Assembly: GCA_032718475.1 (NCBI GenBank)
Contig: JAUCBJ010002694.1
Location: 1-42,101 of the forward strand
DNA from: Nemertoderma westbladi
Taxonomy: Eukaryota; Animalia; Xenacoelomorpha
DNA: 42,101 nt
Direction of reading: 5' to 3'
In this document: one piece after another, positions 1 to 42,101 of the stretch
How positions within the stretch are numbered: position 1 is the first letter of the stretch
How the letters are laid out: every line of letters starts with the position of its first letter
Notes under the pieces: model-generated
What the model saw: only the letters and a program-made list of their open reading frames with translations
Told to the model about the DNA's origin: nothing
The model's database searches: none
Made by a program: the position numbers and the translations under genes

Positions 1-118
1 CGACCTATTGGAGATGTGATTTCAAAGCAACCACTACACCAAGGTGGAACAGTAACGTTCGAATTTGTTCGTTAACGTTCGAATTTGTAAGACTCTGATT
101 TAAGACCTGAGACACTCC

Positions 119-770
119 CCACAGCCACAGCCACAGCCACAGCCACAGCCACAGCCACAGCCATAGCCACAGCCACAGCCACAGCCACAGCCACAGCCAC
201 AGCCACAACCACAGCCACAGCCACAACCACAGCCACAGCCACAACCACAGCCACAGCCACAGCCACAGCCACAGCCACAGCCACAGCCACAACCACAGCC
301 ACAGCCACAACCACAGCCACAACCACAACCACAGCCACAGCCACAGCCACAACCACAGCCCACAGCCACAGCCACAACCACAGCCACAGCCACAACCACA
401 GCCACAGCCACAGCCACAACCACAGCCACAGCCACAACCACAACCCACAGCCACAGCCACAACCACAGCCACAGCCACAGCCACAACCACAGCCACAGCC
501 ACAGCCACAGCCACAGCCACAGCCACAGCCACAGCCACAGCCACAGCCACAACCACAACCACAGCCACAACCACAGCCACAGCCACAACCACAGCCACAA
601 CCACAGCCACAGCCACAGCCACAGCCACAACCACAGCCACAACCACAGCCACAGCCACAACCACAGCCACAACCACAGCCACAGCCACAACCACAGCCAC
701 AGCCACAGCCACAACCACAGCCACAGCCACAGCCACAACCACAGCCACAACCACAGCCACAGCCACAGCC
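119..770. repeat. Hexamer microsatellite (ACAGCC/ACAACC)n, ~108 units
   Basis: Directly visible tandem repeat with two single-base C insertions near 361 and 445. Confidence 0.98.
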
Positions 771-773
771 ATT

Positions 774-847
774 GTTCCACCTTGGTGTAGTGGTTGCTTT
801 GAATTCACATCTCCAATAGGTCGTGGGTTCAATCCTCACATGGACCA
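774..847 (+). ncRNA. tRNA-like (Val-CAC-derived) Pol III unit in element arm
   Basis: 74 nt: A box TGGTGTAGTGG, TTCACA at the anticodon position, B box GGTTCAATCC, ends in CCA, TTTT shortly after. Anticodon stem pairs poorly, so not a functional tRNA. Confidence 0.6.
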
Positions 848-2594
848 GGGCAGTTTTCATTCGATCAGCAATAGGCCTAACTATACAAAATGTAGTATTA
901 TTGCCTAAGTAACCAATTCATAGCTACCATATGGTTTTTACTTTGAGACATTTCACCCTCTAGCAGCAGACTCGGATCTTCAGACTACTCTGTGACTCCG
1001 CAAAAAGATATAGCCTATATTGTAATAGATATCGAATGGGGGGTCAAAATTAAGTAATAATATATCTAAAAAAGTCTCAAACATCTTACCTCATGGCTCG
1101 CCCCTCAGAAATCTTAAGCAATATAGCTTCATATTTTTTAAGGAAAACTGGTAAACGAGATTTGTTACTTACGCATACCTCGCAGACTTGAGTAATTAAT
1201 TATACAGTAGGTTAGATCGTTTTGAGAGTAGGACCATTGGAAACAGCGCCTTCGAAAACCTCAGTACAAATAAAATTAATAAGATTAACAGGATATAGCT
1301 TGTTATAATAAAACTTAAATTATAATACAGTAGAACAATTAGGGTTGTAAATAAAAACAAATTCAATAAATTGAAGATAAACTGTATATAACTTATGTAT
1401 TAAAAGAGGGCCTTATTTAATTATGTGCGATCAGGCGCGCAGGTTTAAATTAATATATGCGCTCGCATATGCGGTAATTAATGGTTGTAGTTGGCCTATG
1501 TGCGATTGAGATGATGCTGGCGCGTAAGATGCAAACCGAAGGTTTCCAATCTTACATGATAACGAAGCTAAAGGCTATCAAGGCAACATACCAAGGCAGT
1601 CCCCACCCACAGCTGGAGGTTTGAATAATTTAAACTCTGTGGCAGGCCCCATTCACGCGTTGACGTACAGTATAGGATTCGAGGGGATTAGTCATACCAC
1701 ATCTAATAAGAGCCCAACGACCGCAGATTATTGATGGATGACTCAGGGCCAAACTGGTCCACTTTATTTTCGAGTGAGGGTAATTTATGTTTTGGGCCCC
1801 GTTCTCATCTTTATATTTAATTCTACCTTTACCTACTGTATGGCAAAAATAATACAAATGTATTGTATATTATATTGTATGGTTCCTATTGTGTTGTATA
1901 TTTCGTTTGTTATAGTACAATTTATTCATCTCGCGTCCCTATCTGATTGATTTGTGTCAAATTAAATTGCCTTTGGCAACATTATTTGATACAAATCGAT
2001 TGATTAAACAATTAATTAATTGTTTAATCGACCAATTAATTAATTGTTTAATTAATTAATGACCTACTTAACACCCAAGGTGTGAAGTTGGTCCAACTGT
2101 CGCCAAAGAGGGGTAACCATTACTACTCTGGTATTATACATTATATTACCTTTCATTTCATAACATATAAACGATTGAATATAACTACTTTTTTTTGTAT
2201 TACTATGTATAAAAACAGTGAAAAAGGATCTAATCTACTATTTTATGCGTCTCAGTACGATTAGAGGCTCTCATTGCACCACAATAAAACAACAAACATA
2301 GACAACAGGCTTAGACATAATCGTCAATCACAAAGTTTTTCCAATTTTATTCACCACATACAAGTAGTTTACAGTAACATAGATCTCATGGTTTACTTTT
2401 TACTGACTACAAGTTGTTAATCATGTAACATATTGCAAGTGTATAGGAATACTAAAGAATTTTACTCCTCACATTATAGACACAAAGTCAACCCACTGCT
2501 TGTAATTTTACAAATACAATTATTTACAAAATGTATTTATTCCATTTGAAATTTAATTAAAATTTAATATTTGATATATCTGACTCATGTAAAG

Positions 2595-2833
2595 CAAGCA
2601 AGCAAACAGTCGGCCGAAGCCGGAGGCGACCCGAAAGCTCCTCTTTCGATAGCTGCTACCCGAGGGTAGGGGTGGGCGCTACTCCTATCCCAAGATTTGC
2701 TCCCAGTTATTTAACTGGTACTCATTTCATCGACCCCAGTGGATGAAAGGCTGAGTGGACCCTGGCGGGGCTGAACCTACAACCAATAGATTGCAGGCCC
2801 GGCGCTCAACCAACTGAGCTACCCCGTCTTTTA
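2595..2833 (-). mobile_element. tRNA-derived SINE, full length, with 12-bp TSD
   Basis: Minus strand: A box TAGCTCAGTTGG, degenerate B box GGTTCAGCCCC, central CTCAGCCTTTCATCC...GGTCGATGAAATGAGTACCAG motif typical of conserved metazoan SINE cores, (TTGC)n tail. ACTCATGTAAAG is duplicated at 2583-2594 and 2834-2845. Confidence 0.9.
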
Positions 2834-3000
2834 ACTCATGTAAAGAACTTTAAAAATCATTCAAATAAACTGAAAATTTATCTTCATCAAAAGTTATGTA
2901 ATATATTTTGTTGAATTATCTCAATCATTACAGCTATACAGGTATTCTACAATATTATTCCATTTACGATTCAGTTATTATTTTATTATTATCGAGAATT

Positions 3001-4092
3001 ATGTATACCTTTACGATTATGGGTTTACTTACAAATATATATTTTTGCATTGGAAGACAACAGGCAATCTATGATGTTGCAGATGCTGTTGGCAACTTAG
3101 AATCAAAAATACACATGCAGATTATGACGCGCTATCAGGAAGTTATAGGAGGGCTAGATAAATCATTTGTGTACGAAATCCTTCATCCTTGTGATAAATT
3201 ACAAAATCTTACTCGGCAACGAGAACCGCTAAGTGTAGATGAGTATAACTTACGTTACGAAATCGTTGACAATAGGTTTTATGGCCTAAACGGTAAAATC
3301 CGTTGCAATATAGACAGGTTTAGAGTGAATAGCGAACATTATTCATACATGAATATAAAACCAACATCAAAAAACAGAAAGGAAAGACAACAAGAGTATT
3401 ACAAACTGCAAAAAGTCAGTGGGGAATTACATGACTATGGTCCATGGTTGGTGATCATGCGTTCACATACAGTCGGTAATGGTCATACGGAATTTGGACA
3501 TAATGTGTTTAATTCCAATTGGGAAGATTATGTTTATGGGTTTGGTGGAACATCAGGTAACTTCTGGCTAGGCCTTGAAAAAATTTGGCAGCTCAGTAGA
3601 GGCGGAGTTCAACTAAAGATTGACATGTGGTATAATGGGTCAGGGAGTGAGGCGCCTTATCTCAACCAACATATAGATAGGAATCGTAAAGGGATTTACC
3701 ATAACCAGTCAACCAATGCATTCGCTATATATGATGAATTCAGTGTGGGATCAGCTGCAACTAACTACACTCTTCATATACGAGGTTTTCACGGTACCGC
3801 AGGAGATGATCTTGTAGGATATGATTTAATGCAAGGGATGGATTATGCTGGGAACCAATTTTCTACAAAAGATAGACACAATTCTGGTGGGGTTCTAGAC
3901 TGTGCAAAACTTCTAAATGGTGCGGGGTGGTGGTACCCAACCTTCTCTAAGAAAGTATCGACTTGGTTTGGTTGCAGGCACCTCACCGGTCCGATTTCGA
4001 GTTTGCATGATTTCAGAAATGGTGCTCCATATTGGCTCCCCTACTCGTATGGCCAGAGTTTGTACGGAGTAGAGATGAAAATCAGAGTATAG
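3001..4092 (+). CDS. Secreted fibrinogen C-terminal domain protein (FReD; ficolin/tachylectin-5/angiopoietin-like), 363 aa, intronless
   Basis: FReD motifs GPWLVIMR, FNSNWEDYVYGFG, GNFWLGLEKI, YTLHIRGFHGTAGD, FSTKDRHN, GAGWWY, EMKIR. First ATG at 3001 gives a signal-peptide-like N-terminus (the track start at 2908 is TTG). AATAAA at 4206-4211. Confidence 0.92.
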   Translation: MYTFTIMGLLTNIYFCIGRQQAIYDVADAVGNLESKIHMQIMTRYQEVIGGLDKSFVYEILHPCDKLQNLTRQREPLSVDEYNLRYEIVDNRFYGLNGKIRCNIDRFRVNSEHYSYMNIKPTSKNRKERQQEYYKLQKVSGELHDYGPWLVIMRSHTVGNGHTEFGHNVFNSNWEDYVYGFGGTSGNFWLGLEKIWQLSRGGVQLKIDMWYNGSGSEAPYLNQHIDRNRKGIYHNQSTNAFAIYDEFSVGSAATNYTLHIRGFHGTAGDDLVGYDLMQGMDYAGNQFSTKDRHNSGGVLDCAKLLNGAGWWYPTFSKKVSTWFGCRHLTGPISSLHDFRNGAPYWLPYSYGQSLYGVEMKIRV

Positions 4093-5584
4093 TAATGAAT
4101 AACTGTAAGTAATATGATTTACACACATTTATATTATTAATATATTAGATACTACAGGTGATAAAATATTATATAATATCATAATATATTACTTTATTTT
4201 TTTGCAATAAAATTAATAACATGTATTACAAAATGTCGGTTAGCCATTAAACTATAATTTGCGAACAACATCCTTCCTTCAAGTCACAGAGTCACTATTT
4301 GTCAGTATTACTTACTGTACAATGCAAGTACAGTAGAAAAACAAATATACAGTACAAGTAGGCCACTATAATACTGGACTGGTTGAGGAAAGGGAATTGG
4401 TGTATAAGATTTCTTACGCAGATCCGGCAGTTAGTTCTGCAGTCCGTAGCTAAATTTGGTTGAAAAATTGAGTTGGAGATTTTAGGATTTTTGTATAGAA
4501 AAGACGTCTTTCTGCTGGAGTAGTTTAGACTAGAGAGATGTTAGATGGAATGAGTGAGAGAATGAGTAGCTAGAGTTTAAGATAAAGAGTATTCTCGGAG
4601 TACTAGAGGGCCCCTTTCTATTTGCGGCAGGCTGCTTCTAATGTTGGTTTTTGAGTTAACTACAAGAAGAAAGACATTTCTTAAAACAGTCCTCATGTCT
4701 GATATCCGATCGTATGAGCGTAAGCTCCAGGTATTTTTAGATAGATAATGGGTGGCTCCGAAAGTCTTGCATAAGGCGACGGCATGAGGCAGCATTGAAT
4801 AGTCTGCCCATGATTTGGAAGTCACATAGAATAATAAATCAGAATCTTAAGGGTGATCTAGTGCTCGATGATCCAAAAAATAGAAATTGTTTTTTATTGT
4901 CGTTTCTAGATCGCATTTTCATGCAGTTTTTTAAAAACTTTTCAGATTTTTCATATCTTTTTTGGTTCTCGAGATATTCGCAAATGTATGAGGTGTGGTT
5001 TGGTGCCAATTTCCCATTTTTAGCCAAAAGTTTGGGTTTGTTTCTTTTGTACCACTACAATATGTCTACTCACCCCCACACAATCAAAAACTATCTTCTT
5101 ATGTTATTACAGTATTAGCAGTAGTTGGTGGGAAATTTGAACTGCTATTTGGTAGATAGTCCATTTCTGTGTACTTGTCTGTGCATTTACTTGCCTACAG
5201 GCAGCCAGCAGCGGTAGGCTGTTGAACACAGTCTGACAACAGTAATAGGCAGATAGGAATAGTAGGCCTAATAGTTTTTAATGTTAGTAATAGTAACCAG
5301 CCAGCAGGTTTGGTCAGTCGGCGTTTATGTCCAGGGCAGCAGGGGGTGTCCGGCTGTGCAGGACTTAGCTTCAGATTGCCTATCTACAGTAGAAGTAACT
5401 ACAGTCAGTACCGGTACCAAGGCTACTATACTGTAGGCTAGGTCTAAATTTACTAAAAAATAATAATGCTTACAGTTGTAATAGTTGTAGTAATATAATA
5501 ATAATGTAATGTAAATATAATATAGTGGTTTCTTATAATATAATATACAATTTTTTTAAATTTTCCAATAAATGCATAAATGGG

Positions 5585-6927
5585 AAACACATTGCCACCA
5601 TCGCAAAGAAAGCCAATGGAATAACTGGCCTTATTGCTCGAACCTTTAAACATCTGGACAGTGTCACGCTAGTCAACTTATTCAAAGCCCTCGTGAGACC
5701 AATTCTAGAATATGCATCCCCAGTATGGTCGCCACACCGTGTAAATGAAATACGACTTTTGGAATCTGTCCAACGTCGGGTGACCAGACTATTTCCTAAT
5801 CTCCGTAACTTAGCCTATCCGGAAAGATTAAAGCGACTAGGTCTCCCGACCCTTGAGTATCGCCGTTATCGCGCCGACCTGATCCAGGTGTACCGTTACC
5901 TTGCGGGTATCGACAACGCTGACTGCAGCATGTTCGAACTTTCCACGACTGGTCTACGCGGCCACTCATTCAAGCTCCAGAAACCCCGTGCTCGGCTGAT
6001 GCAGAGAAACACGACATTCCACTTCCGAGTCATCGATCCCTGGAACTCGCTATGCAATGCCGTTGTAACCGCCCCCAACCTTAACTCTTTTAAAACCCGT
6101 TTGAACTCCCACTTTAAAGATTTCCCGCTTAAATTTACCCCATCATGGTGGTCCATGTAAAAGTAAAATATCTTCCATAGTAACTCTTAACTTTTTACTC
6201 TTTTTGCTTACTAACTTTTAATATATTTCTCACCTTAATTAAAACTTTTATCACCACTTTTTGACTTTTAAACTTTTTCTAACCTTAATTAAAACTTTAG
6301 ATTACCACTTTTTAACTTTTTAACTAACTTTTTCTTACCTCTATTAAAACTTTTTTATCACCATTTAATTATACACACACATTAGACCCCGTTAATATTT
6401 AATATCTCAATAACTAATTGACAAACTGCATTTATCTACTTTGATCCTATATAATCGACGTTTTTAACTATGTACATTTAATAGTTTTTACTCGCGGCTT
6501 TACTGTTCTTACTTAATTTAATTTTTAACTTTCTTTTAATTTTAACCAAATAATTAAATATAAGTTTTAAAAATGCAACATATAACTAAATCAAGTTTTT
6601 AAATATATAAATTTGTTCGTCCTTTTTGTGTAAACCATAATTTTATTTCACGTTCGACTTTGTGTAATTTAAGATATTTTTAAGCCCTACGCTCCACAGC
6701 CATAATTTACATTACTTTTCACATATTTTTTTTTAAGTATGATTTTATGCTACATACTTTCGTTTACATACCCTCTTATCAACATTAATTAGTGCTAGGT
6801 AGTAGTAGGTAAGGTACTTAATTTGTTTCAGTTTAAATATTTTGACAGTAGTTTTATATTATGTCTGCACAGGTGCAATAAGCTTCTGCTTCCTCCGCCT
6901 CATTATTAAACATTAAACATTAAACAT
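5585..6927 (+). mobile_element. 5'-truncated CR1-clade LINE: ORF2 C-terminus (stop at 6160) plus 3' UTR
   Basis: LVRPILEYASPVWSPH, LESVQRRVTR, ERLKRLGLPTLEYRR, LRGHSFKL, RVIDPWNSL are typical CR1 post-RT motifs. T-rich UTR ends in (ATTAAAC)x3 at ~6905-6927. Confidence 0.9.
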
Positions 6928-7557
6928 AATTTTGGAAAAAAAAAATTTTTTTAATTTTTTATTTACAATTTTTTTTCCCAAAATTTATTGGAAAATTTTC
7001 AGTGCATCACTTTAACTTTTTCCTTAGAAATACTCGCCATCCGTCGTGAATCCAGATAGCACAATTAAACAATAATAAGACATTGTGTGTATGTTACATG
7101 TGTTTTGATACTGCCATAATTACTATTCATTTTCTCAATATTATTCTTTATTTAAGACAAAAATGTTTAGAGTCGTTTTTCTCAGTTTCATGTTTTATTG
7201 ACTTCAAAATGCTAAGGCTCCGCTATTTATGGGCCAATTTAGTTGAAATTTTCAGGATATGTTCGGTTCGCAAACATACACTAGTCAATTGGTAGAAACT
7301 TTTTTTGTAATGATTTATGTGCACTTGAGTAATTCAACATTTATTGTTGTAAAATCAATGTTTTTTCATGTTTTTAAATTAAAAATTAATTAATTATCCA
7401 CAAATCGATATATACCGTATTGCACCTGGCATTGTCTTACATACAATACAATGCACACATCTGCAACTAGACACTTTCCGTCATTGGAGGGATCTCATTG
7501 GTCCCCAATGCTTGTCATATAAACAAAACCGCCTCCGTTTCACAGGAAATCGTTTCG

Positions 7558-7696
7558 CAGCCGGTGCACCATAATCTTGTGCTTGGGCGCCCTCTTGGAG
7601 ATAATAAGCATGGTGGGGTGGGCAGCCCGTGCACCATAATCTTGTGCTTGGGCGCCCGCTTGGAGATAATAAGCATGGTGGGGTGGGCAGCCCGTG
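7558..7696. repeat. 65-bp tandem duplication (2.1 copies)
   Basis: CAGCC(G/C)GTGCACCATAATCTTGTGC...GGGGTGGG starts at 7558 and 7623, with a partial third copy at 7688. Confidence 0.93.
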
Positions 7697-9267
7697 ACTT
7701 TCTTGAGATGTCTCCTAAAGGACACTGGCCTTGAAGATGCGGATAATCTCGCAAAATTTAAAATGGTCATAGGGAAGTTGTGGGTAGTGCAGTTTTGTAG
7801 ATAGGCCGGCACAACATTCATAATTCATCATTGCATTCTCATTGCATTTCGATTGGATTTTAAGGGTATTTTAAGTACCCCCCCCCCCCCCCCCCCCTCC
7901 CCTTAAGTGTATAGTAACAAATATCATTATCCTAAAGTAAAATATCATCCTAAATTCCAATGGAATAGTGCCATTTAATATTTGTTGTTTTTTTTGCAGG
8001 GTGTATTTTACCCATGCTCTGTCGGGGTCGACAAACACAATATAAAGAGTAACTGGATATAATCTCTAAGAAATTCTACATTGATCATTTTTATTGATTG
8101 TTGAATGGATGGTGAATTAATTGTTAAATTTTCGTGGTGAATTATTATTATACATGATGTTATTTATATACATGTTGTTGTTGTATGTTATAATATTTAC
8201 AGTATTTTCGTCTCTCCATGCCCAGTCACATCTCACATCACAACTTCCGACACCGCATGGGGTTTTGAAGTGATGTATTTGTATTCCCAAACTCATAGTA
8301 TCTGAGTTCTCAACCAACGCTCTAACATTTCCTTTAACACTCACTTTATATCTCTCTCTATATATACTGTATATACTGTATATCTATCTCTCATTATCAA
8401 GTACTGTAAGTGGCCCCAGGTTAAAGCGCGCTGCCACATGTTCATTCATATAACCACCCCCCTCTCGATATATTATACTGACATTATATTACATAATTAT
8501 TAATAATAATAACCCTTCACAACGCCATCAACCTCAAACAGAATTATTGAATCTCCCAATTAATTTGTTAGCCGTAGTATGCCCGTCGTGTGTTACATCA
8601 AGAATGCAAACCTCATTTTTATCGGCCTGACCCCCTCCATTCAGCATCTTGACCTCCTGTTATCACCTCGTGATGTAATAATTTATCATTATATACTTCA
8701 TTCGGAGCAATTTCGTCAGTCTTCCAATTTTTTCCACCGGTTGTCACAAATTGTTTTTACCGCTCGCTCGCTCTGCTCGCTCGCTCCCCCGTCCACTCGC
8801 TCAGTCGCTTGTTCGCCTTTTCATTCGTCCCCAATCGGTTTACTTTGCTAACACTTTATTTCTGCTGATATTTGTAACCACATATACTCGAAGTAAATGT
8901 TTCATTCATTTCCCCTCCCCTTATTTTATGATTATTTTTACTACGTTATCGAAATATATTATGTTATTTATTAGTGCTTTTATTGTCCACATTTCATTAT
9001 CATAACATTATCATAACTGCCCGTGATTTGTAAATACAAAAAGATAGAATGCGAGCTCGTTATTAAAGAAACTCAATTTTGCAACCGAAACCTCCCTTGA
9101 GTGTCCCAATGATAGACATGCGTATCGCAGTAGGCCTACCTGCAGTAGGAAGGAATATCGTATCGGCACATAGGTCTACTTATACTAGTTATAGAGTTAC
9201 AGTTACCTTCAGATGGTAGTCAGATGTGAAATAGCTGGTGTTTCAGGTTCTACATCTGCATGCAGTC

Positions 9268-9757
9268 ATGGAATGTGAGTTTTGCGCGAATTCTTCGTTT
9301 GATAATATCGCCGGGCTGTACTATTGTACGGAATGTAACTCACAGAGTCAGCATGTCAGAGAGGAGGCTGTAGAAGATACATTCAACCAGACGAGAGGCC
9401 ACCACATCGCAGAGGCCGGGGCCGGCCGTGCAAAGACAGCCCAGAAAGCCCGGACAAAGGAAGAAAGACTTAAAGTGAGGATGGGAGAACCTTGGTTAAC
9501 GATGGATGGCTTCCAGGCGATTCTTAAGTATACAACCGAGTTACTTATAAATACATTCGACTTCGATGCGAATGTTAAGGATCACGTTGGGTTTATGTGG
9601 TTTCGGTATTTGAAGGCGTGCAATTACGCCTTTACTAAGAATCCCGTTAAACCTCCGACATTACGGGATGAACTGAACGGAGTCAGCTCAGAGATGGAGC
9701 TGTACGATAAACTATGCAACCATAGCAAAGAAGGAACCGCTGTTAAACGGAAAGCAG
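9268..9757 (+). CDS. TAF1B: TAF1B/Rrn7 (RNA Pol I SL1 subunit B), exon 1
   Basis: N-terminal TFIIB-type zinc ribbon CEFC...GLYYCTEC, then the WLTMDGFQAILK...MWFRYLK block characteristic of TAF1B. Donor GCAG|GTATTT, phase 1. Confidence 0.85.
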
Positions 9758-10157
9758 GTATTTAGTAGTAGTAGTAGTAGTAGTAAGCCTAACAAACTCG
9801 GGCAGTCGGGCGTAGGCATATTTGTTATAAGTGAATTCACGTCAATATAGCTAGCAAAGATCATGTCACCCTTTTTTATGTTAGGCCTATAGGAATTGGT
9901 TTGGAGTACGAAACCACTAATAATTGTCATTTGCCATTATTTGTCTGGCCATAAGTGCATTTCTGCCCTACGATAAAAACTTTGCTAAAAACATTTTGTT
10001 AAGGACAATAGGGGTGATATGATTTATTATTAGTTTATTAAATTTTTGTCAATATTACCACAAGCATAGCGAACTTAAAGTACCTGAAATACAGTCCGTG
10101 TTGTTAAGGTAGCCTTTAGTATTGCATTTAATATACCCTGTACTACTTATGTTGTAG

Positions 10158-11782
10158 AGGATGATGTTCATGATGAAATGGTCACGGAAAACATCGACAA
10201 TCTTGACGACCTCAACATCGACGATTATAGCGATGGTGACAACGATGATACTTCGAGTTCGAGTGGCATGGAATTATCTCCTAGAATTCACGGACGAGTC
10301 GGTTGCGGCTACCGTTCCTATCGACGCAACGTTAGTGTAATCAGCCTCGACGTTATCCTAGTCATTCTCTACCTCGCTCTCAGAAACACCAGCAGCAACA
10401 TCGAGCTAGGGGACCTCGCGAGGTGGGCCTGTCTGGGACACCTCCCTTACTGGGACGCGGGAAGCCGTCTTCCACCCCAGATGAAACTCTCAATAAAGGG
10501 TGACACTTGGACCTTCTTCCCTAGGAAGCCGCCTAGTCTGATCTTGCTCTATTGGTTATCGGCGCGTCTCCAGATCCTAATGTCGCGATCCAAGAAGCTC
10601 ACCCTCCCGGACCCCCCGCTGCTCGCGCTTGTCGGTCGGTATTTGTCCGACTCGAATCTCCCCCGCGAGATTGCGACTGTCGTCGCTTCGATCCTGGACG
10701 GGTTGATGCGATGGCCGTGTAAGCGAACCGCGTGGAGGTTGATAGCTCCGCGGAAGTTCCAAGGGAAACCCGTGTTTATTGTGATCCGGGAAGCGTACGC
10801 GGCTGCGTTGATCGTGGTCGCTTGCAAACTCCTCTTTGTCGAGGCGAATGGAGATAGTGAGGAAGATGTTGTTGATAATGAGGGTGATATAGTGGGTGAT
10901 AGCGATCCTGCAGTGCCTGTTTCAAGCGGCACTGTGAATTATTGTGGCGAATTTGGCGACGGTAGTAGCGAAATGTCCGACAGTCCATCAACAGAGTGCT
11001 GCCCACCTAGTGATTCCCCCGACGAGACTACATTCCGGCTCTCCGATTGGTTCTCCTACATGCGTTTGTGGGTTGAGCGAACGCCTCGCGTCGCCGCGGA
11101 CTTTACGCTGCGCGGGAACCACGCGGACAACCCCAGCGAACTGTGCGCGGAATACAGACGGGCGTTGCTACCTCGCTACACATCGGAGCGACTAATCTCC
11201 GGACCCAGACAGGTTCTGCGCTACAATAAACCAGACCGAGTAGCCGCCAGACAGCACATAGCCGCAATGTTTAGTGATAAGACAAGTGATAAATATGTTA
11301 ACAGAACCTCCGAAGAACCAAGTTTATACTGCCTGTGGATGAAATATAACCCAACTCCTATATCTAACGAACCGGGGTCAACCAATAAATGTTTTATTTT
11401 CTCCAGCGTTTCCCCGTATATCGAGTCCCGAGTGAAGTCTCTCGGTCGATCAGAAAGCTCCACCACATCGTTGTATTCGGTAATGTCGTTCGTTAACCTT
11501 CCCGCAGGTAACAAGGTACCGATGCTGTCCATTGCTGAACCCAGTCGTATCCCGGGATATTTACAAATTCCGGAATCGGTTCGGTTACTCCTGGACTTAC
11601 TAAGCGAGATTAGCGGTCTCTCTGTTACAACTATTCTCTATTACGTACAGGACATCGAAGGGCAGATGTTCCGGAAGGAAGGAAAGGCTATTAGTGATGA
11701 TAGTGACAGTTCCGTTGATTACGACTCCACCGGAAGCCCTGAACCGGAATCCCTTACCTTGAACCGGAATCCCATACCTTGA
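10158..11782 (+). CDS. TAF1B: TAF1B/Rrn7, exon 2 (joined protein ~704 aa)
   Basis: Acceptor TTATGTTGTAG|AG joins in frame (G|AG GAT GAT) across a 400-bp GT-AG intron. LVILYLAL...LGDLARWACLGHLPY and EAYAAALIVVACKLLF match TAF1B cyclin-fold motifs. Confidence 0.85.
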
Positions 11783-12692
11783 GCCGGAATCCCTTACCTC
11801 GAACCGGAATCCCTAACCTTAAACCGGATTCCCTTACCTTGAACCGGAATCCCTTACCTTGAACCGGAATCCCTTACCATGAACCGGAATCCCTTACCAT
11901 GAACCGGAATCCCTTACCTTGAACCGGAATCCCTTACCCTGAACCGGAATCCCTTACCTTGAACCGGAATCCCTTACCATGAACCGGAATCCCTTACCTT
12001 GAACCGGAATCGCTTACTTTAAACCGGAATCCCTTACTATGAACCGGAATCCCTTACCTTGAACCGGAATCCCTTACCTTGAACCGGAATCCCTTACCTT
12101 GAACCGGAATCCCTTACCTTGAACCGGAATCGCTTACTTTGAACCGGAATCCCTTACCTTGAACCGGAATCCCTTACCTTGAACCGGAATCGCTTACTTT
12201 GAAAACCGGAATCCCTTACCTTGAACCGGAATCCCTTAACATGAACCGGAATCCCTTACCTTGAGCCGGAATCCCTTACCTCGAACCGGAATTCCTTACC
12301 ATGAACCGGAATCCCTAACCTTGAACCGGATTCCCTTACCTTGAACCGGAATCCCTTACCTTGAACCGGAATCCCTTACCTTGAACCGGAATACCTTACC
12401 TTGAACCGGAATCCCTTACCATGAACCGGAATCCCTTACCTTGAACCGGAATCGCTTACTTTGAACCAGAATCCCTTACCAAGAACCGGAAACCCTTAAC
12501 ATGAACCGGAATCCCTTACCTTGAACCGGAATCCCTTACCTTGAACAGGAATCGCTTACTTTGAACCGGAATCCCTTACCTTGAACCGGAATCCCTTACC
12601 TGAACCGGAATCGCTTACTTTGAACCGGAAGCCCTTACCTTGAACCGGAATCGCTTACTTTGAACCGGAATCCCTTACCTTGAACCAGAATC
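11741..12692. repeat. 20-bp minisatellite GAACCGGAATCCCTTACCTT, ~47 copies, overlapping the TAF1B stop codon
   Basis: Directly visible; units align in register with the 60-base lines. Confidence 0.97.
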
Positions 12693-13747
12693 ACACTATC
12701 TGATGTTCGACAAATCATTTGACGTTGAAGCAACCTTAACCTGCTTGGGGTTAAATAGGGAATTATTTAATATCAATACTATTTGACTGAGGCCGGTTTG
12801 TGTAATTATCCTTTACATGTTGTACAATGTTGTGCTAAATTGTTTATTATCATACACGGTAATACTGTACACGTGCAATATATAATTATTGAATATTTTC
12901 ATGTAATGTTATATGTATATTATGAAGTTTGTTGGTTTTATGTGTGTTACTGCGCTAATTTCTATCACAAGCTGAGTTTTTTTTGCCAATTTTGACCCGT
13001 GAAAATAAGTTTAAAACTTTTCTATTTCACTGTGACTTGTCTATTTTTTTAATTGTACGTTTAAATGAATGTAACACGCAATGATTCCGAAACCCCAGAC
13101 TTAATGATTGGCTCAATGATCATTGATAATTGAGTTTCTGTTCATTGTAACGTGGTTCATATTTTGTTTTGAAATTAGAAAATAACCATGACCTATATTA
13201 TAGTGTTATTCTCCGCCTCTGATGATACGGACAACGCAAATAGTTCTACTCACCGTCGATTACCAGACGGAGACGAATTTTTAGCCTTTCAATTTTTAAA
13301 AGCAATTTAAAATTTTGTCTTTCGTGAAATCTCACAATTCGTATCGAAAGTATCCATTCTCCATCACATTAGCATCAACATAGTATCTTATATCATTAGA
13401 AAGTTTACTTTACCAGGATTCTAAATTTAACAATGTCTGAATTCCATTGAGAAACATGTGATTTAATTACTTTCAAAGATTACAAGAATAATCGTTGTCT
13501 CCATTTATACCAAGGACTTCTAGAAGATAATATTTATTCAGGACGCGAAGCTCGCATACAATACAGTGTTAATTTTTTTTAGAGACCGTATATTTTCTAC
13601 AACCGAGCCATACCGAAGACTACTAAATACGCCACAGAGAGCCATATTTACGTATATTTACGTTAAGACCCCTAGATCCCTTCCTATAATAAATATTTAC
13701 GTAGGGACAGATTGAGATAGCAGAAAGATTATATGAGATATGAGTTA

Positions 13748-16700
13748 CAAACAGATCGGATAAAAAGATCGGACAGACAAACAGATCGGACAAAGAGATC
13801 AGACAGACAAACACATCGGACAAAGAGATCAGACAGACAAACAGATCGGACAAAGAGATCACACAGATCGGACAAAGAGATCAGACAGACAAACAGATCG
13901 GACAGAGTGATCAGACAGACAAACAGATCGGACAAAGAGATCAGACAGACAAACAGATCAGACTAAGGGATCAGACAGACAAACAAATCGGGCAAAGGGA
14001 TCAGACAGACAAACAGATCGGACAAAGAGATCAGACATACAAACAGATCGGACAATGAGATCAGACAGACAAACAGATCGGACAAAGAGGTCAGACTGAC
14101 ATACAGATCGGACAAAGAGATCAGACAGACAAACAGATCGGACAAAGGGATCAGACAGGCAAACAGATCCTATAAAGGGGTCAGACAGACAAACAGAGCG
14201 GACAAAGGGATCAGACAAACAAACATATCGGACAAATGGATCAGACTGACATACAGATCGGACAAAGAGATCAGACAGACAAACAGATCGGACAAAGGGA
14301 TCATACAGACAAATAGATCGGACAAAGGGATCAGACCGACAAACAGATCGGACAAAGGATCAGACAGACAAACAGATCGGACAGACAAACAGATCAGACA
14401 AAGGGATCAGACAGGCAACCAATTCCTACAAAGGGATCAGACAGACAAACAGATCGGACAAAGAGATCAGACATACAAACAGATCGGACAAAGAGATCAA
14501 ACAGACAAACAGATCGGATAAAGAGATCAGACAGACAATCAGATCGGACAAAGAGATCAGACAGACAAACAGATCGGACAAAGAGATCAGACAGACAAAC
14601 AGATCGGACAAAGAGATCATACAGACAAACAGATCAGACAAAGGGATCAGACAGGCAAACAAATCGGACAAAGGGATCAGACTGACAAACAGATCGGACA
14701 AAGAGATCAGACATACAAACAGATCGGACAAAGAGATCAAACAGACAAACAGATCGGACAAAGAGATCAGACAGACAAACAGATCGGACAAAGAGATCAG
14801 ACAGGCAAACAGATCGGGCAAAGAGATCAGACAGACAAACAGATCGGACAAATGGATCAGACAGACAAACAGATCGGATAAAGGGATCAGAGAGACAAAC
14901 AGAGCGGACAAAGAGATCAGACAGATAAACAGATCGGACAAAGGGATCAGACAGACAAACAAATCGGACAAAGAGATCAGACATACAAACAGATCGGACA
15001 AAGGGATCAGACAGACAAACAGATCCTATAAAGGGATCAGACAGACAAACAGATCGGACAAAGGGATCAGACAGACAAACATATCGGACAAATGGATCAG
15101 ACAGACAAACAGATCGGACAAAGGGATCAGATAGACAAACAGCGGACAAAGGGATCAGACAGACAAACAGATCGGACAAAGGGATCAGACAGAAAAACAT
15201 ATCGGACAAAGAGATCAGACATACAAACAGAGCGGACAAAGGGATCAGACAGACAAACAAATCGGACAAAGGGATCAGACAGACAAACATATCGGACAAA
15301 GGGATCAGACAGACAAACATATCGGACAAAGGGGTCAGACAGACAAACAGAGCGGACAAAGGGATCAGACAGACAAACAGATCGGACAAAGGGATCAGAC
15401 AGACAAACAGATCTGACAAAGGGATCAGACAGACAAACAGCTCGGACAAAGGGATCAGACAGAAAAACAGATCGGACAAAGAGATCAGACAGATAAAGAG
15501 ATCGGACAAAGGGATCAGACAGACAAACAAATCGGACAAAGGGATCAGACAGACAAACAGAGCGGACAAAGGGGTCAGACAGACAAACAGAGCGGACAAA
15601 GGGATCAGACAGACAAACAGAGCGGACAAAGGGGTCAGACAGACAAACAGAGCGGACAAAGGGATCAGACAGACAAACAGAGCGGACAAAGGGGTCAGAC
15701 AGACAAACAGAGCGGACAAAGGGGTCAGACAGACAAACAGAGCGGACAAAGGGATCAGACAGACAAACAGAGCGGACAAAGGGGTCAGACAGACAAACAG
15801 ATCGGACAAAGGGATCAGACAGACAAACAGATCGGACAAAGGGATCAGACAGACAAACAGATCGGACAAAGGGATCAGACAGACAAACAGATCGGACAAA
15901 GGGATCAGACAGACAAACAGATCGGACAAAGAGATCAGACAGACAAACAGCTCGGGCAAAGGGATCAGACAGAAAAACAGATCGGACAAAGAGATCAGAC
16001 AGATAAACAGATCGGACAAAGGGATCAGACAGACAAACAAATCGGACAAAGGGGTCAGACAGACAAACATAGCGGACAAAGGGATCAGACAGACAAACAG
16101 AGCGGACAAAGGGGTCAGACAGACAAACAGATCGGACAATGAGATCAGACAGACAAACAGATCGGACAAAGAGATCAGACTGACATACAGATCGGACAAA
16201 GGGATCAGACAGACAAACAAATCGGACAAAGAGATCAGACATACAAACAGAGCGGACAAAGGGATCAGGCAGACAAACAAATCGGACAAAGGGATCAGAC
16301 AGACAAACATATCGGACAAAGGGATCAGACAGACAAACAAATCGGACAAAGAGATCAGACATACAAACAGAGCGGACAAAGGGATCAGACAGACAAACAG
16401 AGCGGACAAAGGGGTCAGACAGACAAACAGAGCGGACAAATGGATCAGACAGACAAACAGATCGGACAAAGGGGTCAGACAGACAAACAGAGCGGACAAA
16501 GGGGTCAGACAGACAAACAGATCGGACAAAGGGATCAGACAGACAAACAAATCGGACAAAGGGATCAGACAGACAAACATATCGGACAAAGAGATCAGAC
16601 AGACAAACAGATCGGACAAAGGGATCAGATAGACAAACAGAGCGGACAAAGGGGTCAGACAGACAAACAGAGCGGACAAAGGGATCAGACAGACAAACAG

Positions 16701-17870
16701 AACGGACAAAGGGGTCAGACAGACAAACAGAGCGGACAAAGGGATCAGACAGACAAACAGATCGGACAAAGGGGTCAGACAGACAAACAGAGCGGACAAA
16801 GGGATCAGACAGACAAACAAATCGGACAAAGGGATCAGACAGACAAACATATCGGACAAAGGGATCAGACAGACAAACAAATCGGACAAAGAGATCAGAC
16901 ATACAAACAGAGCGGACAAAGGGATCAGACAGACAAACAGAGCGGACAAAGGGGTCAGACAGACAAACAGAGCGGACAAAGGGATCAGACAGACAAACAG
17001 ATCGGACAAAGGGGTCAGACAGACAAACAGAGCGGACAAAGGGGTCAGACAGACAAACAGAGCGGACAAAGGGATCAGACAGACAAACAAATCGGACAAA
17101 GGGATCAGACAGACAAACATATCGGACAAAGAGATCAGACAGACAAACAGATCGGACAAAGGGATCAGATAGACAAACAGAGCGGACAAAGGGGTCAGAC
17201 AGACAAACAGATCGGATAAAGAGATCAGACAGACAAACAGATCGGACAAAGAGATCAGACAGATAAACAGATCGGACAAAGGGATCAGACAGACAAACGA
17301 ATCGGACAAAGGGATCAGACAGACAAACATATCGGACAAAGAGATCAGACAGACAAACAGATCGGACAAAGGGATCAGATAGACAAACAGAGCGGACTAA
17401 GGGGTCAGACAGACAAACAGATCGGACAAAGGGATCAGACAGACAAACAGATCGGACAAAGAGATCAGACAGATAGACAGATCGGACAAAGGGATCAGAC
17501 AGACAAACAAATCGGACAAAGAGATCAGACATACAAACAGAGCGGACAAAGGGATCAGACAGACAAACAGAGCGGACAAAGGGGTCAGACAGACAAACAG
17601 ATCGGACAAATGGATCAGACAGACAAACATATCGGACAAATGGATCAGACAGACAAACAGATCGGACAGAGTGATCAGACAGACAAACAGATCGGACAAA
17701 GAGATCAGACAGACAAACAGATCGGACAAATGGATCAGACAGACAAACAGATCGGGCAAAGGGATCAGACAGACAAACAGATCGGACAAAGGGATCAGAC
17801 AGACAAACAGATCGGACAAAGGGATCAGACAGACAAACAGATCGGACAAAGAGATCAGACAGACAAACAC
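13748..17870. repeat. 30-bp satellite AAACAGATCGGACAAAG(G/A)GATCAGACAGAC, ~137 copies
   Basis: Directly visible. The unit contains two related halves (AAACAGATCGGAC and AAAGGGATCAGAC) plus AGAC. Confidence 0.98.
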
Positions 17871-17977
17871 AAATAATCACAACGCAGACAGTCAAATAAC
17901 AAATATATAATGTAGATAGGACAATTTGATAATGCTCACCATAGCGAAAAATATCAACCGGCCCTATTGGGGCTCGA

Positions 17978-18021
17978 ACCCGGTACCTAGGTTTCAAACT
18001 TCTGGTTATCATCAGCCGGGT
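17978..18021 (-). ncRNA. Minimal type I hammerhead ribozyme (left-arm copy), within tRNA-like unit 17958-18043
   Basis: Exact reverse complement of 18334-18377. Confidence 0.75.
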
Positions 18022-18309
18022 GACTACTGAGCTACCAGACCGGATGAATATTTCGCTGTGGAGTGGAGTGGGAGATCATATTTAGGCCAACTAATCACTC
18101 AAAGGAAAGTACAAGTTCGTTATTCCCGTGCTCTGCCAGCCTGGGCTAGGCATTACGGGGTTACAGTGGTTTCTACAACACTGTATAATAGTTATTCTTT
18201 GAGGCATGGTTGCCATTTCTGGCAGAGCACGGGAATAACGAACTTGTACTTTCCTTTGAGTGATTAGTTGGCCTAAATATGATCTCCCACTCCACAGCGA
18301 AATATTCAT

Positions 18310-18408
18310 CCGGTCTGGTAGCTCAGTACACTCACCCGGCTGATGATAACCAGAAGTTTGAAACCTAGGTACCGGGTTCGAGCCCCAATAGGGCCGGTTG
18401 ATATTTTT
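18310..18408 (+). ncRNA. tRNA-like Pol III transcription unit containing the hammerhead
   Basis: CCGGTCT/GGGCCGG acceptor-like stem, A box TAGCTCAGT (18319), B box GGTTCGAGCCC (18375-18385), TTTTT terminator at 18404-18408. Confidence 0.7.
18334..18377 (+). ncRNA. Minimal type I hammerhead ribozyme (right-arm copy)
   Basis: ACCCGG (stem I) - CTGATGA - T AAC cagaa GTT T (stem II) - GAAA - palindromic ACCTAGGT helix III - GTA cleavage triplet (after 18371) - CCGGGT (stem I'). Confidence 0.78.
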
Positions 18409-19247
18409 CGCTATGGAGAGCATTATCATATTGTCCTATCTACATTATATATTTAATTCACCGTCACTCACCCCACAACAATTCATTTATTATTATTAAA
18501 TAACAAATATGAGACTAATGAAATTAATTTCCAACTAATGAAATTAATTTACCGTTGCCATATCAACAGTTAATTAATGGAGCCGTGAAACAAAATAATC
18601 GCCTCATGGATGGCCGTATTTTGAACCGATTATGTTCGAATGTGCCAGTAATTTACAATTTTTAAAAAACATACCTTTTTTTCTTGAATTTAAATGATAA
18701 ATTATTTTCCATAGCATTTTAAATATAAATATTTATCCAGAAAAGTGTTCTGTTCAGAATGCATTTTTAGCTAGAGCCTGGGAATAGTACCTGGAATACT
18801 GATTTCGAGAATAAATTTTAAAGTAAAACTACAACGGTCAATATTCCTCTAAATACGAATCGCTTTGTATTAAGCGTTGATGGGTGAGTACAAAACAAAG
18901 ACTCAAGACCTGTACAAAACACATGTGTAAACTTTCGTTTGGTTCCCCCAACACGCCTCTGTAACCTGCTCCTTTAAATGGCAATGGGACCTAACGCGAC
19001 TTTACCTCTTTGTTTTGTACAGATGGTATTGTGTCTTTGCATTGTACCCACACCCCCCCCCCCCCCCCCCCAAATTTAGCGTTTCGAACATGACCATTAG
19101 TCCGTGGTGCTATTATACTACAGTGAGTTGTTCTAACACGGAGCAATACCGCCTTGCTTCAAGTATCTCAGTAAAATATTAATACTAGGCCTTACCGGTA
19201 GCTGATGTGATCGTGATCTCCAGATGTAGCATATTAAAATATAGGCC

Positions 19248-20290
19248 TAGGGTGAGTGAGGGAGACTTGACTTTAGGGGAGACTTGATTTTTTTTAATAA
19301 CTCAAAAACTATTGTAAATTATTTAACAATACCACACAAAAATGTGTAAAATACATGTTGGCTACACCCGCGCAACAATGTTTTATTACCTTTTGGTTAT
19401 TTTTTGTTTTATTGTCAATAAACGTTTTCTGGGTTCAAAAGTAAATTTTTGCCCTTTACAACGAATGAAAATTCGCATCCTTATTTTACGTGTATGTTAA
19501 TTGTAATTCACAACATGTGTTGACTAATTATTGCACTCTCCTGCCATATATTGTTTTCCAGTTTTGGTTCAGCCGGTTTGAAATTATACCAATTAATATA
19601 AAAAAAGCCCATGTGGGGGAGACATGACGCTCGAGTGTGAGGGAGACTTGAACCCGCCAATGCTGACGTCTACCTAGAGATACACCCACGTAGAGAACCA
19701 TTACACCAGAGCACTCCAACTAGTTGATTGGCACTTACACCGACGCAGCTATCAATGGATGGCTATGCTTCATGCAGTAGGAGTAGCCCCTCTCTAGACT
19801 AAACCAAACCCAGCCAAGCCAACCAACAACTCTTCCTTCCCTCTTTGCAATGTGGTAGCCCGCCAACTTGGTGATTGACAACTTAAACAAGATGCCGCTA
19901 CGTCAGAAAGCGGCACACATCAATAGAATTACAGGAAAACAATTAAAATGGTCCTGGATTGAAAATTATACAAGATGTTTATTATTAAAAAGTACCTTTC
20001 CGCGTTAAATTTTATTGCGGTTTTAATGAACTATTATTTATTTATTTCTTGTTAGGAGAACCATGTGAACGACCACCTAAATTTGTATAAATTTGGGATA
20101 ATAATTTACAAATTAATAATCGTATTTTTTGCATTTTTGCTGCTCTACTATAAAATAGACATGTTGAACATGTAATTATTACACTTCTTATGCATTTTTG
20201 AACGAATTTACAAGAATGTGAGGTGGGGTTCAAGTCTCCCACCCTAGGTGTCAAGTCTCCCCCCATTGAGGGAGACTTGACGCTTTTTCG
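19248..20290. mobile_element. Degenerate non-autonomous DNA transposon (pogo/Tc1-mariner-like MITE); right boundary uncertain
   Basis: Starts after TA. Repeated GGGAGACTTGA motifs at ~19260, 19277, 19617, 19641 and 20270, with inverted TCAAGTCTCCC at ~20230 and 20250. Confidence 0.5.
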
Positions 20291-21269
20291 AAAATACGAA
20301 TAATTGGTTTAATTAAAAAAGTTTAAGAGTTGAAATTTCTCAAACTCTCACATAATGATAGCAATCATAAATGTAATGTGAAAAAGTTAAAACGGCATTG
20401 AAAAAATTATCTGTTCTTTAGAGCGATTATAACGATTAGTACGATACGAATTCATAGCCAATGAAACAGGCGGGAGAATGTTTGGCCTACATTTGTGGCG
20501 GTCACAATAGAAAGAGACTTATTGACATATTTTGTCAAGTTTTATTTTATATAATAAAATTTGTGATATGTTTTTTATGATATGTATTGTTTATTAAAAT
20601 TAAGCTGTGCCACTATACACAATAAACTTAAAATAAAAAAACTTTTTTATTTGATTGTTTCTTTTTTCCTGAAATCCTAATATACATTTCATGGCCTTCG
20701 TGCAGCACGTGAGCGGTTCAATCTTGAAAAATATTTGAAAATTTAGGATTTCCATGATTGTCAATATAATAATATAACTTATCTACTATTATTATAATTA
20801 CATAATTAATATATCGAATCACCAAAATACTGTCTCATTTTCATTATTATCAGTATTATCGATACCAACAAGCTCCTCAAGTTGTTCCAGATCTTTTAAT
20901 GCATAGTATTGGAGAGGATTAGGTCTGGGGAGGTCAGCGTATCAGATATATACAAAGTAGAGTTTATTAAGAAAACTCTCTCACAAATGACGTTGTCCCG
21001 AAAACGCCGTATCTTCAACGCATTACATGTTGCATCAATCTACGGGAATACTTAATACACATGTAGTCTGGTCTGGTCTTCCTAGTCGATTTCAGAGACT
21101 GATGAGCAGCTTGCTGATGAGTCATAACTGACTACTGTAAATATTTTTAATTTGAATTTTTGAATCCACATCTTATTTCACGTAGCGGGTAATATAGGCT
21201 ATATTCGATGCAATCGTGGCCATTATAATCTTAACTTAAATTTGTTAATGCACGAAACGAGTCAGCAGT

Positions 21270-21289
21270 CAGGCGCGAATCCAGAGGGT

Positions 21290-21329
<40 letters not shown>

Positions 21330-21352
21330 CTGAGGGGGCTCTAGCCCCTCCC
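21270..21352 (+). mobile_element. G-rich terminus of a MITE-like element (CAGGCGCGAATCCAG...Gn...GGGGGCTCTAGCCCC)
   Basis: Resembles common CAGGGGCGGATCCAG-type invertebrate MITE ends. Contains a ~39-G run. No partner end found. Confidence 0.4.
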
Positions 21353-23319
21353 ATAAGTCATGACCAGACCAGACCAAACCAACCCTGTATAGACGATAGA
21401 GCCTGAAAAGTGTCAGGCGTATAATATCAAATATATAGTCAAAAGAGGTTGATATTAGATATCAGAAAATAGCCTTCAGATTTGGAATCTCCATTAAATT
21501 CGCCACACCACCACAGGTGGAGATCATAAAAAAATATGGATCCAAAATATATAGCGCTAACACCCCATCCTCCCTTACCAGTAGTAGGGTCTTGGCCGGC
21601 TCTGCGACAGTTGGACCCCACTGACACCCATTGGGTGTCATATGACACCCAATTATCACCCTATGGGTGTCATTGGGTGTCATTGGCGCCAGACTGTCTG
21701 GGTGACACCTCCCAATTAGGCTAATTAGACCCTAATTGACAGGTGTCATCAATTAATTAGTACAATTAAACCCTAACAGGTGTCATATGACTCCTAATTA
21801 GGGTTTAATTGATTATCCTAATTAATCAGACTGATTAGCGCCCTGACACACAATGGGTCAATCAGTGTTGTCCAACTGTCGCAGAGCCGGCTCAAGAGGG
21901 TGTCATAAGTGACACCGCAGCTCTTTTATTCATTAATACTTATTTATTTATATTTAATTTTAATTAATTGTACTTTATTTTACTTTATTTATTCATTTGT
22001 ACTTTATTTTATATTAATTATTCATTTGTACTTTATGGGTATACAGCTCCCTTACTGGTAACTAATTACTCTTATCTATATCCAGACAGCTTTTTCGTTG
22101 ACCTTTGACCTTTGACCCCTCAATTAGCTTTAACCAAGCAACAGCATATTAATGATAGTTGTATCCAAGCGCCCCTGCCCCCACCCCGTGACAGCTCTGA
22201 TTACTAATTACTCGTACATATATCCAACCGCCTGCAGTTCCATAGTCTGCCGCTAGAGGGCGTATTATCTGAAAATTAACATCTTCTCTAACTTTGTTAT
22301 TTTCAATTTAACTATTTATTTCTACCTAATTTTAATTAATTATTTGTATTCTATTTTACTTTATTTATTCATTTGTACTTTATTTTAAATTAATTAATTG
22401 TATTACTTTTATTTTATATATTGATTTCTATTTTTAGATTAATTAGTTTTTATATTACTTACCGCTACTAAATGAGATCATTATTGGAAGCATCTAACCA
22501 TAGACTTGCAGCCTTATTTAGCCATAGGGTATACAGCTCCCCTACTGGTAACTATTTTGGAGTTAATGTTAGCAAAGGGCCTAAACTTAAGACAAGCTAT
22601 CGCCTAGGTTACCAGTTACGCATGAATGAGCAATTTATCGGGGCCCCTTTTAAAATTCTTTGTGCTGCGTCAGGATTGCCTCATTTAAGGAAGCCGCATC
22701 CCTATCGATAATCTAATTATGGTATCGCTAACCATTTTCAGTATACTGTATAATTAAATAGGGCCCTCTTTTAATACATAAGTTTATATATACAGTTTAT
22801 CTTCAATTTAATTTGTTTTTATTTACAACCCTAATTGTTCTACTGTAATTTATGTTTTATAATATCAAGCTATATCCGGTTAATCCATATTAATTTACTT
22901 TGTACTGAGGTTATCGAGGGCGCTCTTTCCAATGGTCCTATTCTCAAAACGATCTAACCCACTGTATAATTAATTACTTAAGACTGCGAGGTATGCGTAA
23001 TTAACACATCTCATTTACCAGTTTTCCTTAAAAACTATGAAGTTATATTGCTTAAGAGTTCTAAGGGGCGAGCCATGAGGCTAGATGTTTGAGGCTTATT
23101 TAGATATATTATTACTTAATTTGACCCCCCAATCGGCATCTACTATGGCATAGGCTATATCTTTTGCAGAGTCACAGAGTAGTATGAAGTTCCCCAGTCT
23201 GCCGCTAGAGGGCTTAATGTCTCAAAGTGAAAACCATACGGTAGCCATGAATTGGTTACTAGGCAATAATACTGCATTTTGCAACGTTAGACCTATTGCT
23301 GACCGAACGAAAACTGCCC

Positions 23320-23393
23320 TGGTTCATGCAGGGGTCGAACCCATGACATACGAGAGATGTGAATTCTACGCAACCACTACACCAAGGTGGAAC
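23320..23393 (-). ncRNA. tRNA-like unit in left arm, facing outward
   Basis: Inverted homolog of 26782-26855 with A box, B box GGTTCGACCCC and terminal CCA. Confidence 0.6.
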
Positions 23394-23456
23394 AGTAACC
23401 TTCGAATTTGTTCGTTGACGTTCGAATTTGTAAGACTCTCATTTAAGACTTGACAC

Positions 23457-23676
23457 AGACTATGCCTCACCGAGGCATAGACTATGACTCACTGAGGCAT
23501 AGACTATGCCTCACTGAGGCATAGACTATGCCTCACTGAGGCACTGAGGCATAGACTATGACTCACTGAGGCATAGACTATGCCTCACTGAGGCATAGAC
23601 TATGCCTCACTGAGGCATAGACTATGCCTCACTGAGGCATAGACTATGCCTCACTGAGGCATAGACTATGCCTCAC
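23457..23676. repeat. 22-bp quasi-palindromic satellite AGACTATGCCTCACTGAGGCAT, ~10 copies
   Basis: Directly visible; TATGCCTCA-C-TGAGGCATA dyad. Confidence 0.96.
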
Positions 23677-24067
23677 CATGGATGGGCTTTACCACTGTAC
23701 TCGCATCTGCTGTCTCATTGGCTGCTCGATGCCTCAGATTAAGGGTCTAAGACCTTCAAGCTGGTCATTTGCTTAGTTTTATAATTAGAAGGTCGTGAGT
23801 TCGAACCCTAGAAGAGCATTTTTCTTTTTCCTAGCTCTTGGTTAACTCTAGTATACACTCTAGCTTTGACTCTCCCGCCGGCTATAGTTATAGTATGCAA
23901 CCTTGGGAGTTAATGTGAGTAAAGACCAAGAGATTAGACTTCAGGCTCCCTCTATTGGTTCATTCTTCTTAACTTTATATAATAACTCAACCCGTATTTA
24001 AAGTTTTGAAAATTATGACTTAGTCGACTAATTTTCCAAAGTATATTATAAAAACATATAATTTCTT

Positions 24068-24228
24068 GAATAAATAGACCTAATAGTAATAAATATTGTG
24101 GGGTAAATACATTTATAATACTAATATAATTATTATGGATAAATAGTCCTAATACTATTATAATTGTTATGGATAAATAGTCCTAATACTAATATAATTG
24201 TTTTGGATAAATAGCCCTAACACTATTA
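24068..24228. repeat. Degenerate ~34-bp AT-rich tandem repeat (GGATAAATAGTCCTAATACTA...), 3-5 copies, downstream of the zinc-finger ORF
   Basis: GGATAAATAG(T/C)CCTAA at ~24137, 24171 and 24205, with weaker copies upstream. Confidence 0.75.
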
Positions 24229-24253
24229 TGAAAGGAACTCAAACAAACAAATG

Positions 24254-25306
24254 TCAATAGCGTCGTCCTGCGCGGGCATTTACTGAACGAGAGTTTTTTA
24301 TCATAGGTCTTCGAAAATTAGTAAAAGCTGGTTGATTTACTTTACTTTCATCTTCCTCGTTACCCAACTGTTTCTTAATTTTATTCAATTGTTCATTAAT
24401 TTTCAGTAATTTACTTTTATTTCCCAGAACCTGTCTTAATATCTCTTCTCTATTTTCCTCATTTTCTTCCATTTGTTTAATAAATTTCCGCATTTGATTT
24501 TTGTTTCCTAATATTTGTCTCAATATCTCTTCTTTATTTTCATCATTCTCTTCTAAATGTTTAATAAATTTCTGTAATTTAATTTTACTTCCTAGAACTT
24601 GGGTCAATGTCGCCTCTTTATTTTCTTCATTTTCCTTCAAATGTTTAATAATTTTCCGCAATTGATTCTTATTTCCAAGTAATTGCCTCTTTATTTCCTC
24701 ATTATCATCATTTTCATCCTCTTCTCCACTTTCCTGATCTTCACTTTCTTCACCCTCTTTCTGACCTTCACTTTCTTCATCCTCTTCCCCGCCTTCACTT
24801 TCTTCATCGTCTTCCTGTTCTTCACTTTCTTCATCCTCTTCCTGTTCTTCACTTTCTTCATTCTCTTCCTGACCTTCGCTATCTTCACCCTCTTCTTGAC
24901 CTTCACTTTCTTCATCATCATCCTGATCTTCACTTTCTTCGTTCTCAACCTCACTCTCTTCAACTTCATCCTGACCCTCACTATTTTCATTCTCCATCTC
25001 ATCATCCTCTTCTTCTCCATCTTTCTCACTCAAATTTTCCTCATTTTCTAGGGGTAACTGTTTTTGTATCCCTTTCAAAATATTCATAACTTTATGAAAT
25101 TTACTTTCCATTGTCTGTTTTATATTTAATATATCACGCTCATCTCTCTTTTTCTTTTCATCTTCACTAAAAATATCTTCGGATTTTTTAAATTTTTTTG
25201 GTAATGGAGCCATTAGTTTTTCCTTTCCATGTGTTTCCATATGACGAGATAAATTGTCTTGTCTCATTTCTTTATTACAGACCAAACAAGTTTCATGTCT
25301 ATGCAT
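24254..25306 (-). CDS. 350-aa protein: N-terminal C2H2-like zinc finger, acidic 10-aa repeats, 28-aa coiled-coil repeats; sole cargo ORF of the element
   Basis: CLVC-x11-H-x3-H, basic PKKFKK, EESEGQEE-type repeats, about four EEILRQ.LGNK..L.K.IK.LEENEENK repeats. Uninterrupted and intronless, A at -3, first ATG after a predicted Inr. Confidence 0.8.
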   Translation of the reverse strand: MHRHETCLVCNKEMRQDNLSRHMETHGKEKLMAPLPKKFKKSEDIFSEDEKKKRDERDILNIKQTMESKFHKVMNILKGIQKQLPLENEENLSEKDGEEEDDEMENENSEGQDEVEESEVENEESEDQDDDEESEGQEEGEDSEGQEENEESEEQEEDEESEEQEDDEESEGGEEDEESEGQKEGEESEDQESGEEDENDDNEEIKRQLLGNKNQLRKIIKHLKENEENKEATLTQVLGSKIKLQKFIKHLEENDENKEEILRQILGNKNQMRKFIKQMEENEENREEILRQVLGNKSKLLKINEQLNKIKKQLGNEEDESKVNQPAFTNFRRPMIKNSRSVNARAGRRY

Positions 25307-25418
25307 TATATAGCAATGTCAATTGAAAATATTGAATTTTAGCTAAATGATTTTACAAAATTTTAAATAAATTAAACTTTTATGAAAATAAATAAAACTT
25401 TTTAATATAAAACTTAGA

Positions 25419-25544
25419 GAATGACTGGGAATGCGTTGAACGGGGGTTATTATAGAGGGAGGCTAGAATGGATTATCCAATCAGAGTGCGAGGGTGAGTT
25501 AGGCAGCCAATCAGGACTCGAGGGAGGAAAGTTAAACAGCCAAT
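25419..25544 (-). promoter_or_regulatory. Pol II promoter for the zinc-finger ORF: 3x CCAAT, TATA, Inr
   Basis: CCAAT at 25477, 25507 and 25540 (30 and 33 bp apart, in NF-Y-like CCAATCAG/CCAATGAG context). Minus-strand TATAATAA at 25454-25447 and TCATTC Inr at 25424-25419, about 32 bp apart. Confidence 0.65.
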
Positions 25545-25760
25545 GAGAGAGCAGATGCGAGTACAGGGGTAAAGTGCCCGCCCATCCATGGTGAGATAAC
25601 GTCACACTAACTCTCAAGGATAGTTATACTCACCATTCAAATATCCCTCGCAAACCAGATTCCCCCCAGCATCTAACGTATTCCACTTCAATGCAAAATA
25701 TATAGAGCTTTAGTTGGATTTGAACCTGTGCTTGTAAACTTTTTTGTGCTCGTATATTGA

Positions 25761-26718
25761 AGTGAGGCATAGACTATGCCTCACTGAGGCATAGTCTATG
25801 CCTCAGTGCCTTAGTGAGGCATAGTCTATGCCTCAATGAGTCATAGTCTATGCCTCAGTGCCTCAGTGAGGCATAGTCTATGCCTCAGTGAGTCATAGTC
25901 TATGCCTCAGTGCCTCAGTGAGGCATAGTCTATGCCTCAGTGAGGTCTAGTCTATGCCTCAGTGAGGCAGAGTCTATCCCTCACTGCCTCAGTGAGGCAC
26001 TGAGTGAGGCATAGACTATGCCTCAGTGAGTCATAGTCTATGCCTCATGCCTCAGTGAGGCATAGTCTATGCCTCAGTGAGGCATAGTCTATGCCTCAGT
26101 GAGTCATAGTCTATGCCTCAGTGCCTCAGTGGGGCAGTGAGGCATAGTCTATGCCTCAGTGAGGCATAGTCTATGCCTCAGTGAGTCATAGTCTATGCCT
26201 CAGTGAGTCATAGTCTATGCCTCAGTGCCTCAGTGAGGCCTAGTCTATGCCTCAGTGAGGCCTAGTCTATGCCTCAGTGAGGCATAGTCTATGCCTCAGT
26301 GAGGCATAGTCTATACCTCAGTGAGTCAGTGAGGCATAGTCTATGCCTCAGTGAGGCCTAGTCTACGCCTCAGTGAGGCATAGTCTATGCCTCAGTGCCT
26401 CAGTGAGGCATAGTCTATGCCTCAGTGAGGCATAGTCTATGCCTCAGTGAGTCATAGTCTATGCCTCAGTGCCTCAGTGAGGCATAGTCTATGCCTCAGT
26501 GAGGCATAGTCTATGCCTCAGTGAGGCATAGTCTATGCCTCAGTGAGTCATAGTCTATGCCTCAGTGAGTCATAGTCTATGCCTCAGTGAGTCATAGTCT
26601 ATGCCTCAGTGCCTCATAGTCTATGCCTCAGTGAGGCATAGTCTATGCCTCAGTGCCTCAATGAGGCATAGTCTATGCCTCAGTGAGTCATAGTCTATGC
26701 CTCGGTGAGGCATAGTCT
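25761..26718. repeat. 22-bp quasi-palindromic satellite, inverted relative to 23457-23676, ~43 copies
   Basis: (AGTCTATGCCTCAGTGAGGCAT)n with TGAGTCA variants and short half-unit duplications. Confidence 0.97.
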
Positions 26719-26781
26719 GTGTCAAGTCTTAAATGAGAGTCTTACAAATTCGAACGTCAACGAGCAAATTCGAAGGTTACT

Positions 26782-26855
26782 GTTCCACCTTGGTGTAGTG
26801 GTTGCGTTGAATTCACATCTCCCGTATGTCATGGGTTCGATCCCCGCATGAACCA
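26782..26855 (+). ncRNA. tRNA-like (Val-CAC-derived) unit in right arm, facing outward
   Basis: GTTCCACCTTGGTGTAGTGGTT...TTCACA...GGGTTCGATCCCC...TGAACCA, then TTTT at 26862-26865. Confidence 0.62.
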
Positions 26856-27859
26856 GGGCAGTTTTCGTTCGGTCAGCAATAGGCCTAACGTTGCAAAATG
26901 CAGTATTATTGCCTAGTAACCAATTCATGGCTATCGTATGGTTTTCACTTTGAGATATTTCGCCCTCTAGCGGCAGACGGGGGAACTTCAGACTACTCTG
27001 TGACCCTGCAAAAGATATAGCCTATGCCGTAATAGATGCCGATTGGGGGGTCAAATTAAGTAATAATATATCTTAATAAGTCTCAAACATCTTGCCTCAT
27101 GGCTCGCCCCTTAGAACTCTTGAGCAATATAACTTCATGGTTTTGCGGATTGTAAATATCAAAGCTAGAGAAGATGTTAATTTTTAAACAATACGCCCTC
27201 TAGCGGCAGACTATGGAACTGCAGGCGGTTGGATATAGGTAACAGTAATTAGTAATCAGAGCTGTCACGGGGTGGGGGCGGGGGGCGCTTGGATACAACT
27301 ATCATTAATATGCTGTTGCTTGGTTAAAGCTAATTGGGGGGGTCAAAGGTCAAAGGTCAGCGATAAAGCTGTCTGGATATAGATAAGAGTAATTAGTTGC
27401 CAGTAAGGGAGCTGTATACCCATAAAGTACAAATGAATAATTAAAGTAAAATAAAGTACAAATAATTAATTAAAATTAAATATAAATAAATAGGTATTAA
27501 TGAATAAAAGAGTAATGATGGCAGAGGAGGGGTCCCCCGCCGATGAACGTAGTTGATAGTTGCTGGGAATGTGGTGAACGGGGGATGCAATAGGTAATTA
27601 TATAGCTAAATATAGACATGATGTCATAGTGATCTCATTGGTAATATAAAAACTACTTAATCTAAAAATAGAAATCAATGTATAAAGTAAAAGTAATATA
27701 TACAATTAATTAATTTAAAATAAAGTACAAATGAATAATTAATTTAGAATTAAATACAAATAAAATAAAATGCAAATAATTAATTAAAATTAAGTATAAA
27801 TAAATAAGTATTAATGAATAAAAGAGCCGCGGTGTCACTTATGACACCCTCTTGGGCCT

Positions 27860-28130
27860 CTCGGCGACAGTTAGACCCAACTCATGACTCATCGCTTAGG
27901 AATGTGACGCCTTGGGTGTCATTGGCGCCAGACTGTCTGGGTGACACCTCCCAATTAGGCTAATTAGACCCTAATTAGGGTTTAATTGTACTAATTAATT
28001 GATGACACCTGTCAATTAGGGTCTAATTAGCCTAATTGGGAGGTGTCACCCAGACAGTCTGGCGCCAATGACACCCAAGGCGTCACATTCCTAAGCGATG
28101 AGTCATGAGTTGGGTCTAACTGTCGCCGAG
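27860..28130. repeat. Subterminal hairpin: ~117-bp perfect stem, ~37-nt loop
   Basis: CTCGGCGACAGTTAGACCC...GACCCTAATT (27860-27976) is the reverse complement of 28014-28130. Confidence 0.93.
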
Positions 28131-28229
28131 CCGGCCAAGACCCTACTACTAGTTATGTATATTTCACTATTAACCATTGATTATTATTATTTTTATAGCG
28201 CATCTAAGAAATACTTTATTAGAAACCAC

Positions 28230-28650
28230 GGGATTTGTGTGAGTGAATTGAGCTCAACTTATTAAATTGTTTTGTAAATATCCCTACTTCTGATCTATGT
28301 TCGCTTTTATTTATATGAAATACTGTACGTCGTGCATAAGCTTATACATATTTCAGATTTGTAGATTTCCTGGACAGGGAGTATATTGAGTCGCTTATAC
28401 ATAGGAACACATGAACTACGGGAATGATTAAAAGTTATTTTGCTAAATACGGGAAGGACACTGATTGGACGATAATTGGACGTATCCATTGGGTCTCCGC
28501 CTTTTTATATGGGGAAATCTTTCGCACACTTGAGGATGTCTGGAAAAAATCATCTCGATATACTCAGGTTGAAGAGGTAATTTAAGTGTATAGAGAGGGG
28601 TTTGTTAATTTAATTGGGAACGTATCATTAATTCCAGATGACTCATTGAG
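28230..28650 (-). pseudogene. Decayed, internally deleted L2/CR1-group LINE ORF2 fragment
   Basis: Pre-RT motif DTSNYRPISVLPVFSKI is fused directly to the post-RT motif PMYKRLNILPVQEIYK. Upstream YLFNLS..FPDILKCAK-like sequence has stops and frameshifts. Confidence 0.72.
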
Positions 28651-29281
28651 TTGTAATAGAAGATATTCAACCTAAAAAGAAGAAAAATAAGAAAAATAAA
28701 CTAACATCGTTCTTTAGCTCATCGACTTGGTTAGTTAGGTTTGTATTTAAATCTTTTACTTGGTCACTCAACCCATTAATATTTTCTTTCAACTCTGTTA
28801 CATTCTGTTCTTCCAACTCTGTAACCTGTTAGGAAATATTTTTATTTGAAATTATTGTTTTTTAAATTCTGTAAATCCTTTGCACACACTGATCAGTGGG
28901 TGAGGGGGGGGGGGGGCCACGAACATAACGTCTTCAACACAACTAACATATACAGACTGATAAACTACTGAAATCATCATTCTAAAACTACTCACTTATG
29001 AACTATCAATACTACTTATTTAAACTACAAAAAGGGAACATACTGTATGTGAGTGTTACACTTGTACTGATGAAATAGCGACTGCCATTGTAACAAAAAC
29101 TTTATATACTGCGGTTGACACTATTGTACTGTAGTGAAAAACCTATACTGTATGGTAGAGTGTGGGGGTGTGAGATCCGGTAAGAGGGCCAGCCAATGGA
29201 ATTGTAAATGTTTTTTAATTACGAATTCAACTCAACTTGTCACCCACCACTTACAATATCTACAATCTATCTTACAATATC

Positions 29282-29850
29282 TGTGGGGTGTTGGTGGACA
29301 GGAGCGGAACCCACGGCCTCAGCTGTCTCCATAATTATGGAAAATACACTCGTCATGCTGAGGCCAATGACATAATACACCGAGCCCTCTCATCAGCAGG
29401 TGTTTCCTCCACACTAGAGCCCCGCGGCCTAGCCATAGATGGCAAGAAACCAACGGAGTGACTTTGGGCCCCTGGTCTTCAGGCCGCCCACTAGTGTGGG
29501 ACTACACCTGTCGTGATACGTTGGCCCCAACGTATCTACCAGCCACATCCCAGGAAGCTGGAACAGCAGCAACCATGGCCGAATCAACCAAAGGCACTAA
29601 GTATGCAGCCCTGCAACACGACTATATATTCCGTAGCATTGCGACAGAAACCCTGGAACCGGTAGGAGTCGAAGGCACTGAAACACTTCGCGAAATAGGG
29701 CGCAGGATCAGCAATCGGACAGGGGAACCCCATTCCACTGCATGCATACCTGTTGCAACGCCTTTCAATAGCCACCATCCGAGGGAATGCAGTAGCAGTT
29801 CTTGGCACCTTCCCCAGTCAGGCTAGGTTGGACGAGGTCTTCCTTATCTG
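29282..29850 (+). pseudogene. 3' fragment of a CRE-like non-LTR retrotransposon (zinc knuckle + restriction-like endonuclease)
   Basis: CGVLVD..GTHGLSC...RH...NDIIHRAL...EPRGL..DGKKP / TLGPWSSGRPLVWDYTCRDTLA...K..KY...ETL / LLQRLSIA..RGNA, split by frameshifts near 29455 and 29745. Confidence 0.82.
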
Positions 29851-30472
29851 AAACGTCCTTCACTCCGTCACCACTCCGTCTATCCTTCTTTACCACCACC
29901 TAGTCTCTTAATCTCTATTCTTGTCCCCACCGAGCCAATCAGTCAGTCTCCGGTCGCCATTCTCATTGTAATTCTTCTGTGTAATCGTTTATTTATTCTA
30001 CCCCTTGGTAGAATTATTATATGTTCTGTTTACACTTAATACTATAATTCAATATATATTAATCGAATTTTCATTAATTGTAATTTTGCTATAGTAAGTT
30101 TTAAATCTATCTTATCTCAACTTAACAATTGTTTGTTTACGTCTTAATTTAGAAAGCTCAAATATACAACCACTAATTTAAGATAAATAATATATAAGAT
30201 AATATCTATGAAATCGCATGGAATTAATTTTAGCAAATAATTATGTTACAAATGAAAGGCGATAGATGAGAAATAGCTACAAATTCGAAAATGGCACTGT
30301 GCCGCCTTTATGAGGGGTAGTATTTAAGTACTAATGTCTACTTTATATAAGTATGTTTGGTACGAGAAGAAAATAAGACTTGGTCCGATCATATTTACTG
30401 GGAAGAATAATATTATTGATTTTAATTTATTCACAACTTTTTCCTTCCAGTCCAATCTGAGTAAATCTGAGT

Positions 30473-30980
30473 TTAATGTTGAAAATGTGCTATTCGATGC
30501 TGTGGATCTGGATATAAAATAATAATAATAATTTAAATAACTAATATACTTACATTAATACCTCTACATTGTCCATCATTTGCCTGTAATAATAAATAAA
30601 TTATATATAGCTATTGCTGAAAGAATAATACATTTATTTAGTAAATCAATAATAATTATTAAGCATTGATATGGTATTGTTTTTAAGTGGTTAAGCTATT
30701 GAGTGTTATCATCTCAAATATTACTGTCCAGTATTTGGTAGTTATTTTTTTGACCCCTTTTTTTGCTCTTCCAGACTGTGATTCACACAGTAAGCGAATA
30801 GAACATTGAATAAAATCCAATAATAACTATTTACAGTACATACTTGTGTGTAAAGTAGCACTTTACAGTGTGATGATCCGAGTGGCTTTGTTACACGAAC
30901 GTATGTTAGTAAGTGAGTGAAAATAAAGTCACGAGGATCAGAACACTGTAAAGTACTTTGCACCAAGTATGTATGTAGTT
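30473..30980 (-). CDS. Possible 3' exons of an unidentified small-exon gene
   Basis: Candidate exons 30980-30844, 30775-30725, 30583-30562 and 30507-30473 have AG/GT boundaries and compatible phases. No recognisable homology. Confidence 0.3.
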
Positions 30981-31830
30981 CTATTCCAAAATTGTAACAT
31001 TACGAAATGATTTTACATATACATCATAACTTACAGTATAAGTGATAGAAACTGCACCAATTATATTAGTTGCTGTATAAATAAATGTAAAAGTGACATA
31101 AATTATGTTATAAATAAGTTAGCTTATATTTATGGTGGCGTTTGGAGCCATGTTATAATATAATAATATAGCTAGGCCCTACTGGTTATTAATAGCTACT
31201 GTATACCCCGCCCCGCCTCCTGCAGTATCTGGCTGTCAGGCAAATTTCCACCTATTGATTACTGTATGTACGTGGTAACCATTGACGCCGTAACATTACA
31301 GCTCGCCGTGATTGGTTACTACTGTAAATAAACATGGGACATTACAACACTGCAACACCCACTACAATACTAATTATACAGGCCAATACAATGCTGTAAT
31401 GTCCTCTAAGGTTGTAAAGTGCTGACTAACAACAACATGCTGTTAATACTAACGGCGTTGAGTAAAGTTACAATCTTGTAGGAAAGGAGCAGGTTACAGA
31501 GGCGGGTTTTCCTAACAAAAACAATAAACGGTCACTTTTTCTAAACAAAAAAATATTGGCAGTGTTGATCTTGATATGGTAGATTAGACATAGGCTGTAG
31601 GTATGGTATAACATATATCACAAAAGTCATGATCAATCATAATTACAACAGAAATCAAGACAGCTGGTTAATGCTGCACTGCACAGTACAGTACCGTAAA
31701 CTACTCTGCTTCCGCATCATTAACTATGACTCAGCATCAGCACCACACAACACCAACCAAATTCCGCACGCCTATAATGAGGCGTTACCTATCAGCCTAT
31801 AGGCCTACTATAATGTAATACCGGCGTATG

Positions 31831-34800
31831 AACTATACTACCGTTGTAGTAGCTGCACTACCGTAGAATCTACACTACCGTTGTAGTAGCTGCACTACCG
31901 TAGAAACTACACTACCGTTGTAGTAGCTGTACTACCGTATAAATTATACTACCGTTGTAGTAGCTGCACTACCGTAGAATCTATACTACCGTTGTAGTAA
32001 CTGCACTACCGTATAAACTATACTACCGTTGTAGTAGCTGCACTACTGTAGAAACTATACTACCGTTGTAGTAGCTGTACTACCGTATAAACTACACTAC
32101 CGTTGTAGTAGCTGCACTACCGTAGAATCTATACTACCGTTGTAGTAGCTGCACTACCGTAGAATCTATACTACCGTTGTAGTAGCTGCACTACCGTATA
32201 AACTATACTACCGTTGTAGTAGCTGTACTACCGTATAAACTATACTACCGTTGTAGTAGCTGCTCTACCATAGAAACTACACTACCGTTGTAGTAGCTGT
32301 ACTACCGTAGAATCTATACTACCGTTGTAGTAGCTGCACTACCGTAGAAACTATACTACCGTTGTAGTAGCTGCACTACCGTATAAACTATACTACCGTT
32401 GTAGTAGCTGCACTACCGTAGAATCTATACTACCGTTGTAGTAGCTGTACTACCGTATAAACTACACTACCGTTGTAGTAGCTGCACTACCGTAGAAACT
32501 ATACTGCCGTTGTAGTAGCTGCACCACCGTTGTAGTAGCTGCACTACCGTAGAAACTATACTAACGTTGTAGTAGCTGCACTACTGTAGAAACTATACTA
32601 CCGTTGTAGTAGCTGCACTACCGTACAAACTATACTACCGTTGTAGTAGCTGCACTACCGTAGAAACTACACTACCGTTGTAGTAGCTGCACTACCGTAT
32701 AAACTATACTACCGTTGTAGTAGCTGCACTACCGTAGAATCTATAATAACGTTGTAGTAGCTGCACTGCCGTTGTATTAGCTGCACTACCGTAGAAACTA
32801 CACTACCGTTGTAGTAGCTGCACTACCGTAGAAACTATACTACCGTTGTAGTAGCTGCACTACCGTAGAAACTACACTACCGTTGTCGTAACTGCACTAC
32901 CGTATAAACTATACTACCGTTGTAGTAGCTGCACTACAGTAGAAACTATACTACCGTTGTAGTAGCTGCACTACCGTAGAAACTATACTACCGTTGTATT
33001 AGCTGCACTACCGTAGAAACTACACTACCGCTGTAGTAGCTGCACTACCGTAGAAACTATACTACCGTTGTAGTAGCTGCACTACCGTAGAAACTATACT
33101 ACCGTTGTAGTAGCTGTACTACCGTATAAACTACACTACCGTTGTAGTAGCTGCACTACCGTAGAAACTATACTACCGTTGTAGTAGCTGCACTATCATA
33201 GAAACTACACTACCGTTGTAGTAGCTGCACTACCGTATAAACTACACTACCGTTGTAGTAGCTGCACTACCGTAGAAACTATACTACCGTTGTAGTAGCT
33301 GCACTACCGTATAAACTACACTACCGTTGTAGTAGCTGCACTACCATAGAAACTACACTACCGTTGTAGTAGCTGCACTACCGTAGAAACTACACTACCG
33401 TTGTAGTAGCTGCACTACTGTAGAAACTACACTACCGTTGTAGTAGCTGCACTACAGTAGAAACTATACTACCGTTGTAGTAGCTGCACTACCGTAGAAA
33501 CTACACTACCGTTGTAGTAGCTGCACTACCGTAGAAACTACACTACCGTTGTCGTAGCTGCACTACCGTAGAAACTACACTACCGTTGTAGTAGCTGCAC
33601 TACCGTAGAAACTATACTACCGTTGTAGTAGCTGCACTACAGTAGAAACTATACTACCGTTGTAGTAGCTGCACTACCGTAGAAACTATACTACCGTTGT
33701 ATTAGCTGCACTACCGTAGAAACTACACTACCGCTGTAGTAGCTGCACTACCGTAGAAACTATACTACCGTTGTAGTAGCTGCACTACCGTAGAAACTAT
33801 ACTACCGTTGTAGTAGCTGCACTACCGTTATATTAGCTGCACTACCGTAGAAACTATACTACCGTTGTAGTAGCTGCACTACCGTATAAACTATACTACC
33901 GTTGTAGTAGCTGCACTACCGTAGAAACTACATTACCGTTGTAGTAGCTGCACTACCGTATAAACTATACTACCGTTGTAGTAGCTGCACTACCGTAGAA
34001 TCTATAATACCGTTGTAGTAGCTGCACTGCCGTTGTATTAGCTGCACTAGCGTAGAAACTACACTACCGTTGTAGTAGCTGCACTACCGTAGAAACTATA
34101 CTACCGTTGTAGTAGCTGCACTGCCGTTGTATTAGCTGCACTACCGTAGAAACTACACTACCGTTGTAGTAGCTGCACTACCGTAGAAACTATACTACCG
34201 TTGTAGTAGCTGCACTACCGTAGAAACTACACTACCGTTGTAGTAACTGCACTACCGTAGAAACTATACTACCGTTGTAGTAGCTGCACTACAGTAGAAA
34301 CTATACTACCGTTGTAGTAGCTGCACTACCGTAGAAACTATACTACCGTTGTATTAGCTGCACTACCGTAGAAACTACACTACCGCTGTAGTAGCTGCAC
34401 TACCGTAGAAACTATACTACCGTTGTAGTAGCTGCACTACCGTAGAAACTATACTACCGTTGTAGTAGCTGCACTACCGTTGTATTAGCTGCACTACCGT
34501 AGAAACTATACTACCGTTGTAGTAGCTGCACTACCGTATAAACTATACTACCGTTGTAGTAGCTGCACTACCGTAGAAACTACACTACCGTTGTAGTAGC
34601 TGCACTACCGTATAAACTATACTACCGTTGTAGTAGCTGCACTACCGTAGAATCTATAATACCGTTGTAGTAGCTGCACTGCCGTTGTATTAGCTGCACT
34701 ACCGTAGAAACTACACTACCGTTGTAGTAGCTGCACTACCGTAGAAACTACACTACCGTTGTCGTAACTGCACTACCGTATAAACTATACTACCGTTGTA

Positions 34801-37800
34801 GTAGCTGCACTACAGTAGAAACTATACTACCGTTGTAGTAGCTGCACTACCGTAGAAACTATACTACCGTTGTATTAGCTGCACTACCGTAGAAACTACA
34901 CTACCGCTGTAGTAGCTGCACTACCGTAGAAACTATACTACCGTTGTAGTAGCTGCACTACCGTAGAAACTATACTACCGTTGTAGTAGCTGTACTACCG
35001 TATAAACTACACTACCGTTGTAGTAGCTGCACTACCGTAGAAACTATACTACCGTTGCAGTAGCTGCACTACCATAGAAACTACACTACCGTTGTAGTAG
35101 CTGCACTACCGTATAAACTACACTACCGTTGTAGTAGCTGCACTACCGTAGAAACTATACTACCGTTGTAGTAGCTGCACTACCGTATAAACTACACTAC
35201 CGTTGTAGTAGCTGCACTACCATAGAAACTACACTACCGTTGTAGTAGCTGCACTACCGTAGAAACTACACTACCGTTGTAGTAGCTGCACTACCATAGA
35301 AACTACACTACCGTTGTAGTAGCTGCACTACCGTATAAACTACACTACCGTTGTAGTAGCTGCACTACCATAGAAACTACACTACCGTTGTAGTAGCTGC
35401 ACTACCGTAGAAACTACACTACCGTTGTAGTAGCTGCACTACTGTAGAAACTACACTACCGTTGTAGTAGCTGCACTACAGTAGAAACTATACTACCGTT
35501 GTAGTAGCTGCACTACCGTAGAAACTACACTACCGTTGTAGTAGCTGCACTACCGTAGAAACTACACTACCGTTGTCGTAGCTGCACTACCGTAGAAACT
35601 ACACTAACGTTGTAGTAGCTGCACTACCGTAGAAACTATACTACCGTTGTAGTAGCTGCACTACAGTAGAAACTATACTACCGTTGTAGTAGCTGCACTA
35701 CCGTAGAAACTATACTACCGTTGTATTAGCTGCACTACCATAGAAACTACACTACCGCTGTAGTAGCTGCACTACCGTAGAAACTATACTACCGTTGTAG
35801 TAGCTGCACTACCGTAGAAACTATACTACCGTTGTAGTAGCTGCACTACCGTTATATTAGCTGCACTACCGTAGAAACTATACTACCGTTGTAGTAGCTG
35901 CACTACCGTATAAACTATACTACCGTTGTAGTAGCTGCACTACCGTATAAACTATACTACCGTTGTAGTAGCTGCACTACCGTAGAAACTACACTACCGT
36001 TGTAGTAGCTGCACTACCGTAGAAACTACACTACCGTTGTCGTAGCTGCACTACCGTAGAAACTACACTACCGTTGTAGTAGCTGCACTACCGTAGAAAC
36101 TATACTACCGTTGTAGTAGCTGCACTACAGTAGAAACTATACTACCGTTGTAGTAGCTGCACTACCGTAGAAACTATACTACCGTTGTATTAGCTGCACT
36201 ACCGTAGAAACTACACTACCGCTGTAGTAGCTGCACTACCGTAGAAACTATACTACCGTTGTAGTAGCTGCACTACCGTAGAAACTATACTACCGTTGTA
36301 GTAGCTGCACTACCGTTATATTAGCTGCACTACCGTAGAAACTATACTACCGTTGTAGTAGCTGCACTACCGTATAAACTATACTACCGTTGTAGTAGCT
36401 GCACTACCGTAGAAACTACACTACCGTTGTAGTAGCTGCACTACCGTATAAACTATACTACCATTGTAGTAGCTGCACTACCGTAGAATCTATAATACCG
36501 TTGTAGTAGCTGCACTGCCGTTGTATTAGCTGCACTACCGTAGAAACTACACTACCGTTGTAGTAGCTGCACTACCGTAGAAACTATACTAGCGTTGTAG
36601 TAGCTGCACTACCGTAGAAACTACACTACCGTTGTAGTAGCTGCACTACCGTAGAAACTATACTACCGTTGTAGTAGCTGCACTACCGTAGAAACTATAC
36701 TACCGTTGTATTAGCTGCACTACCGTAGAAACTACACTACCGCTGTAGTAGCTGCACTACCGTAGAAACTATACTACCGTTGTAGTAGCTGCACTACCGT
36801 AGAAACTATACTACCGTTGTATTAGCTGCACTACCGTAGAAACTACACTACCGCTGTAGTAGCTGCACTACCGTAGAAACTATACTACCGTTGTAGTAGC
36901 TGCACTACCGTAGAAACTATACTACCGTTGTAGTAGCTGCACTACCGTTGTATTAGCTGCACTACCGTAGAAACTATACTACCGTTGTAGTAGCTGCACT
37001 ACCGTATAAACTATACTACCGTTGTAGTAGCTGCACTACCGTAGAAACTACACTACCGTTGTAGTAGCTGCACTACCGTATAAACTATACTACCGTTGTA
37101 GTAGCTGCACTACCGTAGAAACTACACTACCGTTGTCGTAACTGCACTACCGTATAAACTATACTACCGTTGTAGTAGCTGCACTACAGTAGAAACTATA
37201 CTACCGTTGTAGTAGCTGCACTACCGTAGAAACTATACTACCGTTGTATTAGCTGCACTACCGTAGAAACTACACTACCGCTGTAGTAGCTGCACTACCG
37301 TAGAAACTATACTACCGTTGTAGTAGCTGCACTACCGTAGAAACTATACTACCGTTGTAGTAGCTGTACTACCGTATAAACTACACTACCGTTGTAGTAG
37401 CTGCACTACCGTAGAAACTATACTACCGTTGTAGTAGCTGCACTACCATAGAAACTACACTACCGTTGTAGTAGCTGCACTACCGTATAAACTACACTAC
37501 CGTTGTAGTAGCTGCACTACCGTAGAAACTATACTACCGTTGTAGTAGCTGCACTACCGTATACACTACACTACCGTTGTAGTAGCTGCACTACCATAGA
37601 AACTACACTACCGTTGTAGTAGCTGCACTACCGTAGAAACTACACTACCGTTGTAGTAGCTGCACTACCATAGAAACTACACTACCGTTGTAGTAGCTGC
37701 ACTACCGTATAAACTACACTACCGTTGTAGTAGCTGCACTACCATAGAAACTACACTACCGTTGTAGTAGCTGCACTACCGTAGAAACTACACTACCGTT

Positions 37801-40800
37801 GTAGTAGCTGCACTACTGTAGAAACTACACTACCGTTGTAGTAGCTGCACTACAGTAGAAACTATACTACCGTTGTAGTAGCTGCACTACCGTAGAAACT
37901 ACACTACCGTTGTAGTAGCTGCACTACCGTAGAAACTACACTACCGTTGTCGTAGCTGCACTACCGTAGAAACTACACTAACGTTGTAGTAGCTGCACTA
38001 CCGTAGAAACTATACTACCGTTGTAGTAGCTGCACTACAGTAGAAACTATACTACCGTTGTAGTAGCTGCACTACCGTAGAAACTATACTACCGTTGTAT
38101 TAGCTGCACTACCATAGAAACTACACTACCGCTGTAGTAGCTGCACTACCGTAGAAACTATACTACCGTTGTAGTAGCTGCACTACCGTAGAAACTATAC
38201 TACCGTTGTAGTAGCTGCACTACCGTTATATTAGCTGCACTACCGTAGAAACTATACTACCGTTGTAGTAGCTGCACTACCGTATAAACTATACTACCGT
38301 TGTAGTAGCTGCACTACCGTATAAACTATACTACCGTTGTAGTAGCTGCACTACCGTAGAAACTACACTACCGTTGTAGTAGCTGCACTACCGTAGAAAC
38401 TACACTACCGTTGTCGTAGCTGCACTACCGTAGAAACTACACTACCGTTGTAGTAGCTGCACTACCGTAGAAACTATACTACCGTTGTAGTAGCTGCACT
38501 ACAGTAGAAACTATACTACCGTTGTAGTAGCTGCACTACCGTAGAAACTATACTACCGTTGTATTAGCTGCACTACCGTAGAAACTACACTACCGCTGTA
38601 GTAGCTGCACTACCGTAGAAACTATACTACCGTTGTAGTAGCTGCACTACCGTAGAAACTATACTACCGTTGTAGTAGCTGCACTACCGTTATATTAGCT
38701 GCACTACCGTAGAAACTATACTACCGTTGTAGTAGCTGCACTACCGTATAAACTATACTACCGTTGTAGTAGCTGCACTACCGTAGAAACTACACTACCG
38801 TTGTAGTAGCTGCACTACCGTATAAACTATACTACCGTTGTAGTAGCTGCACTACCGTAGAATCTATAATACCGTTGTAGTAGCTGCACTGCCGTTGTAT
38901 TAGCTGCACTACCGTAGAAACTACACTACCGTTGTAGTAGCTGCACTACCGTAGAAACTATACTAGCGTTGTAGTAGCTGCACTACCGTAGAAACTACAC
39001 TACCGTTGTAGTAGCTGCACTACCGTAGAAACTATACTACCGTTGTAGTAGCTGCACTACCGTAGAAACTATACTACCGTTGTAGTAGCTGCACTACCGT
39101 TGTATTAGCTGCACTACCGTAGAAACTATACTACCGTTGTAGTAGCTGCACTACCGTATAAACTATACTACCGTTGTAGTAGCTGCACTACCGTAGAAAC
39201 TACACTACCGTTGTAGTAGCTGCACTACCGTATAAACTATACTACCGTTGTAGTAGCTGCACTACCGTAGAATCTATAATACCGTTGTAGTAGCTGCACT
39301 GCCGTTGTATTAGCTGCACTAGCGTAGAAACTACACTACCGTTGTAGTAGCTGCACTACCGTAGAAACTATACTACCGTTGTAGTAGCTGCACTACCGTT
39401 GTAGTAGCTGCACTACCGTAGAAACTATACTACCGTTGTAGTAGCTGCACTACCGTAGAATCTATAATACCGTTGTAGTAGCTGCACTGCCGTTGTAGTA
39501 GCTGCACTGCCGTTGTAGTAGCTGCACTACCGTTGTAGTAGCTGCACTACCGTAGAAACTATACTACCGTTGTAGTAGCTGCACTACCGTAGAAACTATA
39601 CTACCGTTGTAGTAGCTGCACTGCCGTTGTATTAGCTGCACTACCGTAGAAACTACACTACCGTTGTAGTAGCTGCACTACCGTAGAAACTATACTACCG
39701 TTGTAGTAGCTGCACTACCGTAGAAACTATACTACCGTTGTATTAGCTGCACTACCGTAGAAACTACACTACCGCTGTAGTAGCTGCACTACCGTAGAAA
39801 CTATACTACCGTTGTAGTAGCTGCACTACCGTAGAAACTATACTACCGTTGTAGTAGCTGCACTACCGTTGTATTAGCTGCACTACCGTAGAAACTATAC
39901 TACCGTTGTAGTAGCTGCACTACCGTATAAACTATACTACCGTTGTAGTAGCTGCACTACCGTAGAAACTACACTACCGTTGTAGTAGCTGCACTACCGT
40001 ATAAACTATACTACCGTTGTAGTAGCTGCACTACCGTAGAATCTATAATACCGTTGTAGTAGCTGCACTGCCGTTGTATTAGCTGCACTACCGTAGAAAC
40101 TACACTACCGTTGTAGTAGCTGCACTACCGTAGAAACTATACTACCGTTGTAGTAGCTGCACTACCGTAGAAACTACACTACCGTTGTCGTAACTGCACT
40201 ACCGTATAAACTATACTACCGTTGTAGTAGCTGCACTACCGTATAAACTACACTACCGTTGTAGTAGCTGCACTACCGTAGAAACTATACTACCGTTGTA
40301 GTAGCTGCACTACCATAGAAACTACACTACCGTTGTAGTAGCTGCACTACCGTATAAACTACACTACCGTTGTAGTAGCTGCACTACCGTAGAAACTATA
40401 CTACCGTTGTAGTAGCTTCACTACCGTATAAACTACACTACCGTTGTAGTAGCTGCACTACCATAGAAACTACACTACCGTTGTAGTAGCTGCACTACCG
40501 TAGAAACTACACTAAGCTGCACTACCATAGAAACTACACTACCGTTGTAGTAGCTGCACTACCGTATAAACTACACTACCGTTGTAGTAGCTGCACTACC
40601 ATAGAAACTACACTACCGTTGTAGTAGCTGCACTACCGTAGAAACTACACTACCGTTGTAGTAGCTGCACTACTGTAGAAACTACACTACCGTTGTAGTA
40701 GCTGCACTACAGTAGAAACTATACTACCGTTGTAGTAGCTGCACTACCGTAGAAACTACACTACCGTTGTAGTAGCTGCACTACCGTAGAAACTACACTA

Positions 40801-41058
40801 CCGTTGTCGTAGCTGCACTACCGTAGAAACTACACTACCGTTGTAGTAGCTGCACTACCGTAGAAACTATACTACCGTTGTAGTAGCTGCACTACAGTAG
40901 AAACTATACTACCGTTGTAGTAGCTGCACTACCGTAGAAACTATACTACCGTTGTATTAGCTGCACTACCGTAGAAACTACACTACCGCTGTAGTAGCTG
41001 CACTACCGTAGAAACTATACTACCGTTGTAGTAGCTGCACTACCGTTATATTAGCTGC
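31831..41058. repeat. 37-bp satellite CTA(T/C)ACTACCGTTGTAGTAGCTGCACTACCGTAGAAA, ~250 copies, with higher-order structure
   Basis: Directly visible 9.2-kb array. The unit is 20+17 bp with both subunits sharing ACTACCGT; occasional extra 20-bp monomers. Confidence 0.98.
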
Positions 41059-42101
41059 TGTTGATGACCTACTCATTGTTGTTATATCTTTTGTCCTAAC
41101 CCAACCATATGACTCTCCCCACATCATTTACCCTGTTATTATGCGTTGTCCTAACTATAGTTATATAAAGATAGGCCCATACATTCTATGTTATCTTTTA
41201 TAAGTGCGCTACATTATTATATGGATAGAGACTGATTGGCTCACATGCAATGTTTGTTTATCTCATATGTACTTTCCTGTGGGTTTATATTGCCTTACAT
41301 ATTTCCTATATGATATAGCGGCTGTTATAGCTAGTTATCTGACAGTGACACTGAAGCGTTAGGGAAGCACAGCCGGTTTCAGTATGTTTAGAGTTGGATC
41401 TTTCATTAATGTATTAACATCATAACAATTAAGATTACTGATTAAACCACATAAATCTACTTATCAACATTATTGCAATTATCATTATTATTAACGTTAC
41501 CGTATACATTAACATAGTGCATTAATTATATTCATCTTGTTATCTTAGTGTAATTTAGAAATGCTATTGAGATTATATTGACTATTATTATTATATTTCA
41601 TTTATATTTATACATGTTCTTTTAGCTAAGGTTAGATGCTTACATACATATGACAAATGACACAACTCAAAGGTCCATCCTGTTTCGTTTATTGATTTAG
41701 TTTATAAACATATCAACGACCGAGTTGTGCGTTGATATTTTTAATACATTAGATAGTTCCAGCTGGTTTTATTCTGGGTACCTTAAATGTACTTACATGT
41801 AGGAATAACGTTATTGTAAACGGGTTGGAAAATTATCTGGATGTAAAGGTGCTTCCTTATTTGTGCTTCAGTTTAGTGTCACTGTCATTTGTTTGACAAA
41901 GTGTTGGTACCGACCGTTTTGGTCTTTGGTACAACGTCAAACGTGGTCAGGCTATCCATTGTTATTAATTATTACATTGGGTAGGCTTTACTGATCAAGT
42001 TTATAGACTAACAATTATTGTCTGTCTATATGTACTTACGGTATATGCATTTAGGCTTTCAGTTTGTATCTGCCTTACTGCCTATCTGTATCTGTATACC
42101 G

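Follow-up and report, generated by a model that had tools for sequence, protein, structure and literature searches.

Within the stretch of Nemertoderma westbladi DNA analysed here (hereafter the window; 42,101 nucleotides of contig JAUCBJ010002694.1, assembly GCA_032718475.1), we found two unrelated tandem repeats behind the same conserved border. They probably belong to two related non-coding foldback elements, non-autonomous derivatives of Maverick/Polinton transposons, whose arm subfamilies independently gained different arrays at the same inner border. The two-repeat pattern is real and more than a single-locus accident, and is best read as subfamily-specific array gain. A border motif of about 63 bp is followed by an (ACAGCC)n array in copy A (1–118) and by a 22-bp palindromic array in copies C and D:

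51–118, plus strand: border motif A, with alleles G57 and A74; 58/63 identical to 23395–23457.
119–770 (or 771), plus strand: (ACAGCC)n array with ACAACC variants; 108.5 copies by TRF, about 108 units.
23394–23456, plus strand: border motif C, about 63 bp.
23457–23676, plus strand: 22-bp palindromic array C, 220 bp, 10 units.
25761–26718, minus strand: 22-bp palindromic array D, 958 bp, with 39 spacers counted and 12 TGASTCA words.
26719–26868: border motif D (26719–26781) and head D (26782–26868, plus strand).

The borders are homologous. Window positions 2–114 aligned to 26830–26718 with 90% identity (E = 5e-38), and positions 11–114 aligned to 23354–23457 with 92% identity (E = 2e-37). The motif itself was identical at 58 of 63 positions between A and C, at 57 of 63 between A and D, and at 62 of 63 between C and D. 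The arrays behind these borders are dissimilar. The 22-mer and its reverse complement agree at 20 of 22 positions, and we rejected a common origin with the hexamer, because the two have at most three consecutive bases in common and reach only 38% identity at the best phase, against a shuffle mean of 31% (equalled in 10 of 500 shuffles). An earlier, sequence-only reading of this DNA had proposed that unrelated tandem repeats follow one conserved border, and these results bear it out. Its count of about 10 units for array C also stood, but for array D we counted 39 spacers and not its 43 or so, which is the length divided by 22, because some units are 30–38 bp long. The hexamer array comprises 79 CCACAG, 28 CCACAA and 1 CCATAG units, the two main variants occurring in irregular order.

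The junctions between motif and array are closely aligned in the three copies. The ungapped motif alignment stops at position 114, and the hexamers begin 5 bp further in. From the start of the array to the first base of the tRNA-like head, the distance is 68 bp in A and 63 bp in both C and D. AGAC repeats run across border motif C into the first 22-mer, at 13- and then 11-bp spacing. Between subfamilies, the motif (92%, 58/63) and the arm body (91%, 501/552, B versus C) are equally conserved (Fisher P = 1.0). A scan for the border motif gave no matches in metagenome contigs and none in viral contigs.

The hexamer array is flanked by inverted arms on both sides, and we refer to this structure as element 1:

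1–50, minus strand: arm A, the 5′ part of a tRNA-derived SINE-like head, running off the window start; A box at 31–41; 50/51 identical to inverted 773–823.
771–773: right junction, 3 bp separating the hexamer array from the 5′ end of head B, as read in the assembled sequence.
774–1424, plus strand: arm B, head and arm body; 87.5% identical to 23394–22750.
774–860: head B, with an A box at 783–793, a one-mismatch B box at 826 and T4 after 81 nt.
1946–2127: right end of element 1, with short hairpins, the subterminal word GCGACAGTT in common with element 2, and ACTACT at 2122–2127.

Arm B (773–2127), which was absent from the sequence-only reading, is the inverted partner of A on the other side of the array. 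It has no border motif, and the interior of element 1 is also missing, with hexamers filling the entire centre; what lies beyond the hexamer array shows no homology with the inner flanks of the C and D arrays. Since arms flank the array on both sides with no other interior, element 1 is a foldback whose interior consists wholly of hexamers. A and B are identical at 50 of 51 positions, whereas A matches C and D at only 43–45 of 51, and element 1 is therefore a separate subfamily. Arm B aligns with arm C over 650 bp (87.5% identity). An uninterrupted open reading frame (ORF) with a fibrinogen domain (2902–4092) begins about 770 bp beyond the right end of element 1.

Element 2 spans 21580–28150 and has AGTAGT/ACTACT ends, subterminal hairpins of about 300 bp, and mosaic arms that each carry one 22-mer array:

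21580–21897, plus strand: left end, with the AGTAGT terminus (21580–21585) and a subterminal hairpin of about 300 bp.
23308–23393, minus strand: head C, with an A box at 23374–23384 and a B box at 23331–23341.
23798–23808, plus strand: inner B-box match near array C, unaccompanied by an A box within 60 bp.
24254–25306, minus strand: intact orphan ORF of 350 amino acids from ATG; N-terminal C2H2-like finger, and repeats of 27 bp (acidic) and 84 bp.
25477–25760: inner flank of array D, with three CCAAT words, a block in common with 23672–23724, and a segment of about 165 bp with a B box at 25716–25726 (minus strand).
27850–28150: right end, with a near-perfect hairpin of about 290 bp and the ACTACT terminus (28145–28150).

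The predicted DNA fold of the left-end hairpin had an energy of −117 kcal/mol (60 base shuffles: mean −37, s.d. 4), and the GCGACAGTT word is common to all three element ends in the window. Within the subterminal hairpins (21590–21897 and 27850–28140), we also observed an identical 65-bp block in direct orientation (21673–21737 and 27912–27976), an arrangement that we take to resemble the flip/flop forms of hairpin-ended replicons. A 44-base run, nearly all G, lies 250 bp to the left of the element (21286–21329). The inverted arms are 75–95% alike, depending on the block, and differ by an indel of about 720 bp. The segment of about 165 bp (25596–25760) between array D and the shared inner block is absent from arm C (23672–23677), where CTCAC on both sides suggests a microhomology deletion. 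The orphan ORF is preceded by the three CCAAT words. Searches of Pfam and PHROGs revealed no transposase or viral core domain in it, and PHROGs gave no relatives. One search for relatives gave eight weak matches (E = 1.6e-6 to 9e-4), three on the zinc-finger stretch and five on repetitive or acidic stretches; further relative searches gave none. The best ESM Atlas match (0.87), which we treat as a lead only, was with C2H2-type clusters.

Only the outer border of the arrays is homologous between elements 1 and 2, so the repeat slot proposed in the sequence-only reading is one-sided: unrelated arrays do occur at one outer border, but the inner flank that a two-sided slot would need is missing from element 1.

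We compared contigs from public sequencing runs with window positions 1–140 at 80% likeness, which gave 254, 479, 310 and 13 contigs from runs X1, X2, X3 and X4, respectively. These runs represent at most three samples, X2 and X3 being from one sample, and the assembly may itself have been built from the best run. X4 has only 8% of the words, and a further run, X5, has next to none. Depths are uncalibrated sums over overlapping contigs and are not copy numbers. The junction between motif and hexamers was covered by contigs in three of the four runs (X1–X3). Depth over hexamer positions 121–135 was 0.8–2.7 thousand in X1–X3 and 0 in X4; at positions 126–130 it was 1,230, 2,050, 1,237 and 0 in X1–X4, equivalent to 10%, 2.1%, 1.8% and 0% of motif depth. 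Hexamer depth dropped towards position 140, as expected of motif-anchored contigs. Loose ends at position 114 that ran into the 22-mer were found in 4 (X1), 7 (X2) and 5 (X3) of the contigs listed. The 22-mer was the main continuation after the motif, and the hexamer was a minority one. The G57 allele was likewise in the minority, with depths of 1,510, 5,626 and 2,159 in X1–X3 (6–17% of depth), and a contig carrying the exact A-type motif (54–111) had a depth of 830 in X1, compared with 20–72 for five X1 contigs with four to six differences.

These depths suggest that the hexamer junction marks a multi-copy minority subfamily, at about 2–10% of motif depth, whose members we infer to number between roughly ten and a few tens. 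Because the depth of the hexamer junction is of the same order as that of the minority G57/A74 alleles, repeat type appears to follow arm subfamily, which speaks against the freely interchangeable slot content that the sequence-only reading had envisaged. That reading had also allowed that nearly all other copies might carry the 22-mer, with the hexamer confined to a deletion junction in the window or lacking support from reads. This is largely not what we found: the left junction was covered in X1–X3, at depths far above those of private-variant contigs, although the 22-mer is indeed the main continuation. Only two repeat types occurred among the contig pieces listed (32 of 1,058), and others are possible, including among 53 loose-end rows outside the list. 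In X4, two contigs matched the window up to position 118 and then entered non-array DNA. This run showed neither array, a weak result given its 13 contigs and 8% of words, and it seems that X4, a diverged run, holds array-free arms.

The same contigs bear on whether the hexamer array could have arisen at this locus alone, by a single insertion or by a join made in assembly. Among the listed contigs, none runs across the whole stretch or reaches the 31-letter bridging bar: the single one that crosses the junction (X3, 75–140) has only 22 letters of the array. The right junction is known from the assembly sequence. Such an origin is nevertheless very improbable, given the depth anchored at the left junction in three runs from two samples, the depth of the exact A-type motif contig, and the irregular order of two unit variants within the array.

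The head was described in the sequence-only reading as a tRNA-like gene. Heads B, C and D carry internal A and B boxes, as judged by matches to box patterns. At default settings, ARAGORN called no tRNA genes over the window; with relaxed settings it called head D, at a threshold that gave 22 calls across the window. Rfam gave no tRNA match to the heads at E ≤ 10, with just sub-threshold hairpin matches, and folding of the heads revealed no cloverleaf (z = −2.3, −0.1 and −0.6). We therefore rejected a functional tRNA gene. The summed contig depth of the head was 199–479 thousand in X1–X3, compared with 12–96 thousand for the motif (a ratio of 3.6–16), and the ratio was 165 in X4. At position 50, moreover, 28, 24, 29 and 2 contigs left the alignment in X1–X4 (agreement 0.40–0.65), and the loose ends at positions 50–51 ran into unrelated DNA. 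The high depth of the head relative to the motif and these unrelated exits thus identify the 'tRNA-like gene' as a SINE-like repeat that is dispersed and in most of its copies lacks the border motif.

Heads B and C are 84% identical (74/88), lower than the 91% of the arm body (P = 0.06), and at the sequence level we saw no sign of special constraint on either the border motif or the head. The suggestion of a special tDNA-like insulator fared poorly: head depth exceeds motif depth 3.6–165-fold, the 5′ flanks of the head are unrelated, and its conservation does not surpass that of the arm.

The position of the right junction raises another possible origin for the hexamers. A broken element could have been repaired from a free SINE lying beside a genomic (ACAGCC)n tract, so that the array landed exactly at the 5′ end of the SINE. 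Consistent with this, 3 bp separate the junction from the 5′ end where 24–29 unrelated contigs per run exit in X1–X3, and donors would be plentiful, given the thousands-fold depth of the head. The near identity of heads A and B means that such a repair would require later homogenization of the arms, and we regard it as a doubtful alternative to independent array gain by subfamilies.

We found six exact B-box matches in the window, compared with 0.58 expected (0 of 100 shuffles). Two of the six flank the 22-mer arrays on the interior side, at distances of 122 and 35 bp, and each of the three arrays is bracketed by units with B boxes. Array D, moreover, lies with its 12 TGASTCA words upstream of the three CCAAT words and the orphan ORF; the TGASTCA and CCAAT words presumably resemble AP-1 and NF-Y sites, respectively. 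An exchangeable slot, in which the array serves as a cassette of functional binding sites between Pol III (TFIIIC) B-box elements, would account for these features and for the start of two unrelated arrays within 5 bp of the same position. Boundaries formed by B2 SINEs and TFIIIC on Alu have been published (PMC8136502 and PMC7014570). By contrast, the two inner B-box units have no A box and are mutually unrelated (we rejected their homology, as 119 of 200 shuffles scored as high), the 42 kb contain 12 B-box-like sites at a tolerance of one mismatch, and the head is a bulk repeat conserved no better than the arm. With element 1 lacking a homologous inner flank and only two repeat types among the pieces listed, a functional slot of this kind is distinctly improbable.

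Further A/B-box units of other SINE-like families occur at 2690–2835, 19620–19725 and 20227, and such boxes are therefore a common background in the window. A 550-bp palindrome at 17901–18454 consists of two inverted tRNA-SINE-like units with 88% likeness, and an exact B box is present in both.

Subfamily-specific gain would have proceeded as follows. A common ancestor may have captured a tRNA-derived SINE within its inverted repeat. Slippage or unequal exchange would have expanded AGAC-containing motif sequence in situ into the 22-mer array of the major subfamily, aided by the palindromy of the unit. In the minor (A/B) subfamily, the interior may have been replaced by a hexamer microsatellite through deletion or gap repair. 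An unseen helper, acting in trans on the AGTAGT ends that it recognizes, could then have copied both forms, with the arrays as likely passengers whose lengths drifted. A random deletion would predict neither the closeness of the right junction to the point where the SINE-like head naturally begins (its 5′ end, at most 3 bp away) nor the B boxes that flank all of the arrays. In a more far-reaching model, a Maverick-derived non-autonomous family with hairpin ends would have captured the SINE head as a recombination handle, repeatedly imported unrelated repeats at one border, kept them between Pol III B boxes and spread them genome-wide, in the manner of a virus-like satellite shuttle; we consider this unlikely.

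Elsewhere in the window, we observed Rrn7/TAF1B-like ORFs (9235–11782; gene 9235–12692), the long one of which (10088–11782) ends within a 20-bp tandem array of about 48 copies. There is also a 30-bp array of about 140 copies (13747–17869) and a 37-bp array of about 248 copies (31837–41046) with many GTAGTAG/CTAC words. Three segments (5510–6160, 28200–28900 and 29371–29826) look by eye like remnants of LINE reverse transcriptase, with no Pfam match in the two that were scanned.

The assignment to Mavericks was examined through ends and genes. The end motif 5′-(AGT)2//(ACT)2-3′ occurs at 21580–21585, 28145–28150 and 2122–2127, and this is the commonest Maverick end motif (PMC8097293). We found no target-site duplication at element 2, with k of 4–12 and the ends shifted by up to 4; the left end of element 1 lies beyond the window. 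None of 32 short frames (of 42 listed) had a Pfam match, and the main ORF had no domain of the Maverick core genes (protein-primed polymerase, integrase, ATPase, protease and capsids). No cognate transposase was found in the main ORF or in these 32 frames. With neither a target-site duplication nor a core domain, the Maverick link thus comes from the end motifs alone. We do not file the elements as Mavericks; most likely they work like a non-autonomous derivative.

Maverick/Polinton elements (PMC8097293 and bioRxiv 10.1101/2023.08.22.554363) share with the present elements (AGT)2//(ACT)2 ends and resemble them in having long terminal inverted repeats, about 50–1500 bp in Mavericks and mosaic in the arms here. 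Those elements are 13–25 kb long, with core genes and a target-site duplication of 5–8 bp, usually 6 bp, whereas element 2 is 6.6 kb long with neither feature detected. Alternative arrays in a Maverick derivative were not reported in the titles, starts of abstracts and few passages of the literature that we covered, although supplementary element tables could hold such cases. Tandem repeats carried and spread by transposons are already well known, also in the form of unrelated arrays between related flanks, and many further cases are tabulated in a review (PMC9659126).

Unrelated tandem repeats within related flanks occur in Cg_HINE group 2 of the oyster Crassostrea gigas and in Drosophila DINE-1 (PMC7492417). 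These are likewise non-autonomous, and the array type is tied there to its own set of flanks. They are Helentrons with a single central array between distinct left and right flanks, whereas in the window long inverted arms with AGTAGT ends carry the arrays at their inner end, and an inner flank is missing from element 1. The repeat units also differ in size, being 6 and 22 bp here and mostly 140–180 bp in Cg_HINE and DINE-1. The DTC84 miniature element (MITE) of Donax trunculus resembles our elements in its flanks, described as a 'cassette', in the palindrome within each repeat and in its variable copy number; it differs in being small, in having no more than five core repeats and in its AA target duplication (PMC3879986).

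The foldbacks Tetris (PMC4079207) and Galileo (PMC3573991) have long inverted arms with variable internal tandem repeats, as here. Rearranged copies and copies with two arms only are a further common trait, and their arrays have been proposed to come from arm sequence. Tetris has 8–10-bp target-site duplications and one repeat type, in contrast to element 2, for which no duplication was found. Unlike the descriptions of either foldback, the elements in the window have Maverick-like ends, subterminal hairpins of about 300 bp and a SINE-like head captured in the arms. The less ordinary aspect of this system is its carrier. If the family were confirmed genome-wide, Maverick derivatives would join the satellite carriers, and array gain could be mapped onto the arm tree.

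Follow-up and report, generated by a model that had tools for sequence, protein, structure and literature searches.

A polymorphic insertion of an abundant hammerhead-bearing tandem monomer with a tRNA-like body in Nemertoderma westbladi, probably written by a borrowed Penelope-like protein

A contig of the Nemertoderma westbladi genome (JAUCBJ010002694.1 of assembly GCA_032718475.1, positions 1 to 42,101; the whole of this 42-kb stretch is referred to as the window) carries what is probably a polymorphic insertion of an abundant, non-coding tandem monomer of about 365 nt. Each monomer contains a type I hammerhead motif within a tRNA-like body, and the insertion was likely written by a borrowed Penelope-like RT/GIY-YIG protein. 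The family is probably active, with probably thousands of copies. The initial annotation had taken the foldback at this locus for the element itself; the foldback is instead one insertion product of the monomer.

The positions of the features are given in Table 1. Over 234 aligned columns, the two inverted arms (17901-18139 and 18219-18454) differ by three substitutions and two indels (2 and 5 nt); the left arm's outermost 6 nt also form the final 6 nt of the left duplication. The flanking 13-mer occurs exactly twice in the window. The hammerhead pattern likewise has only two matches there, one per arm, and a 42-nt stretch is identical in both. Near-identical arms around a 79-nt spacer, an identical ribozyme in each arm and a 13-bp target-site duplication (TSD), all described in the initial annotation, were thus borne out. 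No further copy of the element was found elsewhere in the window. The spacer is the part of the monomer that was not reached by the inverted copy.

Table 1. Features of the insertion and its immediate flank (positions in the window)
Feature	Position	Strand	Remarks
Left target-site duplication, 13 bp	17894..17906	+	Single copy in the empty-site contigs
Inverted, 5'-truncated monomer copy without tail	17907..18139	-	Outer end, equivalent to 18448, recurs in the family
tRNA-like body, inverted copy	17958..18042	-	A box to B box match 18034-17970
Type I hammerhead motif, inverted copy	17978..18021	-	Predicted cut between 17984 and 17983
3-nt microhomology, inversion junction	18137..18139	.	End of inverted copy is start of forward copy; sequence and family loose ends before 18137 and 18154
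Forward copy, 361 nt, non-coding	18137..18497	+	One monomer of ~367 nt less 6-9 nt
79-nt "spacer"	18140..18218	+	Normal 5' portion of the monomer; many copies in the family
tRNA-like body, forward copy	18311..18397	+	Boxes A (from 18319; shortened D loop) and B (18375-18385), with an acceptor-like stem; collinear with real tRNAs given insertions of 3 and 12 nt
Type I hammerhead motif, forward copy	18334..18377	+	Between A and B boxes; pattern match
T5 run	18404..18408	+	Predicted Pol III terminator; mirror at 17947-17951
One-sided tail, 43-49 nt	18449..18497	+	Between two recurrent family ends
Right target-site duplication	18498..18510	+	13-mer, second occurrence in the window
30-bp satellite array (flank, outside the element)	14367..17869	+	Ends 24 bp left of the insertion

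The tail is rich in A and C (79% over 18455-18482, the first 28 nt past the arm), and its (ATT)n end holds only about three units. Family contigs continue through this end into the next monomer, indicating that it is an internal part of the unit and no added simple-repeat tail. The annotated tail is one-sided, as had been claimed, but it is a templated extension of Penelope-like element (PLE) type and not an added 3' tail.

Nine sequencing runs were listed, of which six contained the stretch or part of it (runs are referred to as X1, X2 and so on). An empty-site allele with a single 13-mer was looked for and found in X1, X2 and X3, where single-copy contigs (depth 14-20) start an exact match to the window at 18498, the right junction. 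The loose end of these contigs is identical to window positions 17864-17893 (30 of 30 letters), so that they read left flank, one 13-mer, right flank. Three of the four runs placed on the right junction gave the empty allele, from two samples and two studies; X6 gave nothing. The filled allele is known from the window alone and is carried by no listed contig. Since contigs from two independent samples have the empty site with a single 13-mer, the insertion is polymorphic. Up to 6 nt on the left and 2 nt on the right can be attributed to element or target alike, and the strict duplication is therefore 5-13 bp; the TSD is proven by the empty site at one locus. The target site is 92% AT, and both inferred nicks read ATWT^GA. 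Divergence was about 2% between the two arms and about 1% between the flank alleles, so that the arms may stem from one template or from two. An 11-nt stretch of the window at 18538-18548, a local duplication 28 nt to the right of the insertion, is missing from all three empty-site contigs.

In X1, contig depths over 18140-18524 added up to 13,802-211,950, compared with 18-20 in the flank; this depth is not a copy number, but it suggests a family of thousands of copies. In X4 the flank was without cover. Head-to-tail joints lead from 18497 to 18154 with 18 letters between them in X1 (depth 390) and X4 (depth 37), and from 18495 to 18154 with 20 letters between them in X2 (depth 609). The tandem joint to 18154 gives a monomer of 362 nt. 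In a second subfamily the tail enters the spacer start (nine X1 contigs behind 18505), which gives a monomer of about 367 nt; additional loose ends of this subfamily lie before 18154 (five contigs each in X1 and X2) and before 18137 (one X2 contig). The sequence preceding 18137 and 18154 is tail sequence and not the 3' end of an endonuclease, and no ORF stands between one unit and the next.

Two recurrent 3' ends, separated by about 45-50 nt, were seen among the loose ends listed (21 of 494). At the first, near 18448-18450 (loose ends at about 18439-18450), the monomer gives way to unrelated flank in 31 contigs of X1 and 25 of X2, and the inverted arm at this locus terminates there. The second, at 18494-18500, was seen in two and three contigs of X4 and in one of X5. 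The subfamilies are alike over 18154-18240 and divergent behind it in loose ends of X1, X2 and X5, so that the middle of the monomer (18240-18310) is modular. Two contigs of X5, which is labelled as organism B, have 0, 0 and 2 differences to 18154-18240, 18368-18453 and 18463-18500, respectively; mislabelling, contamination, a close relative or transfer may account for them, and, X5 being only presumed to be an RNA run, they were not counted as evidence of expression.

The geometry of the locus, an inverted copy beside a forward copy, was seen at at least six other breakpoints (6 of the 15 joints listed), indicating that the inversion is not unique to this locus, in line with the initial annotation. 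The joints are short contigs with shorter sides of 20-30 nt, flagged as less reliable, and 44 more lie beyond the 15 listed. The other nine listed joints were left out of the inversion count: 18021/18238 and four "skips" (deletions in unit terms), the tandem joint, 18279/18417 (possibly an internal hairpin), 18251/18340 (orientation unclear) and 17901-18508. The last contains 23 unexplained letters that resemble the outer end of the arm, at about twice the single-copy depth in X1 and X2. At one of the six joints with the geometry of the locus, from 17983 to 18372 (X1 and X2; side of 22 nt), both arms end at the predicted ribozyme cut, which is a weak hint of cleaved templates.

In the forward copy, the hammerhead comprises a helix I of 6 bp, the core CUGAUGA (18340-18346), a weak helix II (U-U followed by 3 bp), GAAA (18360-18363), a 2-bp helix III with a palindromic loop and the triplet GUA (18369-18371). 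Cleavage is predicted after 18371, between the A and B boxes. Rfam gave no match at gathering level in the stretch searched; a match to HH9 was below threshold (19.7 bits compared with a gathering score of 52, E = 0.042), and a match to mir-4798 was merely the hairpin. Family variants of at least 5% within 18335-18376 fall at N7, at position 10.1 and in loop II, and none falls in the core. Metagenome matches to a hammerhead followed by a B box (53 loci) were rejected as chance: none of the 53 had an A box, helix I exceeded three pairs in one of the 53, which was AT-rich, and none matched the element by blastn.

Folding predictions gave helix I a probability of at most 0.01 in all five single-molecule folds. 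In the short RNAs the predicted block on helix I comes from pairing between the A-box region and the core; in the read-through RNA it comes from the antisense arm, which is transcribed first. The ribozyme-ready fold is predicted to cost 4-7 kcal/mol, and the monomeric ribozyme is thus predicted to be blocked. The initial annotation had proposed that the transcript of either strand contains a ribozyme; the sequence is indeed present, but read-through meets the antisense arm first and the core is predicted to be fully paired. A dimer is predicted to be favoured (-63.6 compared with -49.2 kcal/mol), which was attributed to the palindromic helix III, and its fold may or may not be the active one. 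A preference for dimers is described for metazoan hammerheads in the available text of PMC4209133.

The A-box to B-box consensus pattern had two matches, one per arm, and none in 100 shuffles. ARAGORN found no tRNA at default settings. With relaxed settings it made a call only at 80% of the threshold, where 135 of 1,000 shuffles also yielded calls. Judged by sequence, the bodies are tRNA-like but are not tRNA genes. Of the two tRNA-hammerhead genes that had been annotated, the hammerhead and the A and B boxes in each arm therefore stand, and the designation as tRNA genes does not. The A box of the copy in the window is without its 3' GG. Fuller D arms were seen in low-agreement loose-end consensuses (20 and 14 contigs), and other copies seem to retain the GG of the A box.

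The hammerhead lies in tRNA register, with its core at the anticodon loop and its cleavage triplet at variable-loop positions 46-48. Against four tRNAs of viral contigs, the body aligns collinearly over its whole length with a single gap of 12 nt; mismatches fall in the shortened D loop and in a 3-nt insert in the anticodon. Counted from the T loop, the element reads AGGUA at positions 44-48, where AGGUC is the commonest sequence (16) among 104 Asn tRNAs, and GUH occupies positions 46-48 in 120 of 156 box-selected tRNAs. When the body was fitted to a profile of these 156 tRNAs with free gaps, the best solution had insertions of 3 nt and 12 nt and scored 15.2 bits. This fit was reached by 1 of 400 plain shuffles and by 25 of 400 controls that kept the catalytic core in place, indicating that the register is real and that the tRNA likeness outside the core is only marginal (about P = 0.06). 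The comparison tRNAs were all from viral contigs. Candidates for the isotype are Asn, Met and Ile. ARAGORN reads Ile(GAT); the anticodon-arm pattern picks tRNA-Asn(GTT) in 111 of 111 cases from a set that was itself selected by that pattern; and in the set selected by boxes only, the best matches were to tRNA-Met(CAT), at 20 of 27 positions. A blastn search of the tRNA-like body against phages gave no match.

A run of T residues terminates transcription by Pol III. The T5 run begins 19 nt past the B box, and the predicted Pol III transcript is about 97 nt long. Because this run would stop Pol III before both start sites of reverse transcription, mobilisation needs read-through or another polymerase. 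The nested arrangement may have had either of two histories: the hammerhead may have originated inside a tRNA, or an existing hammerhead may have recombined into a tRNA at look-alike motifs. A more complete scenario is tentative and, taken as a whole, rather doubtful. The ribozyme would have arisen in a tRNA gene, where a 3-nt insertion turned the anticodon loop into CUGAUGA, GAAA and half of helix III came with an insertion of 12 nt, and the cleavage triplet was taken from the variable loop. It would have its own Pol III promoter, its cut ends would be framed for tRNA ligase, and it would ride Penelope enzymes as a circular RNA, the present insertion recording a single, exact passage of reverse transcription round that circle, with the second strand primed at the second start site.

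The element has no notable open frame, and an ATG within the hammerhead core opens a frame that ends after 37 codons. Outside the four large arrays of the window, none of the 83 frames of at least 60 codons matched an RT or a GIY-YIG domain. Other features of the window include a frame with a Fibrinogen_C domain at 2902-4089 (E = 5e-22) and TAF1B/Rrn7-like stretches in two long frames (9235-9762 and 10088-11779; Pfam below cut-off), possibly a retrocopy, which end in a 20-bp tandem array (11740-12692). Satellite arrays consist of 117 copies of a 30-bp unit (14367-17869) and 248 copies of a 37-bp unit (31837-41046). A nested foldback at 21577-28153 pairs 21577-22036 with 27720-28153 (75%), 21921-22307 with 27149-27512 (89%) and 23031-23676 with 26477-27144 (93%). 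It has 22-bp subrepeats in its inner arms, a short hairpin at 27850-28140 and partial copies at 2-114 and 773-1424, and it has the appearance of an FB-type DNA foldback element.

PLE insertions are described as truncated at the 5' side, frequently accompanied by a neighbouring inverted copy, and as having a 30-40-bp tail at one end (Craig et al., PMC8557442), and the same layout is described with TSDs of 9-10 bp (Arkhipova et al., PMC3846280), in the available text of both papers. The PLE protein PAc cleaves both strands of AT-rich DNA and begins to reverse-transcribe at two internal sites, both within an AC-rich stretch, so that the tail is the interval between them; uncut RNA is its substrate, and the starts are at non-homologous sites (Frangieh et al., PMC11167929). 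The insertion studied here agrees with this course in each point compared (the AT-rich target, the two nicks, the position of the ends after the predicted cut, the AC-rich tail and copying through the intact ribozyme) and probably followed a similar one. The template RNA would come from tandem source loci, be cut to monomers by the ribozymes, either as dimers or with the aid of protein, and then be circularised. A PLE endonuclease would nick both strands up to 13 bp apart. The 3' end of the bottom strand would prime at the distal start site (18497) and copy 361 nt through an uncut ribozyme, halting at the place that its own primer would occupy on a circular monomer. The 3' end of the top strand would prime at the proximal start site (18448) and give the shorter inverted copy. 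The two cDNAs would then be joined at the 3-nt microhomology, and the tail would be the interval between the two start sites.

The ends of the element lie 77 and 126 nt after the predicted cut. By eye, the nucleotides that the forward copy lacks agree with the initial 8 nt of the duplication at 7 of 8 positions. A single passage round a circular RNA would leave a forward copy 6-9 nt short of a monomer, as seen here. This is one post hoc case that concerns about 9 of 367 positions, and stalling on a linear multimer might have the same result. Primer-template matches at the junctions, also judged by eye, were 6 of 6 on the left and 7 of 8 on the right, and such matches are cheap on AT-rich sequence. 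The foldback copy itself is probably a dead end.

An autonomous, protein-coding PLE, truncated at the 5' side and reduced to pLTR plus tail, could instead have been inserted here as the usual inverted pair, with no separate non-autonomous family. Truncated autonomous PLEs typically show identical insertion geometry, the ATG in the hammerhead core is near where the ORF of PAc begins, and the divergence of the subfamilies behind 18240 would also fit. The tail, however, rejoins the spacer start directly in contigs of X1, X2 and X4; tail sequence rather than the 3' end of an endonuclease stands before 18137 and 18154 among the 21 of 494 loose ends listed; and the frame of the core ATG is too soon closed. 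We regard an autonomous source as unlikely, although a minority of copies might carry an ORF. It is more improbable still that a tRNA-derived SINE was moved by an ordinary LINE, with the inversion produced by twin priming and (ATT)n as the 3' tail. The A and B boxes, the long TSD and the primer matches at both junctions agree with such a SINE, and Schistosoma offers a precedent in tRNA-derived SINE-like elements with hammerheads. In the forward copy, however, the tRNA-like head begins only after 174 nt, in mid-copy rather than at the 5' end; the (ATT) end is copied from a template and leads into the following monomer; and the T5 run separates the B box from the tail. What the inverted arm repeats is the 3' portion of the forward copy, beginning at a fixed end of the family, whereas the segment inverted in twin priming, as known from L1, is another, 5' portion of a single RNA.

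A DNA foldback element or MITE, with the arms as terminal inverted repeats, would account for near-perfect arms of about 240 bp and would have company in the other large foldback of the window. This reading is already largely refuted, and we give it very little probability, since the 43-49-nt tail lies inside the duplication on one side only, the inner breakpoints differ among copies and the unit also occurs head to tail. The preference of the initial annotation for retroposition over a MITE is upheld by the same observations. An assembly or chimeric-read artefact would explain why none of the listed contigs has the filled allele, and the site does abut a 3.5-kb satellite. The exact 13-bp duplication relative to the empty allele, the five differences between the arms and an outer end at the recurrent boundary of the family make an artefact equally hard to believe. 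Insertion of a tandem monomer by a borrowed Penelope-like protein is the best explanation. Points against it are that no autonomous partner was found among the 83 frames of the window, that the tail is longer than the 30-40 nt described for PLEs, that the primer matches at the junctions are unlike the non-homologous starts of PAc, that the joints come from short contigs, that the filled allele is seen in the window alone, and that helix I is improbable in all the single-molecule folds. The non-autonomous Penelope-like or retrozyme-like insertion first suggested for this locus accords with the empty site, the tandem monomers, the two recurrent ends and the variable inversion points.

The element resembles the non-LTR retrozymes of metazoans, which the available text of Cervera and de la Pena 2020 (PMC7229834) describes as non-coding tandem monomers of 170-400 nt with a type I hammerhead. 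The likenesses to the retrozymes so described include the size of the non-coding monomer (here 362-367 nt), one hammerhead per unit, head-to-tail copies, a 6-bp helix I, a short palindromic helix III, a GC content under 50% and a TSD of more than 4 bp. The U-U at the base of helix II is shared with HHR_Amex2 of the axolotl, as far as its description was available. By sequence, the element would work like a non-LTR retrozyme, having the monomer, the hammerhead and the tandem copies. It differs in the A and B boxes and the tRNA-like body around the ribozyme, whereas retrozymes seem to be without promoters in the available text of PMC7761336; the text available of PMC5680766 and PMC10886601 added nothing on the promoter point. 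PLEs have been proposed as the mobilisers of retrozymes (PMC7229834, text available), and this dependence was argued from co-occurrence and pLTR homology in the accessible part of a preprint (Li, Clavereau and Pollet 2026, bioRxiv 10.64898/2026.07.22.740005). That part mentions neither "tRNA" nor "tail", whereas the link to PLEs here lies in the anatomy of the insertion and the empty site.

With the EN+ PLEs (Penelope/Poseidon and Neptune; Pen2a_Av and PAc), as described in the portions of the sources at hand, the insertion shares an inverted 5'-truncated copy, a one-sided tail, a TSD of about 9-13 bp, an AT-rich target, an AC-rich tail downstream of the hammerhead and copying through an uncut ribozyme. 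It differs from them in having no ORF, in a tail that leads back into the monomer and is 43-49 nt long, and in a hammerhead of the canonical type with a short helix III, whereas theirs is of the minimal PLE type. Schistosoma's Sm-alpha and Sj-alpha elements are described in the available text as SINE-like and tRNA-derived, with a Pol III-type promoter followed by a hammerhead (PMC6765202, PMC2770079). On that description they are alike in being short tRNA-derived repeats with a Pol III-type promoter and a hammerhead that occur in tandem. In Sm-alpha and Sj-alpha, however, the hammerhead follows the promoter and the tRNA-Gln copies are complete enough for tRNAscan, whereas the predicted cut here lies between the boxes. 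The core of a viroid hammerhead resembles an anticodon loop, with recruitment of tRNA ligase proposed, according to the accessible text of Ortola and Daros (bioRxiv 10.1101/2022.01.19.477025). There the mimicry is within a viroid, whereas here the core is at the anticodon position of a whole tRNA-like body.

Retroposons that combine a tRNA and a hammerhead are thus already known from schistosomes; what is unusual here is a hammerhead between the A and B boxes and in tRNA register. No report of a hammerhead nested in tRNA register within a PLE-type insertion was found in the literature covered, which was mostly open access and without Repbase, and the original papers on Sm-alpha may bear on this. 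In 2020 it was undecided which enzyme mobilises animal retrozymes, and the 2026 preprint built its case on co-occurrence and pLTR homology. Because a retrozyme-type monomer is found here with PLE anatomy at a known empty allele, the nicks, the start sites and the template length can be read from one event. The nesting in tRNA register would offer a concrete way for hammerheads to emerge from tRNA genes or to enter them by recombination, and it may provide a natural, putative promoter for elements that are said to have none.

Follow-up and report, generated by a model that had tools for sequence, protein, structure and literature searches.

A hammerhead ribozyme sequence inside the tRNA-like part of a high-copy repeat of ~360 nt, a likely non-LTR retrozyme, in Nemertoderma westbladi

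Metazoan non-LTR retrozymes, as described by Cervera and de la Pena in 2020 (PMC7229834), are tandem units of 150-450 bp with a GC content below 50%, target-site duplications longer than 4 bp and no open reading frame, and RtcB circularised other retrozymes than ours in vitro (PMC7229834). In Schistosoma, the repeats called Sm-alpha, as well as Sj-alpha, are SINE-like hammerhead retroposons (PMC6765202, PMC2770079, PMC8490949), and the promoter of Sm-alpha is related to tRNA (PMC2770079). For Penelope-like elements (PLEs), Craig et al. described insertions in which one copy is inverted and truncated at its 5' end and one end bears a tail of 30-40 bp (PMC8557442), and Frangieh et al. explained this tail by reverse transcription that begins at two internal positions of an AC-rich stem-loop, and by nicking of AT-rich DNA (PMC11167929). 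Ortola and Daros (bioRxiv 10.1101/2022.01.19.477025) proposed that the CUGAYGA U-turn of viroid hammerheads resembles an anticodon loop and serves to attract tRNA ligase, and in the covered part of Kojima 2024 (Helenus/Ajax) hammerheads appear solely in a reference title.

Here we describe a hammerhead nested in a tRNA-like unit within a window of 42,101 nt (the whole stretch of DNA that was analysed). Retrozymes and tRNA-linked hammerheads are already known; what is unusual here is the overlap of the ribozyme with a tRNA-like promoter, and in the literature, whose primary papers and supplements were covered in part, we found no description of a hammerhead nested between an A box and a B box. 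We consider it probable that the locus is an insertion of an abundant ~360-nt repeat, likely a non-LTR retrozyme for which a Penelope element supplies the reverse transcriptase (RT). The features on which this reading is built are listed in Table 1.

Table 1. Features of the repeat insertion and of the nested ribozyme (positions are those of the window).
Feature	Position	Strand	Remarks
13-bp direct repeat, left	17894..17906	+	AT-rich; probable target-site duplication; last 6 bases also match the element end
Inverted, 5'-truncated copy without tail	17907..18139	-	matches 18219-18448/18454, 95.9% identical
Second hammerhead	17978..18021	-	sequence identical to the plus-strand one
Near-complete monomer	18140..18497	+	358 nt, 42.5% GC, longest stop-free frame 98 aa
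Outer stem, 5' arm	18290..18311	+	prolongs the acceptor-like stem; pair probabilities mostly 0.8-1.0; fold z -3.5
Acceptor-like 5' strand (tRNA 1-7)	18312..18318	+	6/7 pairs with 18389-18395, exact register
Partial A box	18319..18329	+	tRNA 8-15 match, G18-G19 missing
Canonical type I hammerhead	18334..18377	+	core motifs and three helices
Helix I	18334-18339/18372-18377	+	6 Watson-Crick pairs
CTGATGA core	18340-18346	+	at the anticodon-loop position of the tRNA-like unit
Helix II	18347-18359	+	U.U mismatch first, then 3 pairs
GAAA	18360-18363	+
Helix III	8-nt palindrome 18363-18370	+	2 pairs, palindromic loop CTAG
Expected cut	18371/18372	+	predicted, after the GUA triplet
Perfect B box / T-loop	18375..18385	+	chance 5e-6 per position; overlaps the 3' strand of helix I
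Acceptor-like 3' strand (tRNA 66-72)	18389..18395	+
Outer stem, 3' arm	18396..18418	+	includes T5, 18404-18408
Tail	18449..18497	+	49 nt (43-49), AC-rich then AT-rich, at one end only
13-bp direct repeat, right	18498..18510	+

The initial annotation had placed a complete type I hammerhead between an A box and a B box, and our searches bear this out: all the parts that it named are found within 18310-18408, a type I hammerhead descriptor matched once per strand in the window and in none of 200 order-1 resamples, and a pattern for the fused hammerhead/tRNA-like architecture gave 2 matches in the window compared to 0 in 100 shuffles. For membership of type I, the core CUGANGA, the GAAA and the UH are all present and the ends open in helix I, whose 3' strand does overlap the B box as had been proposed. 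The helix positions follow the hammerhead numbering, and the cut expected at 18371/18372 follows the NUH rule. A distal extension of helix I (18321-18324 with 18380-18383), together with an internal loop, is possible in the modelled pairing. Stem II is present, but it opens with a U.U mismatch and has just three pairs. The label "minimal" given to the hammerhead was wrong, because its helix sizes match those of the canonical metazoan type I hammerheads described in PMC4209133. The Rfam search returned no gathering-level match; the best hammerhead model was Hammerhead_HH9, at 19.7 bits (cut-off 52, E 0.041), and Hammerhead_1, the model proposed at the outset for an Infernal check, is absent among the 9 Rfam matches at E<=10. 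A match to mir-4798 (41.8 bits, cut-off 75) was rejected as the hairpin formed by the two inverted copies.

The ribozyme sequence lies in a tRNA-like frame. An acceptor-like stem and a T5 terminator had been named as closing the unit, and both are present, T5 being the only run of four or more T in the 358-nt monomer. The register of positions 1-7 against 66-72 rests on T8 at 18319 and T54 at 18377 in tRNA numbering. An A-box start together with at least six of seven acceptor pairs in this register has a chance of 4e-4, in a test devised after the data were seen. The A-box letters weigh less, however, because pairing to the B box may fix 18321-18324, and the residual chance would then be 0.026. 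Two of the Pol III features claimed earlier stand in part: the A box matches tRNA positions 8-15 but lacks G18-G19 in both copies, and in the T-arm the B box is perfect whereas the T-stem has three of its five pairs. No cloverleaf forms, the D-arm and the anticodon stem are impossible, ARAGORN found no tRNA, and a covariance model built from 16 unselected tRNAs left the plus copy unlisted and gave the minus copy a non-significant 10 bits (E 0.81). A tRNA-Leu called by ARAGORN under relaxed settings is an artefact spanning the inverted repeat, and a sigma-70 promoter scan was set aside, the locus being animal. We are nevertheless fairly confident that the unit is descended from a tRNA. That the A and B boxes work as a Pol III promoter has, in our judgement, an even chance, and transcription of the unit by Pol III is a prediction from these motifs.

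Other tRNA-like sequences occur in the window. A second repeat family with a tRNA-like head has copies at 769-1424 (+), 22750-23394 (-) and 26477-27144, 87-93% identical, which lie next to either a microsatellite of hexamers or arrays built from a 22-bp palindrome. The top score of the tRNA model, 15.3 bits (E 0.02), falls on the tRNA-like head of another SINE-like sequence at 2763-2828 (-).

Whether the ribozyme would cut was approached through predicted folds and through variants. In the monomer contexts the predicted minimum is 5.8-6.8 kcal/mol lower than the hammerhead, whose helices have probabilities close to 0, and in the competing predicted fold the A-box region pairs with the hammerhead core. 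The earlier proposal that T-arm and ribozyme folds compete is doubtful, since the T-arm has three pairs with a pairing probability of about 0 and the competition is predicted to come from another fold; a switch between the two was rejected as the main competition. The expectation that the palindromic helix III favours a dimer fared better: a double hammerhead formed through the 8-nt palindrome lies 9.2 kcal/mol below two monomer minima. Owing to its weak helix II, it still exceeds the dimer minimum by 6.2 kcal/mol, and the unconstrained dimer minimum already contains helices I and III. The axolotl hammerhead HHR_Amex2 cleaves 22% as a monomer and far better as a dimer (PMC7229834), U10.1-U11.1 is tolerated in hammerheads (PMC3088659), and an unfavourable predicted fold does not exclude activity, because a PLE hammerhead aided by protein is known (PMC11167929). 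Self-cutting is predicted for the hammerhead, which would probably cleave best as a dimer.

None of the 38 variant rows listed within the unit falls at the 30 constrained ribozyme positions, where 3.3 would be expected (P 0.03), in a test that draws on one contig mapping, with 40 of 63 difference rows listed and the variants unlinked; for the deepest run alone the count is 0 of 21 listed rows (P 0.15). The three ribozyme variants among the listed rows lie at N7, in loop 2 and at 10.1, the last turning the U.U closing mismatch into an A-U pair, and the N7 variant, CUGAAGA, reaches 45% of depth in run X4. Two acceptor variants turn a G.U into a G-C pair. Variants at 18313 and 18394 have matching shares in X1 (14.6% and 14.7%), which would suit a compensatory change, and are unlinked. 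Of the 11 listed variant rows located at modelled pairs, five disrupt the pair by themselves, including a 26% variant at 18394 that disrupts the 18313/18394 pair.

The unit belongs to a larger element, and the initial annotation had included neither the second copy on the minus strand, nor the flanking 13-bp repeat, nor the larger unit. Its proposal of a ~100-nt stand-alone RNA is not supported, because the mobile unit is ~360 nt long and tandem. The two copies join head to head; the match of the inverted copy extends over 18139-17901 against 18219-18454, and the plus copy extends 49 nt beyond it. Tail ends recur among contig loose ends, clustered near 18450 and 18498. The ends of the insertion lie ~230 nt before and ~125 nt after the predicted cut, which indicates that the copied template spanned an intact ribozyme, either as a circle or as an uncut multimer. 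The monomer folds better than its shuffles, with z -2.3 as a linear molecule (0 of 60 shuffles) and -2.1 as a circle, values that are no more than compatible with a circular RNA. The unit holds no long reading frame, none exceeding 98 aa, and no Pfam match to a Penelope partner frame (RT, GIY-YIG) was obtained in the 6 of 47 window ORFs scanned.

The surroundings of the insertion include minisatellite arrays at 13747-17869 (30-bp units) and 31825-41046 (37-bp units), the insertion lying 25 bp from the end of the first array. Elsewhere in the window, an intronless-looking reading frame at 2902-4092 (+) encodes a fibrinogen C-terminal domain (Pfam E 5e-22), which points to an animal host, and an RRN7-type zinc ribbon at 9235-9765 (+) is followed at 10088-11782 (+) by a 564-aa frame that has neither a Pfam nor a homolog match; the gene is possibly TAF1B-like. 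The frame at 5510-6160 (+) has no Pfam match and resembles the C-terminal tail of a CR1/L2-type LINE protein.

Six of nine runs contain the stretch or part of it, and the figures for the family come from three DNA runs of one organism; run X5, which we guess to be RNA and which is from another organism, gave 2 partial contigs and was left out. In the three DNA runs 1955, 1117 and 136 contigs fit the unit, and the best-matching run may be the sample from which the window itself comes. The summed depth, which is not a copy number, rises to ~3e5 within 18154-18500 compared to 19 beyond 18520, and is highest in the 3' half of the unit. All three runs show joints from 18495-18497 to 18154 with 18-20 letters between; such joints step back 344, which with 18 letters between gives a head-to-tail period of ~362 nt, and loose ends before 18154 continue into the unit's own 3' end. 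The unit is a high-copy family with head-to-tail tandem copies. A 3.7% variant in X4 breaks T5.

How such an element might move can be outlined as follows. Tandem copies would give multimeric RNA, made either by Pol II or by transcription that starts from the internal A and B boxes and passes T5. As T5 would halt Pol III after ~97 nt, a length insufficient for the unit, mobilisation would need this read-through, Pol II, or source copies without T5. Two hammerheads would pair via the 8-nt palindrome and cut at 18371/18372, and since the cut lies between the A and B boxes, the freed monomer would begin with the B-box half and end with the A-box half. A host tRNA ligase of the RtcB type may then circularise the monomer and so restore the promoter as well as the ribozyme, a step in which the tRNA-like scaffold possibly assists. 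The RT/endonuclease of a Penelope element would nick AT-rich DNA and begin copying from two internal positions of the RNA separated by ~49 nt, and this use of two starts could yield copies in tandem or inverted order that bear a tail and are flanked by a duplicated target. The unit itself would most likely have arisen from a tRNA gene whose anticodon loop turned into the ribozyme core.

Searches elsewhere showed how near a tRNA gene can come to a hammerhead. With the pattern for the fused architecture, no relative was found in viral sequences (9 matches) or in prokaryote genomes (5 matches), where the matches have at most four of six helix I pairs, nor in metagenomes among at least 120 matches dominated by intron-containing tRNAs; blastn of the monomer against the 134 loci gave 0 matches. 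This absence is no evidence of uniqueness, because the collections hardly cover animals. The core-plus-T-loop pattern occurs in at least 120 metagenome stretches, and among the matches listed ARAGORN called at least 82 tRNAs, of which at least 50 are intron-containing tRNA-Phe; we infer that these tRNA matches are archaeal. In the tRNA-Phe matches (within L010-L129; L023, L040, L054, L086 and L089 are examples) the anticodon loop CUGAAGA equals a hammerhead core, the intron ends in GAAA and the variable loop supplies GUC, so that tRNAs can mimic hammerheads, and five tRNA-like matches have all six helix I pairs. Intron-containing tRNA-Phe genes are thus a source of false positives in hammerhead searches. 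Two other matches, L051:4001-4046 (-) and L125, contain a well-formed type I hammerhead with a palindromic loop 3 and a T-loop-like 3' strand and no upstream A box, and this hammerhead is apparently that of an unrelated eukaryotic repeat.

The step from a tRNA-Phe gene to a hammerhead takes few changes, which hints at a route from one to the other. A bolder version, possible although on balance doubtful, is that a tRNA gene, probably tRNA-Phe, was remodelled in place so as to work as a hammerhead: its anticodon loop would have become the core, an insert at the intron position helix II and the GAAA, and a strand of the T-stem helix I. The tRNA-Phe loop CUGAAGA is the same as the N7 variant described above. 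If this in-place reading is true, the locus is a still extant stage in the making of a ribozyme out of a tRNA, and, because the cut splits the Pol III promoter, only ligated circles would regenerate a promoter-bearing copy, while short T5-ended RNAs could serve in trans as dimer partners.

The same mimicry raises the question of whether the locus is a tRNA-derived repeat with a mere hammerhead look-alike, CUGANGA being common to anticodon loops and hammerhead cores and the GAAA coming from an intron-like insert. The metagenome tRNAs, above all the five with full helix I pairing, and a predicted minimum fold other than the hammerhead speak for this. Those tRNAs, however, retain the 3' anticodon strand and have no palindromic helix III, whereas here the 8-nt palindrome replaces that strand and helices I-III all form, and in size and in pattern of insertion the locus agrees with hammerhead retrozymes; we therefore hold a look-alike to be very unlikely. 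We attach as little credence to a stand-alone ~100-nt self-cleaving Pol III RNA for which the surrounding repeat is merely a carrier: the A and B boxes and T5 do bound ~97 nt, and an RNA of that length could act in trans as a dimer partner, yet the copied RNA spans an intact ribozyme and extends past T5, and T-arm pairing is negligible.

Two further explanations are unlikely, each to the same degree, and less remote than the former two. The locus could be a heavily 5'-truncated insertion of an autonomous PLE, the repeat being its pseudo-LTR, as an inverted copy with a tail is the PLE pattern (PMC8557442), pseudo-LTRs contain hammerheads (PMC4209133, PMC6765202) and contig depth peaks in the 3' half. 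Against this, loose ends before 18154 enter the unit's own 3' end, joints give the ~362-nt period, the helices have canonical sizes whereas metazoan PLE hammerheads are mostly minimal (PMC4209133, PMC7229834), and no RT frame was found at the locus in the Pfam scan of 6 of 47 window ORFs. The element could also be a true retrozyme whose likeness to a tRNA is coincidental or a dead relic, transcribed by Pol II read-through with its boxes idle. The non-significant covariance score, the incomplete A box, the arms that cannot form, T5 within the unit and contigs that skip the A-box region (joints 18265->18328 and 18238->18334) are in keeping with idle boxes; a perfect B box and an acceptor stem in exact register from T8 and T54 are not, and neither is a fuller A box in other copies, seen at loose ends before 18328 with low agreement (0.46), nor, weakly, a monomer without another T4 run. 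We favour the insertion of a likely retrozyme that carries its hammerhead inside a tRNA-like unit.

The transcription of metazoan retrozymes becomes testable, as the family has candidate Pol III boxes inside the ribozyme. The origin of genomic hammerheads likewise becomes testable, a core in full tRNA register offering a definite path by which a tRNA could turn into a ribozyme. The locus also joins a canonical-hammerhead retrozyme to a Penelope insertion signature, which supports a mobiliser that has been proposed and is unproven.

The ties to Penelope elements, retrozymes and Sm-alpha that the initial annotation had drawn are supported by comparison with the published descriptions. With the metazoan non-LTR retrozymes the element shares a tandem unit of 358 nt, a GC content of 42.5%, a canonical type I hammerhead, a 13-bp repeat like a target-site duplication and the lack of an ORF, and by description it resembles Rtz_353/HHR_Amex2 of the axolotl in a two-pair helix III with a tetraloop and a U.U at helix II (PMC7229834). 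It differs in its tRNA-like unit and Pol III boxes, which the covered part of that account does not describe, and in that accumulation as circular RNA, a trait of theirs, is a prediction for ours. Compared to PLEs, the inverted 5'-truncated copy, one-sided tail, AT-rich target, AC-rich tail, tandem copies and hammerhead are alike (PMC8557442, PMC11167929, PMC4209133), whereas here no RT/GIY-YIG frame is found in the unit or among the 6 of 47 window ORFs scanned, the tail measures 49 nt instead of 30-40, and the hammerhead is canonical and not minimal. Sm-alpha, a tandem repeat of many copies and comparable length (335 bp), likewise combines a tRNA-related Pol III promoter with a type I hammerhead, but its hammerhead comes after the promoter (PMC6765202), whereas here the ribozyme lies between the boxes and overlaps them, so that the predicted cut splits the promoter. 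Viroid hammerheads, as far as the cited account goes, offer mimicry of the loop only; at this locus the loop stands in tRNA register with an acceptor stem, an A box and a T-loop, which suggests descent from a tRNA gene.

Follow-up and report, generated by a model that had tools for sequence, protein, structure and literature searches.

A 6.6-kb multicopy element with Polinton-type ends and one zinc-finger-like gene in Nemertoderma westbladi: probably a non-autonomous Polinton derivative

In the window, by which we mean the whole 42,101-nucleotide stretch of Nemertoderma westbladi DNA that was analysed (contig JAUCBJ010002694.1), an element of 6571 bp occupies positions 21580–28150 and runs from AGTAGTA to TACTACT. 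This element is real. Its left terminus (21580–21602, forward strand), with an (AGT)2 motif, is 100% identical over 23 nt to its right terminus (28128–28150, reverse strand), with the (ACT)2 motif, and the 20-mer AGTAGTAGGGTCTTGGCCGG matches exactly at 21580 on the forward strand and at 28131–28150 on the reverse strand, with no further site in the window at up to 3 mismatches (chance expectation 0.03). A third, diverged end at 2127 retains AGTAGTA in register and has a GCGACAG motif in common, which puts AGTAGTA at three of three ends. The AGTAGT...ACTACT termini described in an earlier, sequence-only reading are confirmed, and their assignment to the Polinton type is supported, (AGT)2//(ACT)2 being the most frequent end motif of Mavericks (PMC8097293). 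As that reading had also noted, there is no 6-bp target site duplication (TSD) at the canonical ends 21580/28150, where the flanks are CTTACC and AGTTAT. Trimming 3 nt from both ends gives a 5/6 direct repeat, ACCAGT/ACTAGT, in the one two-ended copy examined, while symmetric trims from -6 to +9 give no direct repeat of 7–12 bp, even with one mismatch allowed, and no trim within that range yields an exact repeat of 5–12 bp.

Inverted homology had been read as reaching inward to 23724/25538, and indeed it extends to 23724/25537, leaving a core of 1812 bp. The arms of about 2 kb that had been proposed do exist as inverted homology, but not as a continuous terminal inverted repeat (TIR): they are mosaics of shuffled modules at 75–95% identity, about 2.1–2.6 kb long and 5–25% diverged. 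On the forward strand, module A (21921–22307) pairs with 27512–27149 at 89% identity, the AT-rich module B (22313–22458) with 27806–27641 at 83% and in a different order in the right arm, module D (23031–23456) with 27144–26719 at 95%, and an inner inverted repeat (23677–23724) with 25590–25537 at 85%; the terminal parts, 21580–22036 against 28150–27720, share just 75%. Partnerless sequence amounts to about 570 bp in the left arm, as a forward-strand segment at 22459–23030, and to pieces of 130–165 bp in the right. Part of that left-arm segment (22750–23030) is common to a second copy in the window, where 22750–23394 aligns to 1424–773. Both ends carry long hairpins: on the left a branched one of about 308 nt after a 10-nt free end (21590–21897, forward strand, rich in TGACAC and TAATTA; DNA fold -110.3 kcal/mol, z -18.4, equalled by 0 of 100 shuffles), and on the right a rod (27850–28140) whose 127-nt arms are 98% complementary around a 37-nt loop (-176.7 kcal/mol, z -35). 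A hairpin part of 104 nt is 100% identical between the element's arms, and their hairpin sequences diverge past the first 40 nt.

Each arm also holds a 22-bp tandem array, and the two are unequal: 220 bp on the left (23457–23676), with 19 ten-base half-sites in alternate inversion on an 11-bp grid, and 960 bp on the right (25761–26718), with 75 half-sites on the same grid. The Pol III units of the earlier reading are present in both arms, as outward-facing tRNA-like units with A and B boxes at 23309–23394 on the reverse strand (A box 23384, B box 23340, T4 23313) and at 26781–26866 on the forward strand (A box 26791, B box 26835, T4 26862). ARAGORN called no tRNA genes and missed these units, Rfam returned miRNA-hairpin noise alone, with every score below gathering and no match to the units, and their folding was not consistently better than that of shuffles (z -0.67, -0.15 and -2.38). 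In addition, each arm contains two CTCF-like motifs: those at 22250–22261 (inside module A) and 23202–23213 (in module D) on the left are convergent with those at 26962–26973 and 27195–27206 (26962–27206, reverse strand) on the right.

Long arms built of modules and tandem arrays, together with very high repetition and cores that vary, are typical of foldback elements, and the modular arms, tandem arrays and high repetition seen here fit that type. We nevertheless consider it very unlikely that the element is a foldback of a cut-and-paste superfamily (Mutator/FB, P/Galileo or the sea-urchin TU type) with coincidental AGTAGT ends, given that AGTAGTA recurs at all three ends, that the trims described above yield no direct repeat of the lengths searched, that the 8–11-bp TSD and the cognate transposase of the foldback/Mutator type were both not found (no element frame matched a transposase in Pfam), and that the core encodes a finger of virus-type spacing.

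The core was said to contain one real ORF, and this is the case: a frame of 350 aa lies at 24254–25306 on the reverse strand, and the remaining long frames of the core overlie its repetitive part. Its product would begin with a finger of the form CxxC-x11-H-x3-H (residues 7–26), followed by basic patches (36–54), a helix (48–83), an acidic tract (86–203, 62% D+E) and four helical repeats of 28 aa (200–311). Three CCAAT boxes at a spacing of about 30 bp (25477–25544, reverse strand), 170–240 nt upstream of the ATG, are likely to act as its promoter, and an AT-rich 34-bp tandem repeat in five copies (24056–24229) lies downstream. The zinc finger that had been claimed for the gene is plain as a motif and is matched by three short proteins, but falls short of the Pfam threshold (zf-C2H2, E 0.16). 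Of eight HMMER matches to the ORF, four fall on the acidic tract, one on the helical repeats (17% identity) and three on the finger, these last being unnamed proteins (60–64%, E 6e-5 to 8e-4) from contigs of <1.2 kb. Outside the finger, protein searches found no homologue, and searches with residues 1–90 (near lengths) and 1–60 (shorter lengths) matched nothing; the ESM Atlas offered nothing beyond generic C2H2 clusters (0.84–0.90) and PHROGs gave coiled-coil noise. A single-sequence AlphaFold model of the ORF consists of helices only (pTM 0.23) and had 0 matches in a Foldseek viral search at E 0.001, and a homodimer prediction for residues 1–90 scored 0.02. The idea that the ORF is an Oncoid was rejected because its sequence has no LxCxE motif. 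Purifying selection on the protein is not clear from the copy variants: 9 of the 32 listed are synonymous, against 16–25% expected (p 0.07–0.41), stop codons are introduced by none of them, and contigs of the public run X3 show 1-nt deletions.

Where might such a finger have come from? A tblastn search with it led to five confirmed viral loci, four of them on virophage/PLV-like contigs with ORFs of 154–215 aa that carry the finger near the C-terminus, although the match is 17–18 residues long and two of these four loci had gone into building the query. L004/L005 has matches to Sputnik-type MCP, minor capsid and GIY-YIG families, L007 to Pox_A32, D5 and, weakly, GIY-YIG, and L003 to D5, while L006 has no family match above the cut-off; the fifth locus, L008, was rejected as a relative, being an unrelated Zn_ribbon_8 gene. 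The CxxC-x11-H spacing and a CNKEMR.D...RH stretch are common to the ORF finger and the C-terminal fingers of L003, L004 and L006, and over these roughly 20 residues the spacing weakly suggests a relation to the zinc ribbons of virophage/PLV nucleases. A C2H2 Zn-ribbon is common to virophages, transpovirons and some polintons (Sputnik V14, Mavirus MV06 and OLV1 are examples; PMC3671162), and the likeness lies in a short C2H2-type ribbon, compared here with the fingers of L003, L004 and L006. In contrast to the virophage and transpoviron ribbons, our finger is N-terminal, fused to the acidic tract and helical repeats, and is not accompanied by a GIY-YIG nuclease.

These observations bring to mind a linear transpoviron-like or PLV-satellite replicon, with protein-primed or hairpin ends, that enters chromosomes without a retroviral-type integrase, in which case no TSD would be expected. 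Transpovirons, too, measure about 7 kb, have inverted ends and carry a Zn-ribbon gene that stands alone (PMC5499653, PMC3671162), and the virophage/PLV-like finger, long terminal hairpins and missing TSD are in keeping with them. We think this origin improbable, however, since the ends are the Maverick motif, Pfam found no superfamily 1 helicase or other transpoviron gene in the element's frames, and the reported associations of transpovirons are with protist giant viruses, not with families of repeats in animal genomes (PMC3671162, PMC5499653).

How abundant is the element? In the public DNA runs X1 and X3 we summed contig depth along the sequence, a quantity that is not equivalent to copy number. 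Summed depth is 10–1,165 (X1) and 28–705 (X3) over the left flank, jumps from 1165 to 74653 (X1) and from 705 to 23329 (X3) in the bin that holds 21580, and reaches 6,600–245,000 (X1) and 740–50,000 (X3) over the left arm and 6,800–107,000 (X1) and 1,400–19,000 (X3) over the core, on which 4572 (X1) and 893 (X3) contigs were placed. Depth is 2435 and 1070 for two X3 contigs that match the ORF without a difference, and 12–43 for six other X3 contigs listed; none of the contigs listed extends over a whole element. The element thus belongs to a multicopy family, and because the core is highly repeated along with the arms, the gene travels with that family and is no one-off capture. The host-like CCAAT promoter, and the want of a viral homologue outside the finger, might have pointed to two head-to-head repeats flanking a single-copy host gene, but this is contradicted by a core and ORF repeated as much as the arms in both runs, and we give it hardly any credence. 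A further run, X5, deposited under another organism label and only conjecturally of RNA, covers parts of the core at contig depths of mostly 2–6 and was left out of the evidence. Among the runs listed as containing the sequence, none was identified as RNA.

The family is also variable. At the position of the 22-bp array, the window's second copy carries a (CCACAG)n array instead, and it lacks both the core and the long terminal hairpin, so that none of these three is universal. The joint 22307/23031, which skips most of 22459–23030, occurs at depths of 398 (X1) and 2121 (X3), so the arm form without most of this segment is a common variant. Two copies from different subfamilies might have inserted separately and then recombined to give this locus, in which case the 6.6-kb unit itself may never have been mobile as such; the lack of a TSD and the inequality of the arms would then both be accounted for. 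Arms that differ in module order and in hairpin sequence, the many inter-module joints present in the runs, and one X4 contig that joins core end to core start all lean this way. On the other side stand the complete identity between arms of the terminal 23 nt and of the 104-nt hairpin part, the commonness in the runs of the right arm's short form and the 5/6 direct repeat at the trimmed ends, and on balance we find a recombinant unlikely.

As for the genes of a conventional Polinton, a Pfam search (E 0.001) matched nothing in 75 of 109 frames of at least 55 aa, including all 11 other frames in the element; neither in these nor in the ORF was there a pPolB, retroviral-like integrase, ATPase, protease, or major or minor capsid gene. 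The 1.8-kb core has no room for ATPase, protease and capsid genes. The element does not qualify as an autonomous Polinton/Maverick, since no core gene was detected and its length is 6571 bp, against 12,723–24,620 bp for Mavericks; the TIRs of intact vertebrate Mavericks measure 46–1447 bp (PMC8097293). No helper element or Polinton gene with these ends was found by pattern search of metagenome and viral contigs or among the run contigs: viral contigs gave 0 matches to the terminal pattern, and two metagenome matches were rejected as bacterial chance hits, BLASTN having shown nothing in them that resembles the window.

We believe that the element is probably a non-autonomous, helper-dependent Polinton derivative carrying one zinc-finger-like gene. 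The (AGT)2//(ACT)2 ends, mosaic inverted repeats of 75–95% identity and multicopy family speak for this, and the sequence-only reading, which had arrived at a non-autonomous derivative, is upheld by the end motif, the multicopy core, the Pol III units and the absence of core genes, though not by a 6-bp TSD at the ends. That TSD is a defining Polinton feature, and its absence at the canonical ends counts against the reading, as do diverged, shuffled arms longer than the TIRs of vertebrate Mavericks, the failure to find a helper with the same ends, and the mostly low copy number of Mavericks in vertebrates (PMC8097293).

How would such a derivative spread? A full-size Polinton elsewhere in the genome would supply polymerase and integrase, and its protein-primed polymerase would initiate at the (AGT)2 ends. 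On the displaced single strand the arms could pair into a panhandle, while snap-back and template switching could generate the terminal hairpins, palindromic arrays and shuffled modules; the helper's integrase would then place the product in the genome. At this locus a clean TSD may have been lost through mutation, inter-copy recombination or repair-mediated insertion. The zinc-ribbon accessory module found in the network that links virophages and polintons is the likely ancestor of the ORF, whose product is a predicted nuclear DNA-binding adaptor, acting most simply on the 11-bp-phased arrays, with Pol III units and CTCF-like motifs as putative boundary elements that hold the cassette open. 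We think it fairly unlikely that the element is a true Polinton satellite. In that case a high-copy 6.6-kb replicon would encode a protein that recognises the replicon's 11-bp-phased palindromic arrays by means of a virophage-type finger and serves as an adaptor for packaging or tethering, recruiting the machinery of the helper, and convergent CTCF sites together with virus-associated-RNA-like Pol III genes would shield the cassette at either side.

The Repbase N-families are reportedly, after Kapitonov and Jurka in 2006, non-autonomous Polinton derivatives. With animal Polintons/Mavericks (PMC8097293; adintoviruses, PMC8502044; reviewed in PMC6431247) the element shares (AGT)2//(ACT)2, long inverted ends and an accessory region with small zinc-binding regulators, but it has 6.6 kb against 12.7–24.6 kb, none of their pPolB, integrase, ATPase, protease and capsid genes, longer, diverged and mosaic arms, no clean 6-bp TSD and far more repetition. 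The polB-less butterfly polintons are non-autonomous derivatives, some with TIRs of about 2 kb (bioRxiv 10.1101/2025.02.07.637071), and Tlr1 was formerly classed as one (PMC5499653); as described there, both resemble our element in keeping Polinton ends, losing replication genes and carrying other cargo, whereas they retain capsid, protease or integrase genes and our element has none; its arms are non-coding and bear hairpins, phased arrays and Pol III units. Non-autonomous Polintons are thus already known, and what is new is that arms and gene-bearing core are both highly repeated. The cited Polinton literature holds no worked-out account of replication and packaging, and an element in which little more than ends, hairpins, arrays and a single gene is left points to the cis-sequences sufficient for amplification in trans, with the finger protein and the arrays as a testable protein–DNA pair. 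Such an element further suggests that a very abundant family of repeats, spreading Pol III promoters and CTCF-like motifs, can arise from a virus-like lineage whose copy number is usually low; should the gene prove a passenger, the element is one more non-autonomous family. Lastly, a candidate empty site, which would favour the main reading, comes from a pair of contigs, drawn from two studies, that follow the left flank up to 21577 and continue in sequence unlike the element.

The element at 21580..28150 is real and belongs to a multicopy family. Its AGTAGT…ACTACT termini, first picked out in the sequence-only reading, hold up: exact matches to the terminal 20-mer lie at 21580(+) and 28150(-) and at no further site in the window (0.03 expected by chance), and both ends are identical over 23 nt. 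AGTAGT…ACTACT is the commonest end motif among vertebrate Mavericks (PMC8097293). A third end, at 2127, has AGTAGTA in common with the other two and, 17 nt further in, GCGACAGTTGGACC with the register kept, while the sequence in between differs, which argues that AGTAGTA belongs to the element itself, as its end, rather than to the target. The flanks (CTTACC versus AGTTAT) carry no TSD, as had also been noted, and a direct-repeat scan with trims of -6 to +9 and lengths of 5-12 returned only ACCAGT/ACTAGT (5/6, after removal of 3 nt from each end) and a single internal 5-mer. It is possible to take this shifted pair as the TSD, a reading that would require a coincidental match at the third end. 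Two contigs from public sequencing runs (X1 record 4 and X3 record 12; about 9% other letters) track the left flank up to 21577 and then, by their alignment coordinates, run on for a further 69 and 1401 letters that do not resemble the element; they may stem from an empty site or from a paralogous repeat. Their stop at 21577 is a poor fit to the shifted TSD.

The core does contain a single real ORF, as proposed, which is 350 codons long and lies on the minus strand (25306-24254), with three CCAAT boxes upstream. Its N-terminus is a CxxC-x11-H-x3-H finger (Pfam zf-C2H2, E 0.16), followed by basic patches, a confidently predicted helix at 48-83, an acidic tract predicted to be disordered, and then four repeats of 28 aa in what is modelled as a long helix; none of the 11 other element frames of 55 aa or more has a Pfam match (75 of 109 window frames scanned). 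Homology is confined to the finger, which three short unnamed proteins resemble at 60-64% identity. Four of the five confirmed finger loci in viral contigs (L003, L004, L006 and L007, all virophage-like or polinton-like virus (PLV)-like) are small nuclease-like ORFs whose finger sits toward the C-terminal end, two of them with GIY-YIG matches. The fifth is an unrelated gene, and L006 also has three adjacent ORFs of 470-520 aa without a Pfam match, possibly capsid-like. Kinship of the finger to virophage/PLV ORFs is suggested as a lead only, because two of the four loci helped to build the query. These loci fit the C2H2 Zn-ribbon that PMC3671162 describes as common to virophages, transpovirons and some polintons.

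Family questions were addressed with contigs of public sequencing runs, and six of the seven listed, from four studies, contain some of the window, the best of them being possibly the source sample. Summed contig depth, which is not copy number, is 10-1,165 in the flank, 74,653-245,265 in the terminal hairpin and 6,600-150,000 in the remaining arm in X1, with the same pattern across flank and arm in X3; over the core it is 6,800-107,000 in X1 (4572 contigs aligned) and 1,400-19,000 in X3 (893). The excess is far smaller in X4. Depths of 2435 and 1070 were recorded for two X3 contigs that match the ORF without a difference, against 12-43 in six other listed contigs, and it is a fair inference that near-identical cores number tens to hundreds. 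A host gene lying between two repeats is contradicted by core contig depth, which is as high as in the arms in X1 and X3. The ORF accounts for 32 of the 40 variants listed (111 more exist); of these 32, 9 are synonymous and 23 non-synonymous, with no stops and none at the four metal ligands of the finger; neutrality predicts 16-25% synonymous, as against 9/32 (p 0.07-0.41). One in-frame and two 1-nt deletions are also among those listed. The gene is therefore amplified together with the element, but the 32 listed ORF variants give no clear signal of selection on it. The second copy (window 1-2127), which is truncated by the start of the window and whose right end at 2127 reads TTACTACT, carries module D/C at 773-1424, 87.5% identical to the left arm; two outward-facing Pol III units flank its (CCACAG)108 array, and the core gene is missing. 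In X4 record 18 (depth 23.8), the core's right end (25553) is joined head to tail to its left end (23728) through a short GATGC that both have in common; this is either a tandem, a circular or a deletion form.

Inverted homology reaches inward to 23724/25537, much as had been claimed, but it is not continuous, and the arms are mosaics of modules. From the outside inward, the left arm runs hairpin, A (21921-22307), B (22313-22458), C (22459-23030), D (23031-23456), array and inner repeat, and the right arm runs hairpin, B, X, A, D, array, Y and inner repeat; inter-arm identity is 75% over the terminal 460 nt, 89% in A, 83% in B, 95% in D and 85% in the inner repeat. Each terminus has a free 10-nt end and then a predicted hairpin of about 300 nt; the left one is branched (z -18), the right one forms an almost perfect rod (z -35), and the third end at 2127 has small hairpins only. 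Unequal arms and a missing TSD leave room for a recombinant origin of this particular copy, which we consider unlikely; they also leave room for the family being a transpoviron-like replicon, which is more doubtful still, or an unrelated foldback, the least probable of the three. Compared with a non-autonomous Polinton derivative, the end motif, inverted ends and multicopy state are all present, and a 6-bp TSD is absent at the canonical ends and 5/6 when both are trimmed by 3. Compared with an autonomous Polinton, the element falls short on core genes and on size, and it is not one. We think it probable that this is a Polinton derivative that depends on a helper; non-autonomous Polinton families were reportedly described by Kapitonov and Jurka (2006). 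Protein-primed copying would then start at the (AGT)2 ends, the arms might pair into a panhandle, the template could switch during copying, and the integrase of a helper Polinton would insert the element, all steps extrapolated from known Polinton biology (PMC6431247 and PMC8097293). In butterflies, polintons are reported to have remained mobile after losing polB (bioRxiv 10.1101/2025.02.07.637071), and Tlr1 has been termed a non-autonomous polinton (PMC5499653). Full-text searches of a literature set with few subscription papers or Repbase reports gave no title or opening abstract on a small foldback derivative of Polintons that carries a lone finger gene, Pol III units or motifs for CTCF.

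The suggested Pol III units are present in module D of both arms as an A box, B box and T4, pointing outward there and in the second copy, and they gave neither a tRNA call nor a match to any Rfam family. B-box-like motifs followed by T runs also occur at the core's edges (23799 and 25725), with no clear A box. A CTCF-like 12-mer is found four times in the window, always inside the element, with two sites in each arm that converge on those of the other (0.01 expected, for a motif noticed before testing); these sites are non-independent, the arms being homologous and a 42-bp repeat being common to both sites within an arm. The segment of about 45 bp around this motif (23188-23235, 22228-22274) seems to be common to other repeat families, since many contigs match it with both ends loose, including some from X5, a run with another organism label. 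In the 22-bp arrays, a ten-base half-site recurs every 11 bp with its orientation flipped each time, 19 times on the left and 75 times on the right. The core protein might conceivably act as a DNA-binding adaptor on these phased arrays, at long odds; that one is generally needed is made less likely by the exchange of arrays in the second copy and by the near-neutral variants.

By gene content the window is eukaryotic and animal-like, with a fibrinogen-C-domain ORF at 3001-4092 (363 aa, Pfam E 4e-22, apparently intronless) and a TAF1B/Rrn7-like gene at 9268-11782, seen as two large ORFs (9268, 10178) with weak Pfam matches, whose 3' end enters a 20-bp tandem array (11740-12692). Large satellites are present, namely 248 copies of a 37-bp unit over 9.2 kb (31837-41046) and 30-bp units arrayed over 3.5 kb (14367-17869), from which long spurious ORFs result. 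Beside the latter lies another small foldback (17901-18454), with 123-nt outer arms that are 98% complementary and tRNA-like B-box units facing outward at 17979(-) and 18376(+).
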